DNA from: Candidatus Omnitrophota bacterium
GTDB taxonomy: Bacteria > Omnitrophota > Gorgyraeia > Gygaellales > Profunditerraquicolaceae
Length of the DNA stretch: 64,000 nt
Direction of reading: 5' to 3'
NCBI GenBank assembly: GCA_030650425.1
Contig: JAUSED010000008.1
Coordinates: 4,554-68,553, forward strand
Below, in pieces: positions 1-64,000 of this stretch. The translations under genes were made by a program, and so were the position numbers. The notes below the pieces were generated by a model. The model did not search any database, was not told where the DNA came from, and was given only the letters and a program-made list of their open reading frames with translations. Positions within the stretch are counted from its first letter, which is position 1. Every line of letters starts with the position of its first letter.

Positions 1-45
1 GCTTCAGCGATTACCGGTAAAATAACTCATCCTGAAGCTCTCTAG
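1..45 (+). CDS. 3' end of upstream gene, probably leuC (3-isopropylmalate dehydratase large subunit); partial at window edge
   Basis: Frame open from nt 1 to TAG 43-45, directly followed by leuD and leuB; identity inferred from operon context only. Confidence 0.3.
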   Translation, partial: ASAITGKITHPEAL

Positions 46-53
46 TGTTGCCA

Positions 54-82
54 GTAGGGACTGTCCCACGACAAGATAAGTA
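54..82. repeat. REP-like element: GTAG + GGGACTGTCCC palindrome + conserved tail ACGACAAGATAAGTA (leuC/leuD junction)
   Basis: Same GTAG-GGGACTGTCCC(C) unit recurs at 10026-10123, 11341-11389 and 18171-18213. Confidence 0.7.
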
Positions 83-107
83 TCAGTAGCGGGAGATAAG
101 CGAAACT

Positions 108-599
108 ATGATCCTCAAAGGCAAGGTCCACAAATTCGGCGACGATATCAATACCGACGATATTATCTCGGCGAAATACCTGGTTTCTACTGATGCCAAG
201 GAATTAGGCTCGCATTGTATGGAGAGTATTGCCCCGGATTTCGCCAAGAAGGTCAGCCCGGGAGATATGATTATCGCGGGAAAGAATTTTGGCTGCGGTT
301 CAAGCAGAGAGCATGCGCCGGTAGCGATTAAGGGGTGCGGAGTTTCAGCGGTGGTCGCTAAAAGTTTCGCGGCGATATTTTTTAGGAACGCCATCAATAT
401 CGGCCTGCCTTTCTTAGAATCAGATGATGCGGATAAGATAAAAGACGGGGATTTAATCGAAATAGATTTAGGCGGTGGTATAATCAAAAACCTTACCCGG
501 AATGAAACTTATAAAACGCAGGCCTTCCCTGAGTTTTTGCAGGAGCTGGTAAAAGAGGGCGGCCTGATGAGTTATATTAAAAACAAAGGAAAGAAGTAA
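108..599 (+). CDS. leuD: 3-isopropylmalate dehydratase small subunit
   Basis: 163 aa; N-terminus MILKGKVHKFGDDINTDDIISAKYL typical of LeuD/aconitase swivel domain; ATG 108; followed by leuB. Confidence 0.88.
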   Translation: MILKGKVHKFGDDINTDDIISAKYLVSTDAKELGSHCMESIAPDFAKKVSPGDMIIAGKNFGCGSSREHAPVAIKGCGVSAVVAKSFAAIFFRNAINIGLPFLESDDADKIKDGDLIEIDLGGGIIKNLTRNETYKTQAFPEFLQELVKEGGLMSYIKNKGKK

Positions 600-609
600 C
601 AACGTCGGT

Positions 610-700
610 GTAGGGGAGGTTTAAACCTCCCCCCGAGCCCCAATCGCAGGGGACATTTTCCGTCAGGGCTATCAGGGATTCTTTAAAGGAAAGTGTCCCC
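610..700. repeat. composite REP cluster: GTAGGGGAGGTTTAAACCTCCCCCC palindrome + inverted pair GGGGACATTTTCC / GGAAAGTGTCCCC
   Basis: leuD/leuB intergenic; the same 26-bp palindrome recurs at 29825-29850; the GGGACA(C/T)TTTCC core recurs at >10 sites. Confidence 0.7.
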
Positions 701-726
701 TAGGATAATTATTTTGGAGAATACTC

Positions 727-1779
727 ATGTATAAAATCGCAGTTATAGCCGGAGACGGCACAGGGCCTGAGGTTGTCGCGGAAGGTTTGAAGGTCCTGAA
801 GGCAGCATCCAATAAATTTAAATTCAAATATGAACTAAAGGATTTTGATTTTAGCGGTAAGCGGTATTTAGAAACCGGGAAGCTTGTCGAAGAGAAGGAT
901 ATCGAGGAGTTAAAAAAATATTCCGCAATTTATCTTGGCGCGGTGGGTGACCCGAATGTAAAACCCGGCATTATTGAGACAGGCGTCTTGTTAAAATTAA
1001 GGTTTGACTTGGATCAGTATATAAATTTAAGGCCGGTTAAGCTTTACAATTCTAATTTTTGCCCTTTAAAGGACAAAAAACCGGAAGATATAGATTTTGT
1101 GGTAGTGCGTGAGAATTCCGAAGGACTATATAAAGGTATGGGGGAGTTCCAGAAAAAAGGCACCAAAGAAGAGGTGGCTATTCAGATTTCTTATAATACA
1201 CGTAAAGGTGTTGAGCGCTGCATTCGTTATGCCTTTGAATATACCCGTAAGCGCAACAAAAAGAAAAAGCTGACTTTATGCGGCAAGACCAATGTCTTAA
1301 CCTATGCCTGGGATCTTTGGCAGAGGGCCTTTAACGAGGCGGCCAAAGACTATCCGGATATTACCACGGATTACGCGCACGTGGATGCGACGACGATGTG
1401 GTTTGTGAAAAATCCGGAGTGGTTTGACGTGATTGTTACGGATAATATGTTTGGAGATATTATTACGGATTTGGGCGCGATGATTCAGGGCGGGATGGGC
1501 ATTGCCGCGGGCGGAAATATTAATCCCGAAGGCGTATCGATGTTTGAACCGATCGGCGGAAGCGCTCCCAAATATACCGGAAAAAATGTGATTAATCCTT
1601 TAGCCGCGATTTGCGCCGTAGGTATGCTCTTAGAGAACTTAAGCGAGGTTCAAGCGGGAAAAGCAGTTGAGGATGCGGTGATTAAAGTTGCAAGCAAAAA
1701 GTTAAAATCGCTGGCTGCCGGGAAGATGGGTTATTCCACCAGCGAGGTAGGGGATCTGGTCGTTGAAAACCTAGCCTAA
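727..1779 (+). CDS. leuB: 3-isopropylmalate dehydrogenase
   Basis: 350 aa; [14 protein letters not shown]-terminus, NLRP and GSAPxxxG motifs of isocitrate/isopropylmalate DH family; adjacent to leuD. Confidence 0.9.
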
Positions 1780-1801
1780 CGTTGCCTATAACTAAACCTA
1801 C

Positions 1802-1903
1802 GGGACATTTTCCAACCCTTAGAGAAGGGGACACTTTCCGTCAAGGTTCTTAAGGAATCCTCAAAAGGAAAGTGTCCCCTTCCGGCTAAAAGGAAAGTGT
1901 CCC
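1802..1903. repeat. nested inverted REP pairs (GGGACATTTTCC, GGGGACACTTTCC / GGAAAGTGTCCCC, GGAAAGTGTCCC)
   Basis: leuB/asd intergenic; two left copies and two right copies in inverted orientation (BIME-like). Confidence 0.7.
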
Positions 1904-1930
1904 GGTTCGAGAAAGAAAAGGAAGTTTCTA

Positions 1931-2989
1931 ATGAAAAAATATAATGTTGCGGTAATAGGTGTAGGAGTGGTGGGGATAGAGATGCTGAGGGTTTTAAAGC
2001 AACGTAATTTTCCCATCGGAGAATTACGCGTTTTTGCCCGCTCTAGCCGCGATATAGATGTAGATGGCCAAAAATATTCGGTAAAACCGATTAGTCCCGA
2101 AGGTTTTGAGGGCATAGATATCGCTTTGTTCGCAGGGACTGAAGGAGAGAAAGGCGCCGCGGTTACTTACGCGAACGAAGCAGTTAAAAGAGGCGCGGTG
2201 GTCATCGATAATGGCGCGGATTTCCGCATGGATCCGGATGTCCCGCTGGTTGTTCCGGAAGTAAACGCGGCAGATGTAAAAAAGCACAAAGGTATTATCG
2301 CTAATCCCAATTGTTCAACTATCCAAATGGTTGTAGCGTTAAATCCTATTTATAAGAAAGTCGGGATCAAGAGGATAATTGTTACTACTCTGCAAGCTTC
2401 CAGCGGAGCAGGTAAAGCTGCTGTCGAACAGCTCTGGCAGGAAACCGAAGAAGTAATTCTTAGAAGTCAGAAGTCAGAAAACAGAAGTCAGAAAGTTCTG
2501 TCTTCTGTCTTCTGTTCTCCGTCTTCTGAAAAACCAATGCCGCAACAGCTGGCTTTCAATGTCTTTCCCCACATCGGTTCCTTTGTCGAAGGCGATTATA
2601 CTAATGAAGAATGGAAATTGGTTAAGGAGACGCATAAAATTATGCACGCGCCGAAAATTAAAATTTCAGCAACTACTGTTCGGGTTCCGGTAAGGACTGG
2701 CCACTCCGAATCAGTTTATATTGAAACTGTTCGTCCCATTGCGGTGGATAAAGTTAAAGCTATTCTTTCCAAAGCCCCCGGCGTGATTCTAATGGATGAA
2801 CCCAAAAATAATCTCTATCCTATGCCTAAGGATGTAGAGGGTAGGGATGAGACTTTTGTCGGCCGCATCCGTAAGGACGCTTTTGTAAAAAATGGTTTAT
2901 GGCTGTGGGTGGTAGCGGATAACCTGCGTAAGGGAGCCGCCACCAATGCTGTGCAGATCGCCGAATGCGTAATCTCAAGCTCGAAATAG
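1931..2989 (+). CDS. asd: aspartate-semialdehyde dehydrogenase carrying an in-frame repeat insertion
   Basis: 352 aa; N-terminal Rossmann VAVIGVGVVG, active-site region NPNCSTI; residues SQKSENRSQKVLSSVFCSPSSE are encoded by an inverted purine/pyrimidine repeat at 2458-2530. Confidence 0.88.
   Translation: MKKYNVAVIGVGVVGIEMLRVLKQRNFPIGELRVFARSSRDIDVDGQKYSVKPISPEGFEGIDIALFAGTEGEKGAAVTYANEAVKRGAVVIDNGADFRMDPDVPLVVPEVNAADVKKHKGIIANPNCSTIQMVVALNPIYKKVGIKRIIVTTLQASSGAGKAAVEQLWQETEEVILRSQKSENRSQKVLSSVFCSPSSEKPMPQQLAFNVFPHIGSFVEGDYTNEEWKLVKETHKIMHAPKIKISATTVRVPVRTGHSESVYIETVRPIAVDKVKAILSKAPGVILMDEPKNNLYPMPKDVEGRDETFVGRIRKDAFVKNGLWLWVVADNLRKGAATNAVQIAECVISSSK
2458..2530. repeat. intragenic inverted purine/pyrimidine repeat (AGAAGTCAGAAG...)x / (TTCTGTCTTCTG...)x inside asd
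   Basis: Imperfect 34-nt arms with one mismatch per unit; read in frame as SQKSENRSQKVLSSVFCSPSSE. Confidence 0.65.
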
Positions 2990-3705
2990 AGTATGACGGG
3001 ACTAATTACGCAGGTTGGCAGGTTCAACCTAAAGCCCACGGCAAGACCATTCAGGCAGTCATTGAGAAAACACTCCGCAAGATCCTCCGTGAAAAAATAA
3101 AAATCATTGCTTCAGGCAGGACTGACGCGGGCGTGCATGCCCGGGCTCAAGTGGCCAATTTTTTCACCTCTTCAAATTTTCCGCTATCCCGATTAAAAAT
3201 AGGCCTCAATGGAATTCTTCCCGAAGATATCAAAGTTATAAAATTAAACGAGGTAGGCCCGGATTTCCACAGCCGCTTTTCGGCAAAATCAAAAATCTAC
3301 CGTTACACCATTTTAAATCGCGGCTATTCTTCACCTTTATGGCGTAATACGGTTTATTTCTATCCCCACCCCTTGGACGTAAAGCTTATGCAGAAGGAAG
3401 CCGAATGTTTATTAGGCAGGCATAATTTCCGCGCTTTTTGCGCCAGCCACGGAAGAGAGAAGGATCAGATTAAGGAAATCAGGAGAATAGCGATCAGCCG
3501 GAAGAAAGATTTCATTTATATCGATATTGAGGCAGACGGATTCTTATATAATATGGTCAGGAATATCGTCGGGACATTGATCGAAATAGGAAGGGGCAGG
3601 ATTCCTCGAGGCTCGCTAAAAAAAATACTCCTTTCCCGTAACCGCAGGCTTGCCGGCCAAACCGTCCCTCCCCGCGGCCTTTGTCTTTTGAAGGTAAAAT
3701 ATTAA
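2965..3705 (+). CDS. truA: tRNA pseudouridine(38-40) synthase
   Basis: 246 aa; GRTDAGVHA catalytic motif; start overlaps asd end. Confidence 0.85.
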   Translation: MRNLKLEIEYDGTNYAGWQVQPKAHGKTIQAVIEKTLRKILREKIKIIASGRTDAGVHARAQVANFFTSSNFPLSRLKIGLNGILPEDIKVIKLNEVGPDFHSRFSAKSKIYRYTILNRGYSSPLWRNTVYFYPHPLDVKLMQKEAECLLGRHNFRAFCASHGREKDQIKEIRRIAISRKKDFIYIDIEADGFLYNMVRNIVGTLIEIGRGRIPRGSLKKILLSRNRRLAGQTVPPRGLCLLKVKY

Positions 3706-3714
3706 TAAAAAATA

Positions 3715-3859
3715 GTAATGCGTCAGTCAATGGGGGAAATTCCCATCGTGTCATTGCGAGCGAACGAAGTGAGCGAAGCAATCTCGACGAGATTGCTTCG
3801 TCGCTGCGCTCCTCGCAATGACAAATTCCTTGGATCGCCCCCGTTCACTGACGCATTAC
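3715..3859. repeat. 145-bp nested palindromic element (outer IR GTAATGCGTCAGTCAATGGGGG / CCCCCGTTCACTGACGCATTAC; inner GTCATTGCGAG...CTCGCAATGAC hairpin with GAAGCAATCTCG/ACGAGATTGCTTC core)
   Basis: truA/rplM intergenic; GTCATTGCGAG-type cores recur at 16032, 37648, 46505, 34411. Confidence 0.7.
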
Positions 3860-3878
3860 AAAAAATAATAAAAAATAT

Positions 3879-3906
3879 TTGACTTAAGCTTTAAATATGA
3901 TATACT
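3879..3906 (+). promoter_or_regulatory. sigma70-like promoter for rplM-rpsI (TTGACT-16-TATACT)
   Basis: -35 3879-3884, -10 3901-3906, 8 nt before ATG 3915. Confidence 0.45.
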
Positions 3907-3914
3907 TTTAGTCT

Positions 3915-4346
3915 ATGAAAAAAACCTACTCAGCAAAAAAAGAGGATGTAAAGAGAGTCTGGTATTTGGTGGATGCCAAAGATAAGATACTCGGTCGGAT
4001 GGCAGCTAAGGTGGCCAGCATCTTAAGGGGCAAGCATAAGCCGATATTTACTCCGCATGTAGATACCGGGGATGCCGTGATTATCATTAATGCTTCCCAA
4101 GTCAGGCTTACCGGCAGAAAGGCCAAGCAAAAAGTGTACCGGCGTTATTCCGGTTATCCGGGTGGCTTAAGGGAAGTCTCTTTTGAAAAGATGTTCAAGA
4201 ATAAGCCTACAACCGTAATCAAGCTGGCAGTCAGGCGCATGCTTCCCGGTGGCGCGTTGGGCCACGATATGTTAAAGAAGCTAAAGATTTATGCTGATGA
4301 TAAGCATAATCAGCAAGCGCAGAAGCCGCAAGTTCTGGAGGTATAA
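3915..4346 (+). CDS. rplM: 50S ribosomal protein L13
   Basis: 143 aa; conserved L13 N-terminus KRVWYLVDAKDKILGRMAA; sigma70-like promoter 3879-3906 upstream. Confidence 0.93.
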   Translation: MKKTYSAKKEDVKRVWYLVDAKDKILGRMAAKVASILRGKHKPIFTPHVDTGDAVIIINASQVRLTGRKAKQKVYRRYSGYPGGLREVSFEKMFKNKPTTVIKLAVRRMLPGGALGHDMLKKLKIYADDKHNQQAQKPQVLEV

Positions 4347-4350
4347 ATAA

Positions 4351-4746
4351 ATGAGTGAGACAATAAAATATAAAGCAGTAGGAAGGCGCAAGGAATCAGT
4401 GGCTAGAGTGGCGCTTATTCCCGGTAAAGGGGATTTTCTAGTCAATAAACGGCCTTATGAAAAGTATTTCTTGCGGGAGACAGACAGGATTATTGTGAAA
4501 CAGCCTTTAGACGCGACTAATAATATGAATAAGTATGATGTTGTTGCCAATATTAGAGGAGGCGGACTAACCGGCCAGGCAGGGGCATTAAGGCTGGGTA
4601 TTTCCCGCGCGTTGATTTCTATGGACCCGGCCCTAAAAGATTTACTGCGCAAACAGGGTTATTTGACTCGCGACCCTCGCGCTAAGGAACGCAAGAAGTA
4701 TGGCCAGAAGGGCGCGCGTAAACGCTTCCAGTGGACTAAGAGGTAA
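4351..4746 (+). CDS. rpsI: 30S ribosomal protein S9
   Basis: 131 aa; C-terminal RDPRAKERKKYGQKGARKRFQWTKR typical of S9; rho-independent terminator follows. Confidence 0.93.
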   Translation: MSETIKYKAVGRRKESVARVALIPGKGDFLVNKRPYEKYFLRETDRIIVKQPLDATNNMNKYDVVANIRGGGLTGQAGALRLGISRALISMDPALKDLLRKQGYLTRDPRAKERKKYGQKGARKRFQWTKR

Positions 4747-4795
4747 GATGATTACACAGATTTAAAAATAGATTACACAGATTTAGAGTAAACTA

Positions 4796-4823
4796 ACCCC
4801 GCTGGGAAAAGCGGGGTTTTTTA
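4796..4823 (+). terminator. rho-independent terminator after rpsI
   Basis: CCCCGC-TGGGAAAA-GCGGGG followed by TTTTTT. Confidence 0.6.
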
Positions 4824-4841
4824 TTGCCGACGAGAAAAACC

Positions 4842-4870
4842 TTGACTACGACGGGTTTTTATTCTAAGAT
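4842..4870 (+). promoter_or_regulatory. candidate promoter for arg operon (TTGACT-17-TAAGAT)
   Basis: Located between the rpsI terminator and argC RBS. Confidence 0.3.
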
Positions 4871-4898
4871 TAAAAGATTATTGAGGAGAATAGATAGT

Positions 4899-5921
4899 AT
4901 GTTAAATGTTGGGATTGTTGGAGTTTCGGGATATGCGGGAGAAGAGTTAATTCGGATTCTCCTAAACCATCCGGGAGTAAAGATTAGCGGGCTTTTTTCA
5001 AGCAGCGCCTGCGGAATGCCGATTGCGAAAATATTCCCCGAGTTAGCTAAAGATTTAGGCTTAGTCTGTTTAAAGCCGGATATAAAGAATATCGTCGATA
5101 ATTGCGATCTTGTATTTTTAGCCCTGCCGCATACTGCTTCCATGGAATTAGTTCCGCAACTGGTTAAAGCGGGAAAGAGGGTAATTGATTTAAGCGCTGA
5201 TTATAGGCTTAAAGACTTCAGAGTATATGAGCAATTTTATCAGCATAAACATAAAGATAAATTAAATCTCAAGGCAGCAGTTTATGGGCTGCCTGAATTA
5301 TACCGGTCAGAGATTAAGCAGGCAAAAGTGGTTGCCAACCCCGGGTGTTACCCGACGGCAGCGATATTGGCTTTGGCGCCATTAGCGGCTTTAGGCTCGG
5401 TGGATGTAAGTTCAATAATTATCGATGCCAAGTCAGGCGTAAGCGGCGCGGGAAGAAAAGCAACCGAGGAATTTTTCTCTTCGCAAGACAAAGAAGATTT
5501 TAAGGCCTATAAGGTGGGCGTGCACCAGCATACCCCTGAAATTAGTCAGATATTATCAAGCCTGGCAGGTAAAAAGGCCAAGCTAACTTTTGTGCCGCAT
5601 CTTTTACCGGTAAAGAGGGGGATATTGGAGACGATTTATCTGAGAAAGGCCGCGAAAACCAAACATCAAGCGCCAAGTTTAATTAATTTATATAAGAAAT
5701 TCTATAAGCAAGAGCCTTTTGTAAGAATAAAGGCCGAAGGAGAGTTCCCGCGGCTGGCGGATGTGGTAGGGACAAATTTCTGCGATATTGGGATCTGGAA
5801 TTCTGTTGACAATATAATTATAATCTCTGCTATTGATAATCTAGTGAAAGGGGCTTCCGGGCAGGCAGTGCAGAATATGAATATCATGTATAAGTTTCCG
5901 GAAACAATAGGGTTACTATGA
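4899..5921 (+). CDS. argC: N-acetyl-gamma-glutamyl-phosphate reductase
   Basis: ORF track starts at 4824 but ATG 4899 (MLNVGIVGVSGYAGEEL) preceded by GAGGAG is the likely start; PGCYPT active-site cysteine motif. Confidence 0.88.
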   Translation: MLNVGIVGVSGYAGEELIRILLNHPGVKISGLFSSSACGMPIAKIFPELAKDLGLVCLKPDIKNIVDNCDLVFLALPHTASMELVPQLVKAGKRVIDLSADYRLKDFRVYEQFYQHKHKDKLNLKAAVYGLPELYRSEIKQAKVVANPGCYPTAAILALAPLAALGSVDVSSIIIDAKSGVSGAGRKATEEFFSSQDKEDFKAYKVGVHQHTPEISQILSSLAGKKAKLTFVPHLLPVKRGILETIYLRKAAKTKHQAPSLINLYKKFYKQEPFVRIKAEGEFPRLADVVGTNFCDIGIWNSVDNIIIISAIDNLVKGASGQAVQNMNIMYKFPETIGLL

Positions 5922-7054
5922 AGATATACACTAAATCAATTTTACCGTTAGGCTTTAAAGCTAGCGGCATATCGAGCGGAATCAAAAAGTCAGGAAAATT
6001 AGATTTGGCTTTATTTTTTTCGGAAACTCCGGCAACCGCCGCCTGTGTATTTACAGCTAACAGTATTAAGGCAGCCCCGGTTATTTTGAGTAAAGGCTAT
6101 TTAAGGAGTAACTATTATTTTCAGGCGATCATCGCCAATAGCGGGAACGCCAATTGTTTTACCGGCAGGCAAGGCTTAAAAGATGCTCAATTAACCTCTA
6201 AATTTTTAGCTGATGCTTTAGGTTTGAAGGAAAAGGAAGTTTTGGTTGCTTCTACCGGAATCATCGCCAAGAAGTTACCGGTTGATAAGATTAAGCTGGG
6301 GATTCCCGGATTGATTAAGCAACTATCCAGAGAGGGGATTAATCAGGCGGAGAAAGCGATCATGACTACGGATACCTTCACTAAGAAGATTTCGGTAAAG
6401 TTTAGTTTGGGCCCCAAGACGGTTACTATCTGCGGCATAGCTAAAGGCGCCGGGATGATCGCGCCGAATATGGCCACTTTGTTAAGTTTTATTTTTACAG
6501 ATGCCAAGATTACCCGGCAAGCGCTTAATCAGGCTTTAAAAGTCAGCGTGCGAAATTCATTTAACTGTATAACGGTAGATGGCTGTATGAGTACTAATGA
6601 TGCGGTGATGCTTTTAGCAAATGGGGCTGCGCAGAACGCCTTGGTTAGCGGAGGGAAGAATTTGGATTTATTTATCAGGGTTTTAAGCTTAGTCTGCCTG
6701 GAGTTGGCGAAAATGGTGGTTAAGGATGCCGAAGGCGCGAGTAAATTTATCCGGATTAAGGTTAGCTCCGCCAAAAATTACAATCAGGCAAAAGCCGCAG
6801 CCTTAAGTATAGCTAACTCTAATCTTGTTAAGACAGCGATCTATGGCCAGAATCCGAATTTCGGAAGGATTGCCGCCGCTATCGGAGCAAGCGGGGCAGG
6901 GGTTGAAGAGAAGGATTTGAAGATTAAGGTTAGTTCGCTAAAGAAAAAAGAGATAGAGATTGAAGTTGAGCTTAATCAGGGTAAGGCGAATGCCGTGATT
7001 TATACTTCGGATCTTACCCCTGAATATGTTAAGATAAACGCGGAATACAATTAA
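5918..7054 (+). CDS. argJ: bifunctional glutamate N-acetyltransferase / ornithine acetyltransferase
   Basis: 378 aa; ATLLSF self-cleavage region (ATML-type) present; ATGA overlap with argC. Confidence 0.88.
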   Translation: MKIYTKSILPLGFKASGISSGIKKSGKLDLALFFSETPATAACVFTANSIKAAPVILSKGYLRSNYYFQAIIANSGNANCFTGRQGLKDAQLTSKFLADALGLKEKEVLVASTGIIAKKLPVDKIKLGIPGLIKQLSREGINQAEKAIMTTDTFTKKISVKFSLGPKTVTICGIAKGAGMIAPNMATLLSFIFTDAKITRQALNQALKVSVRNSFNCITVDGCMSTNDAVMLLANGAAQNALVSGGKNLDLFIRVLSLVCLELAKMVVKDAEGASKFIRIKVSSAKNYNQAKAAALSIANSNLVKTAIYGQNPNFGRIAAAIGASGAGVEEKDLKIKVSSLKKKEIEIEVELNQGKANAVIYTSDLTPEYVKINAEYN

Positions 7055-7065
7055 GTGAGGTAAAA

Positions 7066-7920
7066 ATGGAAGAAGCAATCAGAAAAGCAGACGTATTAAT
7101 CGAGGCCCTGCCGTATATCAAAAGGTTTCATAAGAAAATAATTGTCATAAAATACGGCGGAAGTATTTTGGGCGAAGAAAAAATCCGTAAAGGAGTGCTT
7201 GAGGATATTGTTTTCCTTAATTTTATGGGCTTAAAGCCAGTTTTAGTTCATGGCGGCGGCCCGAACATCAGCGATCGCATGCGGCATTCGGGAAAGAAGA
7301 CCGAATTTGTGGATGGGATGCGCGTCACTGACGAAGAAACGCTTGAGGTGGTGGAAGAAGAACTCAAGACTCTAAATGATATTATTGTTAAGGAAATTTT
7401 GGAATTAGGGGCAAAGGCTGTCGGCTTAAACGGAAAAAAAGACCAGCTTATTCAGGCTGAAAAGAAAAAGGCAAAGATAGATTTAGGCTTGGTCGGCAAT
7501 ATTGTCGGCGTCAATGCCGAAGCGATTCTGGATGAAATAAAGAAAGATAAGATTACGGTTATTTTACCTATGGGCATCGGTAAAGACAAAAAAATATATA
7601 ATGTCAATGCGGATGAAGCAGCTGCCAGTGTGGCAGGAAGCCTTGAAGCGGAAAAATTCGTTCTATTGACTAATGTTAAAGGTATCTTACGTAATCCTGA
7701 TGACCCGCATTCATTTATTTCAACATTGACCACTAAAGAAGCCAAAGGTTTAGTTGAAAATAATATTATCCAGCAGGGGATGATCCCTAAGGTTAAAGCG
7801 TGTATTGACGCCTTGGAAAAAGGGGTTAAGAAGACGCATATTATTGACGCGCGCATTCCCCACGGTTTACTGCTTGAGATATTTACCGATAAGGGGATCG
7901 GGACGGAGATTATTCAATGA
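7066..7920 (+). CDS. argB: acetylglutamate kinase
   Basis: 284 aa; amino-acid kinase family, VIKYGGS and VHGGGP motifs. Confidence 0.88.
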   Translation: MEEAIRKADVLIEALPYIKRFHKKIIVIKYGGSILGEEKIRKGVLEDIVFLNFMGLKPVLVHGGGPNISDRMRHSGKKTEFVDGMRVTDEETLEVVEEELKTLNDIIVKEILELGAKAVGLNGKKDQLIQAEKKKAKIDLGLVGNIVGVNAEAILDEIKKDKITVILPMGIGKDKKIYNVNADEAAASVAGSLEAEKFVLLTNVKGILRNPDDPHSFISTLTTKEAKGLVENNIIQQGMIPKVKACIDALEKGVKKTHIIDARIPHGLLLEIFTDKGIGTEIIQ

Positions 7921-9092
7921 AGTTAGAAGAAGTTTTCGACAGTTACAAGAATAATATAATGCCTACTTATACCAAAGTTCCTTTGGTCTTTGTTAAGGGG
8001 AAAGGTTCTAAGCTCTGGGATATCCATAATCAGGCCTACTTGGATTTCTTCCCGGGCTGGGGGGCGTGTAATCTTGGCCATTGCCATCCGAAAGTGATGC
8101 AGGCAGTGCGGGACCAAATCTCCAAGTTGATTTTTATCCCGAATAATTATTACCATATCCCTCAGGCGAAATTAGCCAGGGAGATGGTTTATTGGTCATA
8201 TCCGGCAAAAGTATTTTTTTGTAATTCCGGGGCTGAGGCAAATGAGGCGGCTTTTAAGCTTTCTAGAAAATACGGCCAAGGCAGATACGAAATCATCACA
8301 TTTACCAATTCTTTTCATGGAAGGACTCTAGCCGCGCTTGCCGCTACTGGACAGAAAAAATATCAGGAAGGCTTTAGCCCTTTACCGGAAGGTTTTAAGT
8401 GTGTTAAGTTTAATGATCTGGAAGCGGTAAAACAGGTGATTAGCGATAAAACCGTGGCCATCATGTTAGAGTTTGTGCAGGGAGAAGGCGGGATCAATGT
8501 TGCTGGTCAGGATTTTGTCTTAGCACTAAGAAAATTGTGCGATGAGAAGAAATTATTATTGATCGCGGATGAAGTCCAGACCGGTATGGCTAGGACCGGA
8601 AAATTATTCGCTTATCAAAATTACGGAGTAACTCCGGATATCATGACTTTAGCTAAGTCATTAGGAGGAGGCTTGCCCATCGGAGCAATGATTGTAAAGA
8701 AGGAGATAGCTGATACCTTAGGCCCGGGTACGCACGCATCTACTTTTGGCGGTTCTCCGGTCATTTGCCGGGCAGCTTTAGCTGTCTTTAAAGCGATACA
8801 AGAAGAAAAGCTGCTGGCTAACACTAAAAAGATGGCTGACTATTTATTTACCAAACTAAATATGCTAAAAGATAAATATCCGCTTATTCAAGAAATTAGG
8901 GGATTAGGTTTAATGATCGGAGTGGAGCTAAAAGTTGAGGGTAAGAGCATAGTTGAGAAATGCATTGAGAAGGGGCTGTTGATTAATTGTACACACGTTA
9001 AGGTTTTAAGGATTATGCCGGCGCTAAATGTGACGAAGAAAGAGATCGATAAAGCAGCAAGCATATTAGAGAGCGTATTGGAAAGTATATAG
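7917..9092 (+). CDS. argD: acetylornithine aminotransferase (class III PLP aminotransferase)
   Basis: 391 aa; class-III aminotransferase motifs (DEVQTG, PLP-lysine region TLAKSLGGG); ATGA overlap with argB. Confidence 0.85.
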   Translation: MKLEEVFDSYKNNIMPTYTKVPLVFVKGKGSKLWDIHNQAYLDFFPGWGACNLGHCHPKVMQAVRDQISKLIFIPNNYYHIPQAKLAREMVYWSYPAKVFFCNSGAEANEAAFKLSRKYGQGRYEIITFTNSFHGRTLAALAATGQKKYQEGFSPLPEGFKCVKFNDLEAVKQVISDKTVAIMLEFVQGEGGINVAGQDFVLALRKLCDEKKLLLIADEVQTGMARTGKLFAYQNYGVTPDIMTLAKSLGGGLPIGAMIVKKEIADTLGPGTHASTFGGSPVICRAALAVFKAIQEEKLLANTKKMADYLFTKLNMLKDKYPLIQEIRGLGLMIGVELKVEGKSIVEKCIEKGLLINCTHVKVLRIMPALNVTKKEIDKAASILESVLESI

Positions 9093-9102
9093 GAAGGGAA
9101 AG

Positions 9103-10029
9103 ATGACCAAAGACCTGGTTTCCATAAAAGATTTAAGCAAGGCAGAAATCGAAGAATTATTTAAGCTAACGGATCAACTAAAGAAAAATAAGAATAAATT
9201 TAGCGAGGTTTTAGCCGGTAAGACTTTGGCGCTTATTTTTCAGAAGCCTTCCAACAGGACACGGGTTTCTTTCGAAGTGGGGATGTTTCAATTAGGGGGC
9301 AATTCTTTGTATTTAGCGCCTAATGAGATCAATCTGGGTGTCAGGGAATCTATCGCTGATGTAGCCAAAACTCTCTCCAGATACGTTGACGGAATAGTCT
9401 TAAGGACCTTTGAACATAAGAATTGTCTGGAAATGGCTAAGGGCGCGGGGATACCGGTGATTAACGGGCTTTCGGATTTTTCCCATCCTTGTCAGGCTTT
9501 AGCGGATTTATATACGGTAAAAGAAAAGTTAAAGACTTTTAAGGGGGTTACCCTGGCTTACGTTGGAGATGGTAATAATGTTTGCAACTCATTGCTTTTT
9601 ATCTGCGCGAAATTAGGCGTGAATATGAACGTGAGTTCTCCTAAAGGTTATGAACCAGATAGTACGGTGTTAAAAGATGCCAAGGTTATCGCGAAAACCG
9701 CAGGCTCATTGATAAATTTATTGAGCGATCCATTGCTTGCGGTTAAAAACGCGGATGTGATTTATACGGATGTCTGGGCAAGTATGGGGCAGGAAGAGGA
9801 AGCGAAGGAAAGAAAGGAAGCTTTTAAAGATTTTCAGGTGAATAAGGATTTGATGAAATTAGCCAAGAAAGATGTTTTGATTATGCACTGCCTTCCGGCG
9901 CATAGGGGAGAAGAAATAACCGATGATGTCTTGGATAGCAGGAATGCGGTTGTCTTTGATCAGGCGGAAAATAGATTGCACGTGCAAAAAGCGATTTTAA
10001 TAAGATTACTTAACAACCGTTGCCAGTAG
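9103..10029 (+). CDS. argF: ornithine carbamoyltransferase
   Basis: 308 aa; STRTRVSFE carbamoyl-phosphate motif, HCLP and DVWASMG ornithine-binding motifs. Confidence 0.85.
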   Translation: MTKDLVSIKDLSKAEIEELFKLTDQLKKNKNKFSEVLAGKTLALIFQKPSNRTRVSFEVGMFQLGGNSLYLAPNEINLGVRESIADVAKTLSRYVDGIVLRTFEHKNCLEMAKGAGIPVINGLSDFSHPCQALADLYTVKEKLKTFKGVTLAYVGDGNNVCNSLLFICAKLGVNMNVSSPKGYEPDSTVLKDAKVIAKTAGSLINLLSDPLLAVKNADVIYTDVWASMGQEEEAKERKEAFKDFQVNKDLMKLAKKDVLIMHCLPAHRGEEITDDVLDSRNAVVFDQAENRLHVQKAILIRLLNNRCQ

Positions 10030-10123
10030 GGACTGTTCCCGAAGGGGACTGTCCTCGAAGAACTAGTGTAGCCAGTAGGGACTGTCCCCGCTTTTTGGGG
10101 ACTGTCCCACGACAAGATAAGTA
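10026..10123. repeat. cluster of four GTAG-headed GGGACTGT(T)CCC palindromes + ACGACAAGATAAGTA tail (argF/argG junction)
   Basis: Copies at 10029-10040, 10044-10055, 10078-10089, 10097-10108; third copy followed by GCTTTTTG. Confidence 0.7.
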
Positions 10124-10144
10124 CTATTTGGGAGATAAGTGAAA

Positions 10145-11326
10145 ATGAAAAAAGTTATCTTAGCGTATTCAGGCGGGCTTGATACATCCTGTATCATCAG
10201 ATGGCTAAAGGATAAAGGCTATGAGGTTATCTGCTTTATGGCAGATTTAGGGCAAGGTTTGGGTCAGGGTGAGAATCTGGAAGCGATTGAGTCCCGGGCC
10301 CTCGCAGCCGGAGCATCCAAAGTTTATATCAAGGATTTGCAGGATGAATTCGTGGAAGAATTTGTCTTACCCGCTCTTGCGGCCAATGCTGTTTATGAAG
10401 GAAAATACCTGTTGGCTACTGCTTTGGGCAGGCCGTTAATTGCCAAGTATCTGGTGCAGATAGCGCACAAAGAGAAGGCCACGGCAATCGCGCATGGCTG
10501 CACCGGAAAAGGAAATGATCAGGTAAGGATCGAGGTTGCGGCGGGTATTCTTGATGCAAGCCTGGAGATTATTGCTCCGGTGAGAAGCTGGGAATTCAAA
10601 TCGCGGGAAGAAGAGATAGAATATGCTAAGACACATAGCATCCCGATAGATGTTACCAAGAAAAAACCGTATAGTATTGACAGGAATATCTGGGGGATAA
10701 GTATTGAGGCGGGTGTTTTAGAGGATTTAACGCAGGAGCCTCCGGAAGACGCGTATATGATTACCAAGAGTCCGACTGCTCAGGCAAGTTATCCTAAATA
10801 TATTGAGGTTTATTTTGAAAAAGGCGTGCCGAAGAAGATAGACGGTAAAACCTGTAAATTAAAAAGCCTGATCAGCCATTTGAATGAAGTTGGGGGGTTT
10901 TATGGCGTAGGCAGGTCGGATATGCTTGAAAACAGGTTAGTCGGGATTAAGTCGAGGGAAATTTATGAGGCGCCGGCAGCCACGATTTTACATATCGCGC
11001 ATAAAGAATTAGAGGCGCTGGTTTTAGATAGGGAGTTGGCCCACTTTAAAGATATTATCAGCCTTAAATACGCGGAGTTGGTTTATAATGGACTTTGGTT
11101 TTCTCCTTTGAAAGAGGCACTGGATGCTTTTGTCAAATCTACGCAAAAACATGTAACCGGCTCGATAAGATTAAAATTGTTTAAAGGTAATTGTCTAGCG
11201 GTGGGAAGAAAATCAACACACTCGCTTTATAAAAAAGAATTGAGCACCTACGGTAAAGAAGATAAATTTGACCAGAAATTAGCCGAAGGGTTTATTAAGA
11301 TATGGGGAATGCCCTACAGAAGATGA
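10145..11326 (+). CDS. argG: argininosuccinate synthase
   Basis: ORF track starts at GTG 10139; ATG 10145 gives MKKVILAYSGGLDTS, the canonical ArgG N-terminus. Confidence 0.9.
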   Translation: MKKVILAYSGGLDTSCIIRWLKDKGYEVICFMADLGQGLGQGENLEAIESRALAAGASKVYIKDLQDEFVEEFVLPALAANAVYEGKYLLATALGRPLIAKYLVQIAHKEKATAIAHGCTGKGNDQVRIEVAAGILDASLEIIAPVRSWEFKSREEEIEYAKTHSIPIDVTKKKPYSIDRNIWGISIEAGVLEDLTQEPPEDAYMITKSPTAQASYPKYIEVYFEKGVPKKIDGKTCKLKSLISHLNEVGGFYGVGRSDMLENRLVGIKSREIYEAPAATILHIAHKELEALVLDRELAHFKDIISLKYAELVYNGLWFSPLKEALDAFVKSTQKHVTGSIRLKLFKGNCLAVGRKSTHSLYKKELSTYGKEDKFDQKLAEGFIKIWGMPYRR

Positions 11327-11340
11327 CGCTAGTATAGCCA

Positions 11341-11389
11341 GTAGGGACTGTCCCCGTTTTTTGGGGACTGTCCCACGACAAGATAAGTA
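11341..11389. repeat. GTAG-GGGACTGTCCCC-GTTTTTT-GGGGACTGTCCC-ACGACAAGATAAGTA (argG/argH junction)
   Basis: Near-identical to 10075-10123. Confidence 0.7.
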
Positions 11390-11413
11390 TTGGCACCTAA
11401 ATACAGGAGAGCA

Positions 11414-12802
11414 ATGTCCAAAAAACTTTGGGGCACAAGATTCTCAAAGCAGACAAACGCGTTAACCAACAAGTTTACTTCCAGTATCTCCTTTGATCAG
11501 CGATTGGCTAAGTATGATTGTTTGGGGAGTATCGCGCACGCGAAAATGCTGGGTAAGCAAAGGATTATCCCTAAGGCTGATTCCGCTTTAATGGTTAAGG
11601 GGCTTAACTCTATTTTGCAGGATTTAAAAGGCGGTAAATTTAAATTTGATTTAGGCGCCGAGGATATCCATTCCAATATTCAGGAGGCGTTGGTGAAAAA
11701 GATAGGCAAGGCTGCTTTTAAATTGCATACGGCAAGATCCCGCAACGACCAGATAGCTTTGGATATAAAAATGTATATCAAGGATGAAATAGATAACTTG
11801 GAAGGGTTGATCTCTGAGTTGCAAAAAGCAATTCTCAAGCTCGCGAAGAAGAATTCCGAGGTGATTATCCCCGGCTATACGCATTTACAAGTAGCCCAAT
11901 GCGTATTGCTGGCGCATCATCTTTTGGCTTATATCGAAGGCTTAGAAAGGGATAAGCAAAGATTACTTGATGCGAAAGCGCGGCTGGATGTTATGCCTTT
12001 AGGCGCTTGCGCGTTTTCCGGGACGAGCCTTCCGATTGACAGGAGCTATGTAGCTCGGGAATTAGGCTTTAAAAACGTAACCGCTAATAGTATTGATTCG
12101 GTCAGCGACCGGGATTTTATCATTGAGGCCCTGGCTGCCTTATCCATTTTGTCGGTGCATCTTTCGCGGATGGCCGAGGATCTTATTCTCTGGTCAACCA
12201 AAGAATTCTCATTTATTGATATTGATTTTTCTTTTTGCACCGGTTCAAGCATTATGCCGCACAAAAAGAATCCGGATATACTGGAATTAATCCGGGGCTC
12301 AGTCGGTAAAATCCAGGGTGATCTTTCCAGTGTTTTGATATTGATGAAGGGGTTACCTTCTTCCTATAACCGGGACCTGCAGTTGGATAAACCGCCGCTT
12401 TTTGACGCCATAGATACGGTTAAAGACATTTTGGAGATTTTTGTTGCCTTGTTTGAAAATATTGTGATTGAGAAAGAAGCGATTGCCGGACGCCTGGGCG
12501 ACGAAGCCTTATTTTCAGTTGATGTTGTGGAATACCTGATTAAAAAGGGCATCTCTTATAGAGAGGCGCACGATATTGTCGGCTCAATGGTCAGGGATTG
12601 CTTGGATAAAGGGAGAAAGATTTCATGCTTAAGCGAAAAAGAGTTAAATAAATATTCCCCTAAGCTTAAGACAGATGTAAAAAAGATACTCAATGCTTGG
12701 GTTTCGGTGAATCTTAAGCAATCCTATGGCGGGACAGGTTTTACGCAGGTTAATCTTCAACTTAAAAGATGGAAGAGGTTATTGGAAAGGAGAAAAATAT
12801 GA
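11414..12802 (+). CDS. argH: argininosuccinate lyase
   Basis: ORF track starts at TTG 11390; ATG 11414 (MSKKLWGTRF) with AGGAGA RBS; fumarate-lyase signature GSSIMPHKKNPD. Confidence 0.9.
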   Translation: MSKKLWGTRFSKQTNALTNKFTSSISFDQRLAKYDCLGSIAHAKMLGKQRIIPKADSALMVKGLNSILQDLKGGKFKFDLGAEDIHSNIQEALVKKIGKAAFKLHTARSRNDQIALDIKMYIKDEIDNLEGLISELQKAILKLAKKNSEVIIPGYTHLQVAQCVLLAHHLLAYIEGLERDKQRLLDAKARLDVMPLGACAFSGTSLPIDRSYVARELGFKNVTANSIDSVSDRDFIIEALAALSILSVHLSRMAEDLILWSTKEFSFIDIDFSFCTGSSIMPHKKNPDILELIRGSVGKIQGDLSSVLILMKGLPSSYNRDLQLDKPPLFDAIDTVKDILEIFVALFENIVIEKEAIAGRLGDEALFSVDVVEYLIKKGISYREAHDIVGSMVRDCLDKGRKISCLSEKELNKYSPKLKTDVKKILNAWVSVNLKQSYGGTGFTQVNLQLKRWKRLLERRKI

Positions 12803-13356
12803 CGCGTTTCCGGATTTTAGCTTTGCTTTTTCTTTTCTCTGTTTGCAGCACTGCGTTCCTATCTGCCGCTGATGAGACCCTAACCATTACCACTTATTAT
12901 CCTTCACCGTACGGTAGTTATAATTCTCTTCAAACAAGCACACTTGGCGTGGGAGACAATAACGGCGATACTAAGCTTACTTCTGCTGATGTGCCTACTA
13001 CTGTTGGAGATGTCTGGATTAAAGGCAAGGTCGGCATCGGGACGACGACACCGGGGACGAAGTTGGAGGTGAACGGTCAAATTAAGATCACCGGGGGTAA
13101 CCCTGGAGCAGGTAAAGTTTTGACTTCTGATGCCAATGGAGTGGGGAGTTGGCAGGGGGGGGGAGCTGGATTGGTTCAATATGGGGGTAGTTACTTAGTT
13201 GAATATATGGGTGGCACATGTACTACTCCTAACATAGTAACGAGTAATTGTTCCTGTCCCGCTGGTTATTCAGCTAGGATGATAGCAAAAGGCGAGTATT
13301 ACTATTATCAGCCATGGGATGCTGCTCATTGGGGCTATGCTTGTGAAAAATATTAA
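12799..13356 (+). CDS. secreted Gly/Thr-rich protein with Cys-rich C-terminal module (resembles tail-fibre or adhesin tips); function unknown
   Basis: ATG 12799 overlaps argH stop (ATGA); signal peptide MTRFRILALLFLFSVCSTAFLSA; motif GKVGIGTTTPGTKLEVNGQIKITGG...GKVLTSDANGVGSWQ; 5 Cys in last 45 aa. Confidence 0.55.
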   Translation: MTRFRILALLFLFSVCSTAFLSAADETLTITTYYPSPYGSYNSLQTSTLGVGDNNGDTKLTSADVPTTVGDVWIKGKVGIGTTTPGTKLEVNGQIKITGGNPGAGKVLTSDANGVGSWQGGGAGLVQYGGSYLVEYMGGTCTTPNIVTSNCSCPAGYSARMIAKGEYYYYQPWDAAHWGYACEKY

Positions 13357-13385
13357 TTGCGATAAAATCAAAATTAAATTATTAA

Positions 13386-13444
13386 ATTATAGACGGTTTA
13401 CGGAAGAAAATTATAGAAAATTATAGAATTATAGACGGTGTACG
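13386..13444. repeat. AT-rich tract with direct repeats ATTATAGACGGT(T/G)TACG x2 and (A)ATTATAGA x4
   Basis: Between the Gly-rich protein gene and the MNT-HepT gene; locally much more AT-rich than flanks. Confidence 0.5.
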
Positions 13445-13547
13445 TAACTGCTTAGCGTATAAGATGATAGGAAACAAATACATGAATTTAAAGAAAAAAT
13501 GAAGATAAACGTTAGTGAAGGGAATCACAAAAAATAGGGGTCAGCAA

Positions 13548-14396
13548 ATGTTAAATAAGAGTATAGCGATTCTCAAGAAGTATTTTCTTAATAAACCGGA
13601 TATATCGGCGGCTTTTTTATTCGGCTCTCAGGCAAAGACTTACGCGGGCAAGATTTCAGATTGGGATATCGCGGTCTATTTTTGGCCGAAAGAGGATAAG
13701 AGTGAAATTGAGTGGGAAGAGGCGGGTAAGGCCTATCCCGGAGAGAATAAAATTTGGGATGACCTCGTAGATATACTTAAGACCGATAATGTGGATCTGG
13801 TGGTCTTAAACCGCGCTCCGGCAAACATAGCAGCTTCGGCAATTAGCGAAGGCAGGGCCTTGGTAATTAAAGACAGAAAGGCCTTTTTGGATTTTATGCT
13901 GGTAACTATGCGCCAGGCCGAGGATTATTCTGATTTCGTAGATACCTATTATAAGATCTCCCAACGTTCAAGCTCCCTTGGCCAAAGAGACAGGGAAAAA
14001 TTAAAAAAGATTATAGATTTCTTAAGCCATGAAGTTTCTTCTCAGGAATATTTTTCAAAATTTGATTTCAACGGCTATCAAGATGCCCATAAGCGCCGCG
14101 ATATTGAGCGATGGGTGGAGAATATGATAAATTCCGCCATAGATATAGGAGAGGTTATTTTGGCTTCAGAGAAAAAGAAGATCCCTGATTATTATAAAGA
14201 TGTGTTTGTCCAGCTTGGGTTATTGCCGCAGTTTAGGCAAATGGATGTGGCAAAATTTACCGGCTGGGTTAAGCTGCGGAATATCCTGGCTCACGAATAC
14301 CTTGATCTAAAATGGCAAAAGATAAGTAGTTTTGCCCAAGAATGCAAAACGCATTTTGCGGTATTTTTGGAGGCCGCTAAGGAGTTCTTGAAATAA
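13548..14396 (+). CDS. fused minimal nucleotidyltransferase (MNT) - HepT/DUF86 (HEPN) protein, toxin-antitoxin-like
   Basis: N-terminus GSQAKTYAGKISDWDIAV (GS...DxD nucleotidyltransferase motif); C-terminus RNILAHEY (Rx4HxY HEPN motif); ORF track starts at GTG 13515, ATG 13548 likely. Confidence 0.7.
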   Translation: MLNKSIAILKKYFLNKPDISAAFLFGSQAKTYAGKISDWDIAVYFWPKEDKSEIEWEEAGKAYPGENKIWDDLVDILKTDNVDLVVLNRAPANIAASAISEGRALVIKDRKAFLDFMLVTMRQAEDYSDFVDTYYKISQRSSSLGQRDREKLKKIIDFLSHEVSSQEYFSKFDFNGYQDAHKRRDIERWVENMINSAIDIGEVILASEKKKIPDYYKDVFVQLGLLPQFRQMDVAKFTGWVKLRNILAHEYLDLKWQKISSFAQECKTHFAVFLEAAKEFLK

Positions 14397-14406
14397 AGTA
14401 AATAAA

Positions 14407-14424
14407 GGGACCGTTTCTATTTTT
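14407..14424. repeat. solo left terminal repeat GGGACCGTTTCTATTTTT of the composite-element family
   Basis: No matching right end nearby. Confidence 0.55.
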
Positions 14425-14445
14425 GATTCAGAGGATAAAAAACAA

Positions 14446-15693
14446 ATGCATGAATTCAAATATATTCATAAACAGCTTTATTGCGAAAAATTAAAAGTAG
14501 CAGGCTTAGCGGAAAAATTTGGAACGCCGCTGTATGTCTATAGCTATGATACCTTAGTTGGCCACTTTCTTAAATTGAAGGAGGCTTTTAAATCTATTAA
14601 ACCGTTGATTTGCTATTCGGTAAAAGCCAATTCTAATCTGGCAATTTTGAGAGCATTAGTTAATCAAGGTGCTGGCTTGGATATCGTTTCCGGAGGCGAG
14701 CTTTTCCGGGCAAGGCGCGCCGGTTGTCCGGCAAATAGAATAGTCTATGCTTCGGTAGGTAAAACCGATTACGAAATAAAAGAGGCGATAAAATCAGGAA
14801 TTTTCTTTTTCAATGTGGAGTCATTCCCTGAATTAAAAAATATCCAGCATATCGCCAGAAGGCTTAAAAGGCGGGTGAATGTTGCTTTGCGTATCAATCC
14901 TGATGTTGAGCCTAAAACCCATAAATATATTACTACCGGGAAGCTGACCAATAAATTCGGGATAGATTTTCAAAGCGCTAAACGGATTATTTTACTAGCG
15001 AGAGGTTTTTCGCATGTAAAAATCTCCGGGCTGCACATTCATATCGGCTCACAAATCACTACTCCGGAGCCTTTTGTGGCAGCGATAACCAGAATAATCA
15101 GGTTTATCTTGGTGCTTAAAAAAGAGGGGATCGCCTTGGAATATTTAAATATCGGGGGAGGCCTGGGGATTATTTACGATCGGGAAACGCCTCAGACCGC
15201 GGCCAGATTCGCGGCCAGGATCTTACCCTTATTGAAAAAATCCGGGCTTAAAATAATTATGGAACCGGGCAGGTTTATCGCGGGGAATGCCGGGATATTG
15301 GTGACTAAAGTACTTTATGTCAAAAATACGCCGAAGAAAAAATTTATTATTGTGGATGCCGGAATGAATGATTTAATCCGTCCGGCGTTATATGACGCGT
15401 ATCATAACATTGTTCCTCTACAGAGGACAGAAAACAGAAAACAGGAGGCAGAGAAAGCCGATATTGTCGGCCCTATTTGCGAGAGTGGAGATTTTTTAGC
15501 CAAAGAAAGGATTGTGCCTAATCTGGAAGAAGGAGATTATTTAGCCGTAATGGGCGCCGGGGCATATGGTTTCAGTATGGCCAGTAACTACAATTCCCGG
15601 CGAAGGCCCCAAGAGGTACTCGTAAATAAAGATAAGGTATCTGTAATCCGTAAAAGAGAGTCTTATAAGGATTTAATCCGTAATGAATTGTAA
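14446..15693 (+). CDS. lysA: diaminopimelate decarboxylase
   Basis: 415 aa; fold-III PLP decarboxylase motifs (CYSVKAN, GPICESGD). Confidence 0.88.
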   Translation: MHEFKYIHKQLYCEKLKVAGLAEKFGTPLYVYSYDTLVGHFLKLKEAFKSIKPLICYSVKANSNLAILRALVNQGAGLDIVSGGELFRARRAGCPANRIVYASVGKTDYEIKEAIKSGIFFFNVESFPELKNIQHIARRLKRRVNVALRINPDVEPKTHKYITTGKLTNKFGIDFQSAKRIILLARGFSHVKISGLHIHIGSQITTPEPFVAAITRIIRFILVLKKEGIALEYLNIGGGLGIIYDRETPQTAARFAARILPLLKKSGLKIIMEPGRFIAGNAGILVTKVLYVKNTPKKKFIIVDAGMNDLIRPALYDAYHNIVPLQRTENRKQEAEKADIVGPICESGDFLAKERIVPNLEEGDYLAVMGAGAYGFSMASNYNSRRRPQEVLVNKDKVSVIRKRESYKDLIRNEL

Positions 15694-15755
15694 ATGAAAC
15701 TGTTTCCATTTTGTGAAGGAAACTGTTTCTAGCTCAATCGGGAAAGTGGGTATTG

Positions 15756-16589
15756 ATGATACAGAAAACATTTACTTTTACTAAAATGGTCGCCTCAGGC
15801 AATGATTTCATAGTTTTGGAAGTCAGAAGTCAGAAGTCAGAAGTCAGAAATTTAAAAGATTTGGCAAAGAAAATGTGCGATAGGAAATTTGGGATAGGCG
15901 CAGACGGCCTGCTTGTTTTAGAAAAGTCCAGGAAAGCCGATATCAAAATGCGCATTTTTAACGCCGACGGTTCGGAGGCTGAGATGTGCGGTAACGGCGC
16001 CCGTTGCGCCGCGTATTATTTAAGCCAAAATGTGTCATTGCGAGCCCCGAAGGGGCGAAGCAATCTTAAAATAGAAACTAAGGCCGGAGTTATCGAATCT
16101 ATAGTAAAAGGGAATAACATTAAAATTAATTTAACCGAACCAAGTAATTTAAAATTAGATATACCTATTGGAATAAACAATCGCCTAATAAAAGTTAACT
16201 TCATTAATACCGGTGTCCCCCACGCAGTAATATTCGTGGAAGGGCTTGATCAGATTGATGTTGCAAGTATCGGGAGTAAAATCCGCTATCATAGAAAATT
16301 TATTCCCGTAGGAACGAATGTTGATTTCATGGAAATCCTAAGCAAAGATTCTATAAAGGTAAGGACTTATGAAAGAGGCGTAGAGGATGAGACCTTGGCT
16401 TGTGGTACTGGGAGCGTTGCCGCAGCGCTCATTTTTGCCTTAAAGACAGTTGGCTTAGATAGAATTAACGTAAATACCGAAAGCGGAGACACTTTAAAAG
16501 TTTACTTTAAAAAAGAGAAAAATAAATTTTCAGATGTTTGGCTTGAAGGTAAAGCCGGAATAGTTTACAAAGGAGAATATTATGTTTAA
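15756..16589 (+). CDS. dapF: diaminopimelate epimerase with two in-frame repeat insertions
   Basis: GNDF motif and catalytic Cys regions (EMCGNGARC, ACGTGS); (GAAGTCA)x4 at 15819-15848 and the GTCATTGCGAG hairpin at 16032-16065 are translated in frame. Confidence 0.85.
   Translation: MIQKTFTFTKMVASGNDFIVLEVRSQKSEVRNLKDLAKKMCDRKFGIGADGLLVLEKSRKADIKMRIFNADGSEAEMCGNGARCAAYYLSQNVSLRAPKGRSNLKIETKAGVIESIVKGNNIKINLTEPSNLKLDIPIGINNRLIKVNFINTGVPHAVIFVEGLDQIDVASIGSKIRYHRKFIPVGTNVDFMEILSKDSIKVRTYERGVEDETLACGTGSVAAALIFALKTVGLDRINVNTESGDTLKVYFKKEKNKFSDVWLEGKAGIVYKGEYYV
15819..15848. repeat. (GAAGTCA)x4 tandem heptamer inside dapF, in frame
   Basis: Related to the purine arm of the asd insertion at 2462-2495. 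Confidence 0.6.
16032..16065. repeat. GTGTCATTGCGAG-CCCCGAAGGGGC-GAAGCAATC hairpin inside dapF, in frame
   Basis: Same head as intergenic copies at 3748-3760 and 37648-37660. Confidence 0.65.
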
Positions 16590-17460
16590 GGGTTCTATCA
16601 CAGCCATTGTTACGCCTTTTAAAAACGGCAAGGTCGACGAAAAGAAGCTTGGGGAACTCATCGAATTCCAGATTAAAAACGGTACTTCCGGAATCGTGCC
16701 TTGCGGCACAACCGGAGAATCCGCGACTCTTTCTTTCCAAGAGCATGAGCGCGTAATTGAAATTACTATCGCGCAGGCGGCTAAAAGGGTGCCGGTGATC
16801 GCCGGGACAGGCTCAAACTCTACCGAAGAGGCGATCATCTTGACTAAGCACGCGGCAAGTGCCGGAGCTAACGCCTCTTTGCAAGTCTCTCCATATTATA
16901 ACCGGCCAACGCAACAAGGCCTCTATGAGCATTTCAAGGCAGTTGCCCAATCAGTAAATATCCCGATTATCCTTTATAACATTGCAGCTCGTACCGGAGT
17001 GAATATTGAGCCGGAGACTATCGCCAGGTTAGCCAATGACTGTAAAAATATCGTGGGAGTAAAAGAGGCTTCGGGAAACTTAGAACAGATGTCGCGCGTA
17101 AAAGCGCTTTGTCCGAAAAACTTCGCGTTGATTTCCGGAGATGACGGTTTGACGCTGCCGGTTTTAAGTATCGGCGGCGTAGGGATAATCTCCGTCGTGG
17201 CTAATATTGTTCCGCGGGATGTGGCGGATCTGGTCAGCGTTTTTGAAAAAGGGGATATTAAAGCAGCCCAAACCCTGCATTATAAATTATTACCGTTAGT
17301 CAAAGCGATGTTTATTGAAACTAACCCTATACCAGTGAAGACGGCTATGGGCCTGTTAGGTATGAGTGAAGCGGATTTAAGGTTACCAATGTGCTCAATG
17401 TTACCTGAGAATTTGGAGAAACTTAAAAAAGCGCTAAAAGATTACGGGGTGTTAAGATGA
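16582..17460 (+). CDS. dapA: 4-hydroxy-tetrahydrodipicolinate synthase
   Basis: 292 aa; GTTGES and Schiff-base lysine region of the DapA/NAL family. Confidence 0.88.
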   Translation: MFKGSITAIVTPFKNGKVDEKKLGELIEFQIKNGTSGIVPCGTTGESATLSFQEHERVIEITIAQAAKRVPVIAGTGSNSTEEAIILTKHAASAGANASLQVSPYYNRPTQQGLYEHFKAVAQSVNIPIILYNIAARTGVNIEPETIARLANDCKNIVGVKEASGNLEQMSRVKALCPKNFALISGDDGLTLPVLSIGGVGIISVVANIVPRDVADLVSVFEKGDIKAAQTLHYKLLPLVKAMFIETNPIPVKTAMGLLGMSEADLRLPMCSMLPENLEKLKKALKDYGVLR

Positions 17461-18167
17461 TTAAACTCGGAATCGCTGGTGTCTGCGGCAAAATGGGGAG
17501 GCGGATTTTTGAGTTGGCGTCTTTTGATAAAGATTTTGAATTAACCTTTGGCTTAGAGAAAAAAGGTACTCCGGCAATAGGTAAAGATATAGGTAAGCTG
17601 AAGATATCCTCAAGTCTTGATGGATTATTTCTTGTTGATGTATTCGTGGATTTTACCATCCCGGAGGCAACCGAAATAAATCTTGATTATATCGCTAAAT
17701 ATAGAAAACCTCTTGTATTGGGCACAACAGGTTTAAGCGATGCGCAGATAAAAAAAGTCGAAGAGATTTCCCGGGTTGTTCCGGTTGTCTTTACTCCGAA
17801 TATGGCTATCGGGGTTAATGTTTTATTTTCGATCCTGCCGCAGATCGCTAAAAGGTTAGGCCCGGATTATAGTATTGAAATCGTCGAGGCGCACCATAAA
17901 TCCAAAAAAGACGCTCCTTCGGGAACAGCCAAGAAAATGATAGAGGTGTTGAGCGAGGCTACCGCCAGGCAAATACCCGCTCACTCGATCCGGCTGGGAG
18001 ATATTGTGGGAGACCATACAGTGATCTTCTGTGGAAACTCCGAGCGTATTGAAATCAAACATCAAGCGCATTCGCGGGATTTATTCGCTTTGGGCGCCTT
18101 AAGGGCGGCGAAATGGATTTTCGGCAAACCGGCCGGATTATATTCGATGCAGGACGTACTAAAATAG
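17457..18167 (+). CDS. dapB: 4-hydroxy-tetrahydrodipicolinate reductase
   Basis: 236 aa; GxxGxxG N-terminus, EAHHKSKKDAPSGTA motif; ATGA overlap with dapA. Confidence 0.88.
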   Translation: MIKLGIAGVCGKMGRRIFELASFDKDFELTFGLEKKGTPAIGKDIGKLKISSSLDGLFLVDVFVDFTIPEATEINLDYIAKYRKPLVLGTTGLSDAQIKKVEEISRVVPVVFTPNMAIGVNVLFSILPQIAKRLGPDYSIEIVEAHHKSKKDAPSGTAKKMIEVLSEATARQIPAHSIRLGDIVGDHTVIFCGNSERIEIKHQAHSRDLFALGALRAAKWIFGKPAGLYSMQDVLK

Positions 18168-18170
18168 GGG

Positions 18171-18213
18171 AAAATGGGGACTGTCCCCGTTTTCTGGGGA
18201 CTGTCCCCATTTT
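18171..18213. repeat. 43-bp near-perfect palindrome AAAATGGGGACTGTCCCC-GTTTTCT-GGGGACTGTCCCC-ATTTT (dapB/dapL junction)
   Basis: Two GGGGACTGTCCCC copies, each followed by a T-rich run. Confidence 0.7.
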
Positions 18214-18219
18214 AGTTAA

Positions 18220-19377
18220 ATGTTTAAACTATCCAAAAAATTACAGGCTTTACCGCCATATTTATTTTTGGAGATGGATAAAGCCAAAAGGCAGGCGCGC
18301 GCCGAAGGCCGCGATATTATTGATTTAGGTATAGGAGACCCGGATCAGCCGACACCTAAATATATCATCGAGGCATTATACCGCGCGGCGCTTGACCCGG
18401 CTAACCATCGTTATGCCTTAGATCAGGGTATGCCGGTTTTACGCCGGGCTATCGAAAGCTGGTATAAACGCAGGTTTAATGTCAGCCTTAATCCTGATTC
18501 CGAAATCCTTCCCTTAATTGGCTCAAAAGAGGGAATCGCGCATTTTCCGCTCGCCTTTTTAAACCCCGGTGATTATTCCTTGGTTCCTGATCCGTGCTAT
18601 CCTCCGTATAAAGGCGGAACGATCTTAGCCGGAGGTAAACCTTATCTTATGCCGTTACTTAAAGAAAATGCCTTCCTTCCCGATTTAAAGAAGATACCGT
18701 TTAACGCGCGCAAAAAAGCAAAAATAATTTTTATAAATTATCCCAATAATCCTACATCAGCGGTTGTTCAGCAATCTTTTTATCAAGAATTAATCGATTT
18801 CGCGCGTAAAAATAAGATCATTATTATTTCAGATCTGGCTTATTCCGAGATATATTTTGACGGATACAAGCCGCAAAGTATATTGGAATTAGATGGCGCG
18901 AGAGAGGTGGTAGTAGAATTCCATTCGCTCTCCAAAACTTTCAATATGACCGGTTGGCGGGTGGGCTGGGCAAGCGGGAATAAAAAATTAATCGCTGCTT
19001 TGGCTAAAGTTAAATCCAATATTGATTCCGGGATATTCTCGGCGGTGCAATTAGCCGGGATAGCCGCGCTTAGCGCTCCGCAAGAACATATTGAGCATAT
19101 GTGCACTCTTTATCAAGAAAGGCGTGATTTGTTGGTTAGCGGCCTAAATTCTTTAGGTTGGCAGGTGGATAGCCCCAAAGCGACATTTTATCTCTGGATA
19201 AAGCTGCCTAAGACATGCGGTTCGCTAAAATTCGCCGGGGATTTATTAGAGCAAGCGAATATTGTCGTTACTCCCGGAGTAGGCTTTGGTAAATACGGAG
19301 AAGGATATATTCGTATGGCGCTTACCGTGAATCGGGAACGTATCAGAGAGGCGCTCGATAGGCTCAAGAGTTTATGA
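18220..19377 (+). CDS. dapL: LL-diaminopimelate aminotransferase (class I PLP aminotransferase), DapL-type
   Basis: 385 aa; N-terminal LPPYLFLEMD...LGIGDPD resembles DapL; SLSKTF PLP-lysine motif; sits in the dap operon. Confidence 0.7.
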   Translation: MFKLSKKLQALPPYLFLEMDKAKRQARAEGRDIIDLGIGDPDQPTPKYIIEALYRAALDPANHRYALDQGMPVLRRAIESWYKRRFNVSLNPDSEILPLIGSKEGIAHFPLAFLNPGDYSLVPDPCYPPYKGGTILAGGKPYLMPLLKENAFLPDLKKIPFNARKKAKIIFINYPNNPTSAVVQQSFYQELIDFARKNKIIIISDLAYSEIYFDGYKPQSILELDGAREVVVEFHSLSKTFNMTGWRVGWASGNKKLIAALAKVKSNIDSGIFSAVQLAGIAALSAPQEHIEHMCTLYQERRDLLVSGLNSLGWQVDSPKATFYLWIKLPKTCGSLKFAGDLLEQANIVVTPGVGFGKYGEGYIRMALTVNRERIREALDRLKSL

Positions 19378-19781
19378 TAATTTGTTATTTGGGGGTAGGC
19401 TCGAATTTAGGGAACAGGAGAAATAACATAGAGCAGGCTATAAGAAAGATAAACCTTTTGAAGAATACTCAAGTTTTGAAACGATCATCTTTAATCCAAA
19501 CAGATCCTCTCGGGGGTACTGCTGGCCAGCCAAAGTTCCTCAACGCTAGCCTAAAAATAAGCACAAGCCTTTCACCTTTAGCCCTGCTTAAGAATTTAAA
19601 AATAATAGAAAAAGAATTAGGAAGAAAGAAAACCGTGCGTAATGGAGCGCGAACAATCGATTTGGATATTTTACTTTATGGAGACAAAACAGTGAAGAGA
19701 AAGGGATTAATTATTCCTCACCCGCGTATGTTTAGCCGTGACTTTGTGATTAGGCCGTTGTCGGAGGTAATACAAAGGTGA
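19374..19781 (+). CDS. folK: 2-amino-4-hydroxy-6-hydroxymethyldihydropteridine pyrophosphokinase (HPPK)
   Basis: 135 aa; CYLGVGSNLG N-terminus and RTIDLDILLYG motif. Confidence 0.82.
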   Translation: MIICYLGVGSNLGNRRNNIEQAIRKINLLKNTQVLKRSSLIQTDPLGGTAGQPKFLNASLKISTSLSPLALLKNLKIIEKELGRKKTVRNGARTIDLDILLYGDKTVKRKGLIIPHPRMFSRDFVIRPLSEVIQR

Positions 19782-19812
19782 CTGTCACGTCTTTTGTGAC
19801 TGTCACCTTTGT
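19772..19812. repeat. hairpin ACAAAGGTGACTGTCACG-TCTTT-TGTGACTGTCACCTTTGT overlapping folK stop
   Basis: 16-18 bp stem; GTGACTGTCAC core also at 29108-29126 and 34370-34410. Confidence 0.65.
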
Positions 19813-19823
19813 ATGAGAATAAT

Positions 19824-20672
19824 ATGAAAACGGTAAAAAATCCGGAAACTATATCTAAATCTTTAAAAAAGTTTAAATTAAAAGGAAAATCCATCGGTTT
19901 TGTTCCGACCATGGGAGCTTTACACGCAGGCCACTTAAGTTTAATCAGAGAAGCGGCTAAAGAGAATAAAATTATCGTGGTGAGCATCTTTGTAAACCCA
20001 ACGCAGTTTGGCCCGCAAGAAGATTTAAAGAGCTATCCCCGGCCAATAAAGAAAGATCTCTTACTTTGCCAAAAAGAAGGGGTGGAATATGTTTTTCTGC
20101 CTCAGGTAAAAGATATCTACCCGCGAGGATTTTCTACTTATGTTAACGTGGAAGGATTAAGCGATCTGCTTTGTGGAAAAGCGCGGCCGGGGCATTTTCG
20201 GGGAGTTGCCACGGTAGTAACCAAGCTTTTCAATATTATCCAGCCTGATACCGCCTATTTTGGACAGAAAGACGCGCAACAGGCGATGATCATTCAAAGG
20301 ATGGCCAAAGATTTAAATATGCCGGTAAAAATAAAAGTTATAGCGACGGCGCGCGAAAAAGACGGCTTGGCCTTGAGTTCGAGGAATGTATATTTGAGTA
20401 AAAATGAAAGAAAAGACGCGCTGGTTTTATCAAAAGCCTTAAATTTAGCCAAGATTTTAATTAAGGGAGGCGCTAAAGACACCGGCAGGATTATTAGCAG
20501 GATGAAACAGTTAATCATCAGTAAAAAAAGCGCAAAAATTAATTATATCGCCGTAGTTGATCCCATGAATCTTAAGCCGCTTAAGAAGATTTCCGGTGAT
20601 TATTTAATTGCTTTGGCAGTAAGCATTGGTAAGATTCGGTTGATCGATAATTTTCAGGGACGGCTTTATTGA
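19824..20672 (+). CDS. panC: pantoate--beta-alanine ligase
   Basis: ORF track starts at TTG 19809; ATG 19824 gives MKTVKNPE...; IGFVPTMGALHAGH and GQKDAQQ motifs. Confidence 0.87.
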   Translation: MKTVKNPETISKSLKKFKLKGKSIGFVPTMGALHAGHLSLIREAAKENKIIVVSIFVNPTQFGPQEDLKSYPRPIKKDLLLCQKEGVEYVFLPQVKDIYPRGFSTYVNVEGLSDLLCGKARPGHFRGVATVVTKLFNIIQPDTAYFGQKDAQQAMIIQRMAKDLNMPVKIKVIATAREKDGLALSSRNVYLSKNERKDALVLSKALNLAKILIKGGAKDTGRIISRMKQLIISKKSAKINYIAVVDPMNLKPLKKISGDYLIALAVSIGKIRLIDNFQGRLY

Positions 20673-21490
20673 ATAAACTAAAAATAGGAATAGTCGGCTG
20701 CGGCGCGATCGGCAGCTCTCTGGCCAAGGTCATTGTTAAGGACTTTTCCGGTGAAGCTAAGCTTTGCGCTCTTTATGATTTGGATAATGAGCAGGCTGTG
20801 GGTTTATCAAGGGAAGTTTTTGGAAGGCCTACTTTAGCGGTTCCTGGCTTTAATCAGTTAATCAGAAAATCAGAATTGATCATTGAGGCGGCATCGGCAA
20901 AAGCCTCTTGGGAGATCGCCAAGCTAGCCTTATCTCACGGTAAAGATATTATGATTATGAGCGTTGGCGGAGTATCGAGCCGGTTTAAGCAATTGACCGT
21001 GTTGGCTAAAAATAATGGCGCTAAAGTTTATATCCCCAGCGGCGCTATAGCCGGGATAGACGCGTTAAAAGCGGCAAATATAGGAAAAATTAAAAAAGTA
21101 ATCCTTACTACGATCAAAAACCCGTTGTCTTTTAAAGGGGTGGAATATGTTGAGAAAGCGGGTATAAATTTGGGCAAGATAAAAGACGCTACCGTATTAT
21201 TTTCAGGCAGGGCGGCTGATGCGGTTAAGTGTTTTCCTCAAAACATCAATGTTGCCGCGACGTTAAGCTTAGCAGGCATAGGAGAAGGCAAAACTCAAGT
21301 TAGGATTATTGCTTCTCCTAAAGTTACCAGAAATATACACGAAATTGCGATAGAATCTGACGCCGGGGATATCTTTACCCGTACGGAAAATATTTTACAT
21401 CCGGATAATCCAAAGACGAGTTATTTGGCGGTATTATCGGCAGTGGCGATGTTGAAGCAGATTTTGGAGCCGGTGAAAATCGGCACATAA
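20669..21490 (+). CDS. nadX: L-aspartate dehydrogenase (NadX family)
   Basis: 273 aa; KIGIVGCGAIGSSLAK Rossmann N-terminus, length and layout like NadX. Confidence 0.7.
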   Translation: MNKLKIGIVGCGAIGSSLAKVIVKDFSGEAKLCALYDLDNEQAVGLSREVFGRPTLAVPGFNQLIRKSELIIEAASAKASWEIAKLALSHGKDIMIMSVGGVSSRFKQLTVLAKNNGAKVYIPSGAIAGIDALKAANIGKIKKVILTTIKNPLSFKGVEYVEKAGINLGKIKDATVLFSGRAADAVKCFPQNINVAATLSLAGIGEGKTQVRIIASPKVTRNIHEIAIESDAGDIFTRTENILHPDNPKTSYLAVLSAVAMLKQILEPVKIGT

Positions 21491-21520
21491 TTTACAAAAA
21501 GAGAGGGGGTGAATCAGAAA

Positions 21521-21760
21521 ATGGCAGAGAAAATAGTGAAACTGGGGATCAAGAGAGAGAAGGGTTTCCTCTATTACATTGACAAGCAAGGTGATGTATC
21601 TTGCGCCAAGATGGCCAGAGGCGCGAAAAAAGGAGGCAGCCCCAAGAAGGTAGCTAAGTGCGGTATCAAGAGAAAAGAAGGCTACCTTTACTTCTTGGAT
21701 AAAAAAGGCGATGTTTCAGCTGCAAAGATGAAAAGAGGCGGTAAGAAGAAAAAGAGATAA
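21521..21760 (+). CDS. small Lys-rich protein made of two tandem ~38-aa repeats; unknown function
   Basis: ATG 21521 after GAGAGGGGGTGA RBS; repeats GIKREKGFLYYIDKQGDVSCAKMARG / GIKRKEGYLYFLDKKGDVSAAKMKRG; C-terminal KKKKR. Confidence 0.5.
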   Translation: MAEKIVKLGIKREKGFLYYIDKQGDVSCAKMARGAKKGGSPKKVAKCGIKRKEGYLYFLDKKGDVSAAKMKRGGKKKKR

Positions 21761-21777
21761 ATGTAAAACAAAAACAA

Positions 21778-21915
21778 GGGACCGTTTCTATTTTTTCATA
21801 GTAGGGACACTTTTCTTTAGCCTGAAGGGGACACTTTCCTTTTGAGGCTTTCATTAGAGCCCTGACGGAAAGTGTCCCCTGAACGCCCTGAACGAGGAAA
21901 AATAGAAACGGTCCC
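21778..21915. repeat. composite element: TIR GGGACCGTTTCTATTTTTT ... AAAAATAGAAACGGTCCC enclosing GTAG-GGGACACTTTTC, GGGGACACTTTCC / GGAAAGTGTCCCC
   Basis: 138 bp; between the Lys-rich mini-protein gene and GT2. Confidence 0.75.
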
Positions 21916-21934
21916 AAGTTTCTCAGGTTTCTAT

Positions 21935-22702
21935 ATGCTAGAAGGCAAAAAAATTATAGTGGTGATGCCTGCTTATAACGCCGAGCTTACCTTAGAGCAG
22001 ACTTACCGTGACATCCCTAAGGGCTTGGTGGATGAGGTATTGGTTGTAGACGACCATAGCCGCGATAAGACCGTGGAGGTCTGCCGCAGGCTGGGCCTGC
22101 AGGTGTTTGTGCACGAAGATAACAAGGGTTATGGAGCAAACCAAAAAACTTGTTACAGGGAGGCGTTAAGAAGAGGGGCGGATGTCGTGATTATGCTTCA
22201 TCCTGATTACCAATATCCCCCGAGGTTAATCACCGCGATGGCCGGCTTGGTCGTTTCCGGGATGTTCGATATTGTTTTAGGGTCACGGATATTGGGCGGA
22301 ATGAGCCTAAAAGGAGGGATGCCGCTCTATAAATACATTTCAAACAGGTTCCTTACTTTGTTTGAGAATATCATTACAGGCGCGCAGCTCTCTGAGTACC
22401 ATACGGGTTACCGGGCTTTTTCCCGCGAGGTTTTACTGCGCCTTCCTTTGCTGGAGAACTCCGATGATTTTATTTTTGATAACCAGATCCTTGTTCAGGC
22501 AATCCGCTTTAATTATAGGATAGGCGAATTAACCGCGCCTTCCCGGTATACCAAAGAATCATCTTCGATTTCGTTAAAAAGAAGCATCGTTTATGGCTTG
22601 GGAGTAATCGTGACAGCCTTAAGCTTACTTTTAGAAAAATCAAATTTAATTAAATTCCGCATCTTCAATCCCAATGGCCGCAAAATCGACCTTACAATAT
22701 AG
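21935..22702 (+). CDS. family 2 glycosyltransferase, polyprenyl-phosphate sugar synthase type (DPM1/ArnC-like)
   Basis: ATG 21935 (ORF track start at 21872 lies inside a repeat element); VVDDHSRD and DxD-type motifs. Confidence 0.78.
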
Positions 22703-23879
22703 ACTGATTTTATTTCTGATTATTGCAGTAGCTGTTACGTTAATCTCCCCGACCTTTAAAAAAATACAGTTTGCCTCTGGCGTGGATGAAGGGTATTATT
22801 TTAAATATGCCGCTTTTATCTCCGCGAAAGGCTTATCCGGGTTCAGCGAGCTTTTCAAGGGATACCTTGGGAATCAGGAACATTGGCTTTTCCCCAGCCC
22901 GCTCAGAGCCGGTTACATAATTTTATCGGCGGTTTGGCTAAAAATATTCGGCCAGTCATTCATCAACCTGGCCTATTTTTCTTTATTCTGCTACGTGCTT
23001 TTTTTAGGGGTTAACTATTATTTTTCGAAGAAATATCTGGGCGGGCAACTCGCCTTATTATTCGTACTCCTGCTTGCCTTTTCGCCGCTGCAGCTGGCGA
23101 TGAGCAGGAGGGCGTTGGCCGAGGCAGCCGTTAATTTATTCTCCTCTTTATCGATTTGGTTCTTCTGGGATTTTTTACGGGAGCGCAAGCATAGAACATT
23201 TATTTTTTTCATCGCGGCGATGAGCGTAAATATTTTAATCAAAGAAAGTTCAGCCTTATTGGTTTTTACGTTCCTGATCTTATGGCTAATCGATAAATTT
23301 ATCTATCAAGGAAAGGCGGATTTTAAAGAATGCGCGTCTATTTTGATCTTTCCGCTGTTTGCCGCAGGGCTGGCCTTTTGGCTGTTAAGATGCCTCCCGT
23401 ATCTATTTAGCGCGATAAAAATAATCTTAAATTCTCCCGGGACTAATGCTTACGCGATCCAATTTGGCTCAGGGCCATGGTATCGTTATCTCATAGATTA
23501 TATGCTTCTTTCTCCATGGGCAGTTATTTTGGCATTGGGTTTCATTTTGCGTCTTTTATTAGGCAAAGCGGACAATGAGATGCACGCGTATTTCGCGGCC
23601 TTTTTTTTAGCCGCCTTTATTTTATTAAATATCTTTACCAAAAACGTTCGTTACGCGATTGTTTTGGATATGCCTATGCGTTTGTTTTCGCTGCTTATGC
23701 TGGAAAGAATCACCCGGAGGATCTTTCCTCAGCAGGCGATAAAATTACTTTCTGTTTTAGTCGTCGCGTTAGCATTCTCCGATTACTTTAATTTTTATGA
23801 GATATTTGTTCAAGGAGGGGTTTATGACCCGGCAAGCTTTCTTTTGCTTAAAGCCAAACATATCATTCCTTTCAATTAA
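22674..23879 (+). CDS. polytopic membrane glycosyltransferase, GT39/GT83 (PMT/ArnT-like)
   Basis: 401 aa, ~11 predicted TM segments; loop-1 motif [12 protein letters not shown] resembles DE(x)RYA of ArnT/PMT; follows the GT2. Confidence 0.65.
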
Positions 23880-23902
23880 TTATTCGCGCAGGTTAAAAAA
23901 TA

Positions 23903-26695
23903 ATGCAGAATGAATTTATTATTATCCGCGGGGCTAAAGAGCACAATTTAAAGAATATAAACCTTAAACTTCCCCGTAATAAACTGATCGTGGTCACCGG
24001 TTTATCCGGTTCAGGTAAATCCAGCCTCGCCTTTGATACAATTTACGCCGAAGGCCAACGCAGGTTTGTGGAAAGCCTCTCTAGTTATGCCCGGCAATTC
24101 TTAGAGAAATTACAGAAGCCGGATATAGAATACATATCCGGCTTATCTCCTGCTATTGCTATTGAGCAGAGGTCTGCCGGTTCCAATCCTCGTTCCACGG
24201 TGGCAACGCAAACCGAAATCTATGATTATTTAAGGATTCTTTTTAGCCGTATTGGCAGGGTATTTTGTTACCATTGCCAAGAGCCAATCCAGAGGCAGAG
24301 CGCGCAGGAAATTATCGAAAAGATCGTCTCTCTGCCGGCAGGGATAGATATCCAGATTTTGGCTCCGCTGGCGCGGGGAAAAAAGGGCGAACATAAGGAT
24401 ATATTATCCGGAATTCAGAAATCAGGATTTACGCGGGCGCGCGTTGACGGAAAGGTTTATGAATTACCCGTAAAATTAAAATTGGCTAAATATAAAATGC
24501 ATAACCTGGAAGTAGTGGTGGACAGGCTCACTCTTAGGGAAGGGATTAAAAATCGGCTTACGGATTCAGTCGAGACCGCGCTCAAGGTTGGCAAGGGCAT
24601 AGTTATTATTAGCCGGTTGAACCCGCCAACAGATTTAGTTTTTAGCGAACAATACGCCTGCGCTAAATGCGGGGTAAATTACGCGGAGGTTGAGCCGCGT
24701 ATTTTTTCTTTTAATTCTCCTTATGGAGCTTGTCCCGAATGTAATGGCTTGGGGACAAAAATTAAATTTGATTCCGATCTGGTTATCCCCGACAGGAGTA
24801 AATCGATAAACGAAGGCGCTATTGCCCCGTGGAAAAGAGGCGGGAGGGGTTATATCCTTTACTATCGCTGGCTGATCCGGGAATTGGCCGCGCGGCTGCG
24901 CTTTAATTTAGATACCCCGTTCAATAAATTATCCAAAGAAAATCAAAACGCGATCCTTTATGGCTCGAAAGAGTTTATTGGCAATAAACCTTTTGAAGGG
25001 GTAATCCCGCATCTGGAAAGATTATTCCGCGAATCAGATAGCGATTACCTGAAAGAAGAGATAACTAAGTTTATGACCAGTTCAGCTTGTCCGCTATGTA
25101 AAGGCGCCCGGCTCAAGAAGGAGAGCCTAGCGGTGAGGATTAGCGGGAAGAACATCTGGGAAGTTAGCCGGATGTCCATTAAAGAAGCGCGCCATTTTTT
25201 TAATCATCTTGAATTAAACGCCAAAGAAAAACTGATTGCTTATCAGGCGCTCAAGGAGATCATCCAAAAGTTAAGATTCTGTGTTGATGTCGGCCTCGAC
25301 TATCTTACCTTGGATAGAAAGAGCTCGACTCTTTCCGGAGGAGAGGCGCAGAGGATCCGTTTAGCTACTCAGGTTGGTTCAGGCCTGGTCGGAGTTTTAT
25401 ATGTCTTGGATGAGCCGAGTATCGGGCTGCATCAACGGGATAATGATAAGCTGCTGGCTACACTTAAGTCATTGAGGGATTTAGGGAATACTCTGCTGGT
25501 GGTTGAGCATGACGAATCAACCATTCTCAGCGCGGATTACGTGGTGGATTTAGGCCCGGGCGCAGGCAGGCATGGAGGCGAAGTGGTTTTTTCAGGAGTA
25601 AAAGAAGAGCTGTTAAAAGACAGGCATTCTTTGACCGCTAAATATTTACGCGGGGAATTAAAAATCGATTTACCGCAAAACAGGAGAAGCTGGCGTGACA
25701 AAAAGATGTTGGAGATAAAGGGAGCCAGCGAACATAATCTTAAGCATATCGATGCCAAATTTCCTTTAGGGATTTTTATCGGGGTTACCGGCGTATCCGG
25801 TTCAGGCAAATCCACTCTCGTTGATGAAATATTATTCCGGGCGCTCTCTCAAAGGCTTTATCGCGCGAAAGAAAAGCCCGGAGCCTTTAAAAAGATTACC
25901 GGTGTAGAATTTATTGATAAAGTGATTGTGGTGGATCAGTCGCCAATAGGCCGAACTCCCCGCTCTAACCCGGCTACTTATACGGGAGTGTTTAATTATA
26001 TCCGCGATATCTTCGCCCGGCTTCCTGAGTCGCGCGGCCGGGGTTATCAACCCGGAAGGTTCTCCTTTAATGTCAAAGGCGGCCGCTGCGAGGCATGTAT
26101 GGGCGATGGGATAAAAAAGATCGAGATGCATTTTTTGCCCGATGTCTATGTTAAATGCGATATCTGCAAGGGCTTAAGGTTTAACGAGGCAACTTTAGCC
26201 ATAAAATATAAAGGCAAGTCTATCGCCGACGTACTGGAGATGACCGTAGAAGAGGCCCGGGAGGCCTTTAATAATATCCCGGCTATAAAAAATACGCTTG
26301 CTTACTTATTCGATGTTGGTTTGGGATATATCCAACTCGGCCAATCCGCGACTACCTTATCCGGAGGAGAAGCGCAGAGGATTAAGCTTTCCAGCGAATT
26401 GAGCAAGCGCGCGACCGGCAACACACTTTACATCCTTGATGAGCCGACCACGGGCTTGCATTTTGCCGATGTGGCTAAATTAATCAATGTCTTGCAGAGG
26501 TTAGTCGATAAGGGGAATACGGTGATTGTTATTGAACATAATTTAGAGGTGATTAAAAGCGCGGATTATATCATTGATTTGGGACCCGAAGGCGGGGATA
26601 AAGGTGGAGAGTTGGTTGCCTCAGGCAGCCCGGAAGAAATTATCCGGAATCAAGACTCCTACACAGGCCAGTTTCTTAAAAAAATATTGCTATGA
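23903..26695 (+). CDS. uvrA: excinuclease ABC subunit A
   Basis: 930 aa; two ABC ATPase modules (GLSGSGKSSLAFDT, GVSGSGKSTLV) and zinc-finger Cys clusters. Confidence 0.93.
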   Translation: MQNEFIIIRGAKEHNLKNINLKLPRNKLIVVTGLSGSGKSSLAFDTIYAEGQRRFVESLSSYARQFLEKLQKPDIEYISGLSPAIAIEQRSAGSNPRSTVATQTEIYDYLRILFSRIGRVFCYHCQEPIQRQSAQEIIEKIVSLPAGIDIQILAPLARGKKGEHKDILSGIQKSGFTRARVDGKVYELPVKLKLAKYKMHNLEVVVDRLTLREGIKNRLTDSVETALKVGKGIVIISRLNPPTDLVFSEQYACAKCGVNYAEVEPRIFSFNSPYGACPECNGLGTKIKFDSDLVIPDRSKSINEGAIAPWKRGGRGYILYYRWLIRELAARLRFNLDTPFNKLSKENQNAILYGSKEFIGNKPFEGVIPHLERLFRESDSDYLKEEITKFMTSSACPLCKGARLKKESLAVRISGKNIWEVSRMSIKEARHFFNHLELNAKEKLIAYQALKEIIQKLRFCVDVGLDYLTLDRKSSTLSGGEAQRIRLATQVGSGLVGVLYVLDEPSIGLHQRDNDKLLATLKSLRDLGNTLLVVEHDESTILSADYVVDLGPGAGRHGGEVVFSGVKEELLKDRHSLTAKYLRGELKIDLPQNRRSWRDKKMLEIKGASEHNLKHIDAKFPLGIFIGVTGVSGSGKSTLVDEILFRALSQRLYRAKEKPGAFKKITGVEFIDKVIVVDQSPIGRTPRSNPATYTGVFNYIRDIFARLPESRGRGYQPGRFSFNVKGGRCEACMGDGIKKIEMHFLPDVYVKCDICKGLRFNEATLAIKYKGKSIADVLEMTVEEAREAFNNIPAIKNTLAYLFDVGLGYIQLGQSATTLSGGEAQRIKLSSELSKRATGNTLYILDEPTTGLHFADVAKLINVLQRLVDKGNTVIVIEHNLEVIKSADYIIDLGPEGGDKGGELVASGSPEEIIRNQDSYTGQFLKKILL

Positions 26696-29097
26696 AAATA
26701 AGGGACCGTTTCTATTTTTCCCTGGTAGGAGACATTTTCCTTTGCGTCAGAAAGGGACATTTTCCTTTTGAAGTTCTAGTTAGAGCCCTGACGGAAAGTG
26801 TCCCTTTCTGCAAAGGTTGGAAAGTGTCCCCTACTGCGCCTAGAAACGGTCCCATTTTTTTTCTATTCGTTATTACGTTGGTATTGCTGCCTCTCTTTAG
26901 CCTATCCGCCGATACTTCAGCAGGTAAGGAAGCGGAAACATTCTTTATGGCCCAAAAGGCCTTTGAGGATGGTTTTTATGACGCGAGCCTCGGTTTTCTG
27001 GAGCGTTTCCTGAAAAATTATCCGGATTCCGCTAAGGCCATAGAAGCGAATCTGCTGGTCGGTGAATGTTATTTCCATCAGCATAAGTTTACTGCCGCTT
27101 TAGCCAAGTTCGAAGAGCTTTTAAAAGATCCTCAATCCAAAAGTATTAGAGATGTCCTTTACTATTGGATGGCTGAAGTTAATTTCAAAGGTGATAATTT
27201 TACTCAGGCTTCTTTATATTACAAGAATATTATTCAGGAATTTCCTGTTTCTGCTTACGCCCCCGCGGCGTATTATTCTTTAGGCTGGTGTTTATTTCAG
27301 GAACATAGATTTAAGGACGCGATCGGTTATTTTCAGGCCTTGATTAAGAAGTACCCTCAAGAACCCCAAGCTAAAGATGCCGGTTTTAAAATTATCGAAT
27401 GCCTGTATAACCTAAAAGATTACGCCCAGCTAAAAGAAAGAATAAATTCAAACATCGATGTCTTTCCCAAAGATGCCTTGCGCGTGGCCTACCTTTATTT
27501 TTATTTAGGCGAAGCTGATTATTATCTGGGAGATTTTGACGGGGCGCTCGCTGCCTATGCTAAAGTTTTAACGAACAGCCCCGACGCTAAAATGCAGGCG
27601 CTGACTAAACTGGATTTAGGCTGGGCATACCTTAAATTAAAACGCTACCAAGAGGCCGAAGATGTTTTCTTAGGGATAAAACAGAGTAATTTGGAGAAGG
27701 GAAGCCGGGATATCCTGTTATTGGGCAGGGCTATTGCTTCAATGGAGACTAACCGGATACATCAGGCTAAAAAACTATATGAAGAATTGTCAGTTCAGGC
27801 CAGCGACCCCTTGATTTCAATCCAAGGTTTGATCGGCAGGGCGGATGCCCTTTATAATTTGGCTGACTACGCGGAAGCCTCTAAGGCTTACCAAGAGGCA
27901 TTGGCCAAAGTAAATCTAAAAGGAGCCTATCGTCAGATAATCGATAAATTATATTATAATTTAGGCTGGTCTTTGCTGAAACAAGGGTATATCCTTGAGG
28001 CTATTACAGCGTTTCAAAGGGTGATTGATTTAAGCAGCGACGCTACATTTAGAGCAGGCGCTCTTTGTCAGATAGGAGATGCCTATCAGGAGGGGGCGGA
28101 TTATAAAAAAGCCGAAGAGGCATATAAATTATTATTGAAGGAATACCCGGGTTCTCATTATAACGATTATACATTATATCAATTGGGTTCAGTCTGTTTA
28201 AAAGAAGCAAAAATCAATGAAGCAATTTTAAACCTGATCCTTTTAGAAAAGAAATTTTCTTCATCCAAATTTTTGGATGATGCCGCGTATACCCTTGGTT
28301 TAGCTTATTTCAATAAGCAGGATTATAATTTGGCGAAGGAGACCCTTAAAAAATTTCAGGACATATTTAAGAATAGCGATTTAAGGCCAAAGGCGCTTTA
28401 TCTTTTGGGAAATTGCCTCTATAGCTTGGGAGATTATCCTTCGGCTATACAGGTTTTCAAAGAAATCCCGAGGTTTACCGGTATTGAAGCTGAATTGGAA
28501 GAGAAAGCTGAGTACGGGGTGGCGGACGCGCTTTATCAGATGGGGCAGGAGGAAGAGGCGCTTGCGCGATTTAAGGCTTTACGCTCTAAATATCCCGGCT
28601 CAAGCCTTGCCCCGGATATCCTCTGGTGGTTGGGGAGCTATTATTATCAGCATAATGAAGTGGAGCTGGCGCAGAGGTATTTTTTGTCGCTTATACAGGA
28701 TTTCCCTAAGAGTAATTTATTAGCCGACGCTTATTACGGCTTAGGCCTTACCTTAATGGATGGGCCAAAGGCACAGGAGGCTCTGGATAATTTTAGAAAG
28801 GCGCTTGCTTTAAATAATCCCGAGATTAAGCCTAAGGCAGCGGTAGCGATGGCTGAAATCGAAGAGGCGAAGGGGAACATTGATCAGGCAGCTAAAGATT
28901 ATCTGGAAGCGATTAAACTATCCGGACAGGATAATAAACTTACCGCGACAGTTCTTTTAAGGTTAGGTAGAATCTATGAAGATAAGAATAATATTCAGGA
29001 AGCCTTAAAGGTTTATTCCAAGATATTAGATATGAATATAGCGGAGTCCAAATACGCCGAAGAGCGGATTGCCAGCCTTAAGCCCAGCGTTAAATAA
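26692..29097 (+). CDS. large tetratricopeptide-repeat protein, signal/anchor after residue ~55; start uncertain
   Basis: ATG 26692 overlaps uvrA stop; first ~54 codons run through composite repeat 26702-26853; hydrophobic IFFLFVITLVLLPLFSLSA then many TPR units. Confidence 0.6.
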   Translation: MKIRDRFYFSLVGDIFLCVRKGHFPFEVLVRALTESVPFCKGWKVSPTAPRNGPIFFLFVITLVLLPLFSLSADTSAGKEAETFFMAQKAFEDGFYDASLGFLERFLKNYPDSAKAIEANLLVGECYFHQHKFTAALAKFEELLKDPQSKSIRDVLYYWMAEVNFKGDNFTQASLYYKNIIQEFPVSAYAPAAYYSLGWCLFQEHRFKDAIGYFQALIKKYPQEPQAKDAGFKIIECLYNLKDYAQLKERINSNIDVFPKDALRVAYLYFYLGEADYYLGDFDGALAAYAKVLTNSPDAKMQALTKLDLGWAYLKLKRYQEAEDVFLGIKQSNLEKGSRDILLLGRAIASMETNRIHQAKKLYEELSVQASDPLISIQGLIGRADALYNLADYAEASKAYQEALAKVNLKGAYRQIIDKLYYNLGWSLLKQGYILEAITAFQRVIDLSSDATFRAGALCQIGDAYQEGADYKKAEEAYKLLLKEYPGSHYNDYTLYQLGSVCLKEAKINEAILNLILLEKKFSSSKFLDDAAYTLGLAYFNKQDYNLAKETLKKFQDIFKNSDLRPKALYLLGNCLYSLGDYPSAIQVFKEIPRFTGIEAELEEKAEYGVADALYQMGQEEEALARFKALRSKYPGSSLAPDILWWLGSYYYQHNEVELAQRYFLSLIQDFPKSNLLADAYYGLGLTLMDGPKAQEALDNFRKALALNNPEIKPKAAVAMAEIEEAKGNIDQAAKDYLEAIKLSGQDNKLTATVLLRLGRIYEDKNNIQEALKVYSKILDMNIAESKYAEERIASLKPSVK
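26702..26853. repeat. composite element with TIR GGGACCGTTTCTATTTTT ... (CT)AGAAACGGTCCC enclosing four GGGACAxTTTCC-type cores
   Basis: Immediately after the uvrA stop; overlaps the 5' part of the TPR-protein ORF. Confidence 0.75.
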
Positions 29098-29107
29098 AGG
29101 TAAATAA

Positions 29108-29126
29108 AAAGGTGACTGTCACCTTT
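29108..29126. repeat. palindrome AAAGGTGACTGTCACCTTT after the TPR gene
   Basis: Perfect 9-bp arms. Confidence 0.6.
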
Positions 29127-29142
29127 AACCCCTAGAAAATAG

Positions 29143-29170
29143 TTGACAGAAGTCATATTTATTATAAAAT
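29143..29170 (+). promoter_or_regulatory. sigma70-like promoter (TTGACA-16-TAAAAT) for the small-gene/pil operon
   Basis: 19 nt upstream of ATG 29189. Confidence 0.35.
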
Positions 29171-29188
29171 AAAATTCTGGAGGAGAAA

Positions 29189-29395
29189 ATGATTACAGAA
29201 ATAGGCATCGTTGCCGGAGAGATATGGCATTTTTTAGACCAGCATGGAGAGGTTAGCTTAGTTGAATTGGTTAAGGGTATAGATAAACCTCGGGATAATG
29301 TGCTGATGAGTTTGGGTTGGCTTGCCAGAGAAGGGCATGTACTTTTACAGCAGGCAGGGAATGACTACAAAGTATCTTTAAGAAAAGATGCCTAA
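29189..29395 (+). CDS. small winged-helix-like protein (68 aa), unknown function
   Basis: ATG 29189 with GGAGGAG RBS; sigma70-like promoter 29143-29170 upstream. Confidence 0.55.
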   Translation: MITEIGIVAGEIWHFLDQHGEVSLVELVKGIDKPRDNVLMSLGWLAREGHVLLQQAGNDYKVSLRKDA

Positions 29396-29795
29396 TTTTA
29401 AAACCAATGGAAAAGGCGTAGTTCTGCTTATTGTCCTAGGGGTGGTACTAGTGGTTACTTTTTTGGCCGCAGCTATATTGACGATTATGTCCAGCCATTC
29501 CCGTTTGACACACCATCAGGTCAGCCGGATTAAAGCTTATTATACCGGAAAAGGAATGATGAATTATGTCTTAGATAAAATGAGGACAGATTCTGTTTGG
29601 CAGCCGCACGCTACAGAGACTCACTATGCTTGTTATCGAGGTTGTATAGATGCCACTGCCACTGCCACTGTTGGTTTAGATATGCCTGTCGTTGATGCCG
29701 ATATCCTCTATAAGGTTCAAGTAACGATCTATCCCCTTAATGTGGATCCCAAGGGTAAAATAAATATAAAGACCGACTATACCTATACTCTGTAA
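29388..29795 (+). CDS. PilX-like minor pilin / pilus-associated membrane protein
   Basis: 135 aa; N-terminal GKGVVLLIVLGVVLVVTFLAAAIL resembles the PilX N-terminal domain; immediately upstream of the pil operon. Confidence 0.5.
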   Translation: MPNFKTNGKGVVLLIVLGVVLVVTFLAAAILTIMSSHSRLTHHQVSRIKAYYTGKGMMNYVLDKMRTDSVWQPHATETHYACYRGCIDATATATVGLDMPVVDADILYKVQVTIYPLNVDPKGKINIKTDYTYTL

Positions 29796-29801
29796 AAACT
29801 A

Positions 29802-29880
29802 GGGACCGTTTCTATTTTTCTAAAGTAGGGGAGGTTTAAACCTCCCCTACCGTCTTAAAAATAGAAACGGTCCCTTTTTT
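29802..29880. repeat. composite element: TIR GGGACCGTTTCTATTTTT / AAAAATAGAAACGGTCCC enclosing the 26-bp perfect palindrome GTAGGGGAGGTTTAAACCTCCCCTAC; followed by TTTTTT
   Basis: Hairpin plus T-run could act as an intrinsic terminator after the PilX-like gene. Confidence 0.75.
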
Positions 29881-29962
29881 GCTGATTAGCGGTAAGTCTA
29901 AGGAAGTCTATATAAGAAAACACTTGACAAACTAAGACTGTTATGTTTTAATTAAGTTCGTT

Positions 29963-30154
29963 ATGAATCGACTGATCGACATAGACGAATTAGCGGATTA
30001 TCTTAAGCTCAAAAAGCAGACCATCTATAACTGGTTGAGCCAAGGCAAGATCTCCGGGATTAAAGTTGGCGGTGTGTGGAGGTTTGACCGTAAGGATGTG
30101 GATAGCTGGCTGCAAAGCAGCAAACGTCTCTCCAGGACAGGAGCGAACCAATGA
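29963..30154 (+). CDS. small helix-turn-helix DNA-binding protein (excisionase/AlpA-like HTH_17)
   Basis: 63 aa; IDIDELADYLKLKKQTIYNWLSQGKISGIKVGGVWRF typical of excisionase-family HTH; overlaps pilM start. Confidence 0.6.
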   Translation: MNRLIDIDELADYLKLKKQTIYNWLSQGKISGIKVGGVWRFDRKDVDSWLQSSKRLSRTGANQ

Positions 30155-31701
30155 GTGATTTAGGCATATATTTTGGGCCCAAATCCATCGATGTATCAGA
30201 GGCCAAGGGAAGAAAGCTGGTCAATAATCTGCAGATTCCCGTCTTCGGAATTATCGGTAATGAATTGGATGAAAAAGTCCCTACCGAAATAAAATTAGTC
30301 GCTGCTTTTAATGACGCCTTTAGAAGGAATAAGATCCAAGCTAAAGAGGCGAACCTTTGCCTTTCCGGTAAAGATCTGATTATGAGGACGTTTGAGATCC
30401 CCTTACTTCCTAAAGAGGAGCTTCATGCTGCGATAAACTTTGAAGCCAAGAAGTACATACCTTTTAAGGTCGAGGAGCTTATTTCAGATTATCAGGTTGA
30501 GTTGGATAAGCTAAGCCGGACGAATATCGTCCTTTTTATGGGGATCAAAAAGGATACCTTCGATAAATATTTCTCGACTCTCAATCAGTTAAATATCAAG
30601 ATAAACTCAATAGAATATGCCGGGTTTAGCGCTTTAAGGATATTAAAACTGGCGCGGATCAATGAAAGCGGAGTTATAGGCATACTTTGTTTTGACTCAC
30701 GTGGCGAAGACGAGATAAATTTTACGGTTTTAGATAACGGTTTTCCGTTATTCAGCCGGGATATCAATTTAAGCAGCGTTCCTTCGGATTTAGACCAGGC
30801 TCAGGGAGAGTCTGGTCTTTCTCCGGATAAATTGAAGGCAGAGGTGCGTGTATCTTTGGATTATTATCACCGTAAATTCCCAGCCAAAGCCATAAAAAAT
30901 ATCTTTGTCGTTTCCAGCCCTGACTGGCGCCAGGAACTCGAGGTTTTTATCAATGATTTAGGCCTTCCCAACAAGTTTATCGATATCTCTAAAATAATCA
31001 ATAAGCCGATGGCTTTTTCTTCGGGTTTGGTGAAAAGCTATAGCGCGGCGATCTCCAAGGCCATTCCGATTAAGGTTAGGGTTAATTTAATCGAGAGTAA
31101 GGCCAGGGCGCTTAAGCCCGCGGCAGCCGCTGCCGGACTGGATTTAACCTCTTTATTAAAGAATATAAAATTAGACTTTCGCGTGATTACCGCGGGGGTT
31201 TTGCTTTGCGCCGCCACCTTTATCTATGGAATTTTTCAGCTAGCGCCTTTAAAACAGAATTTAGGTCAGGTGGTCAGCAAAAGGAGCAAGGTAGCTAAGA
31301 TCAGCCCTGACTCCAGCTATGCGTCGCTCAATATTGCCAGTTTAAAAGATAAAAAGACTTTGGATAATCTGGATAACCTGATTAAAAAACAATTATACGT
31401 TACCGAAGTATTGAATATTGTTCCTCCTTCTCTTCCGCGAGGGGTATGGCTGACTAAGTTTTCTTTGGCTAAAAGGGAAGAGGATAAAAAAGAGCTTACC
31501 TTGGCGGGTATGAGTTATTTGGGAGAGAGCAGCAATGAATTTCAGGCGATAAATAAGTTTTTTAATAATTTAAGGGATAACCCGGAATTTACCAAATATT
31601 TTAAGGATATAAGCATAGTTTCGATTGATCATACTCAATTTCTTCAGGCAACGGTAACCACATTTTCCATATCCTGCAAGACTTACCAAGAGGCTAAATA
31701 A
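30151..31701 (+). CDS. pilM: type IV pilus assembly protein PilM fused to PilN
   Basis: 516 aa; N-terminal actin-like PilM domain (~330 aa), then TM segment FRVITAGVLLCAATFIYGIF and a PilN-like periplasmic domain. Confidence 0.75.
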   Translation: MSDLGIYFGPKSIDVSEAKGRKLVNNLQIPVFGIIGNELDEKVPTEIKLVAAFNDAFRRNKIQAKEANLCLSGKDLIMRTFEIPLLPKEELHAAINFEAKKYIPFKVEELISDYQVELDKLSRTNIVLFMGIKKDTFDKYFSTLNQLNIKINSIEYAGFSALRILKLARINESGVIGILCFDSRGEDEINFTVLDNGFPLFSRDINLSSVPSDLDQAQGESGLSPDKLKAEVRVSLDYYHRKFPAKAIKNIFVVSSPDWRQELEVFINDLGLPNKFIDISKIINKPMAFSSGLVKSYSAAISKAIPIKVRVNLIESKARALKPAAAAAGLDLTSLLKNIKLDFRVITAGVLLCAATFIYGIFQLAPLKQNLGQVVSKRSKVAKISPDSSYASLNIASLKDKKTLDNLDNLIKKQLYVTEVLNIVPPSLPRGVWLTKFSLAKREEDKKELTLAGMSYLGESSNEFQAINKFFNNLRDNPEFTKYFKDISIVSIDHTQFLQATVTTFSISCKTYQEAK

Positions 31702-31702
31702 T

Positions 31703-32218
31703 ATGGCGCAGTCAGGGCAAACCGATAAATACAGGAATATGCTGATCAACGCGGCGATCATTACGGTAACCTTGATTATCGCCTACAATCTATATCAGGC
31801 CAGCCTTTCCCAGGCCCAATCTTTAAAGGCTAAGATCAGCGAAGAAGAAAAGAAGAATATTGAACTGGAAAAGATGGGTAAGCTGGAAAAAAGGATCGCT
31901 GCGTATCGATCGCTGCTGGTTGTAAGAGAGACGAGCGCGGTGATGAGCGATATTAGCGATATTGCTAAAGAAACCAAGGTAAAGGTTTTATCGGTTAAGC
32001 CGTCCCAAAAGGAATCAGCAGCCGACTATGCTAAGGCAATTTTTGAGGTTACTCTTAATGCCGGCGGATATGATCAATTGGCTAAATTCATTAACGCGAT
32101 AGAAGCTTATGAAAATGTCTATATGGTCGAAGGTATGGATATCAGCAGCCAGCCCGGGCTTGATCAGTCCGGATTGACGGTTAATTTGCGGATTAGCTCT
32201 GTCTCGGCGAATCAATGA
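31703..32218 (+). CDS. pilO: type IV pilus assembly protein PilO
   Basis: 171 aa; single TM then coiled-coil, position after PilMN. Confidence 0.65.
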   Translation: MAQSGQTDKYRNMLINAAIITVTLIIAYNLYQASLSQAQSLKAKISEEEKKNIELEKMGKLEKRIAAYRSLLVVRETSAVMSDISDIAKETKVKVLSVKPSQKESAADYAKAIFEVTLNAGGYDQLAKFINAIEAYENVYMVEGMDISSQPGLDQSGLTVNLRISSVSANQ

Positions 32219-32724
32219 TAAAAATGCGCAAAATTTCCAGATTAATAATTTTTTGCTTAGGGTTATTCATTACGGCTTCGTTTTACCCGGAAGCATTTGC
32301 CGAGGTGGATTGGAACCTTAAGGCGCCGAAGGAGCTGGAGGAAGAAGAGATCATTAAAAAGGCGGCTCCGTTAGAAAACGCCCGGAAGAAGGATGAGACC
32401 ATCCGTCCCAAAATAGAATATAACAGCCAAGGCTTAAGAGACCCTTTTCGGCCTTTAATTACGGAGAAAAAAACCGAGAGCGCCGCGGTGAGCCGGGAGC
32501 CGGAAATAAAACCGCTCCCTGTTTTAACGGTGCAGGGTTTAATTTGGGGAGGTATTTTCCCTCAGGCGATCATCAATAATAAAGTGGTAAAAGTAGGAGA
32601 CGCGATAGGAGAGGTCAAGATAACCGAAATAAGTAAAGAAGGCGTAACTGTGCTCTTCGCTAATATGGAGCATAAATTGTCTTCTCCGGCTGTGACGGGT
32701 CCACAGCAAAAAGGGAAGAAATAA
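32215..32724 (+). CDS. pilP: PilP-like pilus assembly lipoprotein
   Basis: 169 aa; signal peptide, RDPFRP motif and C-terminal beta domain (VKVGDAIGEVKITEI). Confidence 0.55.
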   Translation: MIKMRKISRLIIFCLGLFITASFYPEAFAEVDWNLKAPKELEEEEIIKKAAPLENARKKDETIRPKIEYNSQGLRDPFRPLITEKKTESAAVSREPEIKPLPVLTVQGLIWGGIFPQAIINNKVVKVGDAIGEVKITEISKEGVTVLFANMEHKLSSPAVTGPQQKGKK

Positions 32725-32783
32725 TACCCCGCGCTTATAAGGAATTGCGCGGGTATGCCCTTATGGGCAAAAGGGAGGAAATT

Positions 32784-34361
32784 ATGAAAACTTATTTTAG
32801 AGCATTTGTCTTCATCTTTGTTTTAGCTAATCTTACTTTGATTCCCAAACTCAGCGCCTCTGAATACTCGCCCATATCGGAGGATAATGAAACGTCTATT
32901 TCTATGGATTTGCAGGATGCATCCTTAAAGGATGTATTGAAGATTTTATCTATCCAATCGGGCTTAAATTTTGTTGCTTCAGAGGCAGTCCAGGATAGAA
33001 AGCTAACTCTCTATATGGATAAAGTGCCTTTAAAAGAGGCGATGGATAAGATATTCAAGGCTAATAATCTGTCTTATGATTTGGATAAAGAGGCGAACAT
33101 TTTTATTGTCAATGATTGGGGGAAACCAACCACCCAGACAGTGACTAAGGTTTTTTACCTAAAGCATGCCACAGTTTCTTCCTCTTCGTTAAAAGAAGAG
33201 ATGAAGAATAATATAAGCGCTACCAGCAGTTCAGACTCTTCTTCAGAATCTTCCAGCAGCTCTTCCGGTTCATCTTCAAGCAGTAGTTCAGAAGGCGGTA
33301 AATGGAAGGCGGAAGAGGAGGCGGGGATTACTTCCGCGGTCAAAAAGCTTTTATCCAAGGATGGCTCGGTAATTGAAGATTTCCGCACCAACAGCCTGAT
33401 TGTTACGGATATACCCAGCAGGATGGAAGTTGTCAGCCAAGTAATCACTTCTTTAGATATCTCTGTTCCGCAGGTATTGTTGGAAGTGGAGATGCTGGAT
33501 GTGAGTAAAAATGTAGTTGATCAAATAGGTTTTAAATTCGGCCAAACGCCCTTTAGTGTGGCTTTAAGCGGCGCCGCGATCAGCACGGAATATCCTTTTA
33601 GCCCGGCGATGTATGCTTTTAGAAGTGTTGCCAAAACCCTTACCGCCGGATCAATCAACGTGAGCAATGGGACGAACGGCACCAGTGTTTATAATATGCA
33701 GTTAGATTTCTTAAGGACGCAGACCGATACCAAGTTTCTTGCCCGGCCCAAGATACTCACTTTAAATAACGAAACAGCCGAGGTTAAGATTACTACTGAT
33801 GAAGCTGTGGGAGTAACCAGCGTTCAGCAAGGGCAAGGGGATGCTTCTTCAACTACCGGTTCAGCGGAAAGATTTGCTACCGGGGTTACCTTAAGAGTAA
33901 CTCCTCAGATTGATTTAGAGGCCGGAGAGATTACCATGTTTGTTTATCCGCAGGTGGCTGAAGCTTCCACTACTACCGTTACTTTTACCAGTAACGGTGA
34001 AGATTTTACTTTTCATAATCCGGAAATCCGCAGCACGAAGACTACAGTGTGTGTAAAAGACGGAGAGACGGTGGTGCTCGGAGGCTTAATCCGTAACCAG
34101 AAGAGCACGATTATCACCAAACTTCCTATATTAGGAGATATACCCATACTCGGCGCGTTATTTAGGCATAAAAATCAAAGTCCCGATAATCAACGCGAAC
34201 TGTTAGTTTTTATCACTCCGCATATCGTGAAAAGTGCTAAAGCAGATACAACTCCGCTTAAAAAAACAGTTCTTCCGTTAAGAGAGCAAGCCCAAGCCAT
34301 TCCGCTCTCCCGGCAGCAAAGTATGAGCACCTATCTGAATAATTTTGAGGCTAAGCGTTAA
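32784..34361 (+). CDS. pilQ: type IV pilus secretin PilQ
   Basis: ATG 32784 after GGGAGG; signal peptide, N-domains, poly-Ser linker, C-terminal secretin domain (VVLGGLI...LPILGDIPILGALF...FITPHIV). Confidence 0.85.
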   Translation: MKTYFRAFVFIFVLANLTLIPKLSASEYSPISEDNETSISMDLQDASLKDVLKILSIQSGLNFVASEAVQDRKLTLYMDKVPLKEAMDKIFKANNLSYDLDKEANIFIVNDWGKPTTQTVTKVFYLKHATVSSSSLKEEMKNNISATSSSDSSSESSSSSSGSSSSSSSEGGKWKAEEEAGITSAVKKLLSKDGSVIEDFRTNSLIVTDIPSRMEVVSQVITSLDISVPQVLLEVEMLDVSKNVVDQIGFKFGQTPFSVALSGAAISTEYPFSPAMYAFRSVAKTLTAGSINVSNGTNGTSVYNMQLDFLRTQTDTKFLARPKILTLNNETAEVKITTDEAVGVTSVQQGQGDASSTTGSAERFATGVTLRVTPQIDLEAGEITMFVYPQVAEASTTTVTFTSNGEDFTFHNPEIRSTKTTVCVKDGETVVLGGLIRNQKSTIITKLPILGDIPILGALFRHKNQSPDNQRELLVFITPHIVKSAKADTTPLKKTVLPLREQAQAIPLSRQQSMSTYLNNFEAKR

Positions 34362-34369
34362 ATGTTCAA

Positions 34370-34424
34370 GAGAAGGTGACAGTCACGTATTTCGTGACTG
34401 TCACCTTCTCTTGCTCGCAATGAC
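34370..34424. repeat. perfect 18-bp-stem hairpin GAGAAGGTGACAGTCACG-TATTT-CGTGACTGTCACCTTCTC plus TGCTCGCAATGAC half-site, after pilQ
   Basis: pilQ/pilB intergenic. Confidence 0.7.
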
Positions 34425-34456
34425 AATATAAAAAGGTTTTCGAGTTTAAATACTCT

Positions 34457-36190
34457 ATGTTGAATAAAGGAAAATATTTAAGGTTAGGGGAGCTTTTGAT
34501 TAAAGAAGGCCTGCTCAGCGAAGTGCAACTGGAAAAAGCCATAGCCGCCCAGCGCCAGCAAGGCGGAAGGCTGGGCGAGGTTTTGGTTAAGCTAGGCATG
34601 GTCAAAGAGGATCAGATGGTCGCGGTCTTAGGCAAACAGCTGAATGTCCCGTATTTTTCTCTGGGCACAGGGATGCTTAAACCGGCAATGGATCAGGGCC
34701 TTGAGCGGCTTATTCCGCAGGATTTCGCGATGAAAAATTCCGTCCTTCCTTTGTCGCGCACTTTACGTTCCCTGACCGTAGCGATGGCTGATCCTCTGGA
34801 TTTAATCTTGGTTGATAATTTAGGCAGGTTGACCAATTGCGAAATCAATCCGGTGATTGCCACCAAATCCGATATTGTTAAGGCTGTTGAGGGTTTTTAC
34901 GGCAAGTCCGCGATGTTACAGCAGGCGGTAGAAGACTCTTATGATGTTTCGGCCGCGGAGCTGGCTTCCGCGGGTACAATGTCGGATGAGGGGACGGAAC
35001 AGGAATTAAGCTTAGATAAATTAGTTGCCCGGGCAGAAGAAGCCCCGGTGGTAAAATTAGTCGATTTGATCATCCGGCAGGCAATTGATGAGCGCGCCTC
35101 AGACATCCATATCGAACCGTTTAAGGATAAAATATCCCTAAGGTACCGTATCGATGGTAAATTATATGAAATACCCCCTCCGGCAAAGCATCTGCATATG
35201 CCGATTATTTCGCGCATCAAGATTCTTTCCAAGCTGGATATTGCCGAGAAACGGCTTCCTCAGGACGGCGCGTTGTTAGTGAAGATCGGAGAGAGGCCCA
35301 TTGATATCCGCGTTTCGGTTATTCCTACAATCTATGGCGAGAAGATAGTAATGCGGCTGCTTGACCGGAGCCAGATCTCTCTGGATTTAAATAAATTAGG
35401 CGGTGATCCCAAACAGCTGGAATTGATTCGTAAATGTATCGCTACTCCTTACGGCCTGATTTTCCTGACCGGGCCGACCGGCAGCGGAAAAACTACTACC
35501 TTATATGCCATCTTAAACGAAATAAAAAGCCCCACTAAAAATATTGTCACGATTGAAGATCCGGTGGAATACAAATTAGATGGGATTAATCAGGTACAGG
35601 TTAAGCCTGAAATCGGCCTGACCTTTTCCGCGGCCTTACGTAGTTTCTTAAGGCAGGATCCGGATATCATGCTCGTCGGGGAAGTGCGGGATTTGGAAAC
35701 TGCCCAGATCTGCGTGCGTTCCGCGCTTACGGGACATTTGGTTTTAAGCACCCTGCATACTAATGACGCTCCTACAGCCGTAAGCAGGCTGATGGATATC
35801 GGTATTGAGCCTTATATGCTCTCTTCTTCTTTGATCGCGATCATCGGCCAGCGCCTGGTGAGGAGGCTCTGTTTGGATTGCCGGGAGGCCTATGAGCCGA
35901 AGCAGGATGAACTTAAGAATATAAAGTTAAAAGCGGAATTAATTTATAAAGCTAAAGGATGCGCTAGTTGCAATAATACTGGTTATAAAGGCAGGATTTC
36001 TATTTCCGAAGTTTTGGTAGTGAACGAAGAGATCAAGAGTTTGATTACTCAGCGGGCGCCATTCCAGAAGATCAGGGATGTGGCCAAGGCCGGCGGTATG
36101 CAAACCTTATTTGACTCCGCGCTAAAAAAAGTTGAGGAAGGCGCGACTTCTTTGGAAGACGCGCTTTCCATTACCATAGGAGCGGAATAA
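34457..36190 (+). CDS. pilB: type IV pilus assembly ATPase PilB (GspE family)
   Basis: 577 aa; T2SSE N-terminal domain, Walker A GPTGSGKTTT, Asp box, His box and tetracysteine motif. Confidence 0.88.
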   Translation: MLNKGKYLRLGELLIKEGLLSEVQLEKAIAAQRQQGGRLGEVLVKLGMVKEDQMVAVLGKQLNVPYFSLGTGMLKPAMDQGLERLIPQDFAMKNSVLPLSRTLRSLTVAMADPLDLILVDNLGRLTNCEINPVIATKSDIVKAVEGFYGKSAMLQQAVEDSYDVSAAELASAGTMSDEGTEQELSLDKLVARAEEAPVVKLVDLIIRQAIDERASDIHIEPFKDKISLRYRIDGKLYEIPPPAKHLHMPIISRIKILSKLDIAEKRLPQDGALLVKIGERPIDIRVSVIPTIYGEKIVMRLLDRSQISLDLNKLGGDPKQLELIRKCIATPYGLIFLTGPTGSGKTTTLYAILNEIKSPTKNIVTIEDPVEYKLDGINQVQVKPEIGLTFSAALRSFLRQDPDIMLVGEVRDLETAQICVRSALTGHLVLSTLHTNDAPTAVSRLMDIGIEPYMLSSSLIAIIGQRLVRRLCLDCREAYEPKQDELKNIKLKAELIYKAKGCASCNNTGYKGRISISEVLVVNEEIKSLITQRAPFQKIRDVAKAGGMQTLFDSALKKVEEGATSLEDALSITIGAE

Positions 36191-36227
36191 TTATCGTACA
36201 CCTCGTAGGTGAAATAGGAGCAGGATA

Positions 36228-37475
36228 ATGGCTAAATATTCATATATTGCCCGGGATAAATCCGGAGCAAAGATTAACGGAAGCGAAGAAGGGGCGACGC
36301 AGGATGAAATCATCAACCGCCTGCAGGCAAAAGGCTTGGTAGTGGTTAACATCCTCGCTGAAAGCGCCGGAAAAGAAGCCTTAGCTCCTGCCGGATCTCC
36401 CGCGATGGTAAAAGTAAAATCCAGCCCTAAACACAATAGAATTAATAACGATGACCTTACCCTTTTTTGCCGCCAGTTAGCTACCCTGCTTGGCGCCGGA
36501 GTTACGATTTTAAAGAGCTTGGATATCATTTCACTGCAGGTTGCCAGCAAGCGCCTCTATTTGGTAATTAAGGATCTGGAGAAGAATATGGAAGCGGGAT
36601 TAAGTTTTCATGAGGCAATGGCCAAGCATCCTAAAGTTTTTCCAGAGTTGTGGATTCATTTGGTGGAGAGCGGAGAGGCTAGCGGTAATTTGGCGGTGAT
36701 CCTGTCGCGTTTAGCCAGTTACCTTGAAAGAAACGCGGCTTTTAAGAAGAAGATTGTCTCGGCATTGATTTATCCGGCGATACTTTTTATGGCAGGTATG
36801 TCCGCGCTTTTGTTTATGACGATTAAAATCATTCCTACCTTTGCCGAAATCTTTAGCGGTTTTAATATCAAGCTCCCTTTTTTAACCCTTATGTTGATTT
36901 ACGTAAGCAAGTTTATCCGGGGGTATTTCTTGATTATTATTCTTGGCATAGGCGCTGGAATTTGGTTTTTCCGCAAGTACACCTCAACTAAAGCCGGCAA
37001 GAAAAAATACGAAGAGTTCCTTTTGAAACTCCCGGTTTTAGGAGGGTTCTTCCACACTTTGGTTATTGAGCGTTTTACATCCGAGATGTCCACTTTAGTT
37101 GAGAGCGGCGTGCCGATACTTTATTCATTGGAGATAGCTGAACGCAGCGTGGGTAACCTTGTTTTGGGCGAGATTATTCGCAACATTAAGGAAGATGTGC
37201 GCGCGGGTAAGCCTTTGGGTCTCTCTTTAGAGAGGAGCAATTTCTTTGACCCGATGGCCGTGCAGATGGTTACTATCGGCGAAGAAATCGGAGAACTCTC
37301 TAATATGTTTAAGCGCCTGAATGCCTTTTATGAGGAATACTTAGACACCTTTTTAGTCCGCCTGACGTCTATGTTTGAGCCCTTTATGCTTATTTTTATG
37401 GGAGCGGTGATTGGGATAATGGTGATTGGGATGTTTCTGCCTATATTTGAGATTTCTCAGATAGGGGGAAAATAA
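36228..37475 (+). CDS. pilC: type IV pilus inner-membrane platform protein PilC (GspF family)
   Basis: 415 aa; duplicated GspF domains, 3 TM segments. Confidence 0.85.
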   Translation: MAKYSYIARDKSGAKINGSEEGATQDEIINRLQAKGLVVVNILAESAGKEALAPAGSPAMVKVKSSPKHNRINNDDLTLFCRQLATLLGAGVTILKSLDIISLQVASKRLYLVIKDLEKNMEAGLSFHEAMAKHPKVFPELWIHLVESGEASGNLAVILSRLASYLERNAAFKKKIVSALIYPAILFMAGMSALLFMTIKIIPTFAEIFSGFNIKLPFLTLMLIYVSKFIRGYFLIIILGIGAGIWFFRKYTSTKAGKKKYEEFLLKLPVLGGFFHTLVIERFTSEMSTLVESGVPILYSLEIAERSVGNLVLGEIIRNIKEDVRAGKPLGLSLERSNFFDPMAVQMVTIGEEIGELSNMFKRLNAFYEEYLDTFLVRLTSMFEPFMLIFMGAVIGIMVIGMFLPIFEISQIGGK

Positions 37476-37476
37476 T

Positions 37477-37574
37477 GGGACCGTTTCTATTTTTCCCTAT
37501 TAGGGGACACTTTCCAACAGTCAGTAAACGCGTGTAGGAAAGTGTCCCCTGAACGAAAAAATAGAAACGGTCCC
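37477..37574. repeat. composite element (TIRs as above) enclosing ATTAG-GGGACACTTTCC ... GTAG-GAAAGTGTCCCC with ACGCGT-centred spacer
   Basis: Inner 66 bp nearly identical to 39010-39075 and 45766-45830. Confidence 0.75.
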
Positions 37575-37597
37575 AAGTTTTTCGGTAATAAAAATCC

Positions 37598-37625
37598 TTG
37601 CAATTTTTACAAATTGCATTATTAT
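37598..37625 (+). promoter_or_regulatory. candidate pilin promoter TTGCAA-16-TATTAT overlapped by palindrome TTGCAATTT-TTAC-AAATTGCA
   Basis: About 85 nt upstream of pilin ATG 37710. Confidence 0.35.
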
Positions 37626-37647
37626 AGATTCAGGTATTATTTAAACT

Positions 37648-37696
37648 AGTCATTGCGAGGAGCCCCTGCGTTACGTCGGGGCGACGCGGCAATCTC
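37648..37696. repeat. AGTCATTGCGAG-GAGCCCCTGCGTTACGTCGGGGCGACGCGGCAATCTC hairpin element in the pilin 5' leader
   Basis: Same GTCATTGCGAG head as 3749 and 16034. Confidence 0.6.
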
Positions 37697-37709
37697 AAAA
37701 GGAGGAGAG

Positions 37710-38090
37710 ATGAAAAGGAATAGAAAGGGTTTTACCTTAATCGAGTTGATCATCGTCATTGTAATTATCGGCATCTTGGCGGTTGTCGCTATACCAAAAT
37801 ATTTCGCTAATATTACAACTTCCCGAAAAGCCGCAACATTGCAAAGTTTGCACGCAATTAGCGAAGGCGTTAACGCGTATTTTTCAGCCACTGGAGTTGA
37901 GCTTGCAGATAAAGCAGCGGGAAGTTTCATCGAAACTACTATTGATGGGCAGGTGGTACATTCAGTTGGGTTACCAACCGGTTATAGTTACACAGCGGCC
38001 ACACATACGATTGCCTCTCCTGCGGTAACAGGATGTGGTATTTGTACAATGAATTCTCAGACAGGTGCTTATAGTTGCGCTAGCTGTTAG
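37710..38090 (+). CDS. type IV pilin (prepilin, class III signal)
   Basis: MKRNRKG/FTLIELIIVIVIIGILAVVAIP; Cys-rich C-terminus; ORF track start at 37653 is upstream of the RBS GGAGG. Confidence 0.85.
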   Translation: MKRNRKGFTLIELIIVIVIIGILAVVAIPKYFANITTSRKAATLQSLHAISEGVNAYFSATGVELADKAAGSFIETTIDGQVVHSVGLPTGYSYTAATHTIASPAVTGCGICTMNSQTGAYSCASC

Positions 38091-38109
38091 TAAATTTATT
38101 TGTTTAAGA

Positions 38110-38508
38110 ATGTTTAAGAATATAAGAAATATTGAAAATGGTTTTACGTTAATAGAATTAATAATTGTAGTGGCAATTGTGCTTGCGTTGTCAAGTATTG
38201 CTATAGTTAAGTATGGGAATATTACTGAAAAAGCGCGTTCTGCCGAAGCCTACGCGGTATTGGCTGATATTGCTGCTTCGGAGGTCAGTTATTCAATAGA
38301 ACATAATGACGCTTACACTGGAACTTGGTCAGATTTAGATAGGTATAATGCTGCGCCGGCAAGCGAGAATTTTACCTTTTTTCTTGCCGACGCGGTTAGC
38401 AGCGGGTATGTCAATGCCGCGCATATCACAGGCAGGGGAACAGTGGATTATTATATGTGCATAAGGGGAGGAGAGCGGGGGACCATCGTTCCGACAAATT
38501 GCCCATGA
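38110..38508 (+). CDS. type IV pilin
   Basis: MFKNIRNIENG/FTLIELIIVVAIVLALSSIAIV. Confidence 0.8.
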   Translation: MFKNIRNIENGFTLIELIIVVAIVLALSSIAIVKYGNITEKARSAEAYAVLADIAASEVSYSIEHNDAYTGTWSDLDRYNAAPASENFTFFLADAVSSGYVNAAHITGRGTVDYYMCIRGGERGTIVPTNCP

Positions 38509-38522
38509 GAAATGTAAAAAAA

Positions 38523-38581
38523 GGGGACGGTTCTATTTTTCCGGCGTTAGACTCAAGAAAAATAGAACCGTCCCCTTTTTT
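38523..38581. repeat. variant composite element GGGGACGGTTCTATTTTT ... AAAAATAGAACCGTCCCC + TTTTTT between pilin 2 and pilin 3
   Basis: Variant TIR (CGG instead of CCG) shared with the intragenic copy at 44280-44332. Confidence 0.7.
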
Positions 38582-38585
38582 CCAG

Positions 38586-38984
38586 TTGGCGCGGGGGTTT
38601 ACTCTCATCGAGCTTATCTTGGTGGTTACGGTGATTATTACGCTGGCTTTAATTGCTATTCCCAACTATAATAAGTCAAAAGACAGGGCGATAGAAAAGG
38701 AAGGTATTTCTAACGTCAGGCTGATAGCCGCGGCTGAGAGAATATACAAGATGGAAAGCAGCGCTAATGTTTATGTTGCTTGTGCTAATGCCACTACTTG
38801 TAATACAGCGCTTAATTTGAATTTGAACGCGACTAACTGGAGTTACAAAGTTGAGCTTGCTTCAGGTTCAGGGGTCGCGACCATAACCGCTACTGGATCT
38901 GCTGTCTCTGGTTGTAGCTATACCTTGACGAGCGCCAATTTTGATGCAGAACCAACAGTACCAGCAGGCTCAAGCTGCCCTTAG
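38586..38984 (+). CDS. type IV pilin; start ambiguous (TTG 38586, or ATG 38505 reading through a repeat element)
   Basis: ARG/FTLIELILVVTVIITLALIAIP; ATG 38505 overlaps the previous stop (ATGA) and would add 27 repeat-encoded residues. Confidence 0.7.
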   Translation: MARGFTLIELILVVTVIITLALIAIPNYNKSKDRAIEKEGISNVRLIAAAERIYKMESSANVYVACANATTCNTALNLNLNATNWSYKVELASGSGVATITATGSAVSGCSYTLTSANFDAEPTVPAGSSCP

Positions 38985-38991
38985 GAAAAAA

Positions 38992-39093
38992 GGGACCGTT
39001 TCTATTTTTCCCTGTTAGGGGACATTTTCCAACAGCCAGTAAACGCGTGTAGGAAAGTGTCCCCTTAGACTCTAGAAAAATAGAAACGGTCCC
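38992..39093. repeat. composite element (TIR GGGACCGTTTCTATTTTT / AAAAATAGAAACGGTCCC) with inner REP pair
   Basis: Between pilin 3 and pilin 4. Confidence 0.75.
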
Positions 39094-39112
39094 ATGTTTC
39101 CCTTAGCTTAGT

Positions 39113-39469
39113 ATGAATAAAAAAGCCCTTAGCTTACTAGAAATTATTATTTCCACGGTAATTCTGTCATTAGTGATTACCGGCTTGGTTAATGTTTTTG
39201 TAGCGGGGAAGCAATATATCCAGCATAGTCGTCTGCGCATGGCTGGTGGAGAGATAGGAAAGTTTTTTCTCGATCCTTTGCAGCAGTATGTCCGCCAGGA
39301 TACCTGGGATGCCAGTTGTTTTGGCACGAATAAGGTTATAGCCAATTGTCCAAATGTTCCCTCTACAAGCAACCCTTACACCACCGCTTATTCTATCAGC
39401 GACCTTAGCGCTGATACCAATATCAAGAAAGTAAAAGTAACAATCACCTGGCCCAGTCCCGGCTCCTGA
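39113..39469 (+). CDS. minor pilin / pseudopilin-like protein
   Basis: 118 aa; N-terminal LSLLEIIISTVILSLVITGLV pilin-like hydrophobic helix with Glu at +5. Confidence 0.6.
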   Translation: MNKKALSLLEIIISTVILSLVITGLVNVFVAGKQYIQHSRLRMAGGEIGKFFLDPLQQYVRQDTWDASCFGTNKVIANCPNVPSTSNPYTTAYSISDLSADTNIKKVKVTITWPSPGS

Positions 39470-39474
39470 CCCCA

Positions 39475-40092
39475 ATGTTTTCTAAGCCCCTTAAATCCGT
39501 TACCCTGATCGAATTAATCATCGCCATAATCTTGCTCGCGGTAATTATCTTAGGGGTCAACAATATCGGCATCTTCAGCCGCTATCAGGTTGTTTCTTCG
39601 GACCGCCGGGCCAAACTGCAAAATGATGTTTCACGCTGCCTTGAGCATATGACAAAGTATCTTTCTACGGCAATAGGCAATGAGGAGGTGCCTTTGGGAG
39701 AGGATACGGTGGTCTATTTCAAAGAGAACTCTCCCCGCACCATCCTGTCTGTTTTTACGGATGCCAATAGCAATGGTTTAATAGATTCAGGGGGAGCGGA
39801 TTATTGGATTGGGTATAAATTTGACGATTCCACTCATAAATTTACTTATTGTAGCCAATGCCAAAACCGGGCATGCGTGGCATGCTCCGTTACTGAGGAT
39901 GCATTAGCGAACAATATAACCGCATTTTCTGCCTCTAAAAGTGGTACTCCAGCTAACGATTTCTCTAAAGGTAACTATATAAACCTTGGCCTAACTGCTT
40001 GTTGGGATCCTGCTGGGAGCTGTAATACCCCCGATAACCCCAGTGTTACTATGTCTACTAGTATCAGTCTGCCTTCAGTCGCCACCAATTAA
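39475..40092 (+). CDS. minor pilin-like protein
   Basis: 205 aa; SVTLIELIIAIILLAVIILG N-terminus; Cys-rich C-terminal half. Confidence 0.6.
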   Translation: MFSKPLKSVTLIELIIAIILLAVIILGVNNIGIFSRYQVVSSDRRAKLQNDVSRCLEHMTKYLSTAIGNEEVPLGEDTVVYFKENSPRTILSVFTDANSNGLIDSGGADYWIGYKFDDSTHKFTYCSQCQNRACVACSVTEDALANNITAFSASKSGTPANDFSKGNYINLGLTACWDPAGSCNTPDNPSVTMSTSISLPSVATN

Positions 40093-40097
40093 AACCT

Positions 40098-40111
40098 GGG
40101 GGACGCTCCCC
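40098..40111. repeat. GGGGGACGCTCCCC palindrome upstream of the RAYT gene
   Basis: Inverted partner at 40839-40851. Confidence 0.6.
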
Positions 40112-40209
40112 AAGGTGCCAGCCTACTTCTAATTTCAGGTATTTTCTTAAAAAAATTTCGTTAGATTTGCTGCCTTCATGCGTCTATTAATAGTGAGGAG
40201 GTGGTAAAT

Positions 40210-40800
40210 ATGTCAAGGAGACAAAGGTTAGTTTTTGAGAGGTCATACTACCATGTTTTTACCAGGGGAAATGACCGCAAGCGGATTTTTAGAAAGGAAG
40301 CAGATTATCAGGTTTTTCTTTCGATAATCAGGAAGTACTTGGAGAAATTCCAGATCTCCATAACAAACTATTGCCTTATGCCTAATCATTTGCATTTGCT
40401 TATTTTTATTGAGACAGGTGGAGAATTGTCTAAGTTTATGAAAGCCGTCTTGCAGGTATATGCCAATTACCATAGGAAAGAATATGGCTCAACCGGGTTT
40501 CTCTATCAAAATAGGTTCAAAAGTTTATTGATCAAGGAGGAGAGTTATTTAATCGAGTGCGCTAGATACATAGAAAGAAATCCATTAAGAGCAAAATTAG
40601 TAAGCGATATTTTTGCTTGGCCATGGAGCAGCCTTTCTTACTATGCAAAAGGAATTAAAGATGGTATAATTACGAAAGTAAATCCGATTTTTGAGGCTTT
40701 GGCAGATACACCCGTGGAGAGAAGAGAAGCCTATATCAAGTATGTCTTACAGGAAAGAGCATATGAACAAATTCTTGATAAAGAATTTGACATAAAATAA
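40210..40800 (+). CDS. IS200-like Y1 transposase of the REP-associated tyrosine transposase (RAYT) type
   Basis: ATG 40210 after GAGGAGGTGG; HuH motif NHLHLL and catalytic Tyr region ARYIERNP; flanked by inverted GGGGACGCTCCCC / GGGGAGCGTCCCC at 40098-40111 and 40839-40851. Confidence 0.8.
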   Translation: MSRRQRLVFERSYYHVFTRGNDRKRIFRKEADYQVFLSIIRKYLEKFQISITNYCLMPNHLHLLIFIETGGELSKFMKAVLQVYANYHRKEYGSTGFLYQNRFKSLLIKEESYLIECARYIERNPLRAKLVSDIFAWPWSSLSYYAKGIKDGIITKVNPIFEALADTPVERREAYIKYVLQERAYEQILDKEFDIK

Positions 40801-40823
40801 CTTAAAATAGTCGAAAATACGTT

Positions 40824-40851
40824 GTAGAGTGTCCCTTTGGGGAGCGTCCCC
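40824..40851. repeat. GTAG-AGTGTCCC-TTTG-GGGAGCGTCCCC downstream of the RAYT gene
   Basis: Inverted orientation relative to 40098-40111. Confidence 0.6.
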
Positions 40852-40916
40852 AAGCTCAAGCTTTACAGATTGATAATTGTATTGACAAAGTGTAAATTAT
40901 ACTATATACTTTTATC

Positions 40917-42080
40917 ATGATAAAACGAACCATTTCGGAAAAGATTCTTCATTACGCGCGCCGTTATCCGGTCGTTACTCTTACAGGGCCGCGCCAGTCC
41001 GGGAAGACGACTTTATGCAAGGCGTTATTCCCAAAAAAGAAGTATTTTTCCCTTGAGAACATCGACATACGCGATTACGCCAGGACCGACCCGAGGTCTT
41101 TTTTAAACGAGTGCCTCGAAGATGGGGCGGTTATCGATGAAATACAGCGGGTTCCGGAACTGGTTTCATATATTCAGGAAATAGTGGACACAAAAGACAG
41201 GCCGGGCCTTTTCGTTTTGACAGGAAGCCAGAATTTCCATCTTTTGGATACGGTCAGTCAAAGCCTTGCCGGCAGGACTGCCTTGGCTGTTCTTTTACCC
41301 TTTTCATATAACGAGATCTATACTAACAAGATAGTCTCTATAGATAAACTTCTTTTTACAGGCTTTTACCCGCGCATTCACGATAAAAGGCTCAATCCTG
41401 CTGAAGCGCTTTCTTTTTATGTCAGCACATATCTGGAGCGCGATATCCGCGCGCTGATTAACGTTAAGGATCTCGCGAAATTCGAGAAATTCCTTAAATT
41501 ATGCGCCGGAAGAACGGCTCAGATCATAAATTTGTCAAATCTTGCTAATGATTGCGGAGTCAATCATAACACCGTCAAAAGTTGGTTAGGCGTGCTTGAG
41601 GCAAGCTACGTGATATTTTTTGTGCGGCCGCATCACGCCAATTTCGGCAAGCGGCTGATTAAAGCTCCGAAACTATATTTTACCGATTGCGGGCTTGCCG
41701 CGCATCTTTTGGATATTCAAAACGCCAAGCATATCGTCCATCATCCGTTAAAAGGCGCTTTATTCGAGAATTTCGCGGTTGCCGAGCTTCTGAAGGCGCG
41801 GACAAACCAAGGTAAAAACAGCAATATTTATTTCTTTCGCGACAATATCGGTAACGAGGTTGATATCCTTCTTGAGAATGGCGCGACTCTCCGGCCGGTT
41901 GAGATAAAGCTTGGAATGACCATAAGCGACGATTATTTTAAAGGCCTGCGCTATTATCAAAAGATTAATCAGAAGAATGCTGTCAAACCAGCATTGATAT
42001 ATGGTGGCAATGAAGACCAGCGCCGCGGAGTGTTTGATATATTCAGCTATAGAAATGCGGAAAAGATTAATCTTACGTAA
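40917..42080 (+). CDS. AAA-family ATPase with DUF4143 C-terminal domain
   Basis: 387 aa; Walker [10 protein letters not shown]; layout typical of AAA_14/DUF4143 proteins. Confidence 0.7.
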
Positions 42081-42094
42081 GATTTAACTTCTAT

Positions 42095-42167
42095 GGGGCT
42101 GTAGCTCAGCTGGGAGAGCGCCTCGTTCGCAACGAGGAGGCCAGGAGTTCGATCCTCCTCAGCTCCA
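42095..42167 (+). tRNA. tRNA-Ala (anticodon CGC)
   Basis: 73 nt cloverleaf GGGGCUG/UA/GCUC...GAGC/G/CCUCG-UUCGCAA-CGAGG/AGGCC/AGGAG-UUCGAUC-CUCCU/CAGCUCC/A; G3:U70 Ala identity pair; CCA not encoded. Confidence 0.85.
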
Positions 42168-42180
42168 CTTTCATATAAAA

Positions 42181-43671
42181 ATGATAAGAGATAAACGTTT
42201 CGCCCTCGCAATGGCTGGGGTTAGTATTTGTATTTTTTGTTTTGGGTTTTGCCATTTATTATGCGCCGAAAATATTAAAGAACCCTGCGTTGCCGGCACA
42301 TTTTATCCCGCGAGCCCACAAGAGCTTTCTCAGATGGTTGATAACTATCTGGAAGAGGCTAACCCTGAAAAACCAAGCGGTGAAATCTTCGGCTTAATCT
42401 CTCCGCACGCCGGCTACGGTTATTCAGGCAAGGTTGCCGCCTTCGGCTATAAACTTATTAAAAATCAGCCGTATAAAACAGTAGTGATTTTGGGGACAAG
42501 CCACCATTATCCTTTTAGCGGAGCTTCAGTTTATCCCGATGGAGTATTTAAAACTCCGCTTGGCGCGATTACCATAGACGATAAATTTACCCAAAAACTG
42601 CTTAATCGGAATAAGGACGTATACTTTGCTCCGGAGGCATTTAGGGAAGAGCATAGCGTGGAAGTCCAGCTGCCATTCTTACAAAAAACACTTAATCACT
42701 TCAAGATTGTGCCGATAGTTATCGGCGATTGTTCTTTGTCGGCCTGCCAGTCGCTCGCGTCCTTGCTTAAAGAGGCGATTGGTGAGCGCAGAGATGTTTT
42801 GGTGGTTGTTTCTACCGATATGTATCATGGTTACGATTATGATGAGGCCAATAAAATCGACGTGCTTACCCTCGCCGCTATCAAAAATATGGATGCCGAA
42901 GCCCTTTATTGGGCCTTGCGCGACGAAAAGATGCAGCTCTGCGGCGGATTTGGCGTGGTGACGGCATTGATTTTAGCCAAAGGCCTGGGCCATGATCAAA
43001 TAAGCGTATTGAAACATACAAATTCCGCAGAAGTTACCGGTAACCAGAAGAAGGGGATCTGGACCGTCGGATATGCAAGTTGTGTGATTGACCAGCCAAA
43101 GGGAGAAAAGGCTATGTTAAATAAAGCTCAGAGAAAAAGATTGCTTGAAATCGCGCGCAGCGCAATCGAAACTTATCTAAAAACCGGTAAGAAGCCGCAG
43201 TTGAACGAGACCGATCCGTTGCTTTTAAAGACGATGGGGGCTTTTGTTACCCTGAAGAAACACACAGAGCTGCGTGGTTGCATTGGAAATCTCGTAGGTG
43301 AAAAGGCTTTATATTCTACGGTGAGCGATATGGCGGTTGAAGCTGCGACAGAGGATTACCGTTTTCGTTCTCACCCGGTAGAATTATCCGAACTTAAAGA
43401 TATCGAAATCGAAATTTCTGTTTTATCTCCGATGGTAAAAATTGATAATCCTGATCAAATCAAGCTTGGAACACACGGTGTTTTGATACGTAACGGCCCT
43501 AGGAGCGGAGTATTTCTTCCTCAGGTAGCCACTGAAACAGGCTGGTCAAAAGATGAATTTATGTCTAATCTGTGCATCCACAAAGCTGGCTTAGATGCAG
43601 ACGCTTGGAAAGACAAGTCTACCGAAATCTATATCTTTACTGCCGAAGTATTTTCAGAGAAAGACAAATGA
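42181..43671 (+). CDS. MEMO1-family (AmmeMemoRadiSam protein B-like) domain fused to AMMECR1 domain, with N-terminal signal/TM segment
   Basis: 496 aa; hydrophobic/Cys-rich N-terminus; MEMO motifs [13 protein letters not shown] and [10 protein letters not shown]; AMMECR1 signature [18 protein letters not shown]. Confidence 0.75.
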
Positions 43672-43688
43672 AAAATAGAAACGGTCCC
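43672..43688. repeat. solo right terminal repeat AAAAATAGAAACGGTCCC
   Basis: Immediately after the MEMO-AMMECR1 stop codon. Confidence 0.55.
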
Positions 43689-43709
43689 AAGTTTCCCCAG
43701 GTATTTAAA

Positions 43710-44495
43710 ATGCATAGATTCTTTTGTACAACTTCAGATATCACAAGTACCGAAATAATCATTAAGGATAAAGAACAGGCGCACCATATAAGAGATGTCC
43801 TCAGGCTTAAGCCGGGTAAACAGGTGGAGGTATTTGATGAAAAGGGAAATGAATATAGCTGCGAGATTCGCGAAATAAAAGATAAAATCTATCTTGAGAT
43901 TAAAAATAAAATTGCCGCCGATAAAATAAGCCAGAGAATAAAACTAACTGTAGCTTGCGCCCTGCCCAAGAAGTCTAAGCTAGACGATATCATTGATAAA
44001 CTTGTCCAGTTGGGAGTACACAGGATCATCCCGTTAAAAACAGAACGCGTAATCGTTAAGTTAGATAAATATAAAGAAGCAGGCCGGCTTGAGCGCTGGA
44101 GAAAAATCGCGCTTAGCGCCGCCAAACAAAGTAAGAGAAATGACTTACCTGTAATTGAGCCGGTTCAGGATTTACAAAAGGTTATCGCGCGATCGCAAGA
44201 ATTTGATTTAAAGCTTATACCGTATTTAGGAGGAGAGCGTAAAAATCTAAAGGATGTTTTAGATAAATTCTTAAAAAAAGGGGACGGTTCTATTTTTTCG
44301 GCATCAGACTCTAGAAAAATAGAACCGTCCCCTTGTTTTTTAATTCTTATCGGCCCGGAAGGAGATTTCTCTGAAGCAGAGGTAAAGCTAGCCGTAGCCG
44401 CGGGATTTATTCCGGTAACCCTTGGTGATTTAGTTTTACGCGTGGATACCGCGGCCATCGCGGCGGCCAGCTTCATTACTATGTACACCTCGTAG
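43710..44495 (+). CDS. rsmE: 16S rRNA (uracil1498-N3)-methyltransferase RsmE with an in-frame repeat insertion
   Basis: ATG 43710 (MHRFF...); C-terminal SPOUT motif LILIGPEGDFSEAE...LGDLVLRVDTAAIAA; residues GDGSIFSASDSRKIEPSP are encoded by a repeat element at 44280-44332. Confidence 0.8.
   Translation: MHRFFCTTSDITSTEIIIKDKEQAHHIRDVLRLKPGKQVEVFDEKGNEYSCEIREIKDKIYLEIKNKIAADKISQRIKLTVACALPKKSKLDDIIDKLVQLGVHRIIPLKTERVIVKLDKYKEAGRLERWRKIALSAAKQSKRNDLPVIEPVQDLQKVIARSQEFDLKLIPYLGGERKNLKDVLDKFLKKGDGSIFSASDSRKIEPSPCFLILIGPEGDFSEAEVKLAVAAGFIPVTLGDLVLRVDTAAIAAASFITMYTS
44280..44332. repeat. variant composite element GGGGACGGTTCTATTTTTT ... AAAAATAGAACCGTCCCC inside rsmE, in frame
   Basis: Encodes GDGSIFSASDSRKIEPSP just before the GPEGD SPOUT motif. 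Confidence 0.7.
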
Positions 44496-44515
44496 GTGTA
44501 CATAGGTTTACTTGT

Positions 44516-45733
44516 ATGCCTACCGTAAAATTTCATACCTTAGGTTGTAAAGTCAATCAATACGATACTCAAAGTATCAGAGAACGTTTTTTGGAACAGG
44601 GATTCAGGGAAATCCGCGGCCGGGCTAAGCCAGCGGATTTCTACTTGATCAATACCTGTACCGTAACAGCGGTGGCCGACCAGAAATCCCGCGGAATTAT
44701 CCGGCGCTCGATTAAGGAAAACCCCAAAGCCAAAATAATCGTTACCGGATGCCTGGTTAAACAAGATAACGCTAAATTAGCTAAGCTAAAAGGCGTGAGT
44801 CTCATTATAAGCAAAAGTTTTTTTAGCGAAGGTATAAGCGATTTCTGCTCGCATACGCGAGCTTTCTTAAAAATTCAAGATGGTTGCGATAATTTTTGCT
44901 CTTATTGTAAAGTACCTTTGGCGCGCGGCAGGTCAAGAAGCAAACACTTAAATGACCTGATCAAGGAAGCCAATCGTTTGAGCGATAAAGGCTTTAAAGA
45001 GATTGTGCTTACCGGGATCTGTTTAGGCGCCTATGGCCGGGATTTAAGCCCAAAAATAGATTTAGTCAAGGCGATAGACGCGTTGGAAAAGATCGATGGA
45101 ATCTTGAGAATCAGGTTAAGTTCGATCGAGGCAGGGGATGTTACGGAAGCCTTAATCAACAAAATAGCCAAATCGCATAAGCTCTGCCGGCATCTGCATA
45201 TTCCTATTCAAAGCGGCAATGATCAAATCTTGAAAAAAATGCGGCGCAGATACACGCGCAAATTTTATCTTAAGCTGATCAAAAAAATAAGAAATAAAAT
45301 TCCAGAGGCGGCTATTACTACGGATTGCCTGATTGGTTTTCCGGGAGAGCTCCAGAAACATTTTCGGGATACCCTAGATTTAGTGAAGCGTATCTTACCG
45401 TTAAAAGTGCATATCTTTCCTTATTCGGCAAGAGAAGGGACCACTGCCTATTTAGAGCCGGCTTTTGGCTCCTTATCAGCGAAGGATATTAAAGAGCGTA
45501 TCATCAGCCTTAAGAATGTCGCTCGTTCTTGCTCTCAAGATTATCAGAAACGTTTTCTTGGAAGAGCGCTGCCTGTTCTCTTTGAAGGCAATTCCAAAGA
45601 AAAAAAAGATTATTGGGAAGGTTATACCGATAATTATATCAAGGTTTTATTTAAGTCCCGGCGGATTTTAAAAAATAAACTTGTTTGCGTCAAGCTTGAA
45701 AGTATTATTGGAGATTATGTTATAGCTGCTTAA
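44516..45733 (+). CDS. radical SAM methylthiotransferase, MtaB/MiaB-like
   Basis: 405 aa; N-terminal MTTase Cys triad, radical SAM CDNFCSYC, C-terminal TRAM-like domain. Confidence 0.78.
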   Translation: MPTVKFHTLGCKVNQYDTQSIRERFLEQGFREIRGRAKPADFYLINTCTVTAVADQKSRGIIRRSIKENPKAKIIVTGCLVKQDNAKLAKLKGVSLIISKSFFSEGISDFCSHTRAFLKIQDGCDNFCSYCKVPLARGRSRSKHLNDLIKEANRLSDKGFKEIVLTGICLGAYGRDLSPKIDLVKAIDALEKIDGILRIRLSSIEAGDVTEALINKIAKSHKLCRHLHIPIQSGNDQILKKMRRRYTRKFYLKLIKKIRNKIPEAAITTDCLIGFPGELQKHFRDTLDLVKRILPLKVHIFPYSAREGTTAYLEPAFGSLSAKDIKERIISLKNVARSCSQDYQKRFLGRALPVLFEGNSKEKKDYWEGYTDNYIKVLFKSRRILKNKLVCVKLESIIGDYVIAA

Positions 45734-45747
45734 AACACGGAAAACAC

Positions 45748-45845
45748 GGGACCGTTTCTATTTTCCCTAGTAGGGGACACTTTCCAACAGCCAGTAAACG
45801 CGTGTAGGAAAGTGTCCCCTGAGCGAAAAAAATAGAAACGGTCCC
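45748..45845. repeat. composite element (TIRs GGGACCGTTTCTATTTT / AAAAAAATAGAAACGGTCCC) with GTAG-GGGGACACTTTCC ... GTAG-GAAAGTGTCCCC
   Basis: After the MtaB-like gene. Confidence 0.75.
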
Positions 45846-45859
45846 AAGTTTTATTATAC

Positions 45860-45888
45860 TTGACAAAATGTGCCGATAATGGTATAAG
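45860..45888 (+). promoter_or_regulatory. strong sigma70-like promoter TTGACA-17-TATAAG for the major pilin, followed by ~150-nt 5' UTR
   Basis: -35 45860-45865, -10 45883-45888. Confidence 0.45.
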
Positions 45889-46036
45889 TAAAAAAGTAAA
45901 ATTAAAGGTGGCTTTGGCGCGGTAATAAGCGACCTCTTAAAAGAAGCTTGGAAGTTCTAATTTTACAATAACCAATAAGAGGCCAAGCAGAGAGCGCGAA
46001 AAGTTAATCTTACCTTAGAAAGGGGGATTTACAGAG

Positions 46037-46438
46037 ATGAATAGAAAAGGTTTTACGCTCGTCGAAATCATGATTGTCGTAGCGATCATCGCGTTATTAG
46101 CCGCTATCGCTATACCTAACTTGTTAAGCGCCAGAATGACCGCGAATACCGCGGCAGCCAAGGCGAATGTGCGTAGTTTATCCACAGCCGCAGAGACATT
46201 CTCTACCGCTAACAACGGTACGTACCCGTCTTCAGTGGCCAATTTAACTACTTTTATTAGTGCGGCAGGTTCTTATTGCGCGGATGCAGGCGGCGCGACA
46301 ACCGCAGTTCAGGGTTATAACTATGCTTGTACTTTGACTGCCGGCGGTTACTCTGTAGTAGCTGCTCCAGTGACGGTAGGTACAACTGGTACCACAACTT
46401 ACACCGCAACAACAGGAGGAGTGCTCACGCCATTATAA
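46037..46438 (+). CDS. pilA: type IV major pilin (PilA-like)
   Basis: MNRKG/FTLVEIMIVVAIIALLAAIAIPNLL; Thr-rich C-terminus; strong promoter, long 5' UTR and strong terminator. Confidence 0.88.
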   Translation: MNRKGFTLVEIMIVVAIIALLAAIAIPNLLSARMTANTAAAKANVRSLSTAAETFSTANNGTYPSSVANLTTFISAAGSYCADAGGATTAVQGYNYACTLTAGGYSVVAAPVTVGTTGTTTYTATTGGVLTPL

Positions 46439-46464
46439 AAGCACGCTTCTTATGAAGAGTTAGA

Positions 46465-46500
46465 AGGAGGAGAGGATAAAATTCTCTCCTCCTTTTTTTT
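46465..46500 (+). terminator. rho-independent terminator after the major pilin
   Basis: AGGAGGAGAGG-ATAAAATT-CTCTCCTCCT + TTTTTTTT. Confidence 0.7.
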
Positions 46501-46504
46501 CCGG

Positions 46505-46571
46505 TCATTGCGGGTAATTAAGTTGTAGCGGACATTTAAATGTCCGCTACAACTTCGCCGTTCGCAATGAC
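46505..46571. repeat. GTCATTGCGGG ... GTTGTAGCGGACATTTAAATGTCCGCTACAAC ... CGTTCGCAATGAC nested palindrome
   Basis: Inner palindrome recurs (GTAGCGGACACTTAAGTGTCCGCTAC) inside the downstream gene at 48223-48252. Confidence 0.7.
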
Positions 46572-46585
46572 GATAATTTACTATA

Positions 46586-48550
46586 GTGAATAAATCTAAA
46601 TTAATTTTATTTATAGGTATCCTTTTCATTCTCGCCTTATCCTGCGCGGCCGCCTATTCCAATTCCGTACACAATCCTTTTATCTGGGACGACGATGCCT
46701 TAGTGGTTAAGAATCCGCTGCTAAGCAACTGGTCGAATCTGCCGAAGGTATTCACCAGCGACCTGTATCCCGGGGTAACTGCCGGCTCAAACTTTTATCG
46801 TCCGCTGCAGACCATATCTTATATCTGGGATTATCATTTTTGGCAGCTGGATCCGTTTGGCTACCACCTTTCCAATATCATCCTGCAGATTTTAGTTTCT
46901 TTGCTCGTTTTCTTACTTACCCGGATTATGCTCAAGGATACAAAAATCGCTTTGGCCGCGGCTCTGTTATTTGCCTTAAATCCGCTGCATACGGAAGCGG
47001 TAACCTATATTTCCGGAAGGGCGGAGATGCTTATGGGATTATTTCTACTTGCTTCCCTAATTTTATTTATTAAGGGGCATCGAGTTTTTTCTCTTTTGAG
47101 CTTTATCTGCGGCTTGCTCTCTAAGGAGTTATCCGTAGTTTTTCCGTTAGTTATTTTAGCATATTTATTTTACTATAAGAGAGAGAAGCTAAAGAAGGCA
47201 CGCTACCTCCTAAAATCAGTTTTACCATTTTTGATTATAGATTTGATCTATTTAATCTTGAGGTCCGGTTTATTGCATTTTGCGACTATCAGGCCGCCGG
47301 CATTGACTAAATACCCCTTCATTTTAAGAGTGATAGTCTTTCCTAAAGTAATGCTGACCTATCTAAAGTTATTTATCCTTCCGGTCGATTTGCATATGAG
47401 CCGGACATTGGCGCGTCCGGTGAATTTTTTAAGCCTATTCTGGAGTTGTTTTTTTCTCGGGATGATCTTTGTGTTTTGCGCCTATATTTTAAAAAACTAT
47501 AAGCAAAGAAAGACAGCCGCGTTTATGCTCTGTTGGTTCTTGATTTTTCTTCTTCCTCAATCCGGGATCCTGCCGATTAACGCCTTTATCGCCGAGCACT
47601 TTATCTATCTGTCATCGATCAGCGTTTTTATCTTACTGGCTTATTTATTGCGTAAATATTTAAGGAGGGGACTTTTTATTTTTTCCGTCATCGGGCTTGC
47701 GCTATTCTACGCTATGCTTACTTATACGCGTAACTTTGACTGGAGCGATCCTTTAGTATTTTATTCCAAAATAATCAAATATTCTCCGGATAGCTTTCAG
47801 GCGCATAACAATTTAGGGTTGCAATACGAATACCGGCATGACTTGAGGAAAGCCATCTTGGAATATAAGCGGGCATTGGAAATAGAGCCTAAGCTGATTG
47901 AGGCGCGTTCTAATCTGGCTAATGCCTATTTTAAACTGGGTAAATTTAAGGACGCGCTTTCGGAGTACGCCCAAGTAGAGAAGAGTGCTCTGCGGGAAAA
48001 GGCCGGAGAGCTGCAGAACAATATCGGTTGTATTTATGAAGTTGAAGGATTGTTGGATGAAGCCTTAGATAGGTATAGGCTCGCTTTACGTTTAGACCCT
48101 GCCTTGAACTTTACGCATTTCAATATCGCCAGGATTTACGCGGCTAAGGCTAAGTTTGATTTGGCCGCCCAAGAGGTAATAAAATCGCTTCCTGAGCTAA
48201 GTCTTACTGATTTTTATAGCAGCCGTAGCGGACACTTAAGTGTCCGCTACGGAGATAAGGATAGATATGCTCAGGTAATTAGTGCCTACGTGAAATCGTC
48301 AAAAGCATTTCAATCGGGCGTAATATTCTATAATGATTTAGGCGTGAAGTTCGCATCTGAAAACCTGTTGGAGGGAGCAATTGCCGCGTTCAAAAGGGTG
48401 ATTGAGCTGGATCCGCTTTACGCTGACGCGCATTTTAATCTGGGGCTTGCCTTTTGGAAAAAAGGCTTAAAAAAAGAGGCGATTTTTGAGTTCAAGAGAG
48501 CGCTTAAAATAAATCCTAATCACTTGAATGCCAAAGGGTTCTTAAGATAA
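46586..48550 (+). CDS. polytopic membrane protein with C-terminal TPR repeats (PMT_2/TMTC-like glycosyltransferase candidate)
   Basis: 654 aa; GTG start; ~11 TM helices in first ~400 aa then TPR units; contains in-frame 30-bp palindrome at 48223-48252. Confidence 0.65.
   Translation: MNKSKLILFIGILFILALSCAAAYSNSVHNPFIWDDDALVVKNPLLSNWSNLPKVFTSDLYPGVTAGSNFYRPLQTISYIWDYHFWQLDPFGYHLSNIILQILVSLLVFLLTRIMLKDTKIALAAALLFALNPLHTEAVTYISGRAEMLMGLFLLASLILFIKGHRVFSLLSFICGLLSKELSVVFPLVILAYLFYYKREKLKKARYLLKSVLPFLIIDLIYLILRSGLLHFATIRPPALTKYPFILRVIVFPKVMLTYLKLFILPVDLHMSRTLARPVNFLSLFWSCFFLGMIFVFCAYILKNYKQRKTAAFMLCWFLIFLLPQSGILPINAFIAEHFIYLSSISVFILLAYLLRKYLRRGLFIFSVIGLALFYAMLTYTRNFDWSDPLVFYSKIIKYSPDSFQAHNNLGLQYEYRHDLRKAILEYKRALEIEPKLIEARSNLANAYFKLGKFKDALSEYAQVEKSALREKAGELQNNIGCIYEVEGLLDEALDRYRLALRLDPALNFTHFNIARIYAAKAKFDLAAQEVIKSLPELSLTDFYSSRSGHLSVRYGDKDRYAQVISAYVKSSKAFQSGVIFYNDLGVKFASENLLEGAIAAFKRVIELDPLYADAHFNLGLAFWKKGLKKEAIFEFKRALKINPNHLNAKGFLR
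48223..48252. repeat. perfect 30-bp palindrome CCGTAGCGGACACTTAAGTGTCCGCTACGG inside the TPR-membrane gene, in frame
   Basis: Encodes SRSGHLSVRYG. Confidence 0.7.
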
Positions 48551-48659
48551 TCCACCCACGAGATGTAGGGGCACGGCATGCCGCGCCCCTACATCGCAGT
48601 TGTACATGGGTAACAAAAAGTAATTGCTAAAAGCAGCCTTTATGTTAGAATAAATTAAC

Positions 48660-49109
48660 ATGAAAAATAAGCTTTCCGGGTTTAGCTTAGTCGAAATAAT
48701 GTTTGTAGTTTTTATTATTTCTTTCCTGGTTTCGCTGGCGGTAGTAGAAGGAGTGGTACTTAGGAAAAAAGCTAACGAAGCGAATGCCCAAGCCAATTTA
48801 AAATATATAGCTACGGGTTTCGAAATATACGCTGCCGGCCACGGAGGCGCGTATTCTTCCGGTAATGAAACTGACTTGCAGTTTTTAGTAGAGGCCAAAT
48901 GCGCCTCGCAGGATTTAGTGAGCATCGGCCAGATAGGGAATTTCCGCTATGTCGTTGATTCGATAACGCCTACAGGGTATGATATCCGGGCGATGGCGGT
49001 AAATACCGCTTTAGCCGACCATAATTATCAGATTTCGACTGGAGGCCTGATCAGGCGAAGCGACAGCTCGGGCACTCAAGACGCGGACTTTAAAGATTAC
49101 ACCTCATGA
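48660..49109 (+). CDS. pseudopilin (GspG/ComGC-like)
   Basis: MKNKLSG/FSLVEIMFVVFIISFLVSLAVV; paralogous to the next ORF. Confidence 0.65.
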   Translation: MKNKLSGFSLVEIMFVVFIISFLVSLAVVEGVVLRKKANEANAQANLKYIATGFEIYAAGHGGAYSSGNETDLQFLVEAKCASQDLVSIGQIGNFRYVVDSITPTGYDIRAMAVNTALADHNYQISTGGLIRRSDSSGTQDADFKDYTS

Positions 49110-49522
49110 AAAATAAGAGAGCCAGAAGTTTTGTGGTTATAATGATTGTCTTAGCCCTCTCTGCCTTGACTTTGAGAATGCTTATAGGAGAGATTATCAG
49201 CGTAACGAGCATCCAAAATGAGTCCAACGCTCAATCCACACTTAAACTTATTTCTACGGCTTTTGAGAACTATGCTAAGGATAACCAGGGAGCCTACCCG
49301 GCGAAAATTTCTGTTTTGATTCAAGCTAAGCCAGCCTATTTAGATAAGGATTATATAAAACTGTCTCCGATAAAAGGCTACAGTTATAGCTGCAGCCGGC
49401 TGGACGCGGCAGGATATAGCTGTCAGGCGTTTCCTAGCAGGTGTAAATTGACCGGTAAGCTGAATTTTAGCGTCACTACAGGTAGTTTATTAATCTCAGA
49501 TGACTGCGGAACAAGGGAATAA
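49106..49522 (+). CDS. degenerate pseudopilin paralogue
   Basis: 138 aa; hydrophobic N-terminus without canonical G/FxxxE; shares NE(A/S)NAQ(A/S)xLK(Y/L)I(A/S)T(G/A)FE motif with 48660 ORF. Confidence 0.5.
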   Translation: MKNKRARSFVVIMIVLALSALTLRMLIGEIISVTSIQNESNAQSTLKLISTAFENYAKDNQGAYPAKISVLIQAKPAYLDKDYIKLSPIKGYSYSCSRLDAAGYSCQAFPSRCKLTGKLNFSVTTGSLLISDDCGTRE

Positions 49523-49545
49523 ACAGCTGGAAACTCGAAATCCAA

Positions 49546-50577
49546 ATGCTAAATATTATTTCTAAATTAAAAGATAACTTTTCCGGGGAGAGGCTTTCTG
49601 TTGGATTGGATATCGGGAATTCCACGGTAAAGATAGTCAAGCTTAAATTTATTAAAGACGAAGTTACCCTCTGTGGCTTTGACATAGAGTCATCGACGTT
49701 GGAATTAAACGAGGTATTAAAGAAAATAAAACAGGCGCATGGCGCCGAATTGGTGAATATATCCGTTTCAGGGGCTCAAACCGTCATCCGCTACGCGAAT
49801 TTTCCCAAAATGAACGCTTCAGAATTAAGGCAGGCCTTGAAATTTGAAGCCCAGAAGCATATACCTTTTTCTGTTTCCGAAGTCAATCTTGACGGTTACA
49901 TTTTAGAAGATGATCTTCCTGATAATAAGATGTTGGTTTTAATCGCCGCGGTAAAAAAGGAACTAGTCTCCAGCCGCCTGAAGTTGTTGGAAAGCGTAAA
50001 TCTTGCCGCGAATTCCGTGGATATGGACTCTATCGCTTTGGTTAACGCCTTTAATTTTAATAATCCATCGGTTAGTAACGGGGAACATAAAGCAGCCGCC
50101 TTGTTGAATATCGGAGCTACCGTGAGCAATCTGGATATATTGGAAGCCGGTATGCCGCGCTTAAGCCGGGATATGCATATTGCCGGCAATACTTTTACCC
50201 ATAAAATAATGGATGTTTTCGGCATTGATTTTAATAATGCCGATAAGCTTAAGTTTGATCCCGAAAGCGATCCTGAAAAGAAGAATAAGATAAACGCGGC
50301 AGTGGAATCAGTGCTCTCCAATTTGGCTACCGAAATAAGGACATCTTTTGATTACTATGAGAGCCAGAATGCCTCTTCAGTGGCCAAGATTTTCTTAAGC
50401 GGCGGAGCTTCAAAATTCAATGGGTTAAAAGATATGCTTTCCCGGCTTTTGGGTTTAGAAGTGGAGAATTGGGATCCGCTTAAGCAGTTGCAGATTAATC
50501 AGGCTATCGGAGCTGAAAAAATTAAGGCAGCATCAGGCCAATTGGCGGTTGCCGTCGGACTGGCTTTACGCGCGTAA
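49546..50577 (+). CDS. pilM: type IV pilus assembly protein PilM
   Basis: 343 aa; actin-like ATPase fold motifs (GLDIGNSTVKIV, LNIGATVSNL). Confidence 0.8.
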   Translation: MLNIISKLKDNFSGERLSVGLDIGNSTVKIVKLKFIKDEVTLCGFDIESSTLELNEVLKKIKQAHGAELVNISVSGAQTVIRYANFPKMNASELRQALKFEAQKHIPFSVSEVNLDGYILEDDLPDNKMLVLIAAVKKELVSSRLKLLESVNLAANSVDMDSIALVNAFNFNNPSVSNGEHKAAALLNIGATVSNLDILEAGMPRLSRDMHIAGNTFTHKIMDVFGIDFNNADKLKFDPESDPEKKNKINAAVESVLSNLATEIRTSFDYYESQNASSVAKIFLSGGASKFNGLKDMLSRLLGLEVENWDPLKQLQINQAIGAEKIKAASGQLAVAVGLALRA

Positions 50578-50578
50578 G

Positions 50579-51178
50579 ATGATTGAGATTAATTTACTCC
50601 CGGAAGAGTTAAGAAATAAGGTAGTTAAGCTAAAGAAGCCCGAAGCCACGATAACCGCGGCTGGATTAGAGCCGAAACATTTTATTTTACTGATACCGCT
50701 TGCCTTTGGAATTTTAATCGGCCTCCAACTCATTATCGGCCTTCTTGGCCTAACCAAGTCTGTTCAAGCGCGTATGTTAGATGGGAAATGGAGCAGTCTT
50801 GAGCCCGAGCGAAAGGCGCTGAAAGAATTCAACGATAAATATAATCTTGTTTCCGAAGATACGCAGATAATACAACAGTTAATGCGGACCAGGGTTAATT
50901 GGTCAGAGAAACTCAATAGTCTTAGCTTAAATCTTCCCGCTGGAGTTTGGTTTGAAGAAATCTTGGTTAATTCCAAAGAATTGGCCTTGCAGGGCGCGGT
51001 AGTATCCCTGAATAAGGAAGAATTGAGTTTGATTAAGCAGCTAATCGATAATTTGAAGAATGACCCCGCTTTCTTTAGAGATTTTAATTACCTCGAAATG
51101 GGTTCGGCTAAAAAGAAGGCGTTTGGAAGTTACGATATTACCGAGTTTACCTTGAACGCCAGCCTTAAGGCAAAATGA
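50579..51178 (+). CDS. pilN: type IV pilus assembly protein PilN
   Basis: MIEINLLPEEL N-terminus, single TM, periplasmic domain. Confidence 0.72.
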   Translation: MIEINLLPEELRNKVVKLKKPEATITAAGLEPKHFILLIPLAFGILIGLQLIIGLLGLTKSVQARMLDGKWSSLEPERKALKEFNDKYNLVSEDTQIIQQLMRTRVNWSEKLNSLSLNLPAGVWFEEILVNSKELALQGAVVSLNKEELSLIKQLIDNLKNDPAFFRDFNYLEMGSAKKKAFGSYDITEFTLNASLKAK

Positions 51179-51780
51179 TTAACTTAGTGGAGAAGATTAA
51201 AAGTATTAAGATATTAGACCAGTTCGATCTGGACAATAAGAAGCTGATGCTGATCGTGTTGATCAGCGTGGTTGTATTTTATATAGACTTTAATTTTATT
51301 CTTAAGGCACAGGTTAGATGGCTCGCTAAGAGCGGGACGAAGGTGGAGAGGTTCAAGAAAGACTTGGATAATTTTAAAATAGATCTAAAAAAGATGCGGG
51401 ATTTAGAATCCAAGCAGACTCTTGCTTCCCAAAAGCCTGTTTCCAACGCCAAGAGCATTATTCCCGCGAATCAATTTTCGAGCTTACTGCAGGATATTTC
51501 TAGAACAGCCAATCATAATGATGTGAGGATCCTGCAGATAAAACCTTCCCGGATGCCGACGGAGAATCAGAGTAATAAGGCTAAGGTCCCGGTTAACCTT
51601 AATCCATTTATGGTTAATTTGGATTTATCCTGCGCTTACCATAACTTGGGGAAGTTTATTAATGAACTGGAAAACTTACAGGCTTTTGTTAGCTTGCGGG
51701 ATATTAAGATCGAACCGCAGGATGATAACTATCTTAAACAGAAGGTTAACCTTGCCTTGGTTACATATGTTAAGAAATAA
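51175..51780 (+). CDS. pilO: type IV pilus assembly protein PilO
   Basis: 201 aa; TM then coiled-coil; gene order. Confidence 0.62.
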   Translation: MINLVEKIKSIKILDQFDLDNKKLMLIVLISVVVFYIDFNFILKAQVRWLAKSGTKVERFKKDLDNFKIDLKKMRDLESKQTLASQKPVSNAKSIIPANQFSSLLQDISRTANHNDVRILQIKPSRMPTENQSNKAKVPVNLNPFMVNLDLSCAYHNLGKFINELENLQAFVSLRDIKIEPQDDNYLKQKVNLALVTYVKK

Positions 51781-52126
51781 AATATTGCTTATTTTATTTG
51801 TTGGCCTTTATAGCTTTTCTTTCGCGCAAGGCGATTTTATCTATCAGTCAAAAGGAAAACGCAATCCTTTTATCCCTTTAGTGAGCAAGGACGGCAGGTT
51901 AATGAAGTTGGACAAGGATGAGGGGCAAGGGAAATCCGATTTATTAGTGGATGGTATCATTTACGATAAACAAGGCATCTCCTATGCTTTAGTTAACGGG
52001 AGGGTCTTGGGAATCGGTGATTACGCGGGTGAATACAGGGTCTTAAAGATTACCAAAGATAAGGTAGCCTTTCTTAAAGATGATCAGATAAGGGAGGTTT
52101 TGATAAATAAGGAGGGGGAAAATTGA
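51767..52126 (+). CDS. pilP: PilP-like lipoprotein
   Basis: ATG 51767 gives signal peptide MLRNKILLILFVGLYSFSFAQG; RNPF motif and beta domain similar to 32215 ORF. Confidence 0.55.
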   Translation: MLRNKILLILFVGLYSFSFAQGDFIYQSKGKRNPFIPLVSKDGRLMKLDKDEGQGKSDLLVDGIIYDKQGISYALVNGRVLGIGDYAGEYRVLKITKDKVAFLKDDQIREVLINKEGEN

Positions 52127-53889
52127 AAAAATATACAATCCTTAGTTTTTTATTCTGGGCCTCATTATTTATTTTTTCCGTCTCTTCATTGGCTGAAAAC
52201 GCGCAGGTAGCTGTAGTTGTCTCTGCCCCGGGAGGTGTTGATACTTCCGGTATCGCGGAGAACCAAGTTAGAGAAAAAGAAAGCACGGCCCAGATATTGA
52301 GCGCCGCGGATAATGTAACTTTGGATTTTAAGGAAGCGGATATTCAGAACGTGCTTAAGATTATCTCTTATAAGTCCGGGGTGAACATCGTGAGTACCCC
52401 TGAAGTCTTAGGTAATGTAACCATCAGAATGCTGGATGTGCCTTGGGAGACGGCGCTGGATGTAATCTTGAAGACTTATGGCTATAGCTATCAGAAACAG
52501 GGGAATATAATCCTGGTCACTAAAATGGAGAATATGGCTAAACTGCAGGCAGAGGAACCGCTGCAGACCGAGGTCTTCACCCTTAAATACCTAGATGCTC
52601 AGGACGCGCAGAAGATCCTTATTCCCTTGCTTTCTCCGCGTGGAAAAATATCGGTATTGTATGCCCGGGGACAGAAGGGATGGCAATTCGGGACTTTTAA
52701 GATCGGCAAGGAGACCGTGGCCAGCGCTGCCTTGGCAAGAGAAAAACAGGAAGCTAAGTCTGAAACTGTTTCTATGGAAAATACCGCTAGCGGAGAACTT
52801 GTCTCGCGTAAGGCTGAATTTGATTCTACGGTAAAATCAAAAGTGCTTATTATAACCGATACCGCTCCATCCTTAGACAGGATCCGTAATCTGATCATAC
52901 CGACTATCGATAAAAAACCCAAACAGGTATTGATTGAAACCAAGATCTTGGAGGTTAAAAGGGATAAGCTAAAAGATTTGGGGATTGATTGGGGCTTAGG
53001 TAACGCCGGCGCCACCACACTTATCCCGCCGACGACTAAAACAGCGGGCGGGACCGTAGGCGGCCGCGTGTTAGGCGGCGGCGCGGGGACAAGTAAATTT
53101 ACTCCCGATGCTTTTAACCCTCTGGAGGGGACGACCGCTTTCCCGGGGACATACCCTTACGTAGCCGGAGCGACCTTTGTGTTTAATAAGCTCGGAGGGG
53201 TGGAATATCAGGTAGTCTTGCATGCTTTAGAGGAAGACGCCAACACAAACACCTTATCCGCCCCGCGTATCCTGACCTTGGATAATCAAGAGGCCTCTAT
53301 TTTAGTCGGTTTCCATACCCCAATCCTTAGCTCCAGCGTCACCGCCGGAGACGCCAATTCCGGGCCCACGCAGACGCAGACCCTGGATTATTATCAGGAG
53401 ATCGGTATCCGGTTGAATGTCGTGCCGCAAATCAGCGACGAGGGTTACATCAATATGATTATCCATCCGAGCGTCACCTCTTCGACTTCCAATGTGACGG
53501 CTACGAATGTCGCCGGCACAGGGGATGACCAAACCACAACTACAGTTGATTATCCGATTATCGACGTGCGCGAGGCGCAGACGCAGGTCTTAATTAAAAA
53601 TAACGATACCATTGTTATCGGCGGCCTGCTTAAGGACGTCAAGACCAAGGAAAAAATCGGCGTCCCCTTCCTGATGGATATTCCCTGGTTGGGAAAGTTT
53701 TTTACCCGTCAGACGGATAATGTGCAAAAAATTGACCTGTTGATATTTATTACGGCGAGGATAGTTGAAGAGGGCGAACTTAGTAAAGACGAATTAGCCA
53801 GATTTAAAGAAGGCGTTGATTACGCGGCGCCAGTTGAGAAAAGCAAAGCAGTTAAAAAGAAGGGCTGGGATTCTTTGTTAGCCCCTTAG
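52123..53889 (+). CDS. pilQ: type IV pilus secretin PilQ (second copy)
   Basis: 588 aa; signal peptide; secretin C-domain (VIGGLL...VPFLMDIPWLGKFF...LIFITARIV). Confidence 0.85.
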   Translation: MKKYTILSFLFWASLFIFSVSSLAENAQVAVVVSAPGGVDTSGIAENQVREKESTAQILSAADNVTLDFKEADIQNVLKIISYKSGVNIVSTPEVLGNVTIRMLDVPWETALDVILKTYGYSYQKQGNIILVTKMENMAKLQAEEPLQTEVFTLKYLDAQDAQKILIPLLSPRGKISVLYARGQKGWQFGTFKIGKETVASAALAREKQEAKSETVSMENTASGELVSRKAEFDSTVKSKVLIITDTAPSLDRIRNLIIPTIDKKPKQVLIETKILEVKRDKLKDLGIDWGLGNAGATTLIPPTTKTAGGTVGGRVLGGGAGTSKFTPDAFNPLEGTTAFPGTYPYVAGATFVFNKLGGVEYQVVLHALEEDANTNTLSAPRILTLDNQEASILVGFHTPILSSSVTAGDANSGPTQTQTLDYYQEIGIRLNVVPQISDEGYINMIIHPSVTSSTSNVTATNVAGTGDDQTTTTVDYPIIDVREAQTQVLIKNNDTIVIGGLLKDVKTKEKIGVPFLMDIPWLGKFFTRQTDNVQKIDLLIFITARIVEEGELSKDELARFKEGVDYAAPVEKSKAVKKKGWDSLLAP

Positions 53890-53908
53890 TTATTTGAACA
53901 TAGAATAA

Positions 53909-54214
53909 ATGTATAAATTAAATTTTGTTTTTTCCAAAAAAGGCGCGATGATTTATATCGGCCATCTGGATCTGATGCGCCTGCTTACGCGGGCAATGCG
54001 CAGGGCGGATTTACCGCTTAAGATCTCTGAAGGTTTTTCTCCCCACCCAAAACTTAGCTTAAAGCGGGCTTTAAAATTAGGGGTAGAGAGCGAGCATGAA
54101 GAGGGGACAATCATATTAAGGCTGCCGGTTGAAGAGGAGGAATTTAAAATTAGATTACAGCAACAATTACCAGAAGGGATCAAAATAAAACATGTCGAAA
54201 GAAATTTTAGTTAA
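53909..54214 (+). CDS. DUF2344/TIGR03936-like short protein (often adjacent to RNase E/G)
   Basis: 101 aa; IYIGHLDLMRLLTRAMRRADLPL motif; overlaps RNase G start. Confidence 0.45.
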   Translation: MYKLNFVFSKKGAMIYIGHLDLMRLLTRAMRRADLPLKISEGFSPHPKLSLKRALKLGVESEHEEGTIILRLPVEEEEFKIRLQQQLPEGIKIKHVERNFS

Positions 54215-55634
54215 TATTGAACCACAGGAGAAGCGTGTAGCGGTTGTTTCCGATGGACAACTGGAGGAGTTTTACATTGAGCGGCCGCAGGATAGGACTA
54301 TCGTCGGCAATATCTATAAAGGCAAAATTGAGGCGGTTCTGCCTTCTTTGGGCGCGGCCTTTGTGGATATCGGCCTGCCGAAGAAGGGTTTTCTTTATCT
54401 ATCCGAAATAGAGTTTGCTTTTGAGTCGGTGGATGAGCCAAAGGCTCCCAGAGATAAAGAGATTAAGAAGGGGCAGGAGGTGTTGGTGCAAGTGGTTAAG
54501 GAATCATTTGGAACCAAAGGCCCAAGATTATCCACGCATATTGGTTTAGCCGGCAGGTATCTGGTGATTATGCCGCAAGATAGGCAGGTGGGGATATCGC
54601 GCCGGATTGAAGATGACGTTGAAAGAAGAAGGCTGCGTCAGGTATTTAACGAGCTAAAGCTGCCGCAAGACGCCGGGTTTATCGTGCGCACCGCTGCCTG
54701 CGGCAAGTCCAAGCAGGAGCTTGGCCGCGACGCCCAGTTTCTTTATAAGCTTTGGAAGAGGCTGGAGAAGATTGTCGAGCAAAAAAAAGCCCCGAGTTTA
54801 ATTTATGAAGAATATGACCTGACTTTGCGGGCAATCAGGGATTCTTTTACCGAAGACGTCTCTAAGTTAATTGTTGATTCTAAGCCCGAATATTACCGCA
54901 TCCAGAATTTTATGCGCACATTCTTAAATTATCTCTCTAAAAAAGTTGAATTTTACCGGGGGGACGATTTATTTACCGATAAGGATATCGAAAAGCAGAT
55001 CAGCCGGATCAACGAAAGCAAGGTTTACCTGAAGTCCAAGGCCTACTTAGTGATTGAGCCGACCGAAGGCCTGGTGGTCATTGATGTGAATAGCGGAGGT
55101 TTTAAGAAAAAGTTTAATCAGGAAGAGACCGCTTTTAAGGTAAATTGCGAAGCAGCGCAAGAGGTAGCCCGGCAGTTAGTCTTACGCGATTTGGGAGGTA
55201 TAATCGTCATTGATTTTATCGATATGGAGAAGGAGAGCCACCGTCGGGAAATATTTAATCTGTTAAAGAGGGCATTAAGCAGCGACCGGGCTAAATACGA
55301 TATCTTGGGGATATCCAAATTCGGCGTGGTCGAGATGACCCGGGAGCGTATCCATAAAACCGTACAGATGCTTTCTTTTCAAACCTGCCCGTATTGCCAA
55401 GGAAGGGGGAGAGTTAAATCTCCAATGACCATCGCTATTTATGCCTTGAAGGAATTGAAGAGGTTTTTGAAAGGGAAATCCTTAAAACAGGTTAATGTCA
55501 CTCTTTCGCCTTCCGTAATCGGGGAGATACTAAAAAATAAAGAAGACCTAAGGTCGATTGAATATAAATTCAGGACTAAGGTCAATTTTATCTCTAATCC
55601 TACGCTGCATATCGAAGACGTGCATATAGCTTGA
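54192..55634 (+). CDS. rng: ribonuclease G/E family endoribonuclease
   Basis: 480 aa; S1 domain N-terminus (GNIYKGKIEAVLPSLGAAFVDIG), DNase-I-like catalytic core, Zn-link CPYCQG. Confidence 0.85.
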   Translation: MSKEILVNIEPQEKRVAVVSDGQLEEFYIERPQDRTIVGNIYKGKIEAVLPSLGAAFVDIGLPKKGFLYLSEIEFAFESVDEPKAPRDKEIKKGQEVLVQVVKESFGTKGPRLSTHIGLAGRYLVIMPQDRQVGISRRIEDDVERRRLRQVFNELKLPQDAGFIVRTAACGKSKQELGRDAQFLYKLWKRLEKIVEQKKAPSLIYEEYDLTLRAIRDSFTEDVSKLIVDSKPEYYRIQNFMRTFLNYLSKKVEFYRGDDLFTDKDIEKQISRINESKVYLKSKAYLVIEPTEGLVVIDVNSGGFKKKFNQEETAFKVNCEAAQEVARQLVLRDLGGIIVIDFIDMEKESHRREIFNLLKRALSSDRAKYDILGISKFGVVEMTRERIHKTVQMLSFQTCPYCQGRGRVKSPMTIAIYALKELKRFLKGKSLKQVNVTLSPSVIGEILKNKEDLRSIEYKFRTKVNFISNPTLHIEDVHIA

Positions 55635-55659
55635 CCTACCCATTTTCTTATTATATAAT
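55631..55659 (+). promoter_or_regulatory. near-consensus sigma70 promoter TTGACC-17-TATAAT for rplU
   Basis: 45 nt before ATG 55704. Confidence 0.5.
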
Positions 55660-55703
55660 AAACCTCTTAAAAACCTGTTATTTTACTAAAAGGAGAGTCC
55701 AAA

Positions 55704-56021
55704 ATGTATGCTATAATTGAAGTTGGAGCAAAACAGTACAATGTGGCAAAAGATGATATTATCCTTGTGGATAAGCAGTCATTTAAAGATGGGGAGGAAA
55801 TAAGCCTCGATAAAGTGCTTTTAGTCTCTAAAGACAAGAAAGTGGAGGTAGGCCAACCCTACTTAAAGAATGTTAAGGTAAGCGCGGAAGTTCTAGGCCA
55901 AGTTAAGGGCGAGAAGACCACTGCTTTTAAATACCGCCGTCGTAAGTCTTCGCACTGGGAAAAAGGCCACCGGGCTAAATTAACTCAATTAAAGATTAAA
56001 TCTATCGAGATAGGCAGTTAA
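55704..56021 (+). CDS. rplU: 50S ribosomal protein L21
   Basis: MYAIIEVGAKQY canonical L21 N-terminus; near-consensus promoter 55631-55659. Confidence 0.92.
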   Translation: MYAIIEVGAKQYNVAKDDIILVDKQSFKDGEEISLDKVLLVSKDKKVEVGQPYLKNVKVSAEVLGQVKGEKTTAFKYRRRKSSHWEKGHRAKLTQLKIKSIEIGS

Positions 56022-56032
56022 TTAAAGGGGAT

Positions 56033-56056
56033 TCGTCATTCCCGCGTAAGCGGGAA
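56033..56056. repeat. short hairpin TCATTCCCGCG-TAA-GCGGGAATC between rplU and obg
   Basis: Occupies the position where rpmA is usually found. Confidence 0.45.
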
Positions 56057-56075
56057 TCTACGCTATCGTCGTAAA

Positions 56076-57041
56076 ATGTCCGTTGCGTTTGTTGATCAGG
56101 CAAAGATCTTTGTTAAGGCTGGAGATGGAGGCCCGGGTTGCTCCAGCTTATATCGCGATCAATTTATGCGCTGGGGAAGGCCCGACGGAGGAGACGGCGG
56201 AAAGGGCTCGGATATCATCATCCGCGCGGATAGAAATCTCCACACGCTCCTGGATTTAAAATATAACCAACATTTCCGCGGGGCCAATGGCGGTAGAGGC
56301 GGAAGTAATCATAAAACAGGCAGGGAAGGCGCTCCTTTAGTTATTCGCGTACCGGTTGGCACAACCATTACCGACGCCAAAAGCAGTTGCGTTTTACGCG
56401 ACCTGAACAAGGACGCGGAAGAAGTAGTTGTAGCCAAGGCAGGAGCTGGCGGTAAAGGAAATAATAAACATAACCTGCAGGGTGAACCCGGAGCTCCGGG
56501 CGAAGAAAAAGAATTAATTTTAGATCTTAAGTTGATCGCGGAAGTCGGCGTAGTGGGTTTTCCAAACGTGGGAAAATCTACCTTGATTTCGAATATATCC
56601 AATGCCCAGCCTAAGATCGCGGCCTATCCGTTTACGACTAAATTTCCCATCTTGGGTTTTGTCAGGCGCGGTGAAAAAACATTTGTGGTTGCGGATATCC
56701 CCGGCTTGATTAAAGGCTCGGCAGAAGGGAAAGGTTTAGGGGACAGGTTTTTAAGGCATGTCGAGCGCACCCGGATCCTTATCCATATGGTCGACATATC
56801 GGGTTTTGAGGGAAGAGACCCGCTTCAAGATTACCAAACGATTAATCAGGAATTAAAGAGTTATAGCGCGTTGGTCGGTAGAAAAATTCAAATTATCGCG
56901 GCTAACAAGATGGATTTGGATGGCGCGGAAGTTAATTTAAAAAAGTTTAAGAAAGTGGTAAAGAAAAAGATCTATCCGATATCTGCTTTAAACAAAGAGG
57001 GCTTAGAGGAGTTAATCGATGCAGTCGCGGAAAAATTATAA
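56076..57041 (+). CDS. obg: GTPase Obg/CgtA
   Basis: Obg fold N-terminus (FVDQAKIFVKAGDGGPGCSS), G1 GFPNVGKST, G3 DIPG. Confidence 0.9.
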   Translation: MSVAFVDQAKIFVKAGDGGPGCSSLYRDQFMRWGRPDGGDGGKGSDIIIRADRNLHTLLDLKYNQHFRGANGGRGGSNHKTGREGAPLVIRVPVGTTITDAKSSCVLRDLNKDAEEVVVAKAGAGGKGNNKHNLQGEPGAPGEEKELILDLKLIAEVGVVGFPNVGKSTLISNISNAQPKIAAYPFTTKFPILGFVRRGEKTFVVADIPGLIKGSAEGKGLGDRFLRHVERTRILIHMVDISGFEGRDPLQDYQTINQELKSYSALVGRKIQIIAANKMDLDGAEVNLKKFKKVVKKKIYPISALNKEGLEELIDAVAEKL

Positions 57042-58083
57042 AAGGATAGTGGTAAAAATAGGTTCCAGTCTTTTTTGCTCTAAAGGGGCTAAGCTGGATA
57101 CTGCTATGCTTAGCAGTATCTCAGCTCAAGTTTCCGGACTGATCAAAGAAGGCAGAGAAATTGTCGTCGTTTCTTCCGGCGCGATCGCCTTAGGTATGTC
57201 AGTCTTAAGGTTGCAAGAACGGCCAAAAGAATTAAGCTTCCTGCAGGCAGCCGCGGCGATCGGCCAGAATGAATTGATGGATGTTTACCGGAAGTTTTTT
57301 AAAGAGATGGGGATTAACTGCGCTCAATTGCTTTTGACTTGGGAAGATTTTTCCGAGCGCAAGCGTTATTTAAATGCCAAGAATACGCTGAATACCCTGC
57401 TTAAGCTAAAGAGCGTACCGGTAATCAATGAGAATGATACTGTTTCTACCGACGAAATTAAGTTTGGGGATAATGACCGGCTTTCTGCCTTAGTTGCCAT
57501 CCTGGTTAGCGCCGATCTTTTGATCATACTTTCTGATGTCGACGGGCTTCTGGATAAAGATAAAAAGTTAATTAAGGTTGTGGATAAGATAACAGCTGGT
57601 ATTAAAGGCTTGGCTTGCCCAACAGAGAAGAAGACCTGTGTGGGCGGAATGATTTCTAAAATAGAAGCTGCCTCCATCGCGGTTAGCTCCGGTATCCCTT
57701 GCGTTATAGCCTCCGGCCATAAGCAAGATATTATTAAATCTGTAGCTGACGATATTTCCAGTAACGGCACTTTATTCCTGGCCAAGGGCCAGATGCTGGA
57801 CGCGAAAGCGCGCTGGATGGCTTTTGGCACTAAATCCAAAGGTAAAATTCTGGTTGATGATGGGGCGAAAAAAGCCTTGCTGAATAAGAAAAGCCTGCTT
57901 TCCGTAGGGATAGTCTCCTGCTCGGGAAATTTTTCCTGCGGTGACATAGTGAGTGTTTGCGATAACAGGGATGTCGAGTTTGCCCGTGGTAAAGCCGGTT
58001 TATCCGTCAAAGAACTGGAAAAAATCCAAGGAACGCGTTTCGCCAAAGAAATCATCCACCGCGATAACATCGTGATATTATAA
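57019..58083 (+). CDS. proB: glutamate 5-kinase
   Basis: 354 aa; amino-acid kinase domain RIVVKIGSS plus C-terminal PUA domain; start overlaps obg by 23 nt. Confidence 0.85.
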   Translation: MQSRKNYKRIVVKIGSSLFCSKGAKLDTAMLSSISAQVSGLIKEGREIVVVSSGAIALGMSVLRLQERPKELSFLQAAAAIGQNELMDVYRKFFKEMGINCAQLLLTWEDFSERKRYLNAKNTLNTLLKLKSVPVINENDTVSTDEIKFGDNDRLSALVAILVSADLLIILSDVDGLLDKDKKLIKVVDKITAGIKGLACPTEKKTCVGGMISKIEAASIAVSSGIPCVIASGHKQDIIKSVADDISSNGTLFLAKGQMLDAKARWMAFGTKSKGKILVDDGAKKALLNKKSLLSVGIVSCSGNFSCGDIVSVCDNRDVEFARGKAGLSVKELEKIQGTRFAKEIIHRDNIVIL

Positions 58084-58086
58084 ACT

Positions 58087-59346
58087 ATGGATCTAAAAAA
58101 AGAAATTACCCAGATTGCTAAAAAGGCGAAGGCCGCCTGCGGAATCCTGGCTAACTTAGAGACCTCCGAAAAGAATAGAATCTTGGAAGAAATGGCTCGG
58201 AATTTGGAGAGTAAAAAAGAGCAGATTTTGAAGGCGAATAAAAAGGATATCGCCGCTGGCCGCCGCGCCAAGCTTTCCAGCGCTTTCATTGATCGGCTCA
58301 CGCTTAACGATCAGCGGATAGATGATATGGCTGCCTGCCTGTTGGATGTGGCAAAATTAGCTGATCCCGTAGGGAAAGAGATTAAATCTTGGCAGGTTCC
58401 TTCGGGATTAAAAATTCATAAGCTGCGCGTTCCTATAGGTGTAATCGCGATTATTTACGAGTCACGGCCGAACGTTACCTCGGATTGTATCGGTCTTACT
58501 TTTAAATCCGGAAATAGCGTAATCTTAAGGGGCGGAAGCGAGGCCCTAAATTCCAATATCGCGATTTTTGAGGCGATTAATGAGGTGATCAAGAAGAATA
58601 ATTTGCCCGAAGGCGCCATCAATATTATTGCTACCAAAGAGAGGCGCGCAGTCGATGTTTTGCTTAAATTAAATGACTATATTGACCTGGTTATTCCCCG
58701 CGGAGGAGAAGGCTTGATTAAGAAAGTTGTTTCCCTCTCTCGTATTCCGGTGATTAAGCATTATAAGGGGATTTGCCATATCTATGTCGATGATTACGTG
58801 GATTTGAATATGGCGGAAAAAATTTGTTTTAATGCTAAAGTCCAGCGTCCGGGGGTCTGTAATGCCATGGAGAGCATGTTGGTGCATCGCGATGTGGCGG
58901 CCCGCTTTTTACCCGGGATGCTTAAGAAATTTAAAGCGGCTCAAGTGGAAATTCGCGGTTGCCCGCTTACGCAAAGAATCGGAAAAAAGGGAATAATTAA
59001 AGCGAAGGATTCAGATTACCGCACCGAATACGCGGATTTGATTCTAGCGGTGAAAGTCGTGGATAGTCTTGATCAGGCGATTGCTCACATAAATGAATAC
59101 GGTTCGCATCACTCGGATAGTATCGTTACCGATGACCAAAATAATGCTAAAGAATTCCTCAAAAGGATAGATTCTGCCTGTGTCTATGTGAATGCCTCGA
59201 CGCGTTTTACCGACGGAAATCAATTCGGTATGGGCGCCGAGATTGGTATTTCCACGGATAAGCTGCACGCGCGCGGGCCAATGGGGCTAGAGGAATTGAC
59301 CAGTTATAAATACGTAGTTTGGGGGAATGGCCAGATAAGAGAATGA
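58087..59346 (+). CDS. proA: gamma-glutamyl phosphate reductase
   Basis: 419 aa; aldehyde-DH family catalytic Cys region (NASTRFTDG). Confidence 0.88.
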   Translation: MDLKKEITQIAKKAKAACGILANLETSEKNRILEEMARNLESKKEQILKANKKDIAAGRRAKLSSAFIDRLTLNDQRIDDMAACLLDVAKLADPVGKEIKSWQVPSGLKIHKLRVPIGVIAIIYESRPNVTSDCIGLTFKSGNSVILRGGSEALNSNIAIFEAINEVIKKNNLPEGAINIIATKERRAVDVLLKLNDYIDLVIPRGGEGLIKKVVSLSRIPVIKHYKGICHIYVDDYVDLNMAEKICFNAKVQRPGVCNAMESMLVHRDVAARFLPGMLKKFKAAQVEIRGCPLTQRIGKKGIIKAKDSDYRTEYADLILAVKVVDSLDQAIAHINEYGSHHSDSIVTDDQNNAKEFLKRIDSACVYVNASTRFTDGNQFGMGAEIGISTDKLHARGPMGLEELTSYKYVVWGNGQIRE

Positions 59347-59909
59347 AAATAGGCATATTAGGCGGCACATTTAATCCTGTTCACATCGGGCATTTAATTT
59401 TGGCTGAAGAGGCGAGGGAGAAACTGGGTTTAGAGAAGATATTTTTTGTTCCGGCCAACCTGCCTCCGCATAAAGAAAACGGTGATATAGCCGCGGCAAG
59501 CCTGCGCCTAAAAATGCTCAAACTTGCGGTTAAAGGAAATAAATATTTTAACGTATCTGATGCGGAGGTAAAAAGGCAGGGCCGTTCTTATACCATAGAT
59601 ACAATAAAAGAATTTAAGGATAAGTATCTTCAGGATGAACTCTATTTCATTATCGGTTCAGATTTACTTAAATATCTGGAGGAATGGAAGGACTTGGCTG
59701 AAATAAACAAGATGGTTAAATTTATTGCCGCCACCCGTCCGGGATATCCCCTGGAAAAAATTCCATCTTATATCCAGACTTTGGGGATCAGGGCGGTGGA
59801 TATTTCGGGGTTTGAGGTGCGCCGGTGCATCAAAGAGGATAAATCATTCCGTTATTTGGTCCCGGAAGCGGTTTTTAATTTTATCAACACAAAAGGGCTG
59901 TATAAATGA
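59343..59909 (+). CDS. nadD: nicotinate-nucleotide adenylyltransferase
   Basis: ATG 59343 gives MKIGILGGTFNPVHIGH (HxGH motif); ATGA overlap with proA. Confidence 0.87.
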   Translation: MKIGILGGTFNPVHIGHLILAEEAREKLGLEKIFFVPANLPPHKENGDIAAASLRLKMLKLAVKGNKYFNVSDAEVKRQGRSYTIDTIKEFKDKYLQDELYFIIGSDLLKYLEEWKDLAEINKMVKFIAATRPGYPLEKIPSYIQTLGIRAVDISGFEVRRCIKEDKSFRYLVPEAVFNFINTKGLYK

Positions 59910-60553
59910 GTATAAAAGTTGCTCCATCATTGTTATCCGCGGATTTTAGCTGCCTTGCCCAAGAGATAAAAAAAGTCGAGAGGGCTGGGGCGGATATGCT
60001 GCATATCGATATTATGGACGGTCATTTTGTCCCGAATTTAACTATCGGCCCGGTAGTAGTAAAATATATCCGTAAGTGCACTAAGCTGCCTTTAGATGTG
60101 CATTTGATGATTGAGAACCCTCAAGAATTTGTCGACGCATTTGTTAATGCCGGCAGTGATATGCTTACCGCGCACATTGAAACGATTCCCGGATCCAAGC
60201 TCCAAGCCTTAAGTTCCAAGCTTAAGCGTAAGGGGATAAAATTCGGTATCTCGCTTAATCCGGGAACGCCGATAGCTAAAATTAAGCCGGCATTAAAATA
60301 TGCCGATTTTATTCTGGTGATGTCGGTTAACCCGGGTTTTAGCGGGCAAAATTTTATTCCGGGAGCAATCACTAAAATAAAAGAACTGTCTGCTATTTAT
60401 AAAGGGGATATTGCCGTGGATGGCGGGATAAATAATTTAACCGCCAAAGGCGTTATCGCGGCAGGCGCGAATATTTTGGCCGCGGGTTCCTACATCTTTG
60501 GCGCGAAAAATACAAGAGAGGCTATAGAAAGGATTAGAAATGCAGGGAAATAG
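59906..60553 (+). CDS. rpe: ribulose-phosphate 3-epimerase
   Basis: 215 aa; SLLSADF, HIDIMDGHFVPN and VDGGI motifs. Confidence 0.9.
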   Translation: MSIKVAPSLLSADFSCLAQEIKKVERAGADMLHIDIMDGHFVPNLTIGPVVVKYIRKCTKLPLDVHLMIENPQEFVDAFVNAGSDMLTAHIETIPGSKLQALSSKLKRKGIKFGISLNPGTPIAKIKPALKYADFILVMSVNPGFSGQNFIPGAITKIKELSAIYKGDIAVDGGINNLTAKGVIAAGANILAAGSYIFGAKNTREAIERIRNAGK

Positions 60554-61925
60554 CGAAATTAAATTCGGGACAGACGGGTGGCGGGCGGTTATCGGCGATA
60601 CTTACAATTTTAATAATTTAAGGATTTTAGCTCAGGCCACGGCTGACTATCTGGGGAAGGGGAAGAAAATTGTCATAGGTTTTGATACGCGTTTTATGTC
60701 GGGAAAATTTGCCGAAGTAGTGGCTGAGGTTCTCAGTAACAATGCCATTAAAGTCATACTCTCCGACAGGCCGGTGCCTACTCCGGCTTTAAGCCTGGCC
60801 GCTAAAAACCTGAAAATGGATTTAGGAATTATGATTACCGCTTCGCATAATCCTGCGGAATATAATGGTTTTAAAATCAAAATGCCATCAGGTGGCGCGG
60901 CTCCGGTAGAGGTGACCAAAGAGATCGAAAAGCTTCTCGATGAAAATCCTCCCGCTCAAAACAGCGAACAAGCTGTTCCATTCGAAAAAATGGATTTGAC
61001 CAAGGATTATGTTAAATTTATCCGATCTTATATTGATTTTAAGAGAATTAAGAATAAAAAATTTAAGGTTTTAGTTGACGCTATGTACGGTTCAGGGGAT
61101 AGTTTCATCGCCCAAATCTTAAAAGGCTCGCAGATTAAGGTGGAATTTATGCGTAATACGATCAATCCTTCTTTTGGCGGAAGAAGGCCGGAGCCGGTGG
61201 AAGATAATCTTGAGGAATTAAAGGCGCGGGTGAAAAAAGAAAAATTTGACCTAGGGATCGCCCTCGACGGAGACGCGGACAGGATTGCCGCGGTTGCTCC
61301 GGGAGGAGTATTTATCCACCCGCAGAAAATTTTGGGGCTTTTAGCCTTACATTTAAATCAGGATAGAGGCTGGTCCGGCGGCCTAGTCAAGACCATTTGC
61401 GGCACGGCGATGATGGATAATATCGCCAAATTCTTAAAGATTAAATTGTATGAGACGCCCGTAGGCTTTAAGTATATTTCTAATCTTATGGAGACACAAG
61501 ACATCGTTGCCGGAGGGGAAGAGGCCGGAGGAATGGGAGTCAAAGGTTATATCCCTGAGCGCGACGGAAGCATGGCCGGCCTTCTGCTGATTGAAATGAT
61601 GAGTTGCCGTAACAAAAATATCCTAAAAATTTTGAACGAAACAGAGAAGCAATTCGGTAAATTCTATTATGTGCGTAGTGACCTGCATTTAGACAAGCGC
61701 GTTGAGCCGAAAAAAGAAAACTTGCCCAAAGAACTGTTGGGGAAAAAGGTGATTGAAGTTAAGGATTATGATGGGCTAAAACTTATTTGCGAAGACCAGT
61801 GGCTGATGTTCCGCGGTTCAGGGACTGAGCCGATTATGCGCATTTACGCCGAAGCCAAGAGCCTTACGCAGGCGAATAAGCTGTTGGATTTGGGAAAAAA
61901 AGTCATTTTAAGAAATGGCGCGTAG
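60540..61925 (+). CDS. phosphoglucomutase/phosphomannomutase family protein
   Basis: 461 aa; active-site TASHNPAEYNGFK and metal loop DGDADR. Confidence 0.85.
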   Translation: MQGNSEIKFGTDGWRAVIGDTYNFNNLRILAQATADYLGKGKKIVIGFDTRFMSGKFAEVVAEVLSNNAIKVILSDRPVPTPALSLAAKNLKMDLGIMITASHNPAEYNGFKIKMPSGGAAPVEVTKEIEKLLDENPPAQNSEQAVPFEKMDLTKDYVKFIRSYIDFKRIKNKKFKVLVDAMYGSGDSFIAQILKGSQIKVEFMRNTINPSFGGRRPEPVEDNLEELKARVKKEKFDLGIALDGDADRIAAVAPGGVFIHPQKILGLLALHLNQDRGWSGGLVKTICGTAMMDNIAKFLKIKLYETPVGFKYISNLMETQDIVAGGEEAGGMGVKGYIPERDGSMAGLLLIEMMSCRNKNILKILNETEKQFGKFYYVRSDLHLDKRVEPKKENLPKELLGKKVIEVKDYDGLKLICEDQWLMFRGSGTEPIMRIYAEAKSLTQANKLLDLGKKVILRNGA

Positions 61926-62104
61926 GTTAGCTAAGGAAATTCACATAGAAAGGGGGAAGCCTTATCATGAAATTTCGGAAATGATAATGGCTAGTATAAA
62001 GGATTTAGCGAACGAAAATAATTAACCATAAAAAATAAAATATAGACACCCGGCCTTATCGGAGCGGCCGGTGTTGTTTCTGTAAACAAAGGAGAATCAC
62101 TAAA

Positions 62105-64000
<1,896 letters not shown>

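Follow-up and report, generated by a model that had tools for sequence, protein, structure and literature searches.

The gene cluster at positions 45860-53889 of the window, the 64-kb portion of a 288-kb contig from an uncultivated Omnitrophota bacterium that was analyzed here, is probably the half of a type IVa-like pilus system that supplies the major subunit, arranged as a pilin-accessory cassette. The pairing of a pilin gene with a GT-C glycosyltransferase gene is a cassette type already known, here in a new phylum; the novelty lies in the RNA leader that precedes the pilin gene. This cluster, termed locus 2, contains in order a promoter, a leader of ~140 nt, the pilin gene, a terminator, a 654-aa ORF, two pilin paralogues and genes for PilM, PilN, PilO, a PilP-like protein and PilQ. 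All elements that a first-pass annotation had listed were found where it had placed them. The region comprises:

45741-45852, no strand assigned: REP-like palindromic element of inverted repeats, between a miaB-like gene and the pilin promoter
45860-45888, + strand: pilin promoter, with -35 TTGACA (45860-45865), 17-nt spacer and extended -10 TGG-TATAAG (45880-45888)
45897-46036, + strand: structured pilin leader RNA (5' UTR), CM R1 match of 117.8 bits
46037-46438, + strand: major type IVa-like pilin, 133 aa (Pfam N_methyl, E 8e-9; NCBIfam matches)
46464-46501, + strand: intrinsic terminator, 12-bp stem (46464-46494), 3-nt loop and U8, dG -18.3 kcal/mol (inverted repeat I4)
46504-46572, no strand assigned: long palindrome, perfect 18-nt arms (46520-46555) plus outer complementary arms
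46586-48550, + strand: candidate TfpW-like/TMTC-like GT-C glycosyltransferase with periplasmic TPR domain, 654 aa
48660-49109, + strand: pilin paralogue pp149 (Pfam N_methyl), canonical prepilin N-terminus SGFSLVEIM, with orthologues
49106-49522, + strand: pilin-like protein pp138, non-canonical N-terminus RARS-FVVIMIV (Ser at -1, no Glu at +5)
49546-50577, + strand: PilM (PF11104, E 3e-46; TIGR01175, 171 bits, above the 133-bit cutoff)
50579-51178, + strand: PilN (PF05137, 21.6 bits, under the 22.8-bit cutoff; conserved position)
51175-51780, + strand: PilO (PF04350, E 4.9e-11)
51752-52126, + strand: PilP-position protein, 124 aa, signal-peptide-like N-terminus; gene call in L061
52123-53889, + strand: secretin of PilQ/GspD type, 588 aa (Pfam Secretin 2.7e-44, with STN and N0; TIGR02515, 260.9 bits, below the 284-bit cutoff)

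In the proposed scheme, which taken as a whole (cassette, pilin glycosylation and use of the locus-1 motor) we hold with moderate confidence, a strong, conserved sigma-70-type promoter would drive transcription of the structured leader and the pilin gene, and the intrinsic terminator would stop most transcripts, so that the genes beyond it would be expressed at low levels through read-through. The first of these genes would encode an inner-membrane GT-C enzyme of a TMTC-like clade that spans the membrane 11 times, carries a catalytic DD in its first periplasmic loop and exposes a TPR domain to the periplasm. This TPR domain might hold the membrane-anchored pilin by its periplasmic globular domain while the GT-C domain moves a sugar from a polyprenyl-phosphate donor onto pilin Ser/Thr residues, in a mode likened to that of TfpW in P. 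aeruginosa and of TMTCs on cadherin domains. The PilB ATPase and PilC platform encoded in locus 1 would then polymerize the modified pilin, with the locus-1 minor pilins as primers, and the product would exit through a secretin.

The consensus promoter proposed for the pilin gene is shared widely, the arrangement CTTGACAA-N17-TGnTAnAnT being kept in about 31-33 of 36 orthologous loci; a generic promoter scan missed it because its -10 element ends in G. The predicted 5' UTR is about 142 nt long (first estimate ~150 nt). It contains a previously undescribed covarying structured RNA with helices H1 (45905-45915 with 46000-46011), H2 (45917-45918 with 45996-45997), H3 (45931-45938 with 45977-45984) and H4, in which CCUU (46013-46016) pairs with the AAGG of the Shine-Dalgarno (SD) sequence (46023-46026), and with the conserved apical loop AGUUCUAAU. 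Every one of its matches (35 in genomes, 83 in metagenomes) lies directly upstream of a pilin gene. The riboswitch scan that had been suggested thus returned a covarying structure but no known riboswitch family, as no Rfam family was matched. The lineages L009-L011 and L028 are leader-less and have a UTR of ~25 nt. The leader could serve only to stabilize an abundant mRNA from its 5' end, as the ompA 5' UTR does, with no sensing of a signal, a reading to which we assign slightly less than an even chance. The predicted 5' end lies about 9 nt ahead of the long-range helices, the structure shows covariation and fits no known riboswitch family, and the leader-less lineages dispense with it altogether, all of which would suit such a role. 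However, its unpaired blocks (apical AGUUAUAAU; CGC..AAAAG..AAU; the invariant AAGG and ACCUU beside the SD sequence) are highly conserved, beyond what a stabilizer would need, and the invariant CCUU could pair with either the SD AAGG or the 5' AAGG, a possible switch; covariation lends this switch no support because the CCUU/AAGG positions never vary.

The encoded pilin has the leader peptide MNRKG|FTLVEIM, two conserved Cys residues and the C-terminal motif TGTTTYTATTGGVLTPL; its orthologues are 65-86% identical, and its nearest solved sequences are the Geobacter, Myxococcus and Thermus pilins. Its C-terminus had been described as Thr-rich, and Thr indeed accounts for 10 of the last 23 residues, but these form a strongly conserved motif instead of a loose low-complexity tail, and they may therefore be structural, alongside or in place of an acceptor role. 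The gene had also been called highly expressed-looking, a description that the promoter, leader and terminator signals support but the codon-usage index, a weak test of expression, does not (rank 56 of 57 ORFs). The terminator is as strong as had been claimed, and an equivalent hairpin and U-tract is found in 26/39 orthologous loci; pilin-accessory cassettes are described as commonly having a Rho-independent terminator behind pilA (PMC11841053).

Downstream of the 654-aa ORF, the two proteins annotated as paralogous pseudopilins are both related to the pilin (31% identity for pp149, 32% for pp138, and 31-32% to each other), but pp138 (138 aa) departs from the prepilin consensus and has no N_methyl match in Pfam and NCBIfam searches. 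Its own motif, [KR]SF[VI]xIM, is kept in about 35 orthologues, and no other gene accompanies the pilin gene as constantly as that of pp138, which occurs even at loci that lack the GT-C gene or PilMNOPQ. In the PilMNOPQ set, PilM, PilO and the secretin are identified by Pfam, while PilN scores below threshold; its likely true start, judged from the sequence, is ATG 50579, which gives the canonical N-terminus MIEINLLPEE. The PilP-position protein has no match in Pfam or the PDB, and its assignment derives from position and 33% identity to the 169-aa protein of locus 1. The absence of PilB, PilT and PilC from locus 2 was confirmed, as neither a T2SSE nor a T2SSF gene occurs there; the only such genes in the 64-kb window, one of each, lie in locus 1, and no PilT, PilD or second PilB was found within these 64 kb of the 288-kb contig. 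Locus 1 and the gene that follows it comprise:

30151-34361, + strand: first half of locus 1, with a PilM-PilN fusion (GspL-like, 30151-31701), PilO-like protein (31703-32218), PilP-like protein of 169 aa (32215-32724) and secretin (32745-34361)
34457-36190, + strand: PilB-type assembly ATPase (T2SSE) with MshEN c-di-GMP-binding N-terminus
36228-37475, + strand: PilC/GspF platform (T2SSF)
37653-40092, + strand: minor (pseudo)pilins (37653-38090, 38065-38508, 38457-38984, 39475-40092)
40201-40800, + strand: REP-associated tyrosine transposase (RAYT), between the pilus loci (NF047646, E 1e-20, 74 bits vs 80-bit cutoff)

Between the two alternatives first put forward, a shared ATPase or a distinct apparatus, gene order favors sharing of the locus-1 ATPase and platform, since relatives carry the motor and the pilin-GT-C-PilQ genes as one cluster. 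L030 holds a contiguous PilB-PilC-5 pseudopilins-PilMN-O-P-pilin-GT-C-pp138-PilQ array, in L004, L034 and L022 PilB-PilC-minor pilin-PilMN similarly stands immediately upstream of pilin-GT-C-...-PilQ, and in L037 (PilBx2-PilC-pilin-GT-Cx2-...-PilMNOPQ) two PilB genes and PilC directly precede the pilin. It is less probable, though still worth weighing, that locus 2 builds its own secretin-dependent machine, served by a dedicated ATPase and platform encoded elsewhere in the genome, and that locus 1 is a T2SS-like system in its own right, comprising GspL/M/C/D/E/F and pseudopilins. Two complete MNOPQ sets are present in the window lineage and have diverged (22-33% identity), the PilM-N fusion of locus 1 resembles GspL, the GspE/GspF scores of this locus are about equal to its PilB/PilC scores and it has its own secretin; furthermore, the window covers 64 kb of the 288-kb contig, and L037 shows that several PilB paralogues are possible in Omnitrophota. 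Against this, the L030 cluster joins a motor, minor pilins and PilMN of locus-1 type with a pilin, GT-C, pp138 and PilQ of locus-2 type, L004 and L034 hold both alignment-complex sets with a single ATPase and a single secretin, no major pilin preceded by a promoter of its own is evident in locus 1 of the window, and only about 6 kb of housekeeping genes, beside the RAYT gene, separates the two loci.

The 654-aa protein, whose ORF has a GTG start and no obvious SD sequence, shows the ~11 TM helices and TPRs first ascribed to it: 11 TM helices fall within residues 1-385 and the TPRs at ~390-650, with the N-terminus in and the TPRs out according to the positive-inside rule and an AF2 model, and the TM7-TM8 loop carries a non-membrane helix. 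The label 'PMT_2' did not hold, as residues 1-395 have no Pfam match even at E<=10 and the protein reaches no glycosyltransferase model in Pfam or NCBIfam. PMT_2 is matched by 2/15 homologues (up to 2.5e-8), and hhalign finds no match (1.8%) between the family profile and a bona fide PMT_2 protein of the same window. By comparison with a bacterial PF08409 (DUF1736)+TPR protein (99.3% probability, E 4.7e-20, 373 columns), the profile is instead homologous to bacterial DUF1736+TPR (TMTC-like) proteins. The membrane domain models as a GT-C fold: for the N-terminal model (pLDDT 88), the top 30 Foldseek matches in the PDB are all GT-C enzymes (STT3, ArnT, PglB, Pmt4, Pmt1/2, DPY19, EmbB), and the TPR part matches OGT/SPY TPRs. 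A DDD at residues 35-37 lies in periplasmic loop 1, and D35, D36, R72, P73, H94, R145, H270 and H338 are invariant in 45 homologues. The topology equals that of TMTCs (11 TM, N-in, TPR-out; PMC7801869), and the TM3 motif LLFALNPLHTE resembles LLFAVHPIHT of TMTC3. TfpW is 646 aa long and has 11 TM helices; its DDX motif is located in periplasmic loop 1, and its periplasmic TPR domain resembles OGT. It was modelled on ArnT and is encoded immediately downstream of pilA (bioRxiv 10.1101/2020.04.19.049825). TfpW of P. aeruginosa and the 654-aa protein thus share size class, topology, DDx, periplasmic TPR, post-pilA position and an intervening terminator, but the YX6PFX7P proline motif of TfpW is absent here; the likeness is one of architecture and gene position. 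A polyprenyl-phosphate-sugar-synthase-like GT2 encoded at 21872-22702 could possibly supply the donor.

A pilin homologue lies <=600 bp upstream of the GT-C gene in 45/56 GTDB-species loci, down to about 30% identity, and does so in all loci at >=40% identity with one exception; a deltaproteobacterial MAG has a pilin-adjacent GT-C/TPR homologue (hhalign 99.6%), and L009-L011 retain the trio of pilin, GT-C and pp138 without PilMNOPQ. Among leader-sampled metagenome loci, the GT-C gene follows the pilin in 25/48, and the pilin ending TYTA[ST]TGGVLTPL is found in 24/25 loci with the GT-C gene vs 2/23 without (Fisher p = 3e-10; samples not phylogenetically independent), an association that may partly reflect shared ancestry. 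About half of the leader-bearing pilin loci have no GT-C gene, which counts against the proposed scheme; in that scheme the enzyme is an optional, pilin-type-specific accessory and no core assembly part. The proposal of a pilin O-glycosyltransferase is well supported as a candidate assignment, though on grounds other than those first given: it draws on the predicted GT-C fold, the invariant DD, TMTC-type profile homology, TfpW-like architecture and position, and tracking of pilin type.

That the enzyme instead glycosylates a non-pilin target (pp138/pp149, minor pilins, the secretin, another envelope protein or a lipid), its post-pilA position being due only to co-regulation with pilus genes, appears unlikely. 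With 73,586 cluster representatives at E<=1e-3, the wider family is very large, and it includes distant paralogues (<37% identity) that are frequently arranged in tandem pairs with no pilin nearby (L051-L053), so that this family has other substrates; in addition, pp138 is an even more constant neighbor of the pilin, and ArnT, among the closest structural matches, modifies lipid A. Yet the GT-C gene stays immediately adjacent to the major pilin gene across deep divergence while flanking genes change, its presence or absence tracks the pilin C-terminal type, pp138/pp149 do not require it because they are kept in loci without it, and both the nearest sequence relatives (TMTC-type) and the contextual analogue (TfpW) modify proteins. 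A non-catalytic protein whose TPRs aid secretin or pilus assembly, like the PilF/PilW/Tgl pilotins, is very improbable: in NCBIfam the TPR part scores best against Tgl (82.6 bits) and PilW (53 bits), and the pilus cluster has no separate pilotin gene within the window, but both scores fall far short of their cutoffs (225 and 154 bits), as is usual for generic TPR similarity. Moreover, the DD motif and further GT-C residues do not vary, the secretin-less L009-L011 retain the gene beside the pilin, many PilMNOPQ-bearing loci (L079, L102, L123) lack it, and the protein is an 11-TM inner-membrane protein and no lipoprotein.

The REP-like element upstream of the pilin promoter has outer arms at 45741-45764/45829-45852 and inner arms at 45772-45789/45803-45820, and probably acts as a terminator or insulator. 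The window contains 17 copies of its arm motif GGGACCGTTTCTATTTT vs 0.31 expected, and a single copy of the palindrome at 46504-46572. In locus 1, the ORF at 38457-38984 probably has its true start after the REP copy at 38523-38575, and L001 carries a Y1_Tnp gene at the same position as the RAYT gene.

The pilin-to-secretin cluster at window positions 45860-53889 (locus 2) contains every element that the first-pass annotation had listed for it, and all genes discussed here, in this cluster and in the motor and minor-pilin cluster of locus 1, are encoded on the + strand. The features are as follows.

30151-40092, + strand: locus 1, with PilM-N fusion, PilO-like, PilP-like, secretin, PilB-type ATPase, PilC/GspF and three or four pseudopilins
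Between loci 1 and 2: REP-associated tyrosine transposase (RAYT), radical-SAM, tRNA, Memo/AMMECR1, rsmE-like and miaB-like genes
40201-40800: RAYT gene between the pilus loci (NF047646, E 1e-20, 74 bits, just under the 80-bit cutoff)
45741-45852: REP-like palindrome at the upstream end of locus 2
45860-45888, + strand: pilin promoter
Between promoter and pilin gene, + strand: leader of about 140 nt
46037-46438, + strand: pilin gene
46464-46501, + strand: intrinsic terminator (12-bp stem, dG -18.3, eight U)
46504-46572: long palindrome after the pilin terminator and before the GTG start codon of the GT-C gene, unique in the window
46586-48550, + strand: 654-aa membrane/TPR protein, GTG start
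48660-49109, + strand: pp149, pilin paralogue
49106-49522, + strand: pp138, pilin paralogue
49546-50577, + strand: PilM
50579-51178, + strand: PilN
51175-51780, + strand: PilO
51752-52126, + strand: PilP-position protein
52123-53889, + strand: secretin

A generic promoter/terminator scan flagged neither the pilin promoter nor the pilin terminator, and the codon-adaptation index relative to four ribosomal-protein genes, which is uninformative in this genome, ranks the pilin gene 56th of 57. Two additional promoter candidates were rejected: a TATAAT-like conserved block within the leader lacks a usable -35 element at the proper spacing, and the sequence TTCGCA-N15-TATAGT before the GT-C gene overlaps the GTG start codon. 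The palindrome at 46504-46572 consists of perfect 18-nt arms without a loop, plus outer complementary arms.

The gene that follows the pilin gene after a gap of 147 nt encodes a 654-aa protein, 100% identical to a database entry labelled only 'tetratricopeptide repeat protein'. Its earlier description as a membrane protein with TM helices plus TPRs is borne out by 11 hydrophobic helices and by TPRs at residues 390-650. The PMT_2 label proposed alongside has to be withdrawn for the protein itself, as Pfam returned zero matches for the membrane domain even at E<=10; 2 of 15 homologues do reach this family (PF13231). Searches of the membrane domain alone against Pfam and NCBIfam yielded neither a glycosyltransferase nor any other match, NCBIfam matches of the whole protein are restricted to TPR models, and PDB sequence searches with both the protein and its family profile found nothing. 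A PilF/PilW/Tgl-type pilotin is unlikely, given the bit scores (Tgl 82.6 vs. a cutoff of 225; PilW 53.2 vs. 154), the absence of a lipobox and the presence of 11 TM helices. Loop charges, with K/R-rich cytoplasmic loops, predict that the N-terminus is inside and the TPR domain periplasmic; the long TM7-TM8 loop includes a helix that is amphipathic and not membrane-spanning. An AlphaFold2 model built with 45 homologues reached a pLDDT of 86.6, and its full-length Foldseek search retrieved only TPR proteins, with OGT first. The N-terminal membrane domain was subsequently modelled separately (pLDDT 88). Ranks 1-30 of the resulting Foldseek PDB matches contain nothing but GT-C enzymes and the GT-C-like PIGU, with STT3, ArnT, PglB, Pmt4, Pmt1/2, DPY19 and EmbB among the GT-C matches (best E 3e-4; query-normalised TM-score up to 0.56). 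The modelled membrane domain is thus predicted to adopt a GT-C fold. Its first periplasmic loop carries DDD at residues 35-37, of which D35 and D36 never vary among 45 sequences; R72, P73, H94, R145, H270 and H338 are further invariant residues of the family.

A more specific placement comes from profile comparisons. PF08409 (DUF1736) was not detected in the 654-aa protein or in 15 relatives, but hhalign of the family profile with P0315, a bacterial protein with precomputed PF08409 and TPR domains, gave 99.3% (E 4.7e-20, 373 columns). P0315 was found among the relatives of a deltaproteobacterial pilin-adjacent protein, many of which are bacterial PF08409+TPR proteins. TMTC1-4 are protein O-mannosyltransferases of the GT-C/PMT clan that display the DUF1736 signature, 11 TM helices, a DD after TM1, a lumenal TPR domain and the TM3 motif LLFAVHPIHT (PMC7801869). 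The pilin-linked protein resembles them in its 11 TM helices, N-in and TPR-out orientation, DD in loop 1, non-membrane helix in the TM7-TM8 loop and TM3 sequence LLFALNPLHTE, the shared form being LLFA(V/L)xP(I/L)HT. It differs in its bacterial origin and its periplasmic instead of ER location, in having pilin rather than a cadherin domain as its presumed acceptor, in containing fewer TPRs, and in that Pfam DUF1736 is unreached by the protein itself and by 14 sampled relatives. Because of the profile homology to a DUF1736+TPR protein, together with the TMTC-like topology and motifs, it is classified as a bacterial TMTC-like GT-C/TPR protein with predicted enzymatic activity. The family comprises 2,508 cluster representatives at E<=1e-30, whose members are named only 'TPR protein' in databases.

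The closest parallel among pilin-modifying systems is TfpW of Pseudomonas aeruginosa, a protein of 646 aa with a cytoplasmic N-terminus, 11 TM helices and a periplasmic C-terminal TPR domain; pilins are not glycosylated unless the DDX motif in its periplasmic loop 1 is intact (bioRxiv 10.1101/2020.04.19.049825). Its gene lies immediately downstream of pilA, and ArnT and OGT served as templates for its membrane and TPR parts, respectively (bioRxiv 10.1101/2020.04.19.049825). A Rho-independent terminator after pilA is typical of pilin-accessory cassettes, where it is believed to determine how much pilin is made relative to accessory protein (PMC11841053); equivalents of the post-pilin terminator were present in 26 of 39 orthologous loci. 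Compared by published description, TfpW, the pilin arabinosyltransferase/oligosaccharyltransferase of the group IV strains Pa5196 and PA7, is matched here in length (646 vs. 654 aa), 11 TM helices, DDx in periplasmic loop 1, periplasmic C-terminal TPR domain, position after the pilin gene, terminator and best templates (ArnT and OGT), and in both systems the enzyme is an optional accessory linked to one pilin type. There are also clear differences: the YX6PFX7P motif of periplasmic loop 4 is absent from residues 1-420, as are YX6PX5P and a relaxed pattern, none of the window ORFs scanned encodes D-arabinofuranose biosynthesis, two pilin paralogues come next instead of a nearby tfpX-like 3-TM gene, and the phylum is a different one. 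No Pseudomonas protein was among the matches when the deltaproteobacterial pilin-adjacent protein served as query for homologues. Other pilin-modifying membrane enzymes, the function also predicted for the 654-aa protein, are TfpO/PilO and PglL of Pseudomonas, Neisseria and Acinetobacter. These belong to an unrelated O-antigen-ligase-like family without TPRs and transfer preassembled undecaprenyl-pyrophosphate-linked glycans. The tfpO gene directly follows pilA behind a terminator (PMC11841053), an arrangement shared by the putative modification gene described here. No Wzy_C-type match was seen in the Pfam scan of locus 2. Taken together, locus 2 can be described as a putative pilin-accessory cassette of the TfpW kind that carries a TMTC-like enzyme, in a phylum new for such cassettes.

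A possible donor pathway is encoded 24 kb upstream, where a GT2 enzyme (21872-22702) resembles AglJ, PpgS and dolichyl-phosphate hexose transferase, all below cutoff. Given this polyprenyl-phosphate-sugar-synthase-like GT2, the organism plausibly makes a lipid-linked monosaccharide donor for GT-C enzymes. The GT2 gene overlaps the start of a gene for a TPR-less 401-aa GT-C protein (22674-23879), which matches Pfam PMT_2 and whose profile comparison with the pilin-linked family shows no relationship (hhalign 1.8%); this pair could supply the lipid-linked sugar.

Conservation of the pilin-enzyme linkage was assessed in two samples. For the enzyme-led sample, one genome per GTDB species was scanned, yielding 55 loci onto which the window proteins were mapped. 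A pilin homologue is located <=600 bp upstream of the GT-C gene at 45 of the 56 loci with enough room, including all but one of the loci with >=40% GT-C identity and several at 30-36%. The genes upstream of the pilin-GT-C pair vary by locus (miaB-like, Fic, PilP-like), PilMNOPQ is gone in four loci (L009-L011 and L015) and only PilQ is kept in three others (L005, L025 and L030). Distant GT-C/TPR paralogues in L051-L053 occur as tandem pairs from which pilins are absent. Since this sample had been picked via the enzyme, sampling was repeated via the leader, using a 26-nt leader pattern that recovered 89 metagenome sites. A prepilin ORF starts <=25 nt after the pattern at 88 of them, the last site being cut by a contig end. 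At only 25 of the 48 leader sites followed by >1 kb of sequence does the GT-C gene lie beside the pilin gene, and the enzyme is therefore optional; sites without it show the order pilin-(pp149)-pp138-PilM. The pilin C-terminus ...TTG.xTYTA[ST]TGGVLTPL is found in 24 of 25 GT-C-linked pilins vs. 2 of 23 unlinked ones (Fisher p = 3e-10, for samples that are not phylogenetically independent), and the window pilin ends in ...TYTATTGGVLTPL. Ser+Thr content reaches 22.4% in linked and 16.3% in unlinked pilins. Within the GT-C-linked type, pilins are 65-86% identical vs. 48-66% for the enzymes. Judged from these comparisons, the presence of the GT-C enzyme tracks pilin type.

A deltaproteobacterial MAG (L060:7719-14323) encodes three tandem prepilins followed by 754-aa and 687-aa membrane proteins, and TPR domains were not detected in either of the latter. 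In its N-terminal domain, the 754-aa protein shows homology to the Omnitrophota GT-C/TPR family (hhalign 99.6%), so that pilin-linked GT-C genes of this family extend beyond Omnitrophota. Pilin genes are also multiplied elsewhere: tandem leader+pilin units about 690 nt apart, each pilin with its own leader copy, occur in L110, L120 and L124, and one metagenome contig (L108:5438-11409) contains seven consecutive pilin-like matches.

Both the promoter and the ~140-nt leader show conservation between species; four lineages that are also without PilMNOPQ have a UTR of only ~25 nt. Default RNAalifold on a MAFFT alignment of leaders produced a 4-bp SD hairpin only, and single-sequence folding gave no extra stability relative to shuffles (z = 0.35). 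A nested long-range structure was obtained by RIBOSUM scoring on sub-groups with 15 sequences and then converted into a covariance model. This model has 35 matches in 1.02 Mb of fetched genome loci, each of which ends at a pilin start codon and several of which are from distant genomes outside the seed, and 83 matches in 80 metagenome loci. In the genome set, 89.5% of cells are paired vs. 37-58% with slid 3' partners, and double changes occur in 16 of 24 pairs, values reached by 0 of 500 shuffles. The independent metagenome set gave 89.0% vs. 37-57% and 144 compensatory cells vs. 48 +/- 6.5 in shuffles, with all 8 pairs of the central helix covarying. The alignments were fitted to the model, which somewhat inflates these pairing figures; the controls with slid partners and the diversity of pair types nevertheless speak for a real structure. 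Invariant blocks (5' AAGG, apical AGUUAUAAU, CGC..AAAAG..AAU and ACCUU just before the SD) lie beyond the reach of a covariation test. Its 118 examples, its covariation and its strict pilin association lend good support to the leader as a candidate new RNA family.

The proposed scan of the 5' UTR for structure or riboswitches thus uncovered a covarying structure but no known family: at E<=1, Rfam matches in 45600-46700 were hairpin-type noise only, with none to the c-di-GMP riboswitches, and at gathering score the whole window contains one tRNA and nothing else. A known parallel is the c-di-GMP-II riboswitch upstream of Clostridioides difficile pilA1. Both systems place a long structured 5' leader directly upstream of the major pilin gene and possess c-di-GMP components (here MshEN on PilB, with GGDEF and HD-GYP in the related locus L037), whereas the Omnitrophota leader matches no Rfam c-di-GMP riboswitch. 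Candidate roles are those of a stabiliser, a protein-binding site or a riboswitch, and it is possible that the leader CCUU pairs with either the SD or the 5' AAGG to form a translational switch.

The two paralogues downstream were initially described as pseudopilins. This holds for pp149, whose N-terminus SG|FSLVE follows the prepilin cleavage/methylation motif G|F(T/S)LxE and matches N_methyl, as does KG|FTLVE of the pilin. The 138-aa paralogue pp138 is indeed pilin-like (32% identical to the pilin) but departs from the prepilin consensus: its N-terminus RS|FVVIM carries Ser where the consensus has Gly (-1) and lacks the Glu at +5, and the form [KR]SF[VI]xIM is kept in about 35 orthologues. 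Normal processing of pp138 by prepilin peptidase is therefore unlikely. Of all neighbours of the pilin gene, pp138 is the most constant, being present also in loci that lack the GT-C gene or PilMNOPQ. It may act in assembly as a pilin-like protein that stays uncleaved and anchored in the membrane. The pilin-specific structured leader and this conserved pp138 without a prepilin cleavage consensus are the new items of the locus. A joint reading goes further: the leader would be a new cis-regulatory RNA (riboswitch-like or protein-binding), spread across Omnitrophota and exclusive to pilins, that gates pilin translation via AAGG/CCUU/SD-AAGG, and with the TMTC-like glycosyltransferase and an uncleavable pp138 it would form a control and modification module undescribed in cultured bacteria. 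Taken whole, we regard this composite as speculative and rather improbable.

The assignment of PilM, N, O, P and Q to the following genes stands for PilM, PilO and the secretin, which exceed Pfam thresholds, but the label PilP has zero family support: the protein at 51752-52126 has no Pfam match, and its PDB sequence search gives only spurious matches to designed proteins. PilN scores 21.6 bits vs. a Pfam threshold of 22.8 and contains an INLLP motif. The secretin remains below both the PilQ equivalog (260.9 vs. a cutoff of 284) and GspD (256 vs. 351). The MNOPQ sets of loci 1 and 2 are old paralogues with 22-33% identity.

When the locus-1 ATPase and platform were compared with the whole window by tblastn, they matched only themselves, which confirms that locus 2 lacks PilB, PilT and PilC; the sole copies within 64 kb are therefore the locus-1 genes. 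Neither PilT nor PilD is present in the window. It had been left open whether locus 2 shares the locus-1 ATPase or builds a distinct apparatus, and the gene clusters of relatives favour sharing. L030 unites in one contiguous cluster a histidine kinase, a response regulator, PilB, PilC, five pseudopilins, a PilM-N fusion, PilO-like and PilP-like proteins, pilin, GT-C/TPR, pp138 and PilQ. L004, L034 and L022 have PilB-PilC-pseudopilins-PilMN directly 5' of the pilin, a second PilMNOP after it and a single secretin, while L037 combines GGDEF, an MshEN protein, two PilB, HD-GYP, PilC, pilin, two GT-C/TPR, pseudopilins and PilMNOPQ. This contiguity places the locus-2 genes with a locus-1-type motor, the window lineage having its pilus halves ~6 kb apart with the RAYT gene adjoining. 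The comparison favours locus 2 as part of a split type IVa-like pilus system with one shared PilB/PilC; outside the 64 kb covered, the genome may encode further ATPases, PilT in particular. Prepilin, PilM, PilO, secretin, PilB-type ATPase and PilC/GspF of type IVa pilus and type II secretion sets are all recognisable; in contrast to such sets, there are two loci with a divergent duplicate MNOPQ and a single motor in the window, locus 1 has a GspL-like PilM-N fusion, and the PilP-like proteins fall outside every family. The sole assembly ATPase of the window (34457-36190) carries an MshEN-type c-di-GMP-binding motif (63.7 bits vs. a cutoff of 38), and the pilus cluster at L037:52-6422 encodes a GGDEF protein, a stand-alone MshEN protein, two PilB paralogues and an HD-GYP response regulator. 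These genes suggest that piliation is under c-di-GMP control.

Omnitrophota are uncultivated, mostly ultra-small and thought to attach to or prey on other cells, and few of their organelles besides type IVa pili are candidates for contact with a host (PMC10066038). Should a dedicated TMTC-like enzyme glycosylate the most conserved of their pilin types, pilin-glycosylation cassettes would not be confined to a few proteobacterial pathogens, and the TMTC branch of GT-C enzymes, which is poorly understood, would gain genetically linked enzyme-substrate pairs from bacteria. Proteins now labelled 'tetratricopeptide repeat protein' could be better annotated, and the leader offers a handle on the control of pilus production in this phylum.

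REP-like arms (GGGACCGTTTCTATTTT), mostly arranged as inverted pairs, occur in 17 copies in 64 kb vs. 0.31 expected, at the following positions.

14407, 21778/21899, 26702, 29802/29858, 37477/37558, 38523/38559, 38992/39077, 43672, 44280/44316, 45748/45829: REP copies in the window

The same repeat is present in the Omnitrophota genomes L003, L016 and L023, and in L003 and L023 a REP copy takes the terminator position right after the pilin stop codon. A variant copy at 44280-44332 lies within the rsmE-like ORF 43572-44495 and continues its reading frame (...GDGSIFSASDSRKIEPSP...), reminiscent of the palindromic elements inserted in frame in Rickettsia. Another variant copy (38523-38575) in ORF 38457-38984 probably means only that the start of a pseudopilin gene was called too far upstream. 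Elsewhere in the window, a single ORF at 13515-14396 encodes 293 aa with a Polbeta-type nucleotidyltransferase domain and a HepT-like RNase domain, halves that are normally separate in the MNT/HepT toxin-antitoxin pair. Finally, an 801-aa protein just upstream of locus 1 (26692-29097) consists almost entirely of TPRs with YfiO/BamD-like similarity, and its start overlaps both the uvrA stop codon and a REP copy.
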